Shown piece after piece: positions 1-64,000 of a stretch of 64,000 bases of DNA. Both the position numbers and the translations under genes were made by a program. This DNA is from Takakia lepidozioides (lineage: Eukaryota > Plantae > Bryophyta): NCBI GenBank assembly GCA_030704615.1, contig CM060733.1:42160001-42224000 (forward strand), written 5' to 3'. The stretch's first letter is position 1; each line of letters begins with the position of its first letter. Under the pieces are notes generated by a model. The model did no database searches and was not told the DNA's origin. It worked only from the letters and a program-made list of their open reading frames with translations.

Positions 1-344
1 CATGGCTGGTTGTGAAACCCCCGCGGACAGCTACAGAAGTATATATAAGGGGAGTAGTGACCCCGAGAACGGTGCAAGCCCGTTGGTGACCAAAAACTAA
101 TGAGTAAGCAAGCGAGCCGGAAAGCGACCAAAGAGTGGGGAGCTGTTCCGGACTGCCATCTACCAAAGGGAATTCTCCTAGGCCCAAATAGGTGGAGGGT
201 TTAGTGGGAAGCGAAGGGGGACCGTTATGTCCCGGTGAGCAGCCGAAGCTCCAAGTTGGCCCGGGCGGCCAGGTTGGGAGTCAGGCGCGCGCATCAAAGC
301 GAGTAACTACAACTTGGGAGCTTACAGAAGTGAGGTGCGCGACA
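1..344 (+). repeat. 3' part of the 5' LTR of element A
   Basis: Near-identical to 6252-6598; ends GTGCGCGACA just before the PBS. Confidence 0.93.
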
Positions 345-346
345 CT

Positions 347-358
347 TGGTATCAGAGC
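347..358 (+). promoter_or_regulatory. Primer-binding site (tRNA-iMet) of element A
   Basis: TGGTATCAGAGC 2 nt after the LTR-terminal CA. Confidence 0.93.
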
Positions 359-399
359 TTAGAGTTCAGTACGCAATCGTCGTTGGGATTGGCCTCATC

Positions 400-3300
400 A
401 TGGGGTCGGGCAAGCCAAAGCGAAAGCGGAACGGCCCAAAAGATGATGATCCTGGTGAGCCCGATGGGGGCGACGTGTCACCGAAGCGGCCGTTTGAGGA
501 AGCGACGCAGGTTTCTGAAAACGAGGCCGCTCAAGAGCGGGAGGAATCCAAGGAGTCGGAGCCCGAGGAATCCGTGAGAGCTCCGACCGACCAACAGATG
601 CCTCCCATGCCGGCAGCCTTTTGGGAAGGGTTGTTGGCGCAGTTTGGCGGGACGTTGAAAGACGTGTTGAAGGCGGCTAACGCCACTTCCACTAAGGCAA
701 AGTTTAAGGTGAAGCCTAAGGAACCCGGCACCTTCGAGGGCGTCTGAAATTGGAAGGCACTCAACACCTGGCTCCTGGAGCTAGAGCAGTACTTCCGGGC
801 GGCCAAGTTGAGTGACGAGGATCGGGTGGAAGTGGCTCCCACCTATTTGAGGGGCTATGCCCAACAATGGTAGCAGAAACGCCTTCACGATCGAGGCCCA
901 AGCCCGGAAACCTTGAACTGGAGTGGGTTCAAGGAATTGACGAAGAGACAGTTTGTGCCCCTCAACGCGTCCTGGCTTGCCCGGGACAAGATGAGGAATT
1001 TGAAGCAAACAGATGACATTCGGGGGTATGTCCAGGCTTTCAATGTGCTATTGCTCGAAGTCGCGGACATGGCAGAACCAGAAATGGTCTTCAACTTTGT
1101 GGCGGGACTGGCCCCATGGGCCAGGCGGAAGTTGGAGGAGAAGCCACCTAAAACTTTGAACGAGGCAATTGAGAGGGCTGAATGTTTCTCGGATGTCCCT
1201 AGGGGTGAGAGACAAGGCCGTACGGAGCTGAACCACAAGAAGACCCGGCGGGAAGGTGACTCCTTCCGACCGGAAAAGAAGTGGGATAGGCCACGCGGTG
1301 ACAATGGCACGTGGAAATCGAAGGGAGGGCCTTCACACGTCAAGGCGACACCCGGTGCTTCAAAAGGAAAAGCGGGTGGAGCGGCTTATGGCGGACAGAA
1401 GGCGACCTTTGATGGAGTGTGTTTCAATTGCGGGGAGCCCGGGCACATGGCCAAGAAGTGCACGAAACCTCGACAATTGAACATGACTCGGGCAACCACG
1501 GAGCTGTCGGAAGATACCATCAGTCGCTTGGTGGAAGCGGTGGTCGCCAGGACTTGCAAGGTAGGCAAATTTTCTTGTGAGTTGTATCAGGAAACTGGCG
1601 CCTTACGTAAAGGGAGTCAGTTATTGTTCGTGGATGGGAAAATATCCGGAACTAACGTGTCGTTGTTGGTGGACACAGGAGCGTCGCACTCCTTCATGAC
1701 ACCGGCAACGGCACAAAAGCTGGGACTCCCGACAAGTGACGTGGGGGCCTCTATTGAGGTGCGTTCTGCCAAAGGAGAACCACAGATGGCGACAAGGTTG
1801 GCGTTTGATGTTCCTCTTCAACTGGGGAGTTGGGAGGGACGTGAGAACTTCACCATCTGCGAGATCGATGGAGTGGATCTCATTTTGGGGATGACCTTTT
1901 TGAGCAAATCCGGAGCGGTCATAGATGGCCGCAAGAGAGTAGTCACGCTACCATGTGGGAATGGTGGCGAGGTCTTACGAGTGTCGGAAACGCCCAAATC
2001 CGTGGGAGGGCGAATAAACCTTCTGTCAGCAAGGGAGTGGGCCGTAGAGGAGGCACACGAGCCCCAATTTTTGCTTTACATTAGAGAAGTGAAAAGAGAA
2101 GGCGATGGGGAGCCGAGCCCAGATTGGATCAAGGGGATTTTGGAGAAATACCAGGATGTGATGCCGGAGGATTTACCAAGCGGCTTGCCACCGCGAAGAG
2201 GAGTTGATCACAAGATTGAGGTGATACCGGGATCGGAACCGCCTGCCAAGGCGCCCTACCGGTTGAGCCACAGAGAGTTGGTCGAGCTGAAGACTCAGCT
2301 CAAGGATCTAATGTCAAAGGGGTACATTTGGCCGAGTAAGTCACCTTACGGAGCCCCGGTGCTATTTGCAGACAAGAAGGATGGGACGCTGCGGATGTGT
2401 GTCGATTACAGGGCTCTGAATAAGGTGACTATCAAAAACCGGTACCCTTTGCCAAGGATTGACGACCTCTTCGATCGGTTGGCAGGAGCGAAGTATTTCA
2501 GCCGGATCGACTTGCGCTCCGGCTATCACCAAATTCGGGTGGCGGAAGGAGATGAGGAGAAGACCGCGTGCAGGACAAGGTATGGTTCATATGAGTTCTT
2601 GGTGATGCCTTTTGGGCTCACCAATGCACCAGCGACATTTAGCACGCTGATGAACAGCCTTTTCCAGGAGTGGTTGGATGACTTTGTGATCGTGTACATC
2701 GACGACATCTTGGTGTACTCGAAAACAAAGGAGGAGCACCTGGAGCACCTCAAAAGGGTGTTCCAAAAATTGCGAGAAGGGAAGCTGTATGCCAAAGCTT
2801 CAAAGTGCGAATTCGGGGTCACAAAAGTGGAGTTCTTGGGGCATGTGATTACACAGGATGGGATCAAAATGGATGACAGAAAGGTGAGGGCGATCTTGGA
2901 CTGGGAGCCTCCGACTTCGGTCCCGGGAGTGCGATCCTTCCTAGGACTCGCCTCCTATTACCGGAAGTATGTGAGAAATTTCGCCAAGATTGCGGGGGCC
3001 GCTGTCAGACCTTCTGTGTAAATCTAAAATCTGGGCATGGAACACCTTTTGTGGCCAAGCTTTTGCTGAATTGAAGCAGCGGATGGCGGAAGCTCCAGTC
3101 TTGAAAATCCCGGAGTTCGATCGTCCGTTCAAGATACACACAGATGCGTGGACTTCGCGATTGGGGGTGTACTGATGCAAGATGGACGTCCAGTGGCTTA
3201 CGAAAGTAAGAAACTGAATGAAGTGGAGCGACGGTGGCCGACGCACGAGAAAGAGATGAAGGCGGTGGTGCACTGTCTTGAGCTTTGGCGCCACTATGTT

Positions 3301-4962
3301 GGTTCCAACCCAGTGAAGGTGTTCACGGACAATGTCACGGTGAAGTATTTTGCCACGCAGCCCAAGTTGTCCCCAAAACAACTTAGGTGGCAAGATACTT
3401 TGGCGGTGTTCGACGTGGATATCCAGTACAAACCGGGATGAGACAACATGGTGGCCGATGCTTTAAGTAGAAAGCATCAGCTCTTGTTGGTGTACAAGGG
3501 CGAGACGGCGCTCCAAAGGAAGATCCGGAAGGCTTGCCGGAAGGATGAGCTGGCGAAGTCCGTGATGCAGGACTTGAGGATGGGGGTTAAATCGCAGTTC
3601 CACTTGCAAAATGGACTGCTCCGGTATAAGCAAAAACGTCTCTACGTGCCGAAGGGAGGGATCAGAGATAGCCTCTTGAGAGAATGCCATGATAGCCCGC
3701 TTGCGGGCCACGGCGGAGCCAAGCGCACTGCGGCACTCTTGAAGAAAGAGTATTTCTGGCCCAAACTGAGGGAGGAGGCAGAGGAGTATGTCAAGACATG
3801 CACCACATGCCAACAAAACCGGAGCGAGTACAAAAAGCAAGCGGGGCTGTTACAACCCTTGCCGATTCCAGAGGGGACTTGGGAAAGCGTCTCGATGGAT
3901 TTCATGACTGTTATGCCGCTGTCAAAAGGATTCGATGCAATCATGGTGGTGGTGGACAGGTTCAGTAAAATGGGCCATTTCATCCCCACCGAGGAGACGG
4001 CAACGGCGCAGGAGACAGGGCGACTTTACTTCGCCCACATCTTAAAGCATCATGGAGTCCCGAAGGATATTGTCTCGGACCGCGATCCAAAGTTTACGAG
4101 TAAATTTTGGAGGGCACTTTGGAAGAAGATGGGGACGAGGCTGAAGATGAGCACCGCCTTCCGACCTACGACCGACGGCCAAACAGAAAGGGTGAATTCC
4201 GTAGTGAAGCAGATCTTGCGGAATTACGTGTCGGCAGACCAAACAGACTGGGTGGAACACTTAGACGCGGCAGAGTTCTGTTATAATAATACAGAACACT
4301 CCGCAACGGGAGTTTCCCCTTTCGTATTGGTCTATGGAAAAACACCTCTGGTGCCGACAAGTTGGGCCGCCCAGGACGTTGAGGAACCGGCAGTAGCGGC
4401 GGTACTGGAAGAACGCGAGCGTTTGTTGAAGATCGCAAAGTACAACATTGCCAAAGCTAGGAAACGTTATGAAAGGCAGGCGAATCGGAAGCGGAGGGAA
4501 GTGAAGTTTGAGGCAGGCACAGAGGTCTAGTTGAACATCAAGAATTTCCGACTACCTCCGGAAGTGAGTCCGAAGTTCGTACCTCCGTATGCGGGACCCT
4601 TTCGCATTCGGAAGGTTATGAATGAGGATGTGTATGAATTGGAGCTGCCGGAAAACAGCAAGGTGCACCCAGTATTCCATGTCTCCCTTTTGAAGCCTTA
4701 CTTCAAAGATGAAGCGCGTCCGAATCGGCATCAAGTGTTGCGTCCGCCACCTATGCTGTTGGATCATGAAAATGAACCTGAGTACGAGGTGGAGGCAATA
4801 CTTAAGTCGAGGAGGTTCAGGAACCGAGAAACGGAGTATCTCGTCAAATGGAAGGGCTATCATCATGTGGAGGCATCTTGGGTGCGTGCCTCAGAAATGG
4901 GAAACGCATCCGAGGCGGTTGCAGCTTTCGAAGGGCGACCTCAAAAGCGGAAGAAGCGTTGA
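400..4962 (+). pseudogene. gag-pol: gag-pol of element A (zinc knuckle, protease, RT, RNase H, integrase, chromodomain), disrupted
   Basis: [14 protein letters not shown]; [10 protein letters not shown]; YIDD; integrase SMDF/SDRD/GQTER and GPF; chromodomain EYEVEAIL...EYLVKWKGY...SW. In-frame stops at 745, 871, 3439 and 4528; frameshifts near 3000 and 3148. Confidence 0.93.
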
Positions 4963-5866
4963 TGGGGACATCAACCTTGGACGTGGGGGAGGAAATGCAT
5001 GCTTAGCCCGGCTTAGCTAGCTTAGGAATCCGATTGCAAAAACTTGTATTGTACAAAACGTGCTATAAATGAAATGGATTCCAAATGTTGTGCGTCCTAA
5101 TTTGTTTGGAATGGTGATGCATGGTATGGTTGGCTAGTGTGTAGAATGCATGCTAGCTTATAAAAGTGGAAGAGGTAAATTGGGTTAATCGTGTGTTTCC
5201 GTAGTGCCGAAATCGGGTGACCCCCATCCAAGGGGCAAGGAAACTTGCGCCTTCTTTGGGAGTTCACGTGCTAGTGCGCACCTGGCGCGTGCGCGTACTA
5301 TAACTGCGCTACCGAGGGGGTTGCCTTGTAGTGCGGGCTAACGCGGAAGCTACGTGCTTCCGTTCACGTACTATAATCGTGTAGCCTCGGGACGAAGTCG
5401 TAGTGCGGCTTCGGCGTGTTCCCGTACCTCAGGCCAGCATTCCAAGGCGAACCCAATTGTAGTGATCGGGGCGCACGGTTGGTTCAAGGTTATTTTCCTA
5501 GTCAAAGAGGGTTCCAGGTGAACCCTTGCTCAAGGTGATGCCAAAAGTGGCATCATGAGCGATCGCAAGCAATGTTGTTGCAGTAAGGCGATTCGATCCT
5601 CGGGGAGGATCATTCCTTGGCCTTGAAGTAGGCCAAGAAGAGTGCACTGGGAGGAGCTGGAGAGGCTCCACCCTTGGCCGGGACTTGGAGGAAGTCGGCC
5701 GAACTAGCTAGTGGAGAGTAGAGTCAAGTGTGGGGTTTGGTTCTTTGCCATGGGACGCCATGGTACGGAAACAAACTCCTTGATGTGGGACGCCACAACT
5801 TGGATGTTCGTTTCTACAAAATGGACAAGTCGATGAGGACATCGACTCCCTGTTGGTAGGGGTGTG

Positions 5867-6598
5867 TGTTGCGGCCCTTTGCCTTGAGGGCAGGGGGGGG
5901 TCGGGACACATGAGGGGCTGCCCCTATGGTGGGGGCAACGGCAGCGATAGGTATGGGGGGGCTGAAGCACCCTTGAGTGCCCAAAGGCACTCAAGGAGGC
6001 GGAGGCGCTCACTAGGTGGAGCCCCGCACACCGGGTTGCGGTGGGGGTGGCTCCACAAGGGGTGGTGGTAGCTTAGTGGGACTTAGTGGGGGTGGCATAG
6101 GACTCACCATGGGGGCGGAGACCTTGTGGTGGGAGTCGTGGGGAGTCTTGGGACTCATCACGGTCCATAGGGGCCGTGGTGAGTGGGCCAAGACTCACCG
6201 AGACTCATCACCGGGAGTCGAGGGTTTTCGTGGTGGTTCGCCATAAAATGGCATGGCTGGTTGTGAAACCCCCGCGGACAGCTACAGAAGTATATATAAG
6301 GGGAGTAGTGACCCCGAGAACGGTGCAAGCCCGTTGGTGACCAAAAACTAGTGAGTAAGCGAGCGAGCCGGAAAGCGACCAAAGAGTGGGGAGCTGTTCC
6401 GGACTGCCATCTACCAAAGGGAATTCTCCTAGGCCCAAATAGGTGGAGGGTTTAGTGGGAAGCGAAGGGGGACCGTTATGTCCCGGTGAGCAGCCGAAGC
6501 TCCAAGTTGGCCCGGGCGGCCAGGTTGGGAGTCAGGCGCGCGCATCAAAGCGAGTAACTACAACTTGAAGGGGAGCTACCGAAGTGAGGTGCGCGACA
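5867..6598 (+). repeat. 3' LTR of element A (~732 bp)
   Basis: TGTTGCGG...CGCGACA termini; start fixed by the separate LTR 5'-end copy at 26244-26287 (TGTCGCGG on minus). Confidence 0.85.
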
Positions 6599-6915
6599 TG
6601 CTGACTGCCGCATCTACCAGTACCTACGACGTTACTTGGAAATGCGGCGCCGCATTTCCTCGCCGGGGGTCGAATGAGGAAAGCAAAGTTTGGGAGAGCA
6701 GAAAAACAGGAACCCTCCAACACACAAAAATACATGCACGTGGAAACATGAGTGAATTACATAGTATTATCTTAGTTCGAGCAAAACAAGTTACTGGTAG
6801 GCAAGACATAAGTCGGACCTTTCTGTGGCCAGAGTCAGAGCTACTTGCATCAGTACAGTTCTACTATCCGAAAAGGATGGGCGTACCATTGTGTTGGGAC
6901 CGCAAGCCAAGGTCA

Positions 6916-9900
6916 CTAGTCCCCTGGATCCATATTCAGAAGAGTGTGCACCTCTTGGGGGCTCAACCCTGGTGCATGTATGAAGTGATGAGTTGTGGAA
7001 TTACACCGGAGTCTCTTTAGGTACATGTAGTACAGATGCTTGCAAGGGCAGTATGATGCCCCCTTGTTCGCCATGATCTGAAAGTCGGTGCAATTGCAGG
7101 TGGGTAATTCTGAAATGGTGATGGTGTACACCTCATTGCAAACAGCTGAGCCTGTCGTGGCCATCTAATACACACGCCCGAAGCCTGGTGGGGGCACTTC
7201 TGGATTGTACAGTTCATCCGAAGTGCATTCCCCATCCTTGTCTCGTTCACTTTTGAGGGAGGTCGCCGCCTCTTCGGTTTCCCCCAACGGTGTGTAGGAT
7301 GCTTAGAGCTGTCGGGTCCCATTGTTCTTGCTCTCACAGGGGTCGGTGGTGGAGGCTGTGGAAGCGGAAATGGTTGTCTGGGGACGTCAGTGCGCTGCAC
7401 CATCCGAAATCCTGCGGCGGTAAGGGCGTCGGCCTCAACTTGACTCAGATCGCAGCCTGGTTCCACCGGCCACACCGGGGGAGCCTCTGGCATTGTTTGT
7501 ATGCCATACTTGGGCTTTCCATACACGCAAGTCATAATGTCGTGCCTGCAGAACCAGAACTGGGTGGTTGTCGCCTACGAAAATTTGCATGGACAAATCT
7601 TCCTGTAAAAGTAGGAGCAGGGACGGCACCATCTGGATTCCTCCTTATCATCTCTAAACAACGTTGCCGTGTATCCACTCGAATTGCGGAACACCTGCCT
7701 CGAAACGATGGCTTTGTGCGAGCAATTCTCCACTGTGACGCAGACACAGTCGTCTCCACAATGGCTTGGCCATACTGCATAACAGGGGGCGGAATCTGGG
7801 GCAAGCGAGCAGTGGGAATTTCTCGCACGGAATCCCCGCTTGAAGGCGATGGCGATCTGGAATTTCTTGGGCTTCCACTGCTGGAAGACACATTGTGCGG
7901 CAACATGACGGACCCTCGAGGTGCTGTCCGAATGTTCCTGTCGGATCTCCAGGAATCCTCTTTGCACCCGGGTTCCTCTTCAATCCTCCGCCTCACAGGG
8001 CGAGTACGGACGTCCCCCTCTAGGTGCTCACCTCTGCGGTGCAGAGGCGTCCCTTTGATCTTTTCTCGCAATGCTGTCGCCCATTTCAGTGGATTCTTCG
8101 ACCTCGAAGCTGTTCGCACCAACAATTCCTCCCTGTCCGGCCCAAAGTCCCATTGTTTCCCACTCAGGAACTTGTAGTACGTGGCTTGCTGCATGATTGC
8201 TCTGTCGATGTCCTCCATTGTGGCCGTCACTACGTCCACCAGATGTGCGGAAGAAGACGCTCGCCAGGAGGAGTGCACTGATTCTGCCATATTCGTGTTC
8301 GGCATGTCCGTGTCGGAATCCAAGCACCACTCTTACAAGGACACAGACAATGGCGAGGAACCAATGGAAAGGTCCGTAATAGAAAGACAATTGCACGAAA
8401 ATGACAGCATCATACCTCCCGCATGTACTGTCCGAACTGTCGATACCGGAAATGCCACCACCCCAACCAGCTGTGCAAGGCTCCCAGATTGGTTGTCTCC
8501 ACTGCACCTGACGTGTTCCACCAAGCCTCGATGATAGCAAACTTAACCTCTGCGTCATCAAATGTGGGTGCATCCTTCCACGCCGTACAAAGGACACGGT
8601 GTTCAGCCTGGAATGAGCTAGCAACAAATCTGGTAGTGTAGTGGGATAGACTCTGCATCCAATGGAATCCACAGGATCTCTCTTTCCCCTCCATTGGCAC
8701 ATTGGGGTCCTCACCGTACACACACCGCACCGCTGCCCAGTTGGCCTGAGCGTTGTCTGCCATGAATCCCCTGAAATTGGGCTCTAGCAATCCCGCCCTT
8801 GCTATCTGCTCGTTTATGCCCTCCCACAGATGCATCTTCAACTGTGTGTCCTCCCCTTTCATCTCGCAGATTGCAATCGTCATGAGCCTCTTGGAGTGAT
8901 AGTCATAAACATGCGCACCCATAGTCACCCACTGATGGTTTGTAATTCGCTTGATGTGATCAAACATCACCCAAGCATTCGACAGGTTTCCAGTTGTCAT
9001 GCGAGTGACCAAGTCGACTCCACTCCCAGGCCCACACGTTGACATTTTAAAAATGTAACAACGATCGGATTCGCTGCCTTGCCCTGGAAACCTGCTACCT
9101 TGGATGTAGTCATATCCAGTCATTTGTTTCACCTCCAGGATTGAGTGCATGTTTGACCCCCGGCCGAACTCCTGCTTACAAGATACGATGTGATTCCGCA
9201 CATTCGGACTACAAACGTGCGAGACGGACTCCAACAGGTCAAGCATCTCCTCTTTGTTCAAGGGCACTCGGTCTGAACCATCTTTAGACATGATTTTGCC
9301 AAGAGCAATCTTGTGGGCTGCCTTCAGATGAATATGCTTTGGTCTGGCTCCGGGGCTCAATTTCACCTCCTCTTTTATGATGTCGTGTGCTTCCTGCACA
9401 GCCTCATGCATGTTGCCTCTCGCCAAGGGGTGGCAGTGGACCCCAACGTGTATGCAAGCTCTAGTCAAGTCCGGGAGCAAATGGATAACGTAATATTGCT
9501 TGGCTCTGCTTATGGACATGCACGTCGGTGGTTCTTTGCAATGTGCGCACTTGAAAGTACCTGCAGGAGCTTGGCTGGAGACAATGAATAGATGATGCGT
9601 TGTGCCAGTCCAATCCGTCTTGTTTCTCCGCCCTCCTTTGGAAAGAAAGTGGAAGCAGGCGGGATTCAGGCACCTCAGCTTCCCCGCACAGAGGACGTAT
9701 CGTACATGAACACCATCAGCAATTTTCGTGCTACTGGTCTTCGTCACACACCAGGGGTGTCCGTCGTGCTTTCGATCCATGTCTGTTAACATCCCTGAGG
9801 CTTTGTTTGAGGAAGTAACAGGTGGAAACTCGAAGATGACATTGCCATCGACTTCGGGAGGCAGATACGTTACCTTCCTGACCGGAAATTTGGCATAGTT

Positions 9901-10509
9901 GAGAGCAGCCAGCTCGGAGCGAGAACCATCGAGGTGATGTTGTCGTAGGAGCTGCACAATGGACCGGGTTGGAGTTATGCTCGAGAGTACATGCGTAGCA
10001 CCTGCAGAGACGTCCATCTCGGATTTGAACGACCGTGTGGAGGACATGGGGACCTCAATGCACTCATCTTCATCGTCGGAAATGTCGAATACGTCCACAC
10101 GAGAAGCTATGGAGGGTCTTGACGGTCCAAGTCGGGAATGATTATCGTTGCATACCTCTCTATTGGCAGTGGCCGCCTGTCGGTTTCCGGACTCCTTTGT
10201 GGATGGTGTGGGCAGCGACTGATTCGGAAAGGGAATGGGCATTCCCACAGCTCGGTACAGGATGGTGTCTGATGGGGGTACGTGCCATTCGATTCCGCAA
10301 CCTCCGTCGTTACCTAGCACGACAATGGTCTCATCAACCTGTCCAGGAACATCATTCCTTTCTTCTTCCAAATAAACTGTGCCCGGTTTGAGCTTGAATT
10401 TAGAACAAAGGTAAGTTTCAGTCACTCTGCAAAGTCCTCCCTCGTTTGGGATCCAGGCTCTCCCAAGTTGCAGAGGACAGCAAACTATAGCGTAGGAATT
10501 CGGAGCCAT
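6916..10509 (-). pseudogene. MULE DDE transposase with SWIM finger, disrupted copy
   Basis: VMFDHIKR, FMADNAQA, CGFH, TNMAESVH, CNCTDF...CPCKH; frameshifts near 7578 and 7200; stop at ~7165. Confidence 0.87.
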
Positions 10510-10945
10510 CGAACACCGCACGAAGTTGGCAAGTGCGAGGTTCAGTATAGCGACAGACGAAGACTCACAGGCACCATGCGGAGTCCATCGACGATTGGAA
10601 GTCGCACATTGAAGTGGAAAGTATTGTTTCAAGCTACATGCATGAAGGTGGGAGGTGTGATTCCATAGCCAGTAAGTTAGACAATGATGGCCGAATCGGC
10701 GACAAAATAACATCTCCTTACAGTTTCTCCTGAGGGTGGATCCAGCAGTATTCTCGGTACAGACAGGAGCGTTCGCACTGACAAGTGCCAGGACTGTTAG
10801 TGAAAACGGTCAGACAACCAAGTTGTGCTCATCAAGACAGGCCGCAATTCTGTTGTTTCGGAACAATGCAACCCATTCAGGTTCAGCATGCGGAAATGAG
10901 GTTTCAGATTTCCGTCCGGAGTGATTCTTTCGATTGCTGCTGGAC

Positions 10946-12450
10946 GGAAATACGGCGCCGCATTTCCGTATTGCATCTTGGTCATGCACCAGAGCGACGG
11001 GAATGCGGCACCGAGTTTCCGTCCGGGGGAAACCTTTACACTCTCCAGAACGGAAATGCGGTAACGCATTTCCATCCAGCAAGCACGGTATGTGAAGGTG
11101 GAACGGAAATGCGGTACCGCATTTCCATTCTGATTGAGAATCATGAAAAACGGGAACAGAAATGCGGCACCGCATTTCCGTCCGAGTCGCACTTTGCGAC
11201 ATTCCAGAACGGAAATGCGGCGCCGCATTTCCGTCCGAGTCGCACTTTCCAACATTCCAGAACGGAAATGCGGCACCGCATTTCCGCCCGGGTGAGACCT
11301 TCATACTCTCCAGAACGGAAATGCGGTAATGCATTTCCATCCAGCAAGCACGGTATGTGAAGGTGGAACGGAAATGCGGTACCGCATTTCCGTTCTGATT
11401 GAGAATTATGAACAACGGGAACAGAAATGCGGCGCCGCATTTCCGTTTTGTATCTGATGCATGGAGCCGAGTGCAATTTCGACCGCTTGAGACATTCATA
11501 CTATCCAGAACGGATATGCGGTACCGCATTTCCGTTCTGACTGAAAATCGTGAACCATCGGAACTGAAATGCGGCAGCGCATTTCCATCCGAGTCGCACC
11601 TCCCTCACAAGCTAGAAAGAAAATGCGGCACCGCATTTCCGCCCGGGTTAGACCTTCATACTCCCCAGAACGGAAATGCGGCACCGCATTTCCGCCCGGG
11701 TGGGACCTTCATACTCTCCAGAACGGAAATGCGGTACAGCATTTCCGTCGGAGTCGCACCTTCCGACATTCCAAAACGGAAATGCGGCGCCGCATTTCCG
11801 TTTTGTATGTGAGGCATAGAGCTTTGGAACGAAAATGCGGCACCGCATTTCCACCAGGGTCAGACCTTAATACTCTACAGAACGGAAATGCGGTACCGCA
11901 TTTCCGTTCTAACTGAAAATCGTCAACAGCGGGAACAGAAATGCGTCGCCGCATTTCCGTTTTGTATATGAGGCCTGGAGCTGTGGGACGGAAATGCGGT
12001 GCCGCATTCCCATCCATGTGAGACCTTCAAACTTTCCAGACCGGAAATGCGGCACCGCATTTCCGTTCAGCTGAGACCTCTATACTTTCCCGAACGGAAA
12101 TGTGGCACTGCATTTCCGTTCATCAACTAAGGTATGTGAAGGGGGAACGGAAATGCGGTACCGCATTTCCTTTCAGATTGAAAATCATGAACCACGGGAA
12201 CTGAAATGTTGTGCCGCATTTCGTCCGGATCGCACGTTTCGACATTCCTGAACGGAAATGCGGCGCCGCATTTCCCTTTTGAATGTCATACATGGAGCTG
12301 TGGGACGGAATTGGGGCACCGTATTTCCGTTCAACAACTAAGGTATGTAAAGGTGGAACGGAAATGCGGTGCCGCATTTTCTTCCAACAAGCACGGATGT
12401 GTAGCTTCGTGATGGTACTTAACGGAAATGCGGCGCCGCATTCGCATTTT
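10946..12450. repeat. Array of ~28-29 22-bp palindromes GGAAATGCGGNNCCGCATTTCC, mostly at a 53-bp period
   Basis: Units at 10946, 10999, 11052, 11105, 11158, 11211, 11264, 11317, 11370, 11423 and onward. Confidence 0.93.
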
Positions 12451-12717
12451 CACTGCAACTCCAAATTTGAACACGTGGAGCAACGGAATTGCGGCACATG
12501 TCTGCACTCTATCTGACTGAAGTGGCATGAGGCGGCGCGGCTTGACCGTTGGATAATGATGTTTGTTTTTTGGACGGCAGGCGTATCCTGAACGATTCGA
12601 ATTTCGTAATGACGCAAAGTCCACGAGGAGACACTTTCCTCCAACCATTTCGAACCCAAATGCTGCATCACCGCCGTTTCATCTGCTTTTGTCGTGTCTC
12701 CTCAGTCACCCCTCTCG

Positions 12718-13633
12718 TACAGGGTGAGGAAAACTGGTCTTATTGATCTGCACATGTTCGCGGAAATGCTGGAGCCCGAGCTCATTCAGAAAGCCGTGGC
12801 AAAAACTGACCGGACATGGTATCGTCTCACTATGGATGGAATGGTGGAGGTGATATACAAAGTAAGTCGTCCTCCCATTTCCCTCTGCTCATGCTTCCCC
12901 AATTTCCGGTAATCTTTCCACATGAATCGAATGTAACGCTTCTGCATGTTTTTGTTGGCAGTCAAACATCAAGCTGGATTTGGCCCATGCTAAACACTTC
13001 TTCATGGAAAGTGAGGGGCAGGTCAAAACGTTGCAGTCATTGACTGAGCACTTGAAGGAAGCCGGGGTCAAGTCCATAACGAAATACAAGTCAAAGCTTG
13101 TGAAGCTGGTGGCCATTGCAGATCCGGCACTTGGAAAGGACTTCATCCCCGAGATTGCAAAAAACTATTCTCGGGCCATGCAGCCGACCATGCAGTTGGA
13201 GAAACTGCATCACCTCTCAACGGCATGTGTTGAAGCGAAAGAGAAGGTGATGTTTCAATTCACTGAAGTTCCTTCCTAGCAATAGCCACTCTTCTTCCTG
13301 CTCCTGACATTGGATCGGAAATGGCAGACACGGTGGCTGTCGATCTGAAATGCATCGGAGAGTATAAGGACAATGTGGTCTTTTCCACTCGAAGTTTCCG
13401 ACCCTGCAGTGGATGTGTGGCTCAACCGCATGACTTGGTGGTTCCAGGTAATTCAAGGTACTTCCCCAGAGTTGCTTTTCTGAAATGAATTCCCTGAACT
13501 GCTACGTGACAATGCATGTGGGAATCGCAGGTAATGACGAATGCAAAGGAGCAAGTCGTATTGCATACAAATTCGTTCGGCTTGTACGTCAAATGGGATG
13601 GAACACAGACATTGGAAGACTACGTGACACGTT
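12718..13633 (+). pseudogene. Remnant exons 3-6 of the ParB-like/MTase-like gene in M copy 1
   Basis: Matches exons at 41421-40508; ParB exon deleted; TGG>TGA near 13347; cut by an LTR at 13634. Confidence 0.8.
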
Positions 13634-14616
13634 TGTTGGAGGACTGTCTGGGACTTAGACACTTTTACTAGATCTGTGGGGTACCCTTAATTTTTGCACA
13701 GACTGAGACCAACATGAGCCTTAGGGGTGACAGCAGCGCACTTTAGAAGGGGGTTACACAGCCCGTCACAGTCCGACACAGCCAACACAGTCGTCACAGC
13801 CCGACACAGCCCGACACAGCCAACACAGCCGTCACAGCCCGACACAGCCGTCACAGCCGTCACAGCCAACACAGTCGTCACAGTCCGACACAGCCCGACA
13901 CAACCACACAGTCGCACAGCCAGTCACAGCTTGACACAGCTGTCACGACCATAGGGAACGGATAGCAGGACAGGGAACGACTGTGGGGAACAACACTTGC
14001 GAATGGAACATGTTAGTTCACGGATGACGGTTAGTGAGGGAAACGGTTAGAACAACGGGTAGGAAGATAAAGCCAGGAGCAAGGACTGGAAAAGGATCGC
14101 TTCTTGGATCACTTCGGGGGGGGGAATCACTTCTTGGAGGAACTTCGGACATCACTGGGGGAAATGAGGAGAGAACGTATCTCGGAGCAGAAAGAGGGAG
14201 AGCACGGAGTAGGAGGAGGATCTGTTGATGCTTAATGAATGCAGGCAGTAGAATTGTAATGTAGAGCAGATTATAGACTCCATGGCTTCAGCCTGATACT
14301 TGATAGATATTAATCTGATACACACTTCATACTCACACTGTGTAGAGAGATCTGAGTGAAGCTGTGGAATGAATGGATGAGTTGATGGAATCCGATAGAT
14401 TGATGAAGCAAACTGATACTTAATTACCAACAGTAAGGTAACTAGCTAACATGAATGCAGGAAGGAAAACAAAGAGGAAACACCCCCATGATACACTAGC
14501 TGTAGATCATGACTGATTGTTCTGAGCGGGCTGAGTACTTAGAGATTTCCAACTCTTCTATCTTGGAGTTTCCGCCTCGGATAGCGAAGGGATGGGTGAG
14601 TAAAAGCCGCGCGACA
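13634..14616 (+). repeat. 5' LTR of B copy 1, with an internal ACAGCC-rich simple repeat (~13755-13950)
   Basis: Homologous to 17190-18526 and 25241-26243 (minus). Confidence 0.9.
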
Positions 14617-14618
14617 TT

Positions 14619-14636
14619 TGGCGACCATACTGGGGA
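14619..14636 (+). promoter_or_regulatory. PBS of family B (Tat/Ogre type, probably tRNA-Arg)
   Basis: TGGCGACCATACTGGGGA 2 nt after the LTR end; same sequence on minus at 25221-25238. Confidence 0.8.
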
Positions 14637-14709
14637 ACTGGGTCATGAACAACCAGATGTGACAGGCATCTGGTAGGATCATGGTGGTTGGAGAATTAAA
14701 GAATTTGAT

Positions 14710-15204
14710 GTGAATCAAATTCCTTGTAAAACTGAGAAGGAAAGATTGTCCAAACGATTCTTCCAAAGGTTTTTGGAATTGCCAGACGGTTGTAAAGAAA
14801 ACATTCTTAAGAGAGTGCATGATGCTGACCCTGAGTGGGGTCTCGAGAAAGGAGTGATAAAGATTTATCAGGTGGCCTGTAGAGGAAGAGCACGTTGGTT
14901 ACCAACATTGGTTTATGTGATAGCATTGCTATCCATTAAGCAAGTAGAGTTTGAAGGCTGGGAGGAAAGAAAGGTGAATGTTTATACTCATATGCATGAA
15001 GAGCTTGTACTGATAAAGAATTGGATTCCAAAGGATATTTTGTGGATCAAACTCACACCAAGAACAACTTTCCAGACTTGTTTGCCATATGGTTATATGG
15101 TAACGGAGACTTCAAGTATAGCCAAGGGTGCATTGAAGCTTGAAAGAAACCCAGGCATATACGAGAGATATTACAGAAGAGAGTTTTGGTTATTGCCACA
15201 TTAA
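14710..15204 (+). CDS. Extra ORF upstream of gag in family B, function unknown (start uncertain)
   Basis: Also open in the copy at 24653-25348; lies between PBS and gag. Confidence 0.6.
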   Translation: MNQIPCKTEKERLSKRFFQRFLELPDGCKENILKRVHDADPEWGLEKGVIKIYQVACRGRARWLPTLVYVIALLSIKQVEFEGWEERKVNVYTHMHEELVLIKNWIPKDILWIKLTPRTTFQTCLPYGYMVTETSSIAKGALKLERNPGIYERYYRREFWLLPH

Positions 15205-15220
15205 AAAGAAATGATGGGAC

Positions 15221-17189
15221 ATGAGTGATGAAAGAGAAGCTAGACGCCAGAGATATTCAGCAAAAAGAGAAAGCTATCTGAAAGTTAATTATCCATATCT
15301 TTGGGAGAGAGGAATAGACATAGGGGAATCATCTGGACCTCTCACACCATTAAGATCAAAGAGTACATCACCCATACCGGAAGAACTAGAGTTGGATGCC
15401 ACTCCTTATGTTTCTTTGCAAGAAAGATTAAGGGAATTGGTACGGGAAGAAGATCAATCACAAGGTGAAAGATCTGAGGTACATCCCTGGATAAAAGATT
15501 TGACAGAAATCTTTGATAAGAGTTGGCATGGAACACCAAAAGCAGGAACTCCAGTTTCTGAAGCGGAAGGTGAAGAAGGAGGAGAGGATGTGGCAGAGCC
15601 AACGGAGAGTTCAGACTCTCCAACACCATTGCAGTTGAGTTACATGAGTGAAGAAGAAACCCAAGGGCAGAACTTGGAGGATGAAAACAAAGAGAAGAAA
15701 TTGGAAGAGGAAGAATATGAAGAAGTAGACCCAACAGCTGAGGTTGAGACTACAACCAGGACATCCCAACCCGTTGGACCTGGATCAAGTGGAGCACTTG
15801 GATCACAGGCCAACGAAGGTGTCGGCTCAGGGGGATCAGGCGGGCTGCCTGGATCTGGCTCTGGGGGACAGGGAGTGTGGGAAGTAGTGCAACTTAAGCT
15901 GGGAATATTGTGAATATCGTGGGGCCAGAAGCAGGGAGTGCTCAAGGGCCACCACTTGGTGGAAGATCCACCACAACAACAACAGGTCCAGAAGGACCAG
16001 CACCAGCAAGGGTGCCAGCACCTGTCAGTGGGCAGAAGGTAGGGCAACAGATGGCGTTACAACCAACACGGGCAAAACCACCTTTTCCAATATATTCAGG
16101 AAAAGGGGATCCCGATGTACACATTAGCCAATTTGAGCACATGTGTATAGTGAACAATGAGAATGGCGATGATGCCAAGATGAAATTGTTTCCTTGTTCA
16201 CTTATCAAGAAAGCAAGTGAATGCTATGCAAGATTCCCTGATAATCATTTCCTAACCTGGAATGGCTTGAATATAGCATTCCGAAATAGGTTCTATACCC
16301 TTCAACTGAGGATGAAGTGTATGGAAGTTTACAACAGTTAAAGCAAAAGAAGCATGAAATTGTTGAGGAGTATATGGAAAAGATGGAATTGATGATGAAA
16401 AAGCTGGCTGCAGTACCAGCACCAGGTTTACATAAGACTTGGTTTGTGAGTGGACTAAGACCAGAGTTGCAAAAGAAAGTGGATATGTTACCCTATAATA
16501 TAGTGGAGGAGGCATTTGAAATTGCAAACAGAATTGAGCAATTGGGAATGCTCAGGAGAGAGAAAAGGGATGATGAGGACTCTGAGGATGAGTCAAATGA
16601 AGAAGAAGAGCAAGAACTAAAAAGGAAGAGTAAGAGAAAGGAGAAGTTGAAGAGGGATAACTATGAGAAAAGATTGGAAGAAATCTTGAAGAAGTATGCC
16701 ACAGAGGCTGCAACACATTGGAGGAAGGGTGTATAGTGTGCAAAGTGCCAGAATGAAGGCCATACCACCACAGAATGCCACATGAAGGAGAAACACTGTA
16801 CTATCTGTAAAATGGATAACCATTCTACTGAGAATTGTTACTACAACAGAAGGACAGCTGCAAGAGAACCTAGGCAAGTAAGGGTGCATCAGGTGCGCCC
16901 CAGCCAAGAAGAAACAATGATCAGGACCACTATGGTAGGTCTGGTGGTTATAACAATGGCATGGAAGGGAGAGGTAATTCAAGAGGGAATTACCAAGGAA
17001 ATTCCAGAGGCAACTATCAGGGTAATCCAAGGGGGAATTACCAGCCCGGGAATCAGGATTACATAAATAATCCAAGAGCAGACCAAGGGCGAGGACCCAA
17101 TGGTGAAGAACTATGTTACTATTGTAATCAGCCAGGACATCACAAGGCAACCTGTTCATTCTGGACAAGACACCAGAATGAGATGAGAG
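15221..17189 (+). pseudogene. gag: gag of B copy 1, frameshifted and truncated
   Basis: YSGKGDPDVHI...LFPCSL gag core; CCHC knuckles; several indels relative to 22310-24631. Confidence 0.87.
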
Positions 17190-18526
17190 TGTCGCGCGGC
17201 TTTTATGCGACGTCCTTTTGCAGTGGTATACTGGATTTTCCGTTGCACGGTCACTTATTTCCATGAGCGGATCTAAAAAACCATGAGCGGACTTGTTACT
17301 GACGACATATCTTCGCCGCATTACATGATCTGGAACGTCCAAAAACGGCAAGGTCAAATAAAAAAACTATTATTTAAATACTTGTTTAATCTGCCGCATT
17401 TCCAAATTTGGAGGAGTCCGCTCATGAAATCCGCGTATCTTAGACTTCGGCTCACCGCTCATGCGGCTCATGGCTCATGGCTCATGGTTTCTGCTCATGA
17501 AATAGTAAACCTCCCTTCGCTATCCGAGGCGGAAACTCCAAGATAGAAGAGTTGGAAATCTCTAAGTACTCAGCCCGCTCAGAACAATCAGTCATGACCT
17601 ACAGCTAGTGTATCATGGGGGTGTTTCCTATTGGTTTTCCTTCCCGCATTCATGTTAGCTAGTTACCTTACTGCTGGTAATTAAGTATCAGTTTGCTTCA
17701 TCAATTTTATCGGATTCCATCAACTCATCAATTCATTCCACAGCTTCACTCAGATCTCTCTACACAGTGTGAGTATGAGGTGTGTATCAGATTAATATCT
17801 ATCAAGTATCAGGCTGAAGTCATGGAGTCTCTAATCTGCTCTACATTACAATTCTACTGCCTGCATTCATTAAGCATCAACAGATCCTCCTCCTACTCCG
17901 TGCTCTCCCTCTTTCTGCTCAGAGATACGCTCTCTCCTCCTTTCCCCCAGTGATGTCCGAAGTCTTCCCCAAGAAGTGCTCCTCCCACTCCTTCCAGCAG
18001 TGATTCTTCCCCCGAAGTCATCCAAGAAAATCCCTTTTTTCAGTCCTTGCTCCTAGCTTTATCTTCCTACCCGTTGTTCTAACCGTTTCCCTCACTAACC
18101 GTCGTCCGTGAACTAACATGTTCCATTCGCAGGTGTTGTTCCCCACAGTCGTTCCCTGTCCTGCTATCCGTTCCCTATGGTTGTGACAGCTGTGTCAAGC
18201 TGTGACTGGCTGTGTGAAACTGTGACCGGCTGTGTCGGGCTGTGGCTGGCTGTGCGACTGTGTTTGGCTGTGTCGGGCTGTGACTGGCTGTGTGGCTGTG
18301 TCGGCTGTGACGGGCTATGTTGGCTGTGATGGGCTGTGTCGGGCTGTGACTGGCTGTGTGGCTGTGTCGGCTATGACGAGCTGTGTTGGCTGTGACGAGC
18401 TGTGTAACCCTCCCTAAAGTGCGCTGCTGTCACCCCTAAGGCTCCTGTTGGTCTCAGTCTGTGCAAAAATTAAGGGTACCCCACAGATCCCGTATAAGTG
18501 TCTAAGTCCCAGACAGTCCTCTAACA
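17190..18526 (-). repeat. 3' LTR of a family B element, interrupted by a MULE end
   Basis: TGTCGCGCGGCTTTTA at 17190; ...CTCTAACA at 18526; PPT adjacent. Confidence 0.88.
17204..17513 (+). mobile_element. Isolated right end (~310 bp) of MULE family M inside an LTR
   Basis: Matches ~49720-50037, including GCTCATG heptamers and the terminal GAAATAGTAAACCTC. Confidence 0.9.
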
Positions 18527-18548
18527 TTACCCCTTCCCCTCTCAAAAA
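18527..18548 (-). promoter_or_regulatory. Polypurine tract of family B
   Basis: Minus strand TTTTTGAGAGGGGAAGGGGTAA abutting the LTR start TGTTAG. Confidence 0.85.
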
Positions 18549-18858
18549 GTCGTGTCCTCACGGTTTACTGATTGGGATTAGCAAACTTTTGTGAGCGAGC
18601 ACCTTTTTGACGTTGAGAGTTTCGTGGCGGACTGTGTGTACGAGCCCGATGTCTGTCACTGGTTGACGGAGATGATTGAACACTACCTGGATATGTGAGG
18701 CCCTCTGGAGGCTGATATCGAGGTAACCTTTCAGGCATAGGAGACCCCCGTCGCTTCTTTTCTGCCATCTGATTTGCATAGTCTTCTCCCATGTCAAAAG
18801 AGTCCGCTGAAGAAACAGTTGTATCAGAATCCTCATCGCCTCTCAGGTGTTTTAATTG

Positions 18859-19734
18859 TCAAACTTTTTGTGGAATCCTGTGGGGCATACAATGTTGTCT
18901 TACCATGTCTGGAAGTTTATATTTTAAAACTTGCTGTAAACGCTGAATGGCAAAATTGGTGAAGACCCTGAGCTCCTTGTTTGTCCAGGTGAGTGGGGTA
19001 CCAATGACTTGTGAATTGTGCAAGTATTTCCATGCCACATGTCCCTTATAGAAAATATCATCAATGCCGAATTTCTGTGTTAACAAATTGTTCCAGGCCT
19101 CATGAAACCATGAACGAATTTGAGAATCCTTTTGTATCATAACTTTTGCCTCATATAGGTACATATGAGGTGGCATTGAAGGTAAGACCCAATGATCCCC
19201 ACTGGAATAACTCAGAAAGCGCGATTGCATCTTGTGCTGCTCAATGTGATAACGTACCAGAAAACAAGCAGCGTAGTATAACCCGCATCCCATGACAATA
19301 CTTGCTACCTCCTTGGTCTTGGTATAAATGAATCCATGTACAACTTGGAAAGCAATTAATTCCTTCAACATGGTACCTGCCTCATGCCAGTACTATGCAA
19401 AGTGATGATCCTCAATTGGTCGATTGTTCGGAAGAACTTTAGTCCTAGTTGCCACTGGCAGCCATATGCGCATGATTTGATAGTAATGTGCCAATGACTG
19501 CGGAGGACTAAATTCTTTCCAAACCAAATCCAACACAATGGGAATTTGGTTGAAGGGCATAATCATAGCCCTACTATACTCCCTTGCAGCTGGAGTTTTA
19601 GGTGGGTTAAAAGCAGCATTGCCCCATACGTCAGACTGTGGTGTGGCTGTAGTAACAACAGGGTCAGCTACTGGCACAGTGACTTGTTGTGGTGTTGGTG
19701 GCACTGGCTCTTGTATCATTGGCATCTCCTGCAC
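18859..19734 (-). pseudogene. Accessory ORF segments (113 + 170 aa) in the 3' region of family B
   Basis: Same-frame ORFs 19393-19734 and 18859-19371, W/Y/H-rich, separated by a stop; no recognised domain. Confidence 0.45.
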
Positions 19735-20013
19735 CTGCTGTGAAGAAGATTAAAAAGCCAAAGTTCTGGCTTGTAAATAAGAAGTCATTAGCTGTTCCTC
19801 AGGTATATAGACTCTTTTGTCGATATCTGAAGTTAGGTCCTCCACTTGAGTCTGCAGTCCGTCTACATCCTCCTGTAACTCCGCTATCCTACTATAGACA
19901 TTGTCTATAGTAGTTGTGGCAATGTTCTGCACTTGCAGTCTGAGTCCATTCATCTCGCTTTGGGTGAGCTTTCGTGGTGCTTTGCCCTCCACTGGCCCTT
20001 GTGCTAACCAGAC

Positions 20014-20925
20014 CTACATAAGGTGGTTATCCACCAAGTTGCTTGTGGTTCCTCTGAGAGTGTGCTCCTCTCTGAGTTTGTACACATGTAACTGCTGTTG
20101 TAAAGCCTTCATGCGCTTCGCATGAGGTTCAACCAAATTCGCATAAGCAGCAAGCAGATTATTGGCTTCCTTCCAAGCCTTGTTAGTGACCGAGATTTCA
20201 TTTCTATTGGCCATGACCGTTTGTTGCAACTCCAGGATGTGCCTCTCTTGGTCAGCTTCAACCTGCCTGTATTGCTTGAAAGTATCCTCATTGCGACAGA
20301 TTGTATTCTTCATATCGACAATGAGTTTCATTTGCTCAACATTCTCTTCCTCTACCTTCGTACATTTTTCCGCTTGACTGTTTATTTCTTTTGTAGATTG
20401 GTCAAGCATAGTTGTGAGTGTAGCACATTGTATGGCCATCATGTCATGCTTTGTCTGCAACTCCATATGTAGTGCATTCACTTCTTGCAACTTGCTTTCA
20501 TGCTTCACCTGCATTTGGTATAGCTGTTGCTTATGTGCTTCTTGCAAGTGGTCTTGTGCGAGGCCTGCCTCGATCAATTGTTCCTTGGCCAATTGCAAAG
20601 CCGCTTCTGTACTCTCCAAGTCTTGCTGCATTTTGAGAGTGACCTCTTCATTGACCTTGTTTGCACACTCTGTGGCAAGTCGAGCCTCAAACTCTTTCCT
20701 GAGTTCCTCCCTCAAAGCTGCCAATTGAGTAGTGGGAACATGGGATTTGACATAAGTACCCAACAAATTCAGTGTCCTGCTTATGGAACTCATAAGCATA
20801 GCCTGTTGAGGGTCATCATGGCGAGTTTGCTGCTGTTCTCCCTGATCCTCAACAGTGTGATGCCTTACGAACCATTCAGGCCATTGCCCCACCAGATTTT
20901 CTTCCTGAACCACTTCATCCGTCAC
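20014..20925 (-). CDS. Accessory coiled-coil protein in the 3' region of family B
   Basis: 303 aa, E/Q/L/K-rich heptad-like sequence, same strand as gag; same frame as 20953-21633. Confidence 0.55.
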   Translation of the reverse strand: MTDEVVQEENLVGQWPEWFVRHHTVEDQGEQQQTRHDDPQQAMLMSSISRTLNLLGTYVKSHVPTTQLAALREELRKEFEARLATECANKVNEEVTLKMQQDLESTEAALQLAKEQLIEAGLAQDHLQEAHKQQLYQMQVKHESKLQEVNALHMELQTKHDMMAIQCATLTTMLDQSTKEINSQAEKCTKVEEENVEQMKLIVDMKNTICRNEDTFKQYRQVEADQERHILELQQTVMANRNEISVTNKAWKEANNLLAAYANLVEPHAKRMKALQQQLHVYKLREEHTLRGTTSNLVDNHLM

Positions 20926-20952
20926 TGGTGCTGCAGTGTCTTGGCATTCTAC

Positions 20953-21633
20953 CTATGGTACCTCCGTCACAGGTGTGTGTATTATATGCGCCGCAGGGTT
21001 TTCCTTGGACCACCGTTGCACCTCCGGAATCACTGTGTCCTTGACCATACCAGAATATTCATAGAGAAGGTCCCCCTTCTCAATTTCTGCCACCACCTGT
21101 TCTGTAGTGGGAATATCTAACCCTTCTTTTTCTAAATCAATTATTTCTGGTTGAACTGCATGGACAGCTTGTGGTAACCTTGTGACAAGCCACTCCTCTG
21201 GCTGTGATGGCTGTGATACTGAAGTAACTTCCTCTTCCCTCTCTGAAGGTCTTGCTTCCAGTAATAGCAGTTCTCTGTGCTGCTGTGCCCCTTCCTGCAC
21301 AAAAACTTGGGAAACATTATCATGCGGATTCCGTGAAGCCAGTGGATCCGCCACTACAGTCTTTCCCTGCCTCTGTCTCTTATTCTCGGGTTGCCCTGCC
21401 AGTCCACCCTCACTGTGTGAAGAGCCTTGGTCTTCCATTGCAGTGGTTTCTGGCTCAAACATTCCCATCTCCTTTCTTTCTCGCGCATCAAGTATGCCAG
21501 AATCAAGAATTATTTGAGCAATGATTGGGCCAGACACTATGATAGGAGACTTTGCGGCAGTACCTTGTAATCTTTTCATCTCCTCTACCAGTGCGTTGTA
21601 CATTATGTCCGCGACTTGCGCTCTGGCTATCAC
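20953..21633 (-). CDS. Accessory ORF fragment in the 3' region of family B (5' end lost at the junction)
   Basis: 226-aa open frame, acidic and partly disordered. Confidence 0.45.
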   Translation of the reverse strand: MIARAQVADIMYNALVEEMKRLQGTAAKSPIIVSGPIIAQIILDSGILDARERKEMGMFEPETTAMEDQGSSHSEGGLAGQPENKRQRQGKTVVADPLASRNPHDNVSQVFVQEGAQQHRELLLLEARPSEREEEVTSVSQPSQPEEWLVTRLPQAVHAVQPEIIDLEKEGLDIPTTEQVVAEIEKGDLLYEYSGMVKDTVIPEVQRWSKENPAAHIIHTPVTEVP

Positions 21634-21879
21634 TAAATTCGGGTGGCGGAAGGAGATGAGGAGAAGACCGCGTGCAGGACAAGGTATGGTTCATATGAGT
21701 TCTTGGTGATGCCTTTTGGGCTCACCAATGCACCAGCGACATTTAGCACGCTGATGAACAGCCTTTTCCAGGAGTGGTTGGATGACTTTGTGATCGTGTA
21801 CATCGACGACATCTTGGTGTACTCGAAAACAAAGGAGGAGCACCTGGAGCACCTCAAAAGGGTGTTCCAAAAATTGCGA
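21612..21879 (+). other. 268-bp RT fragment near-identical to element A (2508-2775)
   Basis: Encodes EEKTACRT...VMPFGL...YIDD; 2 mismatches at the left edge. Confidence 0.9.
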
Positions 21880-22343
21880 ATTAATACAGTTACTGTGATC
21901 ATAAAGATCATTTTCTGTATCTGTATCTTAACTCCTCTTATTAATCCCAATGGCTATACACTTCTTTGATCTGCCATTGTTACTGTAAATGGGGCTGGTT
22001 TCATGTTACTTAGACCAAGCTTCTTCCTTAATTGGTCTGTCATGATATTTACTCCAGAACCACCATCTATCAGTACATCAGTTAGTTCTGTGCTTCCAAT
22101 TCTCAATTGGATTACTGGCATAGAATCATCAAAGTCCATGACTGGTTCTCGCCCTTCCGGCTTCACATTATAACTGGTCACCTTGCTGTTCAGGTCTGTG
22201 TTTCCTGTCTCTTGGGCAATTCGATTGATTGCCTGATACAGCCTGTGCCTACAATAAGGTGCCACAGCTAATAGCTGTCCAATGGTAATTTCTGCTTTGG
22301 TCTGACATATTACTTCAGCCAAAGTCTCTTCATTACTTTGCAT
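21880..22343 (-). pseudogene. pol: Aspartic protease region of family B pol, truncated
   Basis: ITIGQLL...DVLIDGGSGVNIM...MADQ. Confidence 0.8.
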
Positions 22344-24631
22344 GTCTGCATCTTCTTTTTCCTTTCTTCCTCACTCCCCTCTTTTTCTCCATCCGAATCA
22401 GAGGAATCTGCCACAGGAATATCCGTACTCTTTTGCATTTCCCTTATAGTATCTGCCACTTCCTTGTGCAGTTCCTTCTCATCCTTCCAAGTCTCTTCAT
22501 CTTCAGGCATATCATTGCCACTTCCAGTCTCATCTTCCTCATCTTCTACTGGAGGTATTAGTTTGGCTTTACTTCTTGTTACTATCATTGTACTTACTTC
22601 TGGTACAACACATGGCCTAACCATGTGAGCTGCCACCACTGGGCCCTCATTCACAGGAGCTCTCATCTCATTCTGGTGTCTTATCCAGAATGAACAGGCT
22701 GCCTTGCGATGTCCTGGCTGATTACAATAGTAACATAGCTCTTCACCATTGGGTCCTCGCCCTTGGTCTGGTCTTGGATTATTTCTATAATCCTGATTCC
22801 CGGGCTGGTAATTCCCCCTTGGATTACCCTGATAGTTGCCTCTGGAATTTCCTTGGTCATTCCCTCTTGGATTACCTCTCCCTTCCATGCCATTGTTATA
22901 ACCACCAGACCTACCATAGTGGTCCTGATCATTGCTTCTTCTTGGCTGGGGCTGCACCTGATGCACCCTCACTTGCCTAGGTTCTCTTGCAGCTGTCCTT
23001 CTGTTGTAGTAACAATTCTCAGTAGAATGGTTATCCATTTTACATATAGTACAGTGTTTCTCCTTCATGTGGCATTCTGTAGTGGTATGGCCTTCATTCT
23101 GGCACTTTGCACACCATACACCCTTCCTCCAATGTGTTGCAGCCTCTGTGGCATACTTCTTCAAGATTTCTTCCAATCTTTTCTCATAGTTATCCCTCTT
23201 CAACTTTTCCTTTCTCTTACTCTTTCTTTTTAGTTCTTGCTCTTCTTCTTCATCTGACTCATCTTCAGAGTCCTCATCTTCCTTTTTCTCTCTCCTGAGC
23301 ATTCCCAATTGCTCAATTCTGTTTGCAGTTTCAAATGCCTCCTCCACTGTATTATGGGGTAACATATCCACTTTCTTCTGCAACTCTGGTCTTAGTCCAC
23401 TCACAAACCAAGTCTTCTGTAAACCGGGTGCTGGTACTGCAGCCAGCTTTTTCATCATCAATTCCATCTTCTCCATATACTCTTCAACAGTTTCATGCTT
23501 CTTCTGCTTCAGCTGTTGTAAACTTCCATACACTTCATCCTCAGTTTTACTTGTCCTGAACCTATTTCGAAATGCTGTATTCAAGCCATTCCAGGTTAGG
23601 AAATGATTATCAGGGAATCTTGCATACCATTCACTTGCTTTCTTGATAAGTGAGCAAGGAAACAGTCTCATCTTGGCATCATCGCCATTCTCATTGTTCA
23701 CTATACACATGTGCTCAAATTGGCTAATGTGTACATCAGGATCCCCTTTTCCTGAATATATTGGAAAGGGTGGTTTTGCCCGTGTTGGTTGTAACGCCAT
23801 CTGTGGCCCTACCTTCTGCCCACTGACAGGTGCTGGCACCCTTGCTGGTGCTGGTCCTTCTGGACTTGTTGTTTTTGTGGTGGATCTTCCACCAAGTGGT
23901 GGCCCTTGAGCACTCCCTGCTTCTGGCCCCACGATATTCACAGTATTCCCAGCTTCAGTTGCACTACTTCCCACACTCCCTGTCCCCCCAGAGCCAGATC
24001 CAGGCAGCCCGCCTGATCCCCCTGAGCCGACACCTTCGTTGGCCTGTGATCCAAGTGCTCCACTTGATCCAGGTCCAACGGGTTGGGATGTCCTGGTTGT
24101 AGTCTCAACCTCAGCTGTTGGGTCTACTTCTTCATATTCTTCCTCTTCTAATTTCTTCTCTCTGTTTTCATCCTCCAAGTTCTGCCCTTGGGTTTCTTCT
24201 TCACTCATGTAACTCAACTGTAATGGTGTTGGAGAGTCTGAACTCTCCGTTGGCTCTGCCACATCCTCATCTCCTTCTTCATCTTCTGCTTCAGAAACTG
24301 GAGTTCCTGCTTTTGGTGTTCCATGCCAACTCTTATCAAAGATTTCTGTCAAGTCTTTTATCCAAGGATGTACCTCAGATCTTTCACCTCGTGATTGATC
24401 TTCTTCCTGTACCAATTCCCTTAATCTTTCTTGCAAAGAAACAGAGGGAGTGGCATCCAACTCTAGTTCTTCCGGTATAGGTGATGCACTTTTTGATCTT
24501 GATGGTGTGAGAGGTCCAGATGATTCCCCTATGTCTATTCCTCTCTCCCAAAGATATGGATAATTAGCTTTCAGATAGCTTTCTCTTTTTGATGAATATC
24601 TTTGTCGTCTAGCTTCTCTTTCATCACTCAT
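22310..24631 (-). CDS. gag: gag of family B (773 aa) with three CCHC knuckles
   Basis: CAKCQNEGHTTTEC, CTICKMDNHSTENC, CYYCNQPGHRKAAC; RGNYQGN repeats. Confidence 0.88.
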   Translation of the reverse strand: MSDEREARRQRYSSKRESYLKANYPYLWERGIDIGESSGPLTPSRSKSASPIPEELELDATPSVSLQERLRELVQEEDQSRGERSEVHPWIKDLTEIFDKSWHGTPKAGTPVSEAEDEEGDEDVAEPTESSDSPTPLQLSYMSEEETQGQNLEDENREKKLEEEEYEEVDPTAEVETTTRTSQPVGPGSSGALGSQANEGVGSGGSGGLPGSGSGGTGSVGSSATEAGNTVNIVGPEAGSAQGPPLGGRSTTKTTSPEGPAPARVPAPVSGQKVGPQMALQPTRAKPPFPIYSGKGDPDVHISQFEHMCIVNNENGDDAKMRLFPCSLIKKASEWYARFPDNHFLTWNGLNTAFRNRFRTSKTEDEVYGSLQQLKQKKHETVEEYMEKMELMMKKLAAVPAPGLQKTWFVSGLRPELQKKVDMLPHNTVEEAFETANRIEQLGMLRREKKEDEDSEDESDEEEEQELKRKSKRKEKLKRDNYEKRLEEILKKYATEAATHWRKGVWCAKCQNEGHTTTECHMKEKHCTICKMDNHSTENCYYNRRTAAREPRQVRVHQVQPQPRRSNDQDHYGRSGGYNNGMEGRGNPRGNDQGNSRGNYQGNPRGNYQPGNQDYRNNPRPDQGRGPNGEELCYYCNQPGHRKAACSFWIRHQNEMRAPVNEGPVVAAHMVRPCVVPEVSTMIVTRSKAKLIPPVEDEEDETGSGNDMPEDEETWKDEKELHKEVADTIREMQKSTDIPVADSSDSDGEKEGSEEERKKKMQTCKVMKRLWLK

Positions 24632-24652
24632 GTCCCATGTCTTTCATTTCTT

Positions 24653-25348
24653 TTAATGTGGCAATAACCAAAACTCTCTTCTGTAATATCTCTCGTATAT
24701 GCCTGGATTTCTTTCAAGCTTCAATGCACCCTTGGCTATACTTGAAGTCTCCGTTACCATATAACCATATGGCAAACAAGTCTGAAAAGCTGTTCTTGGT
24801 GTGAGTTTGATCCACAAAATATCCTTTGGAATCCAATTCTTTACCAGTACAAGCTCTTCATGCATATGAGTATAAACATTCACCTTTCTTTCTTCCCAGC
24901 CTTCAAACTCTACTCGTTTAATGGATAGCAACGCTATCACATAAACTAATGTTGGTAACCAACGTGCTCTTCCTCTACAGGCTACCTGATAAATCTTTAT
25001 CACTCCTTTCTCCAGACCCCATTCTGGATCAGCATCATGCACTCGTTTAAGAATATTTTCTTTACATCCGTCTGGCAATTCCAAGAACCTTTGAAAGAAT
25101 TGTTTGGACAATCTTTCTTCCTTCGTTCCACAGGGAATTTGATTCACTTCAAATTCTTTAATGGTCCAACCACCATGATCCCACCAGATGCCTGTCACAT
25201 CTGGTTGTTCATGTCCCAGGTCCCCAGTATGGTCGCCAAATGTCGCGCGGCTTTTACTCACCCATCCCTTCGCTATCCGAGGCGGAAACTCCAAGATAGA
25301 AGAGTTGGAAATCTCTAAGTACTCAGCCCGCGCAGAACAATCAATCAT
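24653..25348 (-). CDS. Extra ORF upstream of gag in family B (start uncertain)
   Basis: Homolog of 14710-15204. Confidence 0.55.
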   Translation of the reverse strand: MIDCSARAEYLEISNSSILEFPPRIAKGWVSKSRATFGDHTGDLGHEQPDVTGIWWDHGGWTIKEFEVNQIPCGTKEERLSKQFFQRFLELPDGCKENILKRVHDADPEWGLEKGVIKIYQVACRGRARWLPTLVYVIALLSIKRVEFEGWEERKVNVYTHMHEELVLVKNWIPKDILWIKLTPRTAFQTCLPYGYMVTETSSIAKGALKLERNPGIYERYYRREFWLLPH

Positions 25349-26243
25349 GACCTACAGCTAGTGTATCATGGGGGTGTTTCCTATTTGTTTCCTTTTATCG
25401 CATTCATCTTAGCTACCTTACCATTGATAATTAAGTATCAGTTTGCTTCATCAATTTATCGGTTTCCTTAACTCCTCCATTCAATCCACAGCTTCACTCA
25501 GATCTCTCTACACAGTGTGATTGTATCGTATAAGTATCAGATTATGATTTATCAGGTATCAGGCCGAAGCCATTATGTCTCTAATCTTCTTTCCTATATC
25601 ACTATAGCTTTGCATATAACAAGCATCTACTAATCCTCTTTTCTCCTTCATCGTGCTCTCCGATCTCCGCTCCCGCCTGTCTCCGAAGTCCTCCCCGAAT
25701 AATGATCCCCTCATCATTCCCCGTTCTTCCCTTTATCCTCCTATCCGCGGTTCTAACCGTTTCCCTCTCTAACCGTCGTATGTGAACTAACATGTTCCCT
25801 TCACTGGTGTTGTTCCCCACAGTCGTTCCCTGTCCTATTCTTCGTTCCCTATTATCGTGACAGCTGTGTCAAGCGGTGACTGGCTGTGTTTGGCTGTGTC
25901 GGGCTGTGACTGGCTGTGTGGCTGTGCCGGGCTGTGACTGGCTGTGTGGGCTGTGTCTGCTGTGACGACTGTGACGGGCTGTGTGGGCTGTGTGGGCTGT
26001 GACGGCTGTGTGGGCTGTGACGACTGTGACGGGCTGTGTTGGCTGTGTGGGCTGTGACGGCTGTGTCGGGCTGTGTTGGCTGTGTGGGCTGTGACTGCTG
26101 TGTCGGCTGTGTGGGCTATGTAACCCCCCTCTACAGTGCGCTGCTGTCACCCCTAAGGTTCATGTTTGTCTCAGTCTGTGCAAAAATTAAGGGTACCCTA
26201 CAGATCCCGTATAAGTGTCTAAGTCCCCTACAGTCCTCTAACA
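25241..26243 (-). repeat. 5' LTR of family B
   Basis: TGTTAGAGG...CCGCGCGACA on minus; GGCTGTG simple repeat at ~25856-26120. Confidence 0.9.
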
Positions 26244-26287
26244 GTCCCAACCCCCCCCCCCTGCCCTCAAGGCAAAGGGCCGCGACA
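26244..26287 (-). repeat. First 44 bp of an element-A LTR
   Basis: Minus TGTCGCGGCCCTTTGCCTTGAGGGCAGGGG...GGGAC matches 5867-5907; preceded by TGCTG. Confidence 0.85.
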
Positions 26288-26808
26288 CAGCAACACCAAA
26301 CCGCCCAAAAATTTCGCACGTGCGAACCCTAATGCGGCACCGCATTTCCTAGTTCACTTGCAAAATTTTCCCGCCGAATACTGGAAGATGACAGAATTGT
26401 GCAGACTCTATTGGTTCAGTCGCGGCAAAAGGGTCAGCTTCATTCCAATGTTAAGGCATGTAAAACCGCGGAATACTCTATACAGGCCAGTATGCGACGT
26501 CCTTTTGCCGTGGTATACTGGATTTCTCGTTGCACGGTCACTCATTTCCATGAGCGGATCTAGAAAACCTTGAGCGGAGTTGTTACTAACGACATATCTT
26601 TGCCGCATTACAGGATCCGTAACTTCCAAAAACGGCAAGGTCAAATATAAAACTATTATTTTAATACTTGTTTAATCTGCCGCATTTCCAAATTTGGAGG
26701 AGTCCGCTCATGAAATCCGCGTGTCTTAGACTTCGGCTCACCGCTCATGCGGCTCATGCGGCTCATGGCTCATGGCTCATGGTTTCTGCTCATGAAATAG
26801 TAAACCTC
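26288..26808 (+). mobile_element. Right end (~520 bp) of MULE family M
   Basis: Matches ~49495-50037, including the terminus. Confidence 0.9.
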
Positions 26809-27360
26809 CCCGTCACAATCCAACACCATCGATCGAACAGAGTAATGCCACTCTTCCTCCTGTGAGTGCAGCCTCCCAATGACAGCCATCCATGCAAGCA
26901 ACCGGTGGTTGCCATCCCAAACATGAAACATCTTCTCTGAGAATGCCGGGGTGGAAGGTTTCCTGGAGAGAAGAAGTTTGAAGGATTCGTTCACCTGTAT
27001 CCAAATGGGATCCCAGGAGTCCACGATTGACTCATCCACAAGGAGCTCATTGCCTCTGGAATCCCTTGTAGAAACGTAAAAGACTGCGGATCCATCCAAA
27101 TACCCATGAACAAACTCGGCCTCCAGCTTCAGGATGTCCTTGATGAGGGGTGGATGAACGACGGGCATGGAAACCAACCTACATAGGGGAATCTTCAACC
27201 TCCCACCCGGGGAAAGCATACTTTGCACCACAAGCTGAGAGTTTACCTTCTGACCCCCCAGCATCTCAACGGCTTTGCTTTCATAGAACTCATCGTCCAC
27301 ATCAACAATGATCTCCTTCCCTTGCCCCGAAGGGATCTCATCCGCCACACTTTGCATCTT
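26809..27360 (-). pseudogene. Second, diverged ParB/Srx-like domain exon, truncated by a MULE end
   Basis: LKIPLCRLVSMPVV...GYLDGSAVFYVS...MFHVWDGNHRLLAW, clearly homologous to 41576-42050. Confidence 0.75.
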
Positions 27361-27479
27361 CTCCTGCAGGGTTGTTCATTCAAATTGATATAAGAGAGAG
27401 GCAATAAACGATGGTGTTTTGAGCATGGCAGACAGGCCCTGTGTGGCCCAATTTCTCATCAGAAAACAAGCATTGTGGG

Positions 27480-28428
27480 GGCCGAAAACACTGCGCGTTG
27501 CCGCACAATGTTTCAGCTTCCAAATAGTGGTGTTTTAAACATGATATTTGGCCCTATGTGGCACATTTCCACAAAAAAAAACAGGCAGAGAGGGGGCCAA
27601 AAGGGGGCACAAACAGTGTGCGTTGCTGCACACTCTTCGTTCTTCCAACTATGGGAGTTTTGAGCATGCATACTGGCCCTGATTGGCCCAATTTCACATA
27701 GAAAAACAAGCAGAGAGGGGGCTCAAAACAGTGTGCGTTGCCGCACACTGTTTGAGCTTCCAATAAGGGTTGGATTCAACCTACCAAAGTGGCCCTAGGT
27801 GCCCGATTTTCACATCAAAAAACAAGCAGATAAGGGGGCTCAAACAGTGTGCGTTGCTGCACACTGTTTGAGCTTGCAATAAGGTGTGATTTTAACATGG
27901 CATAGTGGCCATGAGTGGCCGATTTTGAAATAAAAGAAAAGGCAGTGAAGGGGGCTCAAACAGTGTGCGTTGGCGCACACTGTTTGAGCTTCCATTTTGG
28001 GGTCGATTCAACCTGCCAGACTGGCCCTAGGTGCACAATTTTCATGTCAAAAAACAAGCAAATCAGGGGGCTCAAACAGTGTGCGTTGACGTACACTGTT
28101 TGGGCTGCCAGGTAAGTGTGAATTGAACGTGACAGAGATGACCTTTGTGGTCGATTCTTAAATGAAAAAATAATGTCAAGTGTGGGCTCAAACAGTGTGC
28201 AATGCCGCACACTGTTTGAGCTTCCAAAAAGGGGTGGAATGAACCTTAGAGAGAGGCGACTGTATGCATGATTTTCACATTAAAGAAACAATTAACCGGG
28301 GGGCTCAAACAGTGTGTGTTGACGCACACTGTTTGAGCTGCCAGGTTAGTGTGGATTGAACCTCACAGAGATACCCGGTCTGGACGATTTTATTATGAAA
28401 AAAACAATGAGAAGGGGGGCTCAAACAG
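27480..28428. repeat. Array of ~9 hairpins GCTCAAACAGTGTGCG-N4-CGCACACTGTTTGAGC at a ~116-bp period
   Basis: TCAAACAG starts at 27840, 27956, 28072, 28188, 28305 and 28421; degenerate units near 27485, 27610 and 27723. Confidence 0.9.
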
Positions 28429-28891
28429 AGGGGCTGCTATTTCATGAGCCATGAGCCATGAGCGGCATGAGCCATGAGCAAAGTCGTAAGTGTGGAAAAA
28501 AACATGAGCAGCACTATTTTCCGGAAATGAGTGTCCGCGGGAATAGGGTTTAGGGTGCCACGGTCATAGGGGGAGAAGGACCTCCCGATGAAGGAGGTTC
28601 GGCAATGTTATTTAGAATTATATATTGAAAGGCAATGTTTCGCGAATGGTAGGGTGGTACTGCTCTGTACAATGGGGGCCCATTTCAGCCTACCAGCCAC
28701 TGGCAAAATCCACCCACACTCCCAATCCCAAACGAAATGAGCAATGACGCATTCTCGGAACGATGGACACAGAATAGAATAAAAAGAGGGCACAATGAGG
28801 TTTTTATTGATCCACATGAATTGCATTTGAAGCACGTCTACTGTGCTGATTGTGCAATCAAATCTTTAGCCCTGTGCCTACTGAATACAAG

Positions 28892-29455
28892 TCACGTTGT
28901 CAATGGGACTTCGACTGCTCTCAGAACTAGCTCATGAGTCATGGGGCTCCTCCATGTAAAGTCGATTGCAGCCGTTGTACCGCCCCTAGTGATGTTCACC
29001 ACAATGTCCTGCCCTTCAATCATACCACCATCGAATATGGAAATCTTCACGTTTTTGTCATCCACACCAATGCGAATGTCCCCATACAATGGAGAAGAGG
29101 AGCGCACTCCTTGAGGAGAATAGGTCTCTCCGATGGAGTCCACCCACGTCCAGTGGCAGCAGTTCCACCGCAACAGCATAGCAGTGCGCCTTCTTCTGCA
29201 TGGGTGACCGTCGTAGCTGGGAAAATTGGAATCGAGGATGCGCAGGAACCACGGACTCCTCAGACCAAGATCGTCACCCCGCTCGAAGGCGTAGTGGCCT
29301 ACGATATACTCAAAAGCCACCAATGTTTCCACAATCGAACCAGTATCTTCTGTGTAATCTGTGTACCAGATAACAATGTCTCCCGATGTGGCCGAATACA
29401 TTGCATAATCGATGCCTCCAAATGGGCAGTCGTCCCAGTTCCGGAAGCACGGCAT
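28892..29455 (-). CDS. MULE cargo protein X (187 aa), function unknown
   Basis: Intact in two copies (also 35802-36365); paralog of Y. Confidence 0.7.
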   Translation of the reverse strand: MPCFRNWDDCPFGGIDYAMYSATSGDIVIWYTDYTEDTGSIVETLVAFEYIVGHYAFERGDDLGLRSPWFLRILDSNFPSYDGHPCRRRRTAMLLRWNCCHWTWVDSIGETYSPQGVRSSSPLYGDIRIGVDDKNVKISIFDGGMIEGQDIVVNITRGGTTAAIDFTWRSPMTHELVLRAVEVPLTT

Positions 29456-30008
29456 CCTAGCAAAAGAGGACCTAAGGACGACTTGGATGCAGATGACAAT
29501 GACCTTGCGGACAGCTACGAAGCCCTTAGATTTTGGAAATGATGCGAAGCGGAAGAGCAGTCCGGCCTCCAATAATGGAGCATCTGGGTCCCACGTACCC
29601 ACCGACGGAGGTGGAACGTGTTCATCACGCCGCGGTGGATGAACCCATACATCTTTCTTATCAACAAGTTATAGTTTGAGATCTGCCACCGAAGTCCATC
29701 CCCCGGATGGAAATTCGGCGCCGCATTTACATCGAAGAGGGGATGGACTTCGTCGTGTCCAGTGGCTATCGGCCCACCTGGCAGTGAGTGCCCATAGTTT
29801 GCATGGCAGGGTAGGAAACTGAAACGGCTACATTCATGAAGCAGCCAATCTTCATCGGTCCAGGATCCTGTAGGGGGAAATTTAAATGTGCCCTGGAGTG
29901 TTTGTGAGGAATTGCAGCGTTAGCTTGAACTTTTTCCAGCCACCGCGCTGCTCCTCCTCCATCCGGGAGCTGCTGTCATTGAGCGTACTCCGCTACTCTT
30001 TTTCAAGG

Positions 30009-30587
30009 ATGCCGTGCCGCCGAAATCCAGCCGACTGCCCTTATCATGGCCACGATTATGCTATGTTCAAACCAGAATCAGGAGACATCATTGTCTGGCT
30101 CTCTGTTTTCACAGACGCTGCTGGAATCAAGCAAGAGTCTTTGCGCGCAATGGAGTATCTGGAGGGCTATTACCGCTTTGAGCGAGGTGAGGGCGAGGGT
30201 CAATGCGGTCCGTGGGTCCTGAAAATTGTTGACCTCGATATACCAAGCTGGAAAGGGATGCCGGACAGATCACGCACGGCCTCGCTTTGGCGCTGGAACT
30301 GCTGCCAGTGGACCAGGGAGGACGGCACCGGGGAAAACTATATACGTGCAGATCACTCCGCTCTTCCAGTGTATGGAGACATTCGGCTGAGTTGCGAAGA
30401 CGAATCGCACGGGCACATGAGGCCCACAGTGACCTTGTCAATGTATGATGGTGGTATCATTGATGGACATGACATTGTCGTCGGCTCCAGCAAGGGCAGC
30501 AGAACGACCGAATTGCAGTTTACCTCGAGGTGCCGCAACAGTGATGAGCTTGTTTTGAGGGGTATCGAAGTTCCGTCGACTTGGTGA
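30009..30587 (+). CDS. MULE cargo protein Y (192 aa), paralog of X
   Basis: Shares MPC..DCP..G.DYAM, GDI..W, EY..G.Y.FERG, RWNCC.WT, YGDIR, DGG.I.G.DIVV and ELVLR..EVP with X. Confidence 0.72.
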   Translation: MPCRRNPADCPYHGHDYAMFKPESGDIIVWLSVFTDAAGIKQESLRAMEYLEGYYRFERGEGEGQCGPWVLKIVDLDIPSWKGMPDRSRTASLWRWNCCQWTREDGTGENYIRADHSALPVYGDIRLSCEDESHGHMRPTVTLSMYDGGIIDGHDIVVGSSKGSRTTELQFTSRCRNSDELVLRGIEVPSTW

Positions 30588-30845
30588 AGCCCATGTAGAA
30601 GGAGGAAGGGCTTAGTTTTGTCTGCAGTTGGTAAATGTGAGACATCGTGTCCGATCAATAAACCCATCGTACCTCACTTCTGTATGATTGTGTTTCATTC
30701 TGTTGAATAACTGTCGGAATTGGCCCACTGTTTACAATTTGATGTCTCATTTCTACAATGTGTCTGTCCGGATGAATATAGCAGAGTAACCGGTATGTGA
30801 GTCATGTGTCAAGAATATACCAGAGTAACGCCATGTCGGACATTG

Positions 30846-31545
30846 AAATGCGGCACCGCATTTCCATGTGGGACAAGGAAATGCGGTGCATCATTTCCGT
30901 CCAGGTACACGAAATACCAACACGGGTCTATAAATTGGACAGACAACGAGGTTGGCATTGCAAATGCGGCGACGCATTTCCAGCTTGGCAATGGAAACTT
31001 CTTTTTGGACAAGGGAATGCGGTGCCGCATTTCCGTCCAACACTTCGAAAAGTGCACCTATTTCCGACCAGCGCGATGGAATGCGTTACCGCATTTCCGT
31101 GAGAGGGTCTGCAAATGGACAAATTGCGATGTCCGTTCTGGAAATGCGGCGCCGCATTTCCATGTCCGTCATCGACTTTTTTTTTACAATGGAATGCGGT
31201 GCCAATTTTGCTGATGGGCCTGCAGTTCGAACAACGACCATCCCCAATATGGAAATGCGGCACCGCATTTTCAATTCCGCCATCTCGACCTCCTTGTTCG
31301 ACCTCCTTGTTCGACCTCTGTAAGCGTGGTGGCATCCATGCAATGAGCGGGAGAGGCCAAAACTGGCGTGTGGACAAAGGAAATTTTGGAAATGCGGCAC
31401 CGCATTTCCAATCGGCCGATTTTTACTATGCCAACATTGAAATGGAAAATTTAGTCCCTCCCCTGTTTTGGAAATGCGGTGCCGCATTTCCAAAAGAGGT
31501 TCTTAGAGTTGCCAAAATTTTGGAAATGCGGTGCCCCATTTCTGA
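30846..31545. repeat. Irregular cluster of 22-bp palindromes downstream of the ParB-MTase gene (copy 2)
   Basis: About a dozen GGAAATGCGGNNCCGCATTTCC variants. Confidence 0.85.
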
Positions 31546-31679
31546 TTTTGGAAGCGTCGTGGTTTGAGCGATTGTGTGGCTGGAATGCACACTGGAGAGG
31601 GGTCACGAATGTCGGGCAGAATTTCCTTTATATACTCTGGAAGAGAATTTACATTTACAGAGACTTCATTAAAATTCTA

Positions 31680-33880
31680 TTAATCTTGAAAATCATCCGA
31701 ATCCTCATCCTGTTCTAGACTGTCCTGCTCCGCCTCCACCCCCTCAGTGCCTTTCTCATCTCCAGCGGACTGCTCGTTGGCCAGGCTTTCGAAAATCCCA
31801 TCTTCCCCTTGCGGAACTGTCCATCTCACCTCCGTTGGGTCGTCTTCCTCCCTGTCTGCGTCGCTCTCATCCGCTGAATCACATATGTACTTTCGTACCC
31901 GTCTACCTGTCTGAGCTGCTGCCAACTCTTTCCTTATCCTTCTGTCCTCCCTAGCCCTCTCCAAAATCTGCTCTACTTTACTGGGATTCTCACTTCTTCT
32001 AATCGCTGTATTTGCGAGTTTAGCTGCATAACTAGGAAGGGAGTAGTCCCTCACCGGGCTCGTCATGAAGTCGGCCCTCGCAAAGAACGGGACATTCTTC
32101 CTGGCAGGAAGTGTAGGCCCTACATGTTTCGACCCGGACCCTGCAATCCTGCACATGACAATCATCAACGAGACTAATGAGAACCACAGTCGGGAAATTC
32201 GTTTGACATAAATGACCCAGAAGGCTTTGCAAACTTACAATGTTTGCACTCACTCGTATTCCGGGTTCTCCTCCGCATCAATGTCCACTGTGTCTTCCTC
32301 GGACTCCGACGAATCCGAGGAGACTTCCGCTCTGTCGGGAGCCTTAACATTCCGTTGCAGCCCTTCCAGATGGGATCCCCACACGGATGAATCCTCCTCG
32401 TAGGCAAAGAGGTGCCGGTCGGAAAACCGCCCAGCCCACATTGAGGCACCTGTTACAATGCCATCCACACATTACCACATGGCGCTTCAGATGTTGCGAA
32501 CTACATCCTAACGAGAATTTGCAGAACAGCATAGATCAAGATTCTGCATACCTGTCCACAGATGAGGTCGAGCACTGTGCCCTCCACGTCTGTGCATGTC
32601 TCCATAATTGTCTGAATGAAGGCAGGGCTCCGAGTCCGTGAGTACCGCAGGGGTTCCGTTGAAGTGAGGCTATGAGGAGAAGTTCCTTGGGAACGTTGTT
32701 GAACAGAACGTCGTAATCGAGGGGTCGCAGTTCGGGTCAACCTTTCCTCCCTCCTTCCGGAAAGCAAAGGTGGAGTTCTCCTTCACAAAGCAGTATGCAT
32801 CGAACTGCTTCGTCTGCATACACAGGGGGGAACGATTAGAAACCGAATGCGGCACCGCATTTGAAAACACCCAAGCAAATGAATGGACGAGTGCCAGTGT
32901 CGTAATCACCCTTCTTCCCTTCCGACCGAAGGCCCAGTGTGTTGATGCACGTCCACTTCTTTTTCAGAATCGGGACGGCGCTCTTGCGGTCCACTTCGCA
33001 ATTCCTGTCTGAGTGTTTTTTTCCTCTGCTCGCCAGGACAACCACACAGCCTCTGTCGTCCAACACCATGCGGGCAAGCCCGAATCCTTTCTTCCAAAGT
33101 CCTCCGAGTACCTGTTCCAAGATGGCAAAGCTTGCAGTCCTTCCACAGGCTCTCCGTCCGGAATATCCAAGATGATCATATCGCAAGACCACTCGGTGGC
33201 ATTTCCGCCCCTCCTACAATCCTTGTCTGCACACACCCTCTCAAAGAACGAGACCATATTCTGAAATCCTGGGTGTCGGAAGGCTCTTCGGCAGTCGCCT
33301 TCTTCAGTGCTCTGCCCTTCAGACCCTCCATGGTCTTCATGTATGCCAACTTGGCTGCCCTCCATCCAAAGCCGCCAGAAACTCTCATTTACACACTGGA
33401 CTACTGTTTCGGGAGCCACTTTTCGGCCTCTTCATTTCCACCGGCTCGAAAGGGTGCCCCCCTGGGGGGTTGAAGAGTGCCTTCTTTGCCGAGCCAGTTC
33501 TCGTGCCTCTCGTGACAACGGTGGGCACAGGGGAGGCAGCCTGCGTTTGGGGGGGTGGGCTGGTTGCAAAGTCTCCATCGGAGTCCCTCTTCCTCACCCT
33601 CTTCCTGAACAGGCTGTTTCTGCTTCTTCGTTTTGCGGGTCACAACAGCTGCTCCTTGCTGGCGAGTCCTCTTCTTTGAGACCCCTTCTGTTGGGCCTGC
33701 ACAGCTGCATCCACCGTCTTTTGTGCCATCTCAGCTGCCTTTCTGGATTCTTCCAGAGCAGCAGATTCCTTTGCCGACTTTGGCCCAGCAGGGACACACC
33801 GTCTTTCCTTTCTCATTCTCTTCTGCAAGGCGTGCAGATCTTTCTCAGATCGTCAACAATACCGCCCAGACATGTCCGTA
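31680..33880 (-). pseudogene. Exons 7-10 of the ParB-like/MTase-like gene in M copy 2 (multiple 1-bp indels)
   Basis: CDMIILDIPDG, RSPAFIQTIMETCTDVEGTVLDLIC and GASMWAGRFSDRHLFAYEED as in copy 3. Confidence 0.78.
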
Positions 33881-34380
33881 NNNNNNNNNNNNNNNNNNNN
33901 NNNNNNNNNNNNNNNNNNNNNNNNNNNNNNNNNNNNNNNNNNNNNNNNNNNNNNNNNNNNNNNNNNNNNNNNNNNNNNNNNNNNNNNNNNNNNNNNNNNN
34001 NNNNNNNNNNNNNNNNNNNNNNNNNNNNNNNNNNNNNNNNNNNNNNNNNNNNNNNNNNNNNNNNNNNNNNNNNNNNNNNNNNNNNNNNNNNNNNNNNNNN
34101 NNNNNNNNNNNNNNNNNNNNNNNNNNNNNNNNNNNNNNNNNNNNNNNNNNNNNNNNNNNNNNNNNNNNNNNNNNNNNNNNNNNNNNNNNNNNNNNNNNNN
34201 NNNNNNNNNNNNNNNNNNNNNNNNNNNNNNNNNNNNNNNNNNNNNNNNNNNNNNNNNNNNNNNNNNNNNNNNNNNNNNNNNNNNNNNNNNNNNNNNNNNN
34301 NNNNNNNNNNNNNNNNNNNNNNNNNNNNNNNNNNNNNNNNNNNNNNNNNNNNNNNNNNNNNNNNNNNNNNNNNNNNNNNN
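33881..34380. other. Assembly gap (500 N)
   Basis: Run of N. Confidence 1.
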
Positions 34381-35013
34381 TGGTGGAGGCCAGTCAGTCC
34401 GGGGGTTTTGGGCTGGGATGTTCTGCAGGATCAGCATTGCAGCTGGATTTTGGTGTGGGGGTGTTGATGTTTTGATTTCTTGTGTTTGGATCCCCCCAAC
34501 ACCTGCATGCTTGACTGTGCGCCATGTTGGTTTTGTGTGGGCGCTTGCTTTCATAGGGATTAGGCCGGATTTGATCACCGGTCAATCCTAGAGTATGCTG
34601 TCGGTGGTGAGGCTGGAGTGATGACCAGCAAGACCACCAGTGTTTCTTCTATGGTGAGGCTGGGTTGATGACCAGCCAACCATAGGAGTTCTTGCGGTGG
34701 ATGCAGGTGCAGGTGCCCTGAGCCATTGGGATATGACCCTTAAACTGCAACAGGTGCCCACCCGTGTCACTATTAGATTAGTACTAGAGCTTTATAGTGT
34801 CACGTGGAGAGGTGCACATTGTGAGTGTCATTACGGAGTTACCCAAGGGTTTTGAGGGGAGTACGGCTACAGGCAGTAACAGTGAGAGTGGGTTCACAAG
34901 ACGAGGTATTCGGTTCAGACTTCACCGCCACCCTCAATTACTGTAGAGTCAGACACAGACTCGGAGGCTTCTCAACAGGTGTGCACTTTCATTCGCCATT
35001 GTTGTGGGACGAC

Positions 35014-35338
35014 ATGGAGGAGATGTATGGAGCTACCAAGGGGCCTCGTAGGTACTCTGGAGTTGTGGGCACAATCGAGTTGGATGACTTTATCCAGGAG
35101 TTCGACAGCTGGTGTGATTTGCAGCAGATGCGCAATCCACAGCTATTCACCCCATTCATGGCGTGGAAGGGACTGTTCCAGCATTTGGAAGGCCCGCCTA
35201 TGGACGATTATCACGAGTTCAGGCGAGGACATGAAGCAGAGATTGAGGAGTGGAGGATGTATTGGTCACCTGACTACGTCTCCATTACTCGAGGCACGAC
35301 GCGACCAGTAGCTGCATCAGTACCAATAGCTCCCACTG
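35014..35338 (+). pseudogene. gag: N-terminal gag of element C (interrupted)
   Basis: PRRYSG...ELDDFIQEFDSWC...FQHLEG; frame continues across the TSD at 50038. Confidence 0.75.
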
Positions 35339-35420
35339 GGGGGCTGCTATTTCATGAGCCATGAGCCATGAGCGGCATGAGCCATGAGCAGAGTCGTAAG
35401 TGTGGAAAAAAACATGAGCA
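35339..35420 (+). repeat. Left TIR and subterminal CATGAGC heptamer repeats
   Basis: Tandem CATGAGC, mirrored by GCTCATG repeats at ~49935-50023. Confidence 0.88.
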
Positions 35421-35801
35421 GCACTATTTTCCGGAAATGAGTGTCCGCGGGAATAGGGTTTAGGGTGCCACGGTCATAGGGGGAGAAGGACCTCCCGATG
35501 AAGGAGGTTCGGCAATGTTATTTAGAATTATATATTGAAAGGCAATGTTTCGCGAATGGTAGGGTGGTACTGCTCTGTACAATGGGGGCCCATTTCAGCC
35601 TACCAGCCATTTGCAAAATTCACCCACACTCCCAATCCCAAACGAAATGAGCAATGACGCATTCTCGGAACGATGGACACAGAATAGAATAAAAAGAGGG
35701 CACAATGAGGTTTTTATTGATCCACATGAATTGCATTTGAAGCACGTCTACTGTGCTGATTGTGCCCTCAAATCTTGAGCCCTGTGCCTACTGAATACAA
35801 G

Positions 35802-36365
35802 TCACGTTGTCAATGGGACTTCGACTGCTCTCAGAACTAGCTCATGAGTCCTGGGGCTCCTCCATGTAAAGTCGATTGCAGCCGTTGTACCGCCCCTAGT
35901 GATGTTCACCACAATGTCCTGCCCTTCAATCATACCACCATCGAATATGGAAATCTTCACGTTTTCGTCGTCCACACCAATGCGAATGTCCCCATACAAT
36001 GGAGAAGAGGAGCGCACTCCTCGAGGAGAATAGGTCTCTCCGATGGAGTCCACCCACGTCCAGTGGCAGCAGTTCCACCGCAACAGCATAGCAGTGCGCC
36101 TTCTTCTGCATGGGTGACCGTCGTAGCTGGGAAAATCGGAATCGAGGATGCGCAGGAGCCACGGACTCCTCAAACCAAGATCGTCACCCCGCTCGAAGGC
36201 GTAGTGGCCTACGATATACTCAAAAGCCACCAATGTTTCCACAATCGAACCAGTATCTTCTGTGTAATCTGTGTACCAGATAACAATGTCTCCCGATGTG
36301 GCCGAATACATTGCATAATCGATGCCTCCAAAGGGGCAGTCGTCCCGGTTCCGGAAGCACGGCAT
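35802..36365 (-). CDS. MULE cargo protein X (187 aa)
   Basis: Near-identical to 28892-29455. Confidence 0.7.
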   Translation of the reverse strand: MPCFRNRDDCPFGGIDYAMYSATSGDIVIWYTDYTEDTGSIVETLVAFEYIVGHYAFERGDDLGLRSPWLLRILDSDFPSYDGHPCRRRRTAMLLRWNCCHWTWVDSIGETYSPRGVRSSSPLYGDIRIGVDDENVKISIFDGGMIEGQDIVVNITRGGTTAAIDFTWRSPRTHELVLRAVEVPLTT

Positions 36366-36987
36366 CCTTGCAAAGGAGGACCTGAGGACGACTTGGATGC
36401 CGATGACCTTGCGGACAGCTACGAAGCCCTTAGATTTTGGAAAGATACGAAGCGGAAGAGCAGTCCGGCCTCCAAAATGGAGCATCTGGGTCACACGTAC
36501 CCACCGACGGAGGTGGAACGTGTTCATCACGCCAGCGGTGGATGAAGCCATACATCTTTCTCATCAACAAGTTATAGTTTGAGATCTGCCACCGAAGTCC
36601 ATCCCCCCGGATGAAATTCGGCGCCGCATTTACATCGAAGAGGGGATGGACTTCGTCGTGTCCAGTGGCTATCGGCCCACCTGGCAGTGACTGCCCATAG
36701 TTTGCATGGCAGGGTAGGAAACTGAAACGGCTACATTCATGCAGCAGCCAATCTTCATCGGTCCAGGATCCTGTAGGGGAAATTTAAATGTGCCCTGGAG
36801 TGTGCCCTGGAATGTACCTCACTTCTGTATGACTGTGTTTCATTGTGTTGAATAACTCTCGGATTTGGCCCACTGTTTACAATTTGATGTCTCATTTCTA
36901 CAATTTGTCTGTCTGGTTGAATAAAGCAGAGTAACCGGTATGTGAGTCATGTGTCAAGAATATACCAGAGTAACGCCATGTCGGCAT

Positions 36988-37760
36988 CGAAATGCGGCGC
37001 CGCATTTCCAAGTCGGGATCGAAATGCGGCACCGCATTTCCATGTCGGACATCGAAATGCGGCACCGCATTTCCATGTGGGACAAGAAAATGCGGTGCAT
37101 CATTTCCGTCCAGGTACACGAAATACCAACACGGGTCTATAAATTGATCAGAAAACGAGGTTGGCATTGCAAATGCGGCGACGCATTTCCAGCTTGGCAA
37201 TGGAAACTTCTTTTTGGACAAGGGAATGCGGTGCCGCATTTCCGTCCAACACTTCGAAAAGTGCACCTATTTCCGACCAGCGCGATGGAATGCGTTACCG
37301 CATTTCCGAGAGAGGGTCTGCAAATTGACAAATTGCGATGTCCGTTCTGGAAATGCGGCGCCGCATTTCCATGTCCGTCATCGACTTTTTTTTTACAATG
37401 GAATGCGGTGCCAGTTTTTGTTGATGGGTCTGCAGTTCGAACAACCACCATCCCCAATATGGAAATGCGGCACCGCATTTCCAATCCCGCCATGTCGGCC
37501 TCCTTGTTCGACCTCCTTGTTCGACCTCTGTAAGCGTGGTGGCATCCATGCAATGAGCGGGAGAGGCCAAAACTGGCGTGTGGACAAAGGAAATTTTGGA
37601 AATGCGGCACCGCATTCCCAATTCAGATTACTTTTTACTATGCCAACATTGAAATGGAAAAATTAGTCCCTCCCCTGTTTTGGAAATGCGGTGCCGCATT
37701 TCCAAAAGAGGTTCTTAGAGTTGCCAAAATTTTGGAAATGCCCTGTCCCATTTCTGATTT
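36988..37760. repeat. Irregular cluster of 22-bp palindromes downstream of the ParB-MTase gene (copy 3)
   Basis: About a dozen palindrome variants. Confidence 0.85.
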
Positions 37761-37891
37761 TGGGAGCGTCCTGGTTTGGGCGATTGTGTGGCTGGAATGC
37801 ACACTGGAGAGGGGTCACGAATGTCGGGCAGAATTTTCTTTATATACTCTGGAAGAGAATTTACATTTACAGAGACTTCATTAAAATTCTA

Positions 37892-40800
37892 TTAATCTTG
37901 AAAATCATCGGAATCCTCATCCTGTTCTAGACTGTCCTGCTCCTCCTCCACCCCCTCAGTGCCTCTCTCATCTCCAGCGGACTGCTCGTTGGCCAGGCTT
38001 TCGAAAATCCCATCTTCCCCTTGCGGAACTGTCCATCTCACCTCCGTTGGGTCGTCCTCCTCCCTGTCTGCGTCGCTCTCATCCGCTGAATCACATATGT
38101 ACTTTCGTACCCGTCTACCTGTCTGAGCTGCTGCCAACTCTTTCCTTATCCTTCTGTCCTCCCTAGCCCTCTCCAAAATCTGCTCTACTTTACTGGGATT
38201 CTCACTTCTTCTAATCGCTGTATTTGCGAGTTTAGCTGCATAACTAGGAAGGGAGTAGTCCCTCACCGGGCTCGTCATGAAGTCGGCCCTCGCAAAGAAC
38301 GGGACATTCTTCCTGGCAGGAAGTGTAGGCCCTACATGTTTCGACCCGGACCCTGCAATCCTGCACATGACAATCATCAACGAGACTAATGAGAACCACA
38401 GTCGGGAAATTCCTTTGACATAAATGACCCAGAAGGCTTTGCAAACTTACAATGTTTGCACTCACTCGTATTCCGGGTTCTCCTCTGCATCAATGTCCAC
38501 TGTGTCTTCCTCGGACTCCGACGAATCCGAGGAGACTTCCGCTCTGTCGGGAGCCTTCACATTCCGTTGCAGCCCCTCCAGATGGGATCCCCACACGGAT
38601 GAATCCTCCTCGTAGGCAAAGAGGTGCCGGTCGGAAAACCGCCCAGCCCACATTGAGGCACCTGTTACAATGCCATCCACACATTACCACATGGCGCTTC
38701 AGATGTTGCGAACTACATCCTAACGAGAATTTGCAGAACAGCAGAGATCAAGATTCTGCATACCTGTCCCACAGATGAGGTCCAGCACTGTGCCCTCCAC
38801 GTCTGTGCATGTCTCCATAATTGTCTGAATGAAGGCAGGGCTCCGAGTCCGTGAGTACCGCAGGGGTTCCGTTGAAGTGAGGCTATGAGGGAGAAGTTCC
38901 TTGGGAACGTTGTTGAACAGAACGTCGTAATCGAGTGGGTCGCAGTTCGGGTCAACCTTTCCTCCCTCCTTCCGGAAAGCAAAGGTGGAGTTTTCCTTCA
39001 CAAAGCAGTATGCATCGAACTGCTTCGTCTGCATACACAGGGGGAAAACGATTAGAAACCGAATGCGGCACCGCATTTGAAAGCACCCAAGCAAATGAAT
39101 GGACGAGTGCCAGTGTCGTAATCACCTTCTTCCCTTCCGACCGAAGGCCCAGTGTGTTGATGCACGTCCACTTCTTTTTCAGAATCGGGACGGCGCTCTT
39201 GCGGGTCCACTTCGCAATTCCTGTCTGAGTGTTTTTTCCTCTGCTCGCCAGGACAACCACACAGCCTCTGTCGTCCAACACCATGCGGGCAAGCCCGAAT
39301 CCTTTCTTCCAAAAGTCCTCCGAGTACCTGTTCCAAGATGGCAAAGCTTGCAGTCCTTCCACAGGCTCTCCGTCCGGAATATCCAAGATGATCATATCGC
39401 AAGACCACTCGGTGGCATTTCCGCCCCTCCTACAATCCTTGTCTGCACACACCCTCTCAAAGAACGAGACCATATTCTGAAATCCTGGGGTGTCGGAAGG
39501 CTCTTCGGCAGTCGCCTTCTTCAGTGCTCTGCCCTTCAGACCCTCCATGGTCTTCATGTATGCCAACTTGGCTGCCCGTCCATCCAAAGCCGCCAAGAAA
39601 CTCTCATTTACACACTGGACTACAGTTTCGGGAGCCACTTTCGGCCTCTTCATTTCCACCGGCTCGAAAGGGTGCCCCCCTGGGGGGTTGAAGAGTGCCT
39701 TCTTTGCCGAGCCAGTTCTCGTGCCTCTCGTGACAACGGTGGGCACAGGGGAGGCAGCCTGCGTTTGGGGGGGTGGGCTGGTTGCAAAGTCTCCATCGGA
39801 GTCCTCTTCCTCACCCTCTTCCTGAACAGGCTGTTTCTGCTTCTTCGTTTTGGCGGGTGTCACAACAGCTGCTCCTTGCTGGCGAGTCCTCTTCTTCGAC
39901 CCCTTCTGTTGGGCCTGCACAGCTGCATCCACCGTCTTTTGTGCCATCTCAGCTGCCTTTCTGGATTCTTCCAGAGCAGCAGATTCCTTTGCCGACTTTG
40001 GCCCAGCAGGGACACGTCTTTCCTTTCTCTTCTCTTCTGCCAAGGCGTGCAGATCTTTCTCAGACTCGTCAACAATACCGCCAGACATGTCCAGGTACCA
40101 CGGGCATCCAACGAGATGCGCGGGATGCCATTGTTTCTGCATCTCGGGTGTGTAGACACAGCTTGGGCCCGCCACGGTCCAAGCCATGAAGAACGGGGGC
40201 TCTTGAGCCAGGGCCCCTGTCTGAAGGAGCACGTATTTCATATACCTGCAAGGCAGTCAGCATGCGTGAGCAAAACTTGAGACCAACCTACTGGCAGAGT
40301 GCCACCGAAAACATAAAATGCGAATGCGGTGCCGCATTTCCGAGACAAACCTCGTAACCAGGCTTCGCATACAAGGGCAGCTGTGCTTCACCTGTAAACA
40401 ATTCGCATTGCAGCTTTCCCCGCTCCCTCCTGATGTGTAAACTCCACGCTCCTTCTTGCTGTCTGTAGCTCTCTGGCGAAAAGGTTGTCCTTGTACGCAC
40501 ATCTGAAACGTGTCACGTAGTCTTCCAATGTCTGTGTTCCATCCCATTTGACGTACAAGCCGAACGAATTTGTGTGCATTACGACTTGCTCCTTTGCATT
40601 CGACATTACCTGCCATTCCCAAATGCATTGTCACGTAGCAGTTCAGGGAATTCATGTCAGAAAAGCAAATCTGGGGAAGTACCTTGAATTACCTGGAACC
40701 ACCAAGTCATACGGTTGAGCCACACATCCACTGCAGGGTCGGAAACTTCCAGTGGAAAAGACCACATTGTCCTTATGCTCTCGGATGCATTCCAGATCGA

Positions 40801-43016
40801 CAGCCACCGTGTCTGCCATTTCCGATCCAATGTCAGTGGCTGGAAGAGAGTGGCTATTGCTAGGAAGGAAATTCAGTGCATTGAAACCTCACCTTCTCTT
40901 TCGCCTCCACACATGCCGTTGAGAGGTGATGCAGTTTCTCCAATTGCATGGTCGGCTGCATGGCCCGAGAATAGTGTTTTGCAATCTCGGGGATGAAGTC
41001 CTTTCCAAGTGCCGGATCTGCAATTGCCACCAGCTTCACAAGCTTTGACTTGTATTTGGTTCTGGACTTGACACCGGCTTCCTTCAAGTGCTCAGTCAAT
41101 GACTGCAACGTTTTGACCTGCCCCTCACTTTCCATGAAGAAGCGTTTGGCATGGGCCAAATCCAGCTTGATGTTTGACTGCCAACAAAAACATGCAGAAG
41201 CGTTACATTCGATTCATGTGGAAACATTACTGGAAATTGGGGAAGGATGAGCAGAGGGAAATTGGAGCACGACTTACTTCGTATATCACCTCCACCATTC
41301 CATCCATAGTGAGACGATACCATGTCCGGTCTGTTTTTGCAACGGCTTTCTGAATGAGCTCCGGCTCCAGCATTTCCGCAAACATCTGCGGATCAGTAAG
41401 ACCAGTTTTCCTCACCCTGTACAGCATATGTGCCATGTGGGTATGCACGTACGCATTCTCAGTGACCCTGCAAGGCACACTCTCCAGTTCAGTACACGGA
41501 AGCACGGAATCAAACCAGAATGGAAACCGAAATGCGGCACCGCATTTCGAATGTGCTAGGGAGGGTATGAGTATCTTACGAGTTGAGGTCCGCCATGGCA
41601 TTCTTGAGGAGGGAGGAGTCTGCCGCCTTCACCTTGAGGATGACACACTCCACCATGTAATGCCAGCCAATGTGCTTGGCATGGTTCTGCTTGATGTACT
41701 CCCACCAGGCGAGAAGTCGGTGATTCCCGTCCCACACAAAGAACATTTTTCCCGACATATGGCCGAAGTCGGGATCACCCTTCAGCGTCGCCTCGAATTC
41801 GTGGTTGCGAGTGTGCCAGTGGGTATCCCACGTTGACAATTCATCGGCAGTGGGTCCACGGGTTTCGCCGTCCTCATTCTCTATGGAAACGTAAAACGCT
41901 GCCGATCCCAGACGGTACCCTTCTCGAAATGCGAACTTGAGCTTATCCACATCTCCGGGAAGGGCCTGCCTGACGATGGGAAGGGAGACCATGCGACAGA
42001 GTGGGATTCGAAGAGTCCGCTGGAATACCCTGCTGCCCAGAACTCTGCCAATGCTACTGTGTGTCTCCTCCAACATTTTATCCGCTGCACTTTTGAAATC
42101 CTCCGGAGACATGTCTGTAGGTGCCGGTAGTGGCTGAGCAGGTGGAGCATCCTCAACTGGAGCTGCACTCTGGGGCCTGTGTGCGGGCAATTCTGCCACT
42201 GCAGAGGCCTCCTCCGGGCCTGCTAGCTCATCGGTGGTGAGGTCTGCCTGCGAACGTTCAGCGGCAGCACCCTCCTCCGGTACCAAATCGAGATCAACGG
42301 TCGATCCCATTGCCTTCGCTGCAGCAGAGTCGGCCCCAACATCTGCAGGCGGGAAATCCTCCAGGAACTGAGCTTCAGCTCGTGGAAGCGGTTTTGCGGG
42401 AGATTGTTCGCCCGTCGCCCTGATTGCCTTCTGCTTCCTCATCCTTGCAGGTGAAGGTGTCTGCTGCAATAGAATCTGTCTTCTACCCTGCTGCTTCATT
42501 CGCGTTGGGGGGGGTGAATCGGCCTGAGCCGGTTCAGAAGCCAGTAGAGGGACGGGCTGCTTCTTCTTCGACTTTGCTGGAGAAGGGCCCGACCCCTGCT
42601 GGCGATTCTCCATGATCGAAGAACGCGAGTCGATCTCTGAGACTTTGAACTTGCCCTTCGAAGACGCGTCTTTGAATCGCAGAGGGCTAGGCCCGGCAGG
42701 AGTACCCGCGCTCGGGGATCGGGTGGGTGTACGTGCTGCAGCTAGCTCCTCGGACTCTTCCTGCGGCTCTTCGGATTCCTGCGATCCCTCCAGCACGTCC
42801 ACCTTTCCTGTTAGGCATGCAAACATGTTCTGCATTCAAGTCTCCTAGCATTCAGTCTAAGAATTACAGAAGCAAAATGGGGGGTTCGGTGCTCGATCAG
42901 CTGCGCGCAGCCCGATCGCATGGAGCTCTCACTGGTGGCTGGGTTGCCTGAGTGGCCTGCTGCTCGGAGATGGCAATCTCCTCCTGTAGACGCATCTGCT
43001 TCCTCCCCTTCGGCAT
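37892..43016 (-). CDS. Predicted 10-exon gene (~1,407 aa): ParB/Srx-like domain fused to a beta-class N6A/N4C methyltransferase-like domain
   Basis: Exons 43016-42933, 42829-41580, 41467-41278, 41177-40893, 40839-40693, 40609-40392, 40245-39126, 39028-38764, 38661-38466 and 38360-37892; all introns GT-AG and phase-consistent (exon 1 least certain). DGNHR at 41717-41731; DIPD at 39372-39383; VLDLICGT|GASMWAGRFSDRHLFAYEED across intron 8. Confidence 0.75.
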
Positions 43017-43452
43017 TGGCCTACGTCCGAAGTATAATTTCCGGAGCTTGCGACGAGGTCTCCTGTCTGGTGCACGAACTCCCCCCCTCTCAGGTTCGAG
43101 CATAAGAAGAACAGAGAGAGGGAAAAGGGGCAAAGAGTGCAGATGGAAAGGGCGCGAGAGGGGTGACTGAGGAGACACGACAAAAGTAGATGAAACGGCG
43201 GTGATGCACCACTTGGGTTCGAAAGGTTGGACGAAAGTGTCTCCTCGTGGAGTTTGCGTCATTACGAAATTCGAATCGTTGAGGGTACGCCCGCCGTCCG
43301 AAAATCAAACATCATTATCCAACGGTCAGGCCGCGCCGCCTCATGCCCCTTCAGTCAGATAGAGTGCCGACATGTGCAGCAATTCCGTTGCTCCACGTGT
43401 TCACATTTCAAGGCATTTCCGTCCCAGCGTCTGATGAGTTGGAGCGAGAATG

Positions 43453-45157
43453 CGAATGCGGCGCCGCATTTCCGTTAAGTACCATCACTCTGCTACACAT
43501 CCGTACTTGTTGGAAGAAAATGCGGCACCGCATTTCCGTTCCACCTTCACATACCTTAGTTGTTGAACGGAAATACGGTGCCGCATTTCCGTCCCACAGC
43601 TCCATGTATGAGATTCAGAAGGGAAATGCGGCGCCGCATTTCCGTTCCCACTTCACATACGTTAGTTGATGAATGGAAATGCCGTGCCACATTTCCGTTC
43701 GGGAAAGTATAGAGGTCTCACCTGGACAGAAATGCGGTGTCGCATTTCCGGTCTGGAAAGGTTGAAGGTCTCACATGGATGGAAATGCGGCAACACATTT
43801 CCGTAGCACAGCTCCAGGCCGAATATACAAAACGGAAATGCGGCGCCGCATTTCCGTTCGAGAATGTCGGAAGGTGCGACTCGAACGGAAATGCGGTGCC
43901 GCATTTCTGTACCCGTTGCGCACGATTTTCAGTCAGAATGGAAATGCGGTACCGCATTTCCGTTCTGTAGAGTATTAACGTCTGACGCTGGCGGAAATGC
44001 CTTCCCGCATTTTCGTTCCACAGCTCCATGCCTCACATACAAAACGGAAATGCGGTGCCGCATTTCCGTTTTGGAATGTCGGATGGTGGGACTCCGACGG
44101 AAATGCGGTACCGCATTTCAATTCCGATGTTTCAGGATATTTCATCAGAACGGAAATGCGGTGCCGCATTTCCCTTTTAAATCTAATACATTCCGTTCTG
44201 GAATGTTGGGAGGTGCGACTCGGATGGAAATGCGCTGCCGCATTTCAGTTCCGATGGTTCACGATTTTCAGTCAGAACGGAAATGCGGTGCCGCATTTCC
44301 GTTCTGGAATGATGGTAGGTGCGACTCGGATGGAAATACGTTGCCGCATTTCAGTTCCGATGGTTCACGATTTTCAGTCAGAACGGAAATGCGGTGCCGC
44401 ATTTCCGTTCTGGAATGATGGTAGGTGCGACTCGGATGGAAATACGGTGCCGCATTTCAGTTCAGATAGTTCACGATTTTCAGTCAGAACGGAAATGCGG
44501 TGCCGCATTTCCGTTCTGGATAGTGTGAATGTCTCAACCGGTCGGAATTGCGCTGTATGAAGCTGTCGGAATCTTACTCGGCTCCAGGCATCAGATACAA
44601 AATGGAAATGCGGCGCCGCATTTCCTTTATGGAATGTCGAAAAGTGCGACTTTGACGGAAATGCGGTGCCGCATTTCTGTTCCCGTTGTTCATAATTCTC
44701 AATCAGAACGGAAATGCGGTACCGCATTTCCGTTCCACCTTCACATACCGTGCTTGTTGAATGAAAATGCGGTACCGCATTTCCGTTCTCGAGAGTATGA
44801 ATGTCTTTTAAGGACGGAAATGTGCTGCAGCATTTCTATCCCTCAGCTCCATGCATCAGATACAAAATGGAAATGCGGCGCCGCATTCCCGTTCTGGAAT
44901 GTCGAAAAGTGCGACTCGGACGGAAATGCGGTGCCGCATTTCTGTTCCCGTTGTTCATAAATCTCAATCAGAACGGAAATGCGGTACCGCATTTCCGTTC
45001 CACCTTCACATACCGTGCTTGCTGGATGGAAATGCGTTACCGCATTTCCGTTCTGGAGAGTATAAAGGTTTCCCCCGGACGGAAACTCGGTGCCGCATTT
45101 CCGTCGCTCTGTTGCATGACCAAGATGCAATACGGAAATGCGGCGCCGTATTTCCGT
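43453..45157. repeat. Array of ~31 22-bp palindromes at a 53-bp period between the divergent ParB-MTase and transposase genes
   Basis: Units every 53 bp in three runs: 43569-44152, 44226-44544 and 44604-45134. Confidence 0.95.
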
Positions 45158-45584
45158 CCACCAGCAATCGACAGAATCACTCGTGACGGGAAATCTGGAA
45201 CCTCAATGGGTTGCATTGTTCCGAAACAACACAATTGCGGCCAGTCTTGATGAGCACAACTTGGTTGTCTGACCGTTTTAACCAGCAGTCCTGGCACTTG
45301 TCAGTGCGAACGTTCCTGTCTGCACCGAGAATACTGCTGGATCCACCCTCAGGAGAAACTGTCAGGAGATGTTATTTCGTCGCCGAATCGGCCATCATTG
45401 TCCTACTCACTGGCTATGGAATCAAACCTCCCACCTTCATGCATGTAGCTTGAAACAATACTTTCCACTTCAATGTGCGACTTCCAATTGTCGATGGACT
45501 CCGCAGATCCACTTAGATGGTGCCTGTGAGCCTTGGTCTGTCGCTATACTGAACCTCGCACTTGCCAACTCCGTGCGGTGTTCG

Positions 45585-48500
45585 ATGGCTCCGAATTCCT
45601 ACGCTATAGTTTGCTGTCCTCCGCAACTTGGGAGAGCCTGGATCCCAAACGAGGGAGGACTTTGCAGAGTGACTGAAACTTACCTTTGTTCCAAATTCAA
45701 GCTCAAACCGGGCACAGTTTATTTGGAAGAAGAAAGGAAGGATGTTCCTGGACAGGTTGACGAGACCATTGTCGTGCTAGGTAACGACGGAGGTTGCGGA
45801 ATCGAATGGCACGTTCCCCCGTCAGACACCATCCTGTACCGAGCTGTGGGAATGCCCATTCCCTTTCCGAATCAGTCGCTGCCCACACCATCCACAAAGG
45901 AGTCCGGAAACCGAGAGGCGGCCACTGCCAACAGAGAGGTATGCAACGATAATCATTCCCGACCTGGACCGTCAAGACCCTCCATAGCTTCTCGTGTGGA
46001 CGTATTCGACATTTCCGACGAGGAAGATGATTGCATTGAGGTACCCATGTCCTCCACACGGTCGTTCAAATCCGGCATGGACGTCTCTGTAGGTGCTACG
46101 CATGTGCCCTCGAGCATAACTCCAACCCGGTCCATTGTGCAGCTCCTACGACAACATCACCTCGATGGTTCTCGCTCCGAGCTGGCTGCTCTCGACTATG
46201 CCAAATTCCCAGTCAGAAAGGTAACTTTTCTGCCTCCCGAAGTCGATGGCAATGTCATCTTCGAGTTTCCACCTGTTTCTTCGTCAAAGAAAGCCTCCGG
46301 GATGTTAACAGACATGGATCGAAAGCATGACGGACACCCCTGGTGTGTGACGAAGACCAGTAGCACGAAAATTGCTGATGGTGTTCGTGTACGATATGTC
46401 CTCTGTGCGGGGAAGCTGAGGTGCCTCAATCCCACCTGCTTCCACTTTCTCTCCAAAGGAGGGCGGAGAAACGAGACGGATTGGACTGGCACAACGCATC
46501 ATCCATTCATTGTCTCCAGCCAAGCTCCTGCGGGTTCTTTCAAGTGTGCACATTGCAAAGAACCACCGACGTGCATGTCCATGTGCAGAGCCAAGCAATA
46601 TTACGTAATCCATTTGCTCCCGGACTTGACTAGAGCTTGCATACACGTTGGGGTCCACTGCCACCCCTTGGCGAGAGGCAACATGCGTGAGGCTGTGCAG
46701 GAAGCACACGACATCATAAAAGAGGAGGTGAAATTGAGCCCCGGAGCCAGACCAAAGCAGATTCAGCTGAAGGCAGCCCACAAGATTGCTCTTGGCAAAA
46801 TCATGTCTGAAGATGGTTCCGACCGAGAGCCCTTGACCGAAGACGAGATGCGTGACCTCTTGGAGTCCGTCTCGCACGTTTGTAGTCCGAATGTGCGGAA
46901 TCACATCGTATCTTGCAAGCAGGAGTTCGGCAGGGGGTCGGACATGTACTCAATCCTGGAGGTGAAACGAATGACTGGATATGACTACATCCAAGGTAGC
47001 AGGTTTCCAGGGCAAGGCAGCGAATCCGATCGTTGTTACATTTTCAAAATGTCGACGTGTGGGCCTGGGAGTGGAGTCGACTTGGTCACTCGCATGACAA
47101 CTGGAAACTTGTCGAATGCTTGGGTGATGTTTGATCACATCAAGCGAATTACAAACCATCAGTGGGTGACTATGGGTGCGCATGTTTATGACTATCACTC
47201 CAAGAGGCTCATGACGATTGCAATCTGCGAGATGAAAGGGGAGGACACACAGTCCGAGATGCATCTGTGGGAGGGCATAAACGAGCAGATGGCAAGGGCG
47301 GGATTGCCAGAGCCCAATTTCAGGGGATTCATGGCAGACAACGCTCAGGCCAACTGGGCAGCGGTGCGGCGTGTGTACGGTGAGGACCCCAATGTTCCAA
47401 TGGAGGGGAAAGAGAGATCCTGTGGATTCCATTGGATGCAGAGTCTATCCCACTACACTACCAAATTTGTTGCTAGCTCATTCCAGGCTGAACACCGTGT
47501 CCTTTGTACGGCGTGGAAGGATGCACCCACATTTGATGACGCGGAGGTTAAGTTTGCTATCATCGAGGCTTGGTGGAACACGTCAGGTGCAGTGGAGACA
47601 ACCAATCTGGGAGCATTGCACAGCTGGTTGGGGTGGTGGCATTTTCGGTATCGACAGTTCGGACAGTACATGCGGGAGGTAGGCTGCTGTCATTTTCGTT
47701 CATTTGTCTTTCTGTTACGGACATTTCGATTGGTCCCTCACCGTTGTTTGTGTCCTTCTAGGAGCGGTGCTTGGATTCCGACACGGACATGCCGAACACG
47801 AATATGGCAGAATCGGTCCACTCCTCCTGGCGAGCGTCTTCTGCCGCACATCTGGTGGACGTAGTGACGGCCACAACGGAGGACATCGACAGAGCAATCA
47901 TGCAGCAAGCCACGTACTACAAGTTCCTGAGCGGCAAACAATGGGGCTTTGGGCCGGACAGGGAGGAATTGTTGGTACGAACAGCTTCGAGGTCCAAGAA
48001 TCCAGTGAAATGGGCGACAGCATTGCGAGAGAAGATCAAAGGGACGCCTCTGCACCGCAGAGGTGAACACCTAGAGGGGGACGTCCGGACTCGCCCTGTC
48101 AGGCGGAGGATTGAAGAGGAACCCGGGTGCGAAGAGGATTCCTGGAGATCCGACAGGAACATTCGGACAGCACCTCGAGGTCCCGTCATGTTGCCGCACA
48201 ATGTGTCTTCCAGCAGTGGAAGCCCAAGAAATTCCAGATCGCCGTCGCCTTCAACCGGGGATTTCGTGCAACAAATTCCCACCGCTCCCTTGCCCCACAT
48301 TCCGCCCGCTGTTATGCAGTATGGCCAAGCCATTGTGGAGACGACTGTGTCTGCCTCACAGTGGAGAATTGCTCGCACAAAGCCGTCGTTTCGAGGAAGG
48401 TGTTCCGCAATTCGTGTGGATACACGGCAACGTTGTTTAGAGATGATAAGGAGGAATCCAGATGGGGCTGTCCCTGCTCCTACTTTTACAGGAAGATTTG

Positions 48501-49192
48501 TCCATGCAAAGTTTGCGGAGGCGACAACCACCCAGTTCTGGTTCTGCAGGCACGACATTATGACTTGCGTGTATGGAAAGCCCAAGTACGGCATACAGAC
48601 AATGCCAGAGGCTCCCCCGGTGTGGCCGGTGGAACCAGGCTGCGATCTGAGTCAGGTTGAGGCCGACGCCCTTACCGCCGCAGGATTTCGGATGGTGCAG
48701 CGCACTGACGTGCCCAGACAACCATTTCCGCTTCCACAGCCTCCACCACCGACCCCTGTGAGAGCAAGAACAATGGGACACGACAGCTCTAAGCATCCTA
48801 CACACCGTTGGGGGAAACCGAAGAGGCGGCGACCTCCCTCAAAAGTGAACGAGACAAGGATGGGGAATGCACTTCGGATGAACTGTACAATCCAGAGCTC
48901 GACAGAAGTGCCCCCACCAGGATTCGGGCGTGTGTATCAGATGGCCACGGCGGGCTCAGCTGTTCGCAATGAGGTGTACACCATCACCATTTCAGAATTA
49001 CCCACCTGCAATTGCACCGACTTCCAGATCATGGCGAACAAGGGGGCATCATACTGCCCTTGCAAGCATTTGTACTACGTGTACCTAAAGAGACTCCGTT
49101 GTAATTCCACAACTCATCACTTCATACATGCACCAGGGTTGAGCCCCCAGGAGGTTCACACTCTTCTGAATATGGATCCAGGGGACCAGTGA
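45585..49192 (+). CDS. MULE/Mutator-like DDE transposase, 2 exons (45585-47678, 47762-49192; ~1,174 aa), with a Cys/His-rich GCM-like N-terminal domain and a C-terminal SWIM finger
   Basis: DGHPW..T.TS...CAGKLRCLNPTC...HVGVHCHP; VMFD, FMADN, CGFH, TNMAES; CNC...CPCKH; phase-0 GT-AG intron; no stops. Confidence 0.88.
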
Positions 49193-49934
49193 GCTTGGCT
49201 TGCGGTCCACATACAATGGTACGCCCATCGGATAGTAGAACTGTACTGCTGCCAGTACCTCAGACTCTGGCCACACAAAGGTCCGACATATGTCTTGCCT
49301 ACCAGTAACCTGTTTTGATCGAACTAAGATATTACTATATCGTTCACTTGTTTCCACGTGCATGTATTTTTGTATGTTGGAGGGTTCATGTTTTTCTGCT
49401 TTCCGAAAACTTGCTCTCCTCATTCGACCTCCGACAAGGAAATGCGGCGCCGAATTTCCAAGTATCGTCGTAGGTACCCCCAGAGGCGGCCTTCGCCAAC
49501 ACCAAACCGCTCCGAAATTTCGCACGTGCGAACCCTAATGCGGCACCCTATTTCCCAGTTCAGTTGCAAACCTTTCCCGCCGAATACCCGAAGAAGACAG
49601 AATTGTGAAGTACTGCAGACTGTATTGGTGCAGACTCCATTGGTTCAATCGCGGCAAAAGGGTCAGCTTCATTCCAATGTTAAGGCATGTAAAACCGCGG
49701 AATACTCTATACAGGCCAGTATGCGACGTCCTTTTGCAGTGGTATACTGGATTTCCCGTTGCACGGTCACTTATTTCCATGAGCGGATCTATAAAACCAT
49801 GAGCGGACTTGTTACTGACGACATATCTTCGCCGCATTACATGATCTGGAACGTCCAAAAACGGCAAGGTCAAATAAAAAACTATTATTTTAATACTTGT
49901 TTAATCTGCCGCATTTCCAAATTTGGAGGAGTCC

Positions 49935-50037
49935 GCTCATGAAATCCGCGTATCTTAGACTTCGGCTCACCGCTCATGCGGCTCATGCGGCTCATGGCTC
50001 ATGGCTCATGGTTTCTGCTCATGAAATAGTAAACCTC
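49935..50037 (-). repeat. Right TIR and subterminal heptamer repeats
   Basis: GCTCATG tandem repeats followed by GAAATAGTAAACCTC. Confidence 0.88.
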
Positions 50038-51930
50038 TCCCACTGCCAGCACTAGTAGTGGAGCAGGTAGTGCTGGTACTTCTGCAGGTGGTACCAGTTC
50101 AAAAGGTGCTACTACTCCTCCTGCCACAACTACAACACATGTGCCTAGATTCAACCCGGTGGTGGAGTTCTTCCAGGAGTTGCGGAGGAATTACCAAGGT
50201 GTACGGACAGAGAAGCTGCGAAGTTTGCAAGACTTCCAGCGCAAACCCAGTGAGAGCTTGCGAGAGGCGTACACTCGTATGAGGCGCTTGATAAGTGTGA
50301 CCCAAGGGGTTACTGAAGCTCAGGCAATCCAGTTTTGGTATGGAATTCTGGACAAGGAGCTCAAGAGAAGGGTGCGAGATGCAACCCTGTTACAAGCAGC
50401 CCAACCCACATTAGCAGATGTGTTTCTGCTGGCTGAGCGGATTGAGCTCAACATGGTGGAGGAGCGAGCGAGTTGTTACAATTGGATTTGGCAAGGACAT
50501 GCCTGTACGGGGCACAGCTGTCAGCCCACAGGCACAAGGGACTGCCCAACAGCGTGGTCAGGGGGGCAAGGTTGCCCAGCCCAAGTTCCATGGAGCTTAC
50601 AGGGGACCTCAGGTGCAGAGGCCCGTGGCATCTTTTGCAGGCCAACAGCAACCAGGGGTGATATGTTGGACATGTGGAGGACCCCATGTCAAAGAGATTG
50701 CCCAGAGAATGGCAGAAGGCCGGCACAAGCACAGCCTGCACAGTTGCAGTGTGGGCATTGTGGCAAGTATGGGCATGTAGATGCCCAGTGTTATGACTTG
50801 CATCCTGAGTTGCGCCCAGGCCAGTTCCAAGGGAACAATGGTGGCCGGGGGCGAGGTGGACCAGCCCAAGAGGACGAGGTGGTCGGGCACGAGGTGCAGG
50901 CCAAGGGCAAGCTCCACATGGCCAAGGACGCGGAGGTCAGGGTGTTGACCAAGGCATGGCCAATCGGCTTCAGCAGCTAGAGCAGAGGCTCGCTGCCATG
51001 GCTATAGCTCAGGCGGTACCGGCTCCCAGGCGGGATGGTCCACCTCCTGCTCCTGAGGGAGGAGATATGGGAGGCATGGGATTCATGTGCGGAGCAGCAC
51101 TACCACTAGACAGGTGGAGTCTGCTGCAGCCGTGACTCGAGGAGCAGCACGAGTTCCTGAGCCACGAGGTGCAGAGGTGGAGTTGGATCCACAACGTGGG
51201 GAGGCAAGCCGTCAGGCGAGGCTGCCTCAGTCATTCACCTTGGCGGAGACAGTGTCAACGCCATCCATGGCACCTAGTTCTCGTCCGACTGTTACAAAGG
51301 CGGAGGTTACTATGCCATTGGGGAGAGCTACACGTGCAGCACTGACACCTGCTACCAAGGCTAGTGCAGCCGGTGTGTTATTGGGGGCAGCCACCTCTGT
51401 GTGTCAAGCCCCACTGTTCTCGGCAACCATGATTGCGACGCCGGGGGTGAGACCAGCTGCAGTGTTCAGACTAGCAGCAACACTCTGTGAGAGTGGGGAG
51501 GTCACTTCATCTTCTGCGGAGTTAGTGGAAGGTATAGTGGCAGAGGGATCCTCGGATTTGAGGGTCAAGACTGCCACGGCTGCGCCATGGCAAGTTGCAG
51601 CTGCCAGGTTGACGGAGCTGCCAGCTAGGCCAGCCTTGAGCGCGCCATGGTGACACCTGGAGTTGTCTTGTTAGACAACCAGGGAGGCATTTTCACTTTG
51701 AGTGGACCGGCAGGCAAGAAGTACCGGCCACTGCGGGTCTTGTTGGACTCAGGAGCTCAGCCACTGATGTGGGCAGAGCTGCTATTGCAGGTTTGGGCCT
51801 CATGGAGGCGGATATGGAGCCTTGTCCTTTCCAGATACAGACATCTCTGGGAGGATCAGAGCAGGCTCGCGGCATGACACGGCATCAGTTGGCTATTAGA
51901 CTGTAGCCAGATCATCCTGTAGATGGCTCA
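50038..51930 (+). pseudogene. gag-pol: Rest of gag (two zinc knuckles) and protease of element C, frameshifted
   Basis: FQRKPSESLREAYTRM; CWTCGGPH; CGHCGKYGHVDAQC; VLLDSGAQPLM; stop at 51904. Confidence 0.8.
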
Positions 51931-53706
51931 GTGATGCGAGCCAAGGCCATTGTGACAGACGCGGTCTCTTACGATGTCCTCGTTGGTGGGGCAGTGTTAT
52001 ACCCCATGGGCTTCACCCTGGATTTCTGGGAGGAGTCAGCATCCTACAGGCCTGGATGGCAGTCAGGGGATGGTCGCCGTGCACAGCTCCCTGTGACATT
52101 CATTGGGGGTATTGCGGCTGCCCAGCGGGGCAAGATGCCAACACTAGCCGCCTTCACAGCTGCAGTTAGTTGGCCTGGAGAGTTGCTGGAAGGCAATGCC
52201 CATGCAGAGGATGTGCCACCTCCAGCAGAGCAGGATGACATGCATGGTACGGCGGAATTGCCTGCCATGGTTGCTCACACTCCGTTGTGGGGTACGAACA
52301 AGGATTTGCAGCAAGCTGCTGATGGACGGGTGCAACAAGCTTGGGTAGAAGCTTTTGTACCGTCAGGAGAGGAGGAGAGTGCGGTGATTGCACCAGGGCC
52401 ACCTCAGTTGTCGCCATTGGATACCACACCTCTTGTGTGGCAGCGGCCGGATGAAGGCATTTGCCTTCTGGACTTGTTTGGCGGGATCAGCACCGGATTG
52501 GCTGCTGTGCTACAGGCAGGTGTGCGGGTAAGGCGTTACCTGTATGTGGAGAGGGATGAGACTGCACGACGCATCTCACTGCGCCATGTGGCTCAGTTGG
52601 TACAGCAGTACCCTGACTTGTTGCCGGTGGCTGCAGTTCGTGGATATCAGCAGGCCTTGCCAGCAGACATTGCGTTGCTGGGGGCGCAGGATTTGGAGCG
52701 GGTTGGCTCCATTGATCTGGTAGTGGCAGGTTGGCCCTGCCAAGGGCATTCATCAGCCGGGCATGGCAATGGATTGCGAGACTCAAGGACGGGTCTGTTT
52801 TGGGAGATGGTGCGGATTTTGCGCCACTTGCAGCTTCATCAGGCTGTATCTCTGGCATACATCTTGGAGAATGTGCCACTGATGGGTGATTCTCGGGCCA
52901 GGGTGATGGCCAGTGTGCATCAAGTCCGGTCGTGGCTTGGATCAGCAGTTTTGCTGGATGCAGCTGCAGTGGGGTCACGGGCTCATCGTCCACGGCTTTG
53001 GTGGACTAACTTGATGCCACCCGCACTGCTCAAGCGTGCATTTGATGGGGTGCAGCGCCCAGCACACCTCACTGTGGATGGCATTTTGGACACAGGAAGG
53101 CAGTCTCAACGTGTGAGACACGATGACCGTTCGCCTTTGGCAGTGGTCAACAGGGTGGGTCAACCACGAGCAGCATTACCTACACTGCTCAGCTTCCCAG
53201 GATCCCATGCTTTTCGGGATGGTGGACCTGGCCTCCTGTGGGATGCTCAGTTGCAACAGTTAGTGGAGCCTAATGCCGACGAGCGAGAGCGGGCTATGGG
53301 GTTTTCCACTGGGACCACGGCGGTGCCTTTTCTTTCTGAGGCATCACGGCGTCAGGTGTTGGGGCAAGCAATGGATCTCAATTGCTTGACCTGGATTATC
53401 AGCTTGGCTATGGCTGAGCAACGTAGAGTGCGGAGTGCACTTCCCTTGATGGTCTCTCTGCCTACCGAGACGGTACAGGCAGCGAGTGGGGGCGAGCCGG
53501 TGAGGACCACGGGGTGTAGACATCCATGGCACATGTGGGAGGTGCTCGAGGTTCAGAGGGAGTTGGCAGCCAAGGCAGCTGTGATGGATGAGGTTGGGGA
53601 TTCTTCTCGGGATGAGGAGGTTCTCAATGATGAGATGATGGGGCAGGATGAGGCCTTGTCATTGACTGAGCAGGAAGGGAGTACTGCTCAAGAGGTTGCA
53701 GCATAG
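51931..53706 (+). CDS. Protease C-terminus plus DNA (cytosine-5) methyltransferase domain (~52450-53430)
   Basis: Motif I LLDLFGGISTG, II YVERD, IV VAGWPCQGHSSAG, VI ILENV, VIII AHRPRLWWTN, IX ERERAMGF, X VLGQAM. Confidence 0.92.
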   Translation: MMRAKAIVTDAVSYDVLVGGAVLYPMGFTLDFWEESASYRPGWQSGDGRRAQLPVTFIGGIAAAQRGKMPTLAAFTAAVSWPGELLEGNAHAEDVPPPAEQDDMHGTAELPAMVAHTPLWGTNKDLQQAADGRVQQAWVEAFVPSGEEESAVIAPGPPQLSPLDTTPLVWQRPDEGICLLDLFGGISTGLAAVLQAGVRVRRYLYVERDETARRISLRHVAQLVQQYPDLLPVAAVRGYQQALPADIALLGAQDLERVGSIDLVVAGWPCQGHSSAGHGNGLRDSRTGLFWEMVRILRHLQLHQAVSLAYILENVPLMGDSRARVMASVHQVRSWLGSAVLLDAAAVGSRAHRPRLWWTNLMPPALLKRAFDGVQRPAHLTVDGILDTGRQSQRVRHDDRSPLAVVNRVGQPRAALPTLLSFPGSHAFRDGGPGLLWDAQLQQLVEPNADERERAMGFSTGTTAVPFLSEASRRQVLGQAMDLNCLTWIISLAMAEQRRVRSALPLMVSLPTETVQAASGGEPVRTTGCRHPWHMWEVLEVQRELAAKAAVMDEVGDSSRDEEVLNDEMMGQDEALSLTEQEGSTAQEVAA

Positions 53707-53844
53707 CAACCACGGGACGCGTCCTCTACCTCTAAGCCCACTGGACTTAAGGTTGCAGTTACGGAGGACAATTGGGAGCCTGACATTGGACCCATTGTCA
53801 CTGGAGGAGAGAGACGACGTATACGGCAGTTCCTGAGGGCTTAC

Positions 53845-56838
53845 ATGAATTGCTTTGCCTTCAGTTTGAAGGACTTGGGAGCGCTGAAGGGTCAAGAGAT
53901 CCGTATTGAGTTGGCCACTGACACGCCAATATTTCGGAGACCCTATAGATACAGTGACATGGAGAGGTCTTTGATTCAGATGAGGACTCAAGATCTCTGG
54001 GAGGCAGAATTGGTGGAGCTCTCTGGTGGAGAGTATGCTTCAGCCACAGTGATGCCAGCTAAGAAGGATGTCTATGGCAATTGGACGGAGAGACGTATGT
54101 GCGGTGATTACCGGCCTGTAAATCGTCAGACCAAGTCCGATAGGTATGCCATGCCGACACCAGAGGAGATCTTTGATGCCATTGGGCATTCCAAGGTCTT
54201 TAGCACGTTGGATTTACGATCCGGATATCACCAGTTGCCGATCAAGGAGGCGGATAAGCAAAAGACGGCATTCTGGGGGATCAATGAGCACGGGAAGGAT
54301 TGCCTATACCAGTGGCGGTTCTTACCATTTGGGCTTAAAAACGCTCCCGCTGAGTTTCAAAGAGTCATGGACAGGATTCTAGCAGGGGTGGAGTTTGCTC
54401 GGTGCTACATAGATGACATCATCATCTTTAGTGCTACGGTGGAGGAGCATGAGAGACACCTTCAGGGGGTATTTGAGCGCTTGAGGACGCACGGATTGAA
54501 GTTACATCCAGGCAAGTGCAAGTTTTTCCACAACCAGATTGAGTATCTGGGTCACATGATATATCCTGGAGGATTGGGGGTACAACAGACTAAGGTAGAG
54601 TCCATTGCACAGGTTCCACGCCCCACGGATGTGAGCCGAGTTCGAGCTTTCATGGGGTTAGCAAACTATTACAGACGGTTTGTTAAGGGATTTAGTGCCA
54701 TTGCAAAGGCTCTAACCAAGCTGACCAAGGTGGACCAGGAGTGGCAGTGGGAAGATGAGCAAGAACAAGCTTTTCAAGAGCTCAAGGCGAGGTTGACCTC
54801 GGCGCCCATCTTGAGACGACCTATCAGGGGGCGTCCTTTTCAGCTGCATACAGATTGGAGCATGCTGGGGCTTGGAGCGGTGCTCACACAGGTAGATGAT
54901 GAGGGAAGAGAGTTCGTAGTGGCTTATGCTAGCCGCTCGAACAATGCTGCAGAGTCTAAGTATAGCTCATATGAGGGAGAATGCTTAGCTGCAGTGTGGG
55001 CCGTGGCACACTTCAGGTGCTATCTATACGGCAATCTCTTCACCCTTGTCACGGATCACCAACCACTCAAGTGGTTGATGGAGTCAGACAAGCTTACGGG
55101 GAAGCTTGCACGGTGGGCACTCATCCTTCAAGAGTATGACTTTCAGGTGGTGCATCGACCGGGTTTGGTCAATCGCAATGCAGATGGGTTGAGTCGCAAT
55201 CCATGCACGAGCCAGCAGGATGACACTGGAGCTCGGTGGCATGGTGAGACGGACGAGGAGATGGTGCCCGGATGGCATGCATCTGCATTTCTGTGTATCT
55301 TGGCAGCGGAAGGCCAGGTTGGACCTGCAACAGGGATGACTGTGGATCAAGTGTCTGAGGACCCTGAGGCCAGCAATGAAAAAGGTGGCGCCAAAGATAT
55401 ACATGAGGATTCAGCTGTGTTGGACTATCTTCGCACTGGAGACACGGCAGCCACTGTGACTGCCAAGGAGAGGGATCGGATCCTACAACGAGCCAAGAGG
55501 TTCAAGTGGGAGGGGACACACCTGCTCCGAGTGTGGGAGGATGGTCGAGTGAGGATTGTGCCTCACCCAACACAGCGGGCACGGTTAGTGCGGCATGCCC
55601 ACGAGGAGTTGGGGCATTTTGGGGTGCGACGCACCCATAGCCTACTGCAGGGGCAGTATTGGTGGCGTGGTATGCACACAGAGGTGCAACAATTTGTGGC
55701 TAGGTGCATGGTGTGTGACAGGGTGCGTGCTTCATTCAACGCCCCTACTCCACAATTGCACCCTCTTCCGATCATGGGATTGGGCTACAGGTGGAGTCTT
55801 GACTTCGCAGGGCCGTTGCCACTGACCATGCGCCACAAGTACGTGTTGGTGAAGGTGGAGCACTTCTCCAAGTGGATTGAATTGGTTCCATTGCCTGATA
55901 AGGCTAGTGAGGGAGCTGCGTATGCATTCTTGGATTGTGTGCTTAGCCGATTCGGTGCTCCAGCTGAGGTACTCACGGACCAAGGGAGAGAGTTCTTGGG
56001 GGAGTTTCAGGCTTTGTGTGACAAGGCCTTGATAGACCACCGCACCACTTCTCGGGATCATCCTGAGGCCGATGGCTTGGCAGAGAGAGTTGTTCAGACA
56101 GTAAAGAGGGGTTTGCGCAAGTATGGCTTGCAGAAGGGACACCTAGGAGATTGGGACCTTCAGTTACCCTGGCTAGCCATGGGCTACAGGTTCAGCAAGC
56201 AAGCATCACTTGCCTCCTTCTCACCATACTTTCTTCTCTTTGGCCGAGAGCCGGATTTGCCTACATCCATTCGCAGAGAAGCTGCTACAGTTCTTAACCT
56301 TGACGATCCGCACGTGTGGGCACGTGCATGTAAGCAGCATGCAGAGTTGTTCAAGAGAGTCATGCCCATGGCTTTCGAGAACCTTGCCATTGCACAACAC
56401 CGTGATACGTTGAGGTATGCTACCATACGTGGTGGGGGCTATCGTCCTGGGGTTCGGAGATTCAACCCTGGTGACTATGTCTATCTGCAGCAGACTGCTC
56501 CTACGACCCTGGATGTGACTGCAGGACGTGTTATTTTGAGGGTTCGAGAGGTCTTGCCCTCAGGCGTCTTGGTCTTGGAGGGTCGGGATGGCATAACTTG
56601 GAAGGACCATGTGCGTAATTGTGCGCCATGTCACCTTCCGAATGTCGATGGCAGGATTGACCCAAACCTGGCAGTGGTATCTGCAGGTTTGAGGTGCATG
56701 TTGTGTGGGTCTGCTAAAGGGGCAGCCACCATGCTGGTGTGTGATCGATGCTCTAGAGGTTGGCATATGGGATGCTTGACTCCACCTCTTGAGATGGTTC
56801 CGGATGGGGATTGGTTATGTCCACAATGCATTGGATAG
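53845..56838 (+). CDS. pol: pol of element C: RT, RNase H, integrase, C-terminal PHD finger
   Basis: RMCGDYR, LPFGLKNAP, YIDD; TDWS..GLGAVL; HHCC, SLDF/LTDQGREF/GLAER; CMLC...CDRCSRGWHMGC...WLCPQC. Confidence 0.95.
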   Translation: MNCFAFSLKDLGALKGQEIRIELATDTPIFRRPYRYSDMERSLIQMRTQDLWEAELVELSGGEYASATVMPAKKDVYGNWTERRMCGDYRPVNRQTKSDRYAMPTPEEIFDAIGHSKVFSTLDLRSGYHQLPIKEADKQKTAFWGINEHGKDCLYQWRFLPFGLKNAPAEFQRVMDRILAGVEFARCYIDDIIIFSATVEEHERHLQGVFERLRTHGLKLHPGKCKFFHNQIEYLGHMIYPGGLGVQQTKVESIAQVPRPTDVSRVRAFMGLANYYRRFVKGFSAIAKALTKLTKVDQEWQWEDEQEQAFQELKARLTSAPILRRPIRGRPFQLHTDWSMLGLGAVLTQVDDEGREFVVAYASRSNNAAESKYSSYEGECLAAVWAVAHFRCYLYGNLFTLVTDHQPLKWLMESDKLTGKLARWALILQEYDFQVVHRPGLVNRNADGLSRNPCTSQQDDTGARWHGETDEEMVPGWHASAFLCILAAEGQVGPATGMTVDQVSEDPEASNEKGGAKDIHEDSAVLDYLRTGDTAATVTAKERDRILQRAKRFKWEGTHLLRVWEDGRVRIVPHPTQRARLVRHAHEELGHFGVRRTHSLLQGQYWWRGMHTEVQQFVARCMVCDRVRASFNAPTPQLHPLPIMGLGYRWSLDFAGPLPLTMRHKYVLVKVEHFSKWIELVPLPDKASEGAAYAFLDCVLSRFGAPAEVLTDQGREFLGEFQALCDKALIDHRTTSRDHPEADGLAERVVQTVKRGLRKYGLQKGHLGDWDLQLPWLAMGYRFSKQASLASFSPYFLLFGREPDLPTSIRREAATVLNLDDPHVWARACKQHAELFKRVMPMAFENLAIAQHRDTLRYATIRGGGYRPGVRRFNPGDYVYLQQTAPTTLDVTAGRVILRVREVLPSGVLVLEGRDGITWKDHVRNCAPCHLPNVDGRIDPNLAVVSAGLRCMLCGSAKGAATMLVCDRCSRGWHMGCLTPPLEMVPDGDWLCPQCIG

Positions 56839-59800
56839 TGGGAGTGGATACAACCATGGAAGGCTAACAAGCAACGCAAGGCCCAGCTACAGGATACCTT
56901 GAATACACGAAGTCCTGGCTCAAGTTCACAGATTGCAAGACGGCGACTAACGATGGGGCTACTCTTGTACCCGGCCTCTTGGTCTATAGAGTTTGAGTAC
57001 GATAGGGACAGTGATAGAGGACTTAGTACGGCTATGGCTATTACGTCTTGTAGCTATCTGGAGGTAGAGGGACCTATCCACCAGCTAGGGGGGCGATTGT
57101 GGTAGACTACTTTATTGTGCATATATGTGTGGTGTGGTTCGGACAGCGATGTAGTTGTGTAGCGATATGTATGCGCACGACATCTTCAAAAAAATTAAAA
57201 CTAATATATGATGGAGATAAATTAAATGGACACGTGTCGATCAGTGACACGCAGCGGAGAGGGCGTAGGCGCATGTGCACAACAACCTTAGGCTTCCTTC
57301 TCTCCTGTCGGCTGCAATTCGTGGTGACATTGTGCTAGACAGACAAAAAGAAAGGGTTGTGCGCTCAGTGGTGCAAGCATTGTGGCCCATAGGTTTTGAA
57401 GCTTGCAGGACGTGACAATGGAGAAGCGTAGATTGAGAGGGAAGGATGGCAACACAAGCATGGCGGCCCATAGGTTTTGAGAGACATGATGGATAGGCAG
57501 AATACAAAAAATAAGCAGAAAGATATGGAGCAGGTGGGAGGTCTCTCGACAACCAGTTGATCTCCTTAACAAACCAGCCACAACAATCATGGTGCTTCTC
57601 AACTACTTCTCAAAATCTAAAGGGCATCTGAAATTCAAATATGATGTAACTGACAGCAAGTGGATAAATATAAATTCGATTATTAGTTCAGTTACTATGA
57701 GATGTGATTTTGCTCAAAACTTTTATACTTTAAATAATGCTGATGCATCTACTTTGGATAAATTTGTTTCCAGCAAATAAAAAATTCATTACCCCGTATT
57801 TTAATTTTCAGGTTAATATAGGGTGTCCAATATTTGTTATCTGCTATCAAATATAAATAATATAGCCTACAAGAAAATATGTCATATTACAAAATTATGT
57901 AATAATAGGGTGGCCAAAAATCCAGAAAATAAAATTAATACCCCCATAGAAAATGCCTATTTGCCTCACGTGCCTAGGAAACTAGATAGGGAGTGACCTC
58001 CCCGAGAAGAAATGTCAGCCTCTGCAAATTTCTCCCTTGCCACAGCACTTACAGTATTTCAAGCCACTGGACCGACCATATTGCAAAACAATTGTCTGTT
58101 GGTCGAGCTGGGGATAGGTAACATTGATGATATAGAATGATCACATCAGCACCACAGGAGATAAAAAAGAAGAACAAACCCAAACCCTAGCAATGGGGAA
58201 ATGCGAGAGCTCTCTGTATCTTCAACATGCAGCCCAGGCTCCATCTGCTCTTAACTTCCATCTATACTCCTGCATCATTGCAAGGAAACACACCATTGGC
58301 AAAGTCCATCAGTGAAGACTACGTTTGCGTCTCTATCATCCCCTCACAAATAGTTGCAAGGGTTCCTAACAAATAGGCAGAGTGAGGAGCTACCCGACAG
58401 ACCTCTCTAAAAACATTCCAATTACACACGACCTCGAGTTGTGGGGCTAAAGAAAAGATAGACACCGAAAAAGCTCAAGTCAAGTCAACAAACTACAAAA
58501 GAACAAACTAAGAGTTGTCTGGCCTGCATAGTGCACTGTAATAGCCAACATTTATGTTCTAAGTTCAAGTACATGTTGTATGTCTAACCCATAACCTCAT
58601 CACAAAATAGCACTTCCCTCTATGAAAGAGTTCATATGACAGTGAGGTGACATTACTAGTGCAAAACCTGATGCAATCTGTAATTACACAATGCAATGAT
58701 ACCTTCAGTCAGAGCTTCAATTTGAGAAGATGAATTCTGAAAGAGAAATAAAGGAGCTGGTGGAACGGAGCAAGAAGGAAAATGGAGCCCTTGGCCAGGA
58801 ACTAAGGCAAGCCTTGCCAGCCAGGCCAGTAGCAGAGTTTAAGGTTAGATGATGGGGTCAGTTCAATCATGTTGGAGTCGTGCAGAATGTCCGAACAAAA
58901 GTTAGGCATAAAACCCTGAATTCGTTTCCAGTTTGTGACATAGGTGGGGGGAAGGGCAGTCTTGGTACTACTGATATTTAAGTCCAAAAGTGGGACTTAC
59001 CTTCATATAAATAATTAATTCAGGTTTTCCACATTTCCTCCAGCAAGCTCTTCACGCAAACATCAATCTGCTGTGTGCGAGCTTCCTAGCAATTAGACCC
59101 CAGCAGGACCCAAGCTTTATGTTCAGCCTCAAGATATTGCAATTTGGCGAACAAAGATGCAGCAACTATGTACCTCATGGTCATAAAGAGCGTCACTCTC
59201 TAGCTTTTTTGGGGGACAATGGCATGGACGGAAAGCCCGTATAGACAACCATCGTTGAGTGCCATTGCTATGCTAAGAAAATCCACAGAGCTCAAGACAC
59301 CAATAGTTAGGAACTACTGAACTGAAATTTCTTCTATTCACCATTCAGAACAACAACAGACTGCTTTCCTCCCTCGCATACTTTCCGAACATGCCAGTAA
59401 GTGCCAAAGATCTTGTAGACTCCCTCTCTTGCTCCTTGTTCGGAAGTGGTACCCATGGTGGAAGTGCCTAATTTTATCAGCCGTGCTGTTGCTGCTGCTT
59501 CCAATTGACCATCTAACGTTCAAATTTCTTATAGCTATTACTCCACATTGCCTCACTCTTGTGCTCGTAATGTGGTCGCCTTGGAGCCCCGCAGAGAAGC
59601 TAACCCGAGAAAGAGAGCGCACAGCCACCGAGGTCTCTGGTTTCCTAAACCTAAATTTCTCTTATCTCTTGGATAAGTGCAGGTTCGGGGTTCAATTCCT
59701 GCTATGGCCTGTGTGTATGGTTTGTTTGTCGGTATGGGGTGACGGTTCCTCTTGTGATATATGAAACTGAGGATAAACTTTCCTCCTCCGCAAGGGCTTT

Positions 59801-59880
59801 GATGGATGGATGGATAACAATAGTAGCCATATGGGGTCAAGTGACACCATAAGTTACGCTTGCACTTTGGATAACAATAC

Positions 59881-60247
59881 TGTTGGAAATGAACTCCTGA
59901 CCAAGTTACTACTACCTAGAGTTACTGTGATGACAAGTGAGGCTTCCATAATAAGAGTGCTGACAAGTCACAATTAACAATAGAGATAAGCCTCGGTTAG
60001 CTAAAAGATAGCTAAAGTTAGCTTCAGTTATTAGTGACTCAAGTCATTGTACCATCTAATAGCAGGTGGAGATAACTTAAGTAAAAGCATGGAGTTATGC
60101 TATAGTTATCTCAGCTATTTCTGGATTAGACTTTGAGTATAAATAGGGAGACCTCGGAGGGTGGACACAACTTGTTGTGGTCCTATGGTTGGGTGAAGAG
60201 TTTTCAGTAATCAGTTCATCTTTTATATTCTCTGTCAAATTCCAACA
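59881..60247 (+). repeat. Short LTR (367 bp), Copia-like element D
   Basis: TGTTGGAA...TTCCAACA termini; TATAAATA at ~60138; PBS immediately after. Confidence 0.8.
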
Positions 60248-60259
60248 TGGTATCAGAGC
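60248..60259 (+). promoter_or_regulatory. PBS (tRNA-iMet) of element D
   Basis: TGGTATCAGAGC directly after the terminal CA. Confidence 0.88.
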
Positions 60260-60429
60260 AAGGTTCTGTTTGAGAGATAGAAAGAGATGAGTATTTGATT
60301 TACAACCAATAGGCTTGAGTGCTTGGGTTTAGATCTGAAAGCTTGAGTGCTTGGAGTTAGATCTGAAAGTTTGAGGGTGTTTTATAGTTGGCAAAACATC
60401 AAACTAGCATCATGGCACCTTCTGCTGAT

Positions 60430-63400
60430 CTTGAAAGAAACCCAGGCATATACGAGAGATATTACAGAAGAAAATTTTGGTTATTGCCACATTAAAAAGA
60501 AATGAAAGACATGGGACATGAGTGATGAAAGAGAAGTTAGACGCCAGAGATATTCAGCAAAAAGAGAAAGCTATCTGAAAGCTAATTATCCATATCTTTG
60601 GGAGAGAGGAATAGACATAGGGGAATCATCTGGACCTCTCACACCATTAAGATCAAAGAGTACATCACCCATACCGGAAGAACTAGAGTTGGATGCCACT
60701 CCTTCTGTTTCTTTGCAAGAAAGATTAAGGGAATTGGTACGGGAAGAAGATCAATCACGAGGTGAAAGATCTGAGGTACATCCCTGGATAAAAGATTTGA
60801 CAGAAATCTTTGATAAGAGTTGGCATGGAACACCAAAAGCAGGAACTTCAGTTTCTGAAGCGGAAGGTGAAGAAGGAGGAGAGGATGTGGCAGAGCCAAC
60901 GGAGAGTTCAGACTCTCCAACACCTTTACAGTTGAGTTACATGAGTGAAGAAGAAACCCAAGGGCAGAACTTGGAGGATGAAAACAGAGAGAAGAAATTG
61001 GAAGAGGAAGAATATGAAGAAGTAGACCCAACAGCTGAGGTTGAGACTACAACCAGGACATCCCAACCCGTTGGACCTGGATCAAGTGGAGCACTTGGAT
61101 CACAGGCAACGAAGGTGTCGGCTCAGGGGGGTCAGGCGGGCTGCCTGGATCTGGCTCTGGGGGGACAGGGAGTGTGGGAAGTAGTGCAACTGAAGCTGGG
61201 AATACTGTGAATATCGTGGGGCCAGAAGCAGGGAGTGCTCAAGGGCCACCACTTGGTGGAAGATCCACCACAACAACAACAGGTCCAGAAGGACCAGCAC
61301 CAGCAAGGGTGCCAGCACCTGTCAGTGGACAGAAAGTAGGGCCACAGATGGCGTTACAACCACACGGGCAAACCACCTTTTCCAATATTCAGGAAAAGGG
61401 GATCCCGATGTACACATTAGCCAATTTGAGCACATGTGTATAGTGAACAATGAGAATGACGATGATGCCAAGATGAGATTGTTTCCTTGTTCACTTATCA
61501 AGAAAGCAAGTGAATGGTATGCAAGATTCCCTGATAATCATTTCCTAACCTGGAATGGCTTGAATACAATTCCGAAATAGGTTCAGGACAAGTAAAACTG
61601 AGGATGAAGTGTATGGAAGTTTACAACAGTTAAAGCAAAAGAAGCATGAAACTGTTGAGGAGTATATGGAAAAGATGGAATTGATGATGAAAAAGCTGGC
61701 TGCAGTACCAGCACCAGGTTTACAGAAGACTTAGTTTGTGAGTGGACTAAGACCAGAGTTGCAAAAGAAAGTGTAGATATGTTACCCCATAATACAGTGG
61801 AGGAGGCATTTGAAACTGCAAACAGAATTGAGCAATTGGGAATGCTCAGGAGAGAGAAAAGGGATGATGAGGACTCTGAGGATGAGTCAGATGAAGAAGA
61901 GAGCAAGAACTAAAAAGGAAGAGTAAGAGAAAGGAGAAGTTGAAGAGGGATAACTATGAGGAAAGATTGGAAGAAATCTTGAAGAAGTATGTCACAGAGG
62001 TTGCAACACATTGGAGGAAGGGTGTATGGTGTGCAAAGTGCCAGAATGAAGGCCATACCCCACAGAATGCCACATGAAGGAGAAACACTGTACTATCTGT
62101 AAAATGGATAACCATTCTACTGAGAATTGTTACTACAACAGAAGGACAGCTGCAAGAGAACCTAGGCAAGTAAGGGTGCATCAGGTGCAGCCCCAGCCAA
62201 GAAGAAACAATGATCAGGACCACTATGGTAGGTCTGGTGGTTATAACAATGGCATGGAAGGGAGAGGTAATTCAAGAGGAAATTACCAAGGAAAATTCCA
62301 GAGGCAACTATCAGGGTAATCCAAGGGGGAATTACCAGCCCGGGAATCAGGATTACAGAAATAATCCAAGAACAGACTAAGGGCGAGGACCCAATGGTGA
62401 AGAACTATGTTAATATTGTAATCAGCCAGGACATCGCAAGGCAACCTGTTCATTCTGGATTAGACACAGAATGAGATGAGAGCTCCTGTGAATGAGGGCC
62501 CAGTGTGTGGCAGCTCACATGGTTAGGCCATGTGTTGTACCAGAAGTAAGTACAATGATAGTAACAGAAGCAAAGCCAAACTAATACCTCCAGTAGTTGA
62601 GGAAGAGGATGATAATGAAGGTGGCAGTGATATGCCTGAAGATGATGAGGCTTGGAGAGATGAGAAGGAACTGCACAAGGAAGTGGCATATACCATAAGG
62701 GAAATGCAGAAGAGTACTGATATTCTGTGGCAGATTCCTCTGATTCTGATGGAGAAGAAGAAGTGAGTGAGGATGAAAGGAAGAAAGAAGAAGAAGAGAC
62801 ATGCAAAATAATGAAGGGACTTTGGCTGAAGTAATATGCCAGACCAAACCAGAGATTACCATTGGAGCTATTGGCTGTGGCACCTTATTGTAGACACAGG
62901 CTGTATCAACCAATCAATCGAATTGCCCAGAGACAGGAAACACAGACCTGAACAGCAATGTGACCAGTTATAATGTGAAACCGGAAGGGCGAGAAACAGT
63001 CATGGACTTTGATGATTCTATGCCAGTAATCCAATTGAGAATTGGAAGCATAGAACTAACTGATGTACTGATAGATGGAGGCTCAGGAGTAAATATCATG
63101 ACAAACCAATTAAGAAAGAAGCTTGGCCTAAGTAATATGAAACCAGCCCCATTTACAGTTAAATGGCAGATCAAAGAAGTGTACAGCCATTGGGATTAAT
63201 AAGAGGAGTTAAGATACAGATATAGAAGATGATCTTTATGATCACAGTAATTGTTGAAGATGGATGAAGTAATGGAGGCTTACTCCTTATTATTGGGACG
63301 TCCGTGGCTGAAACAGGCCAGGGTATTCCATGACTGGAATTCTCAGTTACTAACCGTGCATAATGGGATACACGAGATACAAATTACCACAAAGAAATCT

Positions 63401-64000
63401 AGTAGATTACCTGCTACGAGAAGACCTCGAGGAGTCGGAGAGTATGATTGGAGAGGAGGACGGGATGAGGAACATGAAGCTACCCTATTTGCTGCACACC
63501 CAGAGTGGGAGCAGGTTGCAGAGATGCGGCTGGAAGGCCTAAGTTGTTTAAGGGTATCTGCTGTGGTGTAGTGTCAACAACACCGATTGAAGAGGAAACC
63601 AGCAGTTACCCATCACATTTCTATGAAGAAAAAGAAGGAGAAATGGAAATCCTAGAGGAACCAGCCACTGTGAGTTTACAGGATGAAGTGGTGACTGGTT
63701 GGACAATCACAGCTGATGAGCAAGTGAGGGAAGTGAATGTGGGAACTAAAGAGGAACCGAGGATGATGAAGGTAGGAGCTGATTTGGAGCCAAAATTCTT
63801 TGAAGAAGCTAAGAGTTTGTTCATCAAATACAGAGATGTATTTGGTTGGAGCTATGAGGATTTAAAAGGGATACCACCTGAAATCTGTCAGCATAAGATT
63901 GAACTGGAAGGGTCAGTACCAATCAAGCAGGCAAGGTACAGAATGAATCCCAACTACGCACAGAAGGTTGGAGAAGAGATCAAGAAGTTGGCTGAGGCTA
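60430..64000 (+). mobile_element. Family B internal region (end of extra ORF, gag, protease, start of RT), heavily frameshifted; continues past the window
   Basis: Colinear with 15139-17189 and 21880-24720; VLIDGGSGVNI, LLLGRPWL, YRDVFGWSYEDLKGIPPEICQHKI. Confidence 0.9.

Follow-up and report, generated by a model that had tools for sequence, protein, structure and literature searches.

Retrotransposons that encode a DNA methyltransferase (DNMT) have been described before, and the nearest to the element reported here is KnitGypsy-Dnmt3 of Klebsormidium nitens (de Mendoza et al. 2018, PMC5890265), which a later preprint names the streptophyte 'Gypsy-DNMT3' (bioRxiv 10.64898/2026.05.21.726589). 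According to the 2018 paper, the K. nitens domain gave no methylation in yeast, a result called inconclusive, and DNMT3B failed there too; DIRS-borne DNMT3s of Symbiodinium do methylate CG de novo in yeast, and the role of transposon-borne DNMTs was left unresolved (PMC5890265). The preprint also describes EpiLTRs, LTR elements of Cymbomonas and Euglena in which a cytosine methyltransferase is combined with a histone reader. Because these carry a DNMT together with DAM and a chromodomain, the pairing of a writer with a reader is in itself not new.

The other features of the element have precedents of their own. PHD fingers in retrotransposons are well known (PMC6673714, PMC9940879); Gypsy-7a_cRei of Chlamydomonas has one in its polyprotein, proposed to steer insertion, and Gypsy-7a insertions are intergenic 2.6 times more often than expected (PMC9940879). 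In-frame stops occur in SIRE1, Tca2 and MuLV (PMC2194720), and UAG-CAR-YYA is the type I readthrough motif of plant viruses, the tobamoviruses among them (PMC3542737).

Layout and state of the copy

The window, by which we mean the whole 64,000-nucleotide stretch of Takakia lepidozioides DNA that was analysed, holds one copy of an element in which a DNMT and a PHD finger are both encoded. A preliminary description had placed this element at 51931..56838, with C5-methyltransferase motifs I, IV, VI, VIII and X between protease and reverse transcriptase (RT) and a C4HC3 PHD after the integrase. Each of these motifs could be located, the PHD is recovered by Pfam at 56695-56829 (E 1.3e-10), and the domains do lie inside the span given, but the element is larger, with gag starting at 35014 and the 3' end at 57182. 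Its features are as follows.

34381..35013, + strand: 5' leader remnant; the true 5' end (repeat A) is lost in a 500-N gap at 33881-34380
35014..35337, + strand: N-terminal part of gag, with 77% identity to residues 1-94 of the Marchantia relative P0003
35338..50036, no strand assigned: nested insertion of 14.7 kb that splits gag, with inverted ends and an 8-bp target duplication
50037..51640, + strand: remainder of gag with the CCHC region (Retrotrans_gag E 0.0014)
51632..52089, + strand: aspartic protease; DSG motif 51740-51760, LLDSGAQ at 51740
52450..53430, + strand: DNMT3-like C5 cytosine methyltransferase; open frame, all catalytic motifs present, order unrearranged
53704..53712, + strand: in-frame stop with readthrough-type context TAG CAA CCA, conserved in the family, terminating Gag-PR-DNMT
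53717..53820, + strand: predicted RNA stem-loop 3' of the stop, 53717-53734 pairing with 53802-53820
53707..56838, + strand: ORF2, 1043 open codons (RT, RNase H, integrase, PHD)
about 53914-54576, + strand: RT, within ORF2; YIDD at 54406
about 54739-55146, + strand: RNase H, within ORF2
about 55564-56226, + strand: integrase, within ORF2; HHCC and D-D-E present
56695..56829, + strand: C4HC3 PHD finger at the integrase C-terminus; no aromatic cage, Asp after Cys3, P-x-G-x-W pocket
57087..57097, + strand: polypurine tract, identical in relatives
57098..57182, + strand: terminal repeat B (TG...CGACA), 85 bp, the 3' end of the window copy

In a frame search of the window, Pfam DNA_methylase matches the frame 51907-53703 (E 1.6e-12), and RVT_1, RT_RNaseH, Integrase_H2C2, rve and PHD all fall in the frame 53707-56835. 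The two frames share one register and are separated by a single TAG at 53704-53706. The TAG, missed in the preliminary description, cuts the DNMT off from RT, and the description of a writer and reader in one element needs amending: both are present, but on opposite sides of a stop that is conserved in the family. The integrase C-terminus, where chromoviruses have a chromodomain, gave a PHD and no Chromo match in Pfam.

The copy in the window is dead and cannot be active, its gag being both split by the 14.7-kb insertion and frameshifted. Gag residues 1-94 are encoded at 35014-35295, far upstream of the other gag part, and the insertion between them, which may be hAT-like, to judge from its 8-bp duplication, is flanked by CTCCCACT at 35330 and 50037. 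Relatives align to the copy through several frame switches in gag and protease; the breaks lie near 50692, 50868, 51109 and 51635 in gag and near 51769 in the protease, and are private to this copy, as other copies in the host sequencing runs differ from it by single-base indels there. At the matching place in an intact relative (L039), the protease is found as Asp_protease_2 with E 2e-4, which is under the curated cut-off. The DNMT frame and ORF2 are still open in the window copy.

By its proteins the element is an atypical Gypsy. It has the Gag-PR-RT-RH-IN order of Ty3/Gypsy elements, an RVT_1-type RT and an HHCC/DDE integrase, and the window also holds a polypurine tract and a TG...CA repeat B. 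Two identical terminal direct LTRs are not found in relatives, and the 5' end of the window copy lies in the gap. Self-comparison of the window gave no LTR pair, which follows from the 5' gap and the split ends described below. Contig depth drops past repeat B, where other copies continue with GCTGTCA at 57182.

Distribution of the family

The family is abundant and old, and is spread across the green lineage in liverworts, peat moss and green algae. A search with the DNMT returned 60 longer and 189 near-length relatives, and the 120 of these that were listed include sequences of Marchantia polymorpha, M. paleacea, Riccia, Calypogeia, three Sphagnum species and Closterium, with identities of up to 75% among the listed full-length matches. 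The integrase-PHD region gave 371 matches, Volvox and Haematococcus included. A profile search gave 541 clusters at 50% identity (E up to 1e-30), and cluster names add Coleochaete (ORF2 alone), Hariotina and Scenedesmus, besides Closterium.

Two layouts occur. In the first the DNMT precedes RT, and every named host is a streptophyte; in the second it lies between RNase H and integrase, and every named host is a chlorophyte. The two lie on opposite sides of one branch of the DNMT tree (31 versus 89 rows, support 90, unstarred, FastTree), a tree built from family rows only, without a host-DNMT3 outgroup. The window DNMT falls in a starred group with liverwort and Sphagnum sequences.

These patterns bear on whether the methyltransferase is a one-off capture, or a gene decaying neutrally in a single Gypsy copy, either of which the preliminary description had named as grounds for refutation. 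The window copy is broken elsewhere, and one of the 120 listed integrase-PHD matches (P0277) goes straight from protease to RT and lacks the DNMT; both points would favour such a reading. Among the same 120, 50 have the DNMT in the same ORF, 36 are fragments, and 33 have their start no more than 400 residues from RT, the ORF before it lying outside the match. The shared layout recurs across numerous loci and named genomes. In the host runs, the contig depth over 51,000-57,200 is hundreds-fold above the flank, a summed depth that is not a copy number, and DNMT depth matches RT depth; a single 5-kb contig from a second organism reaches from the DNMT to the PHD. Together with the purifying selection on the DNMT shown in the next section, the shared layout and the contig depth refute a one-off or neutral methyltransferase, which we regard as having next to no chance of being right.

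Contigs of one run (X6), which may be of RNA, cover the element; they do not bear on expression.

The methyltransferase domain

In the window, motif I (LDLFGG) lies at 52468, IV (GWPCQG) at 52729, VI (LENV) at 52864, VIII (AHRPRLWW) at 52981, and IX/X at 53281 (ERERAMGF) and 53350 (RQVLGQAM), the motif numbers being those that we assume for a C5-methyltransferase. These motifs can be aligned with those of human DNMT3A. A profile built from 33 members of the family scores human DNMT3A at 92.7 bits and DRM at 65, and M.HaeIII, M.HhaI and DNMT2 at 40 bits or less. An AlphaFold model of the domain (pLDDT 92.6) retrieved DNMT3A/B/C in every listed Foldseek row, with a best E of 3.6e-20. The family enzyme is thus DNMT3-like rather than bacterial, the two options raised in the preliminary description. 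We also considered a viral or bacterial donor of the domain; it is unsupported, because the matches among viral contigs were only 19 weak methylases of phage type, at 23-49% over short stretches.

The domain has evolved under constraint. The DNMT dN/dS is 0.06-0.23 in the nine of 15 pairs with finite dS, six pairs being saturated, and 0.13 in the sole unsaturated pair. Loci with in-frame stops were excluded from alignment A2, and seven candidates were dropped from the trees for coverage. When the DNMT and integrase trees of 50 elements were compared, 12 of 16 starred DNMT branches recurred in the integrase tree, and the patristic distances were correlated [rho = 0.54, a value reached in 0 of 999 permutations]. 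The agreement of the trees and the low dN/dS indicate that the DNMT has long been carried along by the element under selection.

A rival reading is that the particle retains the domain for DNA binding or as a structural part, its methylation activity lost. The inactivity of the K. nitens domain in yeast (PMC5890265) would fit such a role, as would the replacement of PC by EC in motif IV of chlorophyte-type members (99 of 259). Yet the catalytic Cys is retained in 255 of 259 motif-IV matches (PC in 148, EC in 99), and among sequences that are only 32-50% identical, motif I (SAM binding), the ENV motif, the arginines of motif VIII and this Cys are all preserved; moreover, the transposon-borne DNMT3s of Symbiodinium are active (PMC5890265). 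We regard such a non-catalytic role as quite improbable, and the DNMT is probably catalytically active. The CpG content does not mark the element out as specially methylated: the observed/expected ratio is 0.50 in the element, 0.87, 0.77 and 0.18 in its neighbours and 0.26-0.98 in relatives.

A conserved stop with a readthrough context

The TAG between the two frames is not a mutation specific to this copy, a possibility excluded by its invariance across runs and by its conservation in relatives. At 53702-53712, no variant at 2% or more is listed in 459 contigs of one host run and in three more runs, four runs that stand for at least three labelled organisms or samples, unlike positions 53700, 53701, 53713 and 53714, which vary in the same runs. 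Thirty-five junction loci cover both the end of the DNMT and the beginning of RT; in 32 of them the homologous position has a stop with YAR-YY after it, and the other three are divergent and open. The strict CAR-YYA context follows eight of the 32 stops, that of the window included, in four spellings (CAA CCA, CAG TTA, CAA TCA, CAA CTA); in the others the difference lies at +6 or +1, or affects the stop codon. A single peat-moss-like family accounts for 22 of the 32, with CAA CCC or CCT and many near-duplicates. Many database proteins terminate at the same place as the window stop.

With a conserved UAG-CAR-YYA and an in-frame downstream ORF, the junction has the composition of a type I site, and from its sequence programmed readthrough of the UAG is likely. 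It could instead be a true terminator, with RT-RH-IN-PHD made from a spliced or internally initiated RNA. A TAG can serve as a splice acceptor, Candida Tca2 has a gag-stop-pol junction which, by a section heading of the source, directs de novo pol expression (PMC2194720), and the peat-moss-like family is off the strict motif at +6. Several features of the junction speak against it. In intact copies both frames stay in register over the stop, as in L039, where a Gag-PR-DNMT of 1369 codons is followed by TAG CAG TTA and an RT-RH-IN-PHD of 1047 codons. The bases at +1 to +6 vary within the CAR-YYA consensus while the second encoded residue changes, a pattern that follows the nucleotide motif and not the protein. 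ORF2 has no conserved AUG, and the ORF2s of L039 and L072 have no Met before codon 117.

A predicted stem-loop that begins about 12 nt 3' of the stop also speaks against a true terminator. It is more stable than shuffled sequence in five of six folds (z -1.9 to -4.1), and the post-stop region of L021 folds no better than shuffles (z -0.77). The stem arms are wholly different in two lineages; in an arm-swap duplex test the pairing within lineages was -11 to -27 kcal/mol, versus -5 to -15 kcal/mol, mostly -5 to -9, across lineages, and for the stem of the window the cognate arm ranks best of 1522 windows compared. The arms thus appear to co-vary, as judged from two lineages; RNAalifold on nine sequences recovered no consensus structure past the stop. 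Overall, we hold a true terminator to be improbable and prefer readthrough. The DNMT at Gag level would be unchanged in either case, and the consequence would therefore be the same.

This consequence is that the DNMT, which the stop makes the end of the Gag-protease ORF, is likely made at Gag level. In chlorophyte-type members the DNMT lies within an uninterrupted pol, so that Gag-level supply is not needed across the family; the relatives P0304 and L079 likewise have no break between DNMT and pol.

The PHD finger

The best PDB relatives of the PHD are CHD4, PHF12, PHD1 of KDM5A/B, ATXR5, DPF3 and BHC80. REM1 of Chlamydomonas is reportedly another PHD-bearing Gypsy. At the position that we take to be that of the H3K4me3-cage Trp, 146 of 149 family PHDs have Gly; the Asp after Cys3 is kept in 134 of 149, and a Pro-x-x-x-Trp end pocket is the common form in the 149, often as P-x-G-x-W, the form that the window PHD has. 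In KDM5A, the counterpart of the Asp is D312, which binds H3R2, and that of the pocket is P331/G333/W335, which bind H3A1 (10.1101/715474). The domain thus has the features of a KDM5-PHD1-type finger, an R2-binding Asp and an A1 pocket with no aromatic cage, so that its predicted ligand is the unmodified N-terminus of H3. Its discrimination against K4me3 is less sure, because the window PHD has no acidic residue just before Cys1. There is about an even chance that such a finger tethers the integrase to chromatin lacking H3K4me3.

Terminal repeats and insertion

Relatives start with a repeat A (TGTCA...) and finish with repeat B (...CGACA), which follows the polypurine tract. Two forms of the ends are found, A-internal-B-GC-A-B in L048 and L059, and A-internal-B in L036 and L068 and likewise at the 3' end of the window copy. 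Target duplications of 4 bp were found in all four relative loci checked, and L059 has no clean one; the GACA-NN-TGTC junction also occurs in four loci of the chlorophyte-type layout. Because the split ends carry 4-bp target duplications, insertion at an internal junction is suggested, and because integrated copies have A at their start and B at their end, a cut by integrase at GACA-GC-TGTC is the simplest reading.

The stretch after A is complementary to a site inside A, 26 nt past the TATA box. This self-complementary primer site is a perfect 16 nt in three of 13 loci, 8-10 nt in seven and absent in three, against a control maximum of 10, and it appears to resemble that of self-priming elements. 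Reverse transcription would then produce an LTR of B+A bounded by the polypurine tract and the self-priming site, and the integrase would cut the internal palindrome. A one-LTR circle or a doubly cut linear cDNA would give A-internal-B, and a two-LTR circle A-internal-B-A-B. We see an even chance that both end forms arise in this way; the short form could also come from recombination between two B copies or from assembly collapse.

A model for the element

Taking these data together, we propose that the DNMT closes the Gag-PR frame at a conserved, likely leaky UAG, so that the enzyme would be made and packaged at the capsid level, where it would likely methylate the element's own new DNA copy before insertion, and that a rarer readthrough product would supply RT together with the integrase, the PHD of which has unmodified H3 tails as its predicted ligand. 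For the whole account, of a dead copy of an old family with a leaky UAG, a capsid-level DNMT acting on cDNA and a PHD-bearing integrase, we estimate a probability of roughly 0.55. A bolder version, which combines an active DNMT3 at capsid stoichiometry, methylated circular cDNA, a DDE cut at the internal palindrome, aim by the PHD and a lineage as old as green plants, is doubtful as a whole.

An active and abundant DNMT might act mainly in trans on host chromatin instead of particle cDNA, its targets being chromatin around the insertion, further copies of the element or elements that compete with it. Supply at Gag level would suit a diffusible nuclear factor just as well, neither the purifying selection nor the intact motifs name a substrate, and the CpG content gives no sign of special methylation of the element. 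The fusion to Gag-PR, however, places the enzyme next to the cDNA within the particle, as does the placement between RNase H and integrase in chlorophyte-type members. We think it unlikely that action in trans predominates, and we give the element's own cDNA, in CG context, about an even chance of being the main substrate.

If the bolder version is right, a retroelement would have rebuilt the reader-and-writer scheme of animal DNMT3, with its ADD and catalytic domain, and would arrive already silenced. By keeping an epigenetic enzyme on the Gag side, the readthrough site would bear on how much enzyme the element wants, and where, and the split ends suggest a DDE integrase acting at an internal junction, unlike textbook LTR elements. 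The hosts of the DNMT elements in the 2018 paper are hard to work with genetically; self-methylation of cDNA is directly testable here because close relatives exist in Marchantia polymorpha, a model with methylation mutants. The family also matters for annotation. Its ORFs are annotated as 'DNA (cytosine-5)-methyltransferase' host genes in Marchantia and Sphagnum and as bacterial genes in metagenomes, so that counts of DNMT genes are inflated, and LTR finders that require two identical LTRs would likely miss the family.

Comparison with known systems

A Gypsy with both DNMT and PHD in land plants, which the preliminary description had suspected to be unreported, was not found in the running text of openly available papers and preprints; the text available from PMC12344493, PMC6453930, PMC6673714, PMC6317226 and PMC11982613 gave none, that of PMC6317226 having no match for PHD or for Marchantia. 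Nor did the same texts yield a paper on the pairing of DNMT and PHD, on the bryophyte and chlorophyte range, or on the leaky stop.

Two DNMT-bearing groups resemble the window family in part. SymbioDIRS-Dnmt3 shares a DNMT3-type domain in a retroelement polyprotein and A-coding-B-A-B repeats, but has a tyrosine recombinase in place of a DDE integrase and is an independent capture according to its describers (PMC5890265). EpiLTRs combine a DNMT4-sister enzyme with DAM and a chromodomain, and the preprint sets them apart from Gypsy-DNMT3; the element described here has no DAM or Chromo match, and its enzyme is DNMT3-like. The PHD recalls Gypsy-7a, a likeness drawn from its description, in which the domain legend lists no DNMT (PMC9940879).

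As a readthrough site, the junction shares with the tobamovirus type I sites the UAG, the CAR-YYA and an in-frame downstream ORF (PMC3542737), and the long stem-loop after the stop resembles type II sites. It differs from these sites, and from the in-frame stops of SIRE1, Tca2 and MuLV, in that the stop follows Gag-PR-DNMT, with a protease and an accessory enzyme upstream.

KnitGypsy-Dnmt3 is closest. It shares with the window family the Gypsy domain set, an intronless and unrearranged DNMT3-type polyprotein domain, purifying selection on the DNMT and DIRS-like split repeats, and the A-coding-B-A-B layout reported for it is seen here in L048 and L059. The text and supplements of PMC5890265, figures lying outside the scope, hold no match for PHD, and a leaky stop is not mentioned in the portions covered. 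The window DNMT is in frame between PR and RT, cut from RT by the conserved stop, and in the window family the DNMT ends the Gag-PR frame, a comparison made with KnitGypsy-Dnmt3 by description only. That element has been reported only from K. nitens, whereas the window family spans liverworts, peat moss, Closterium and chlorophytes. Among the relatives named in the DNMT, integrase-PHD and cluster searches there was no K. nitens protein. From the shared ends and enzyme type, the K. nitens element and the window family are likely one family, to which the present data add the likely supply of the enzyme at Gag level, a breadth that includes a model liverwort, and the odd ends.

Integrase conservation and possible horizontal transfer

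Within the integrase region, the window copy and its peat-moss-like, liverwort and Coleochaete relatives (proteins P0181-P0186, loci L024 and L036) share 71-84% identity, a level that is high given the age of the splits between these copies. Synonymous sites were saturated in the pairs tested, and therefore any horizontal transfer was not recent. Public records also file three family members (P0083, P0264 and P0322) as bacterial, under Obscuribacterales, Spirochaetia and Synechococcales; these are likely plant or algal contigs within metagenome bins.

Leader motifs and additional coding sequence

The 5' leaders of three distant family members have TGCAG-GT motifs in common, and these may mark a conserved leader intron:

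window copy, 34700-34760, TGCAG-GT motifs
L039 (intact relative), about 930-975, TGCAG-GT motifs
L047 (relative locus), about 520-560, TGCAG-GT motifs

Among chlorophyte-type members, the integrase-PHD proteins P0239 and P0243 have an additional match to Pfam PF01585, which we take to be a G-patch, and some loci carry a long additional ORF 3' of pol (L069, 7959-10250; L070, after 3964).

Other elements in the window

We used the Gypsy element lacking a DNMT as a CpG control. The features concerned are:

874-4527, ordinary Gypsy element without DNMT, the second in the window
about 10900-12450 and 43397-45159, array of 53-bp units, about 27 copies
45282-49192, MULE-like transposase with a SWIM finger, adjoining the array

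The core of the 53-bp unit is a 26-bp palindrome, and array and transposase together form a 6.3-kb unit present in the window as two inverted copies that are 88% identical. The insertion that splits gag (35338-50036) contains nested elements and has short tandem repeats of GCTCATG/CATGAGC inside each end, with related ends found near 17204-17513, 26291-26811 and 28419-29901.
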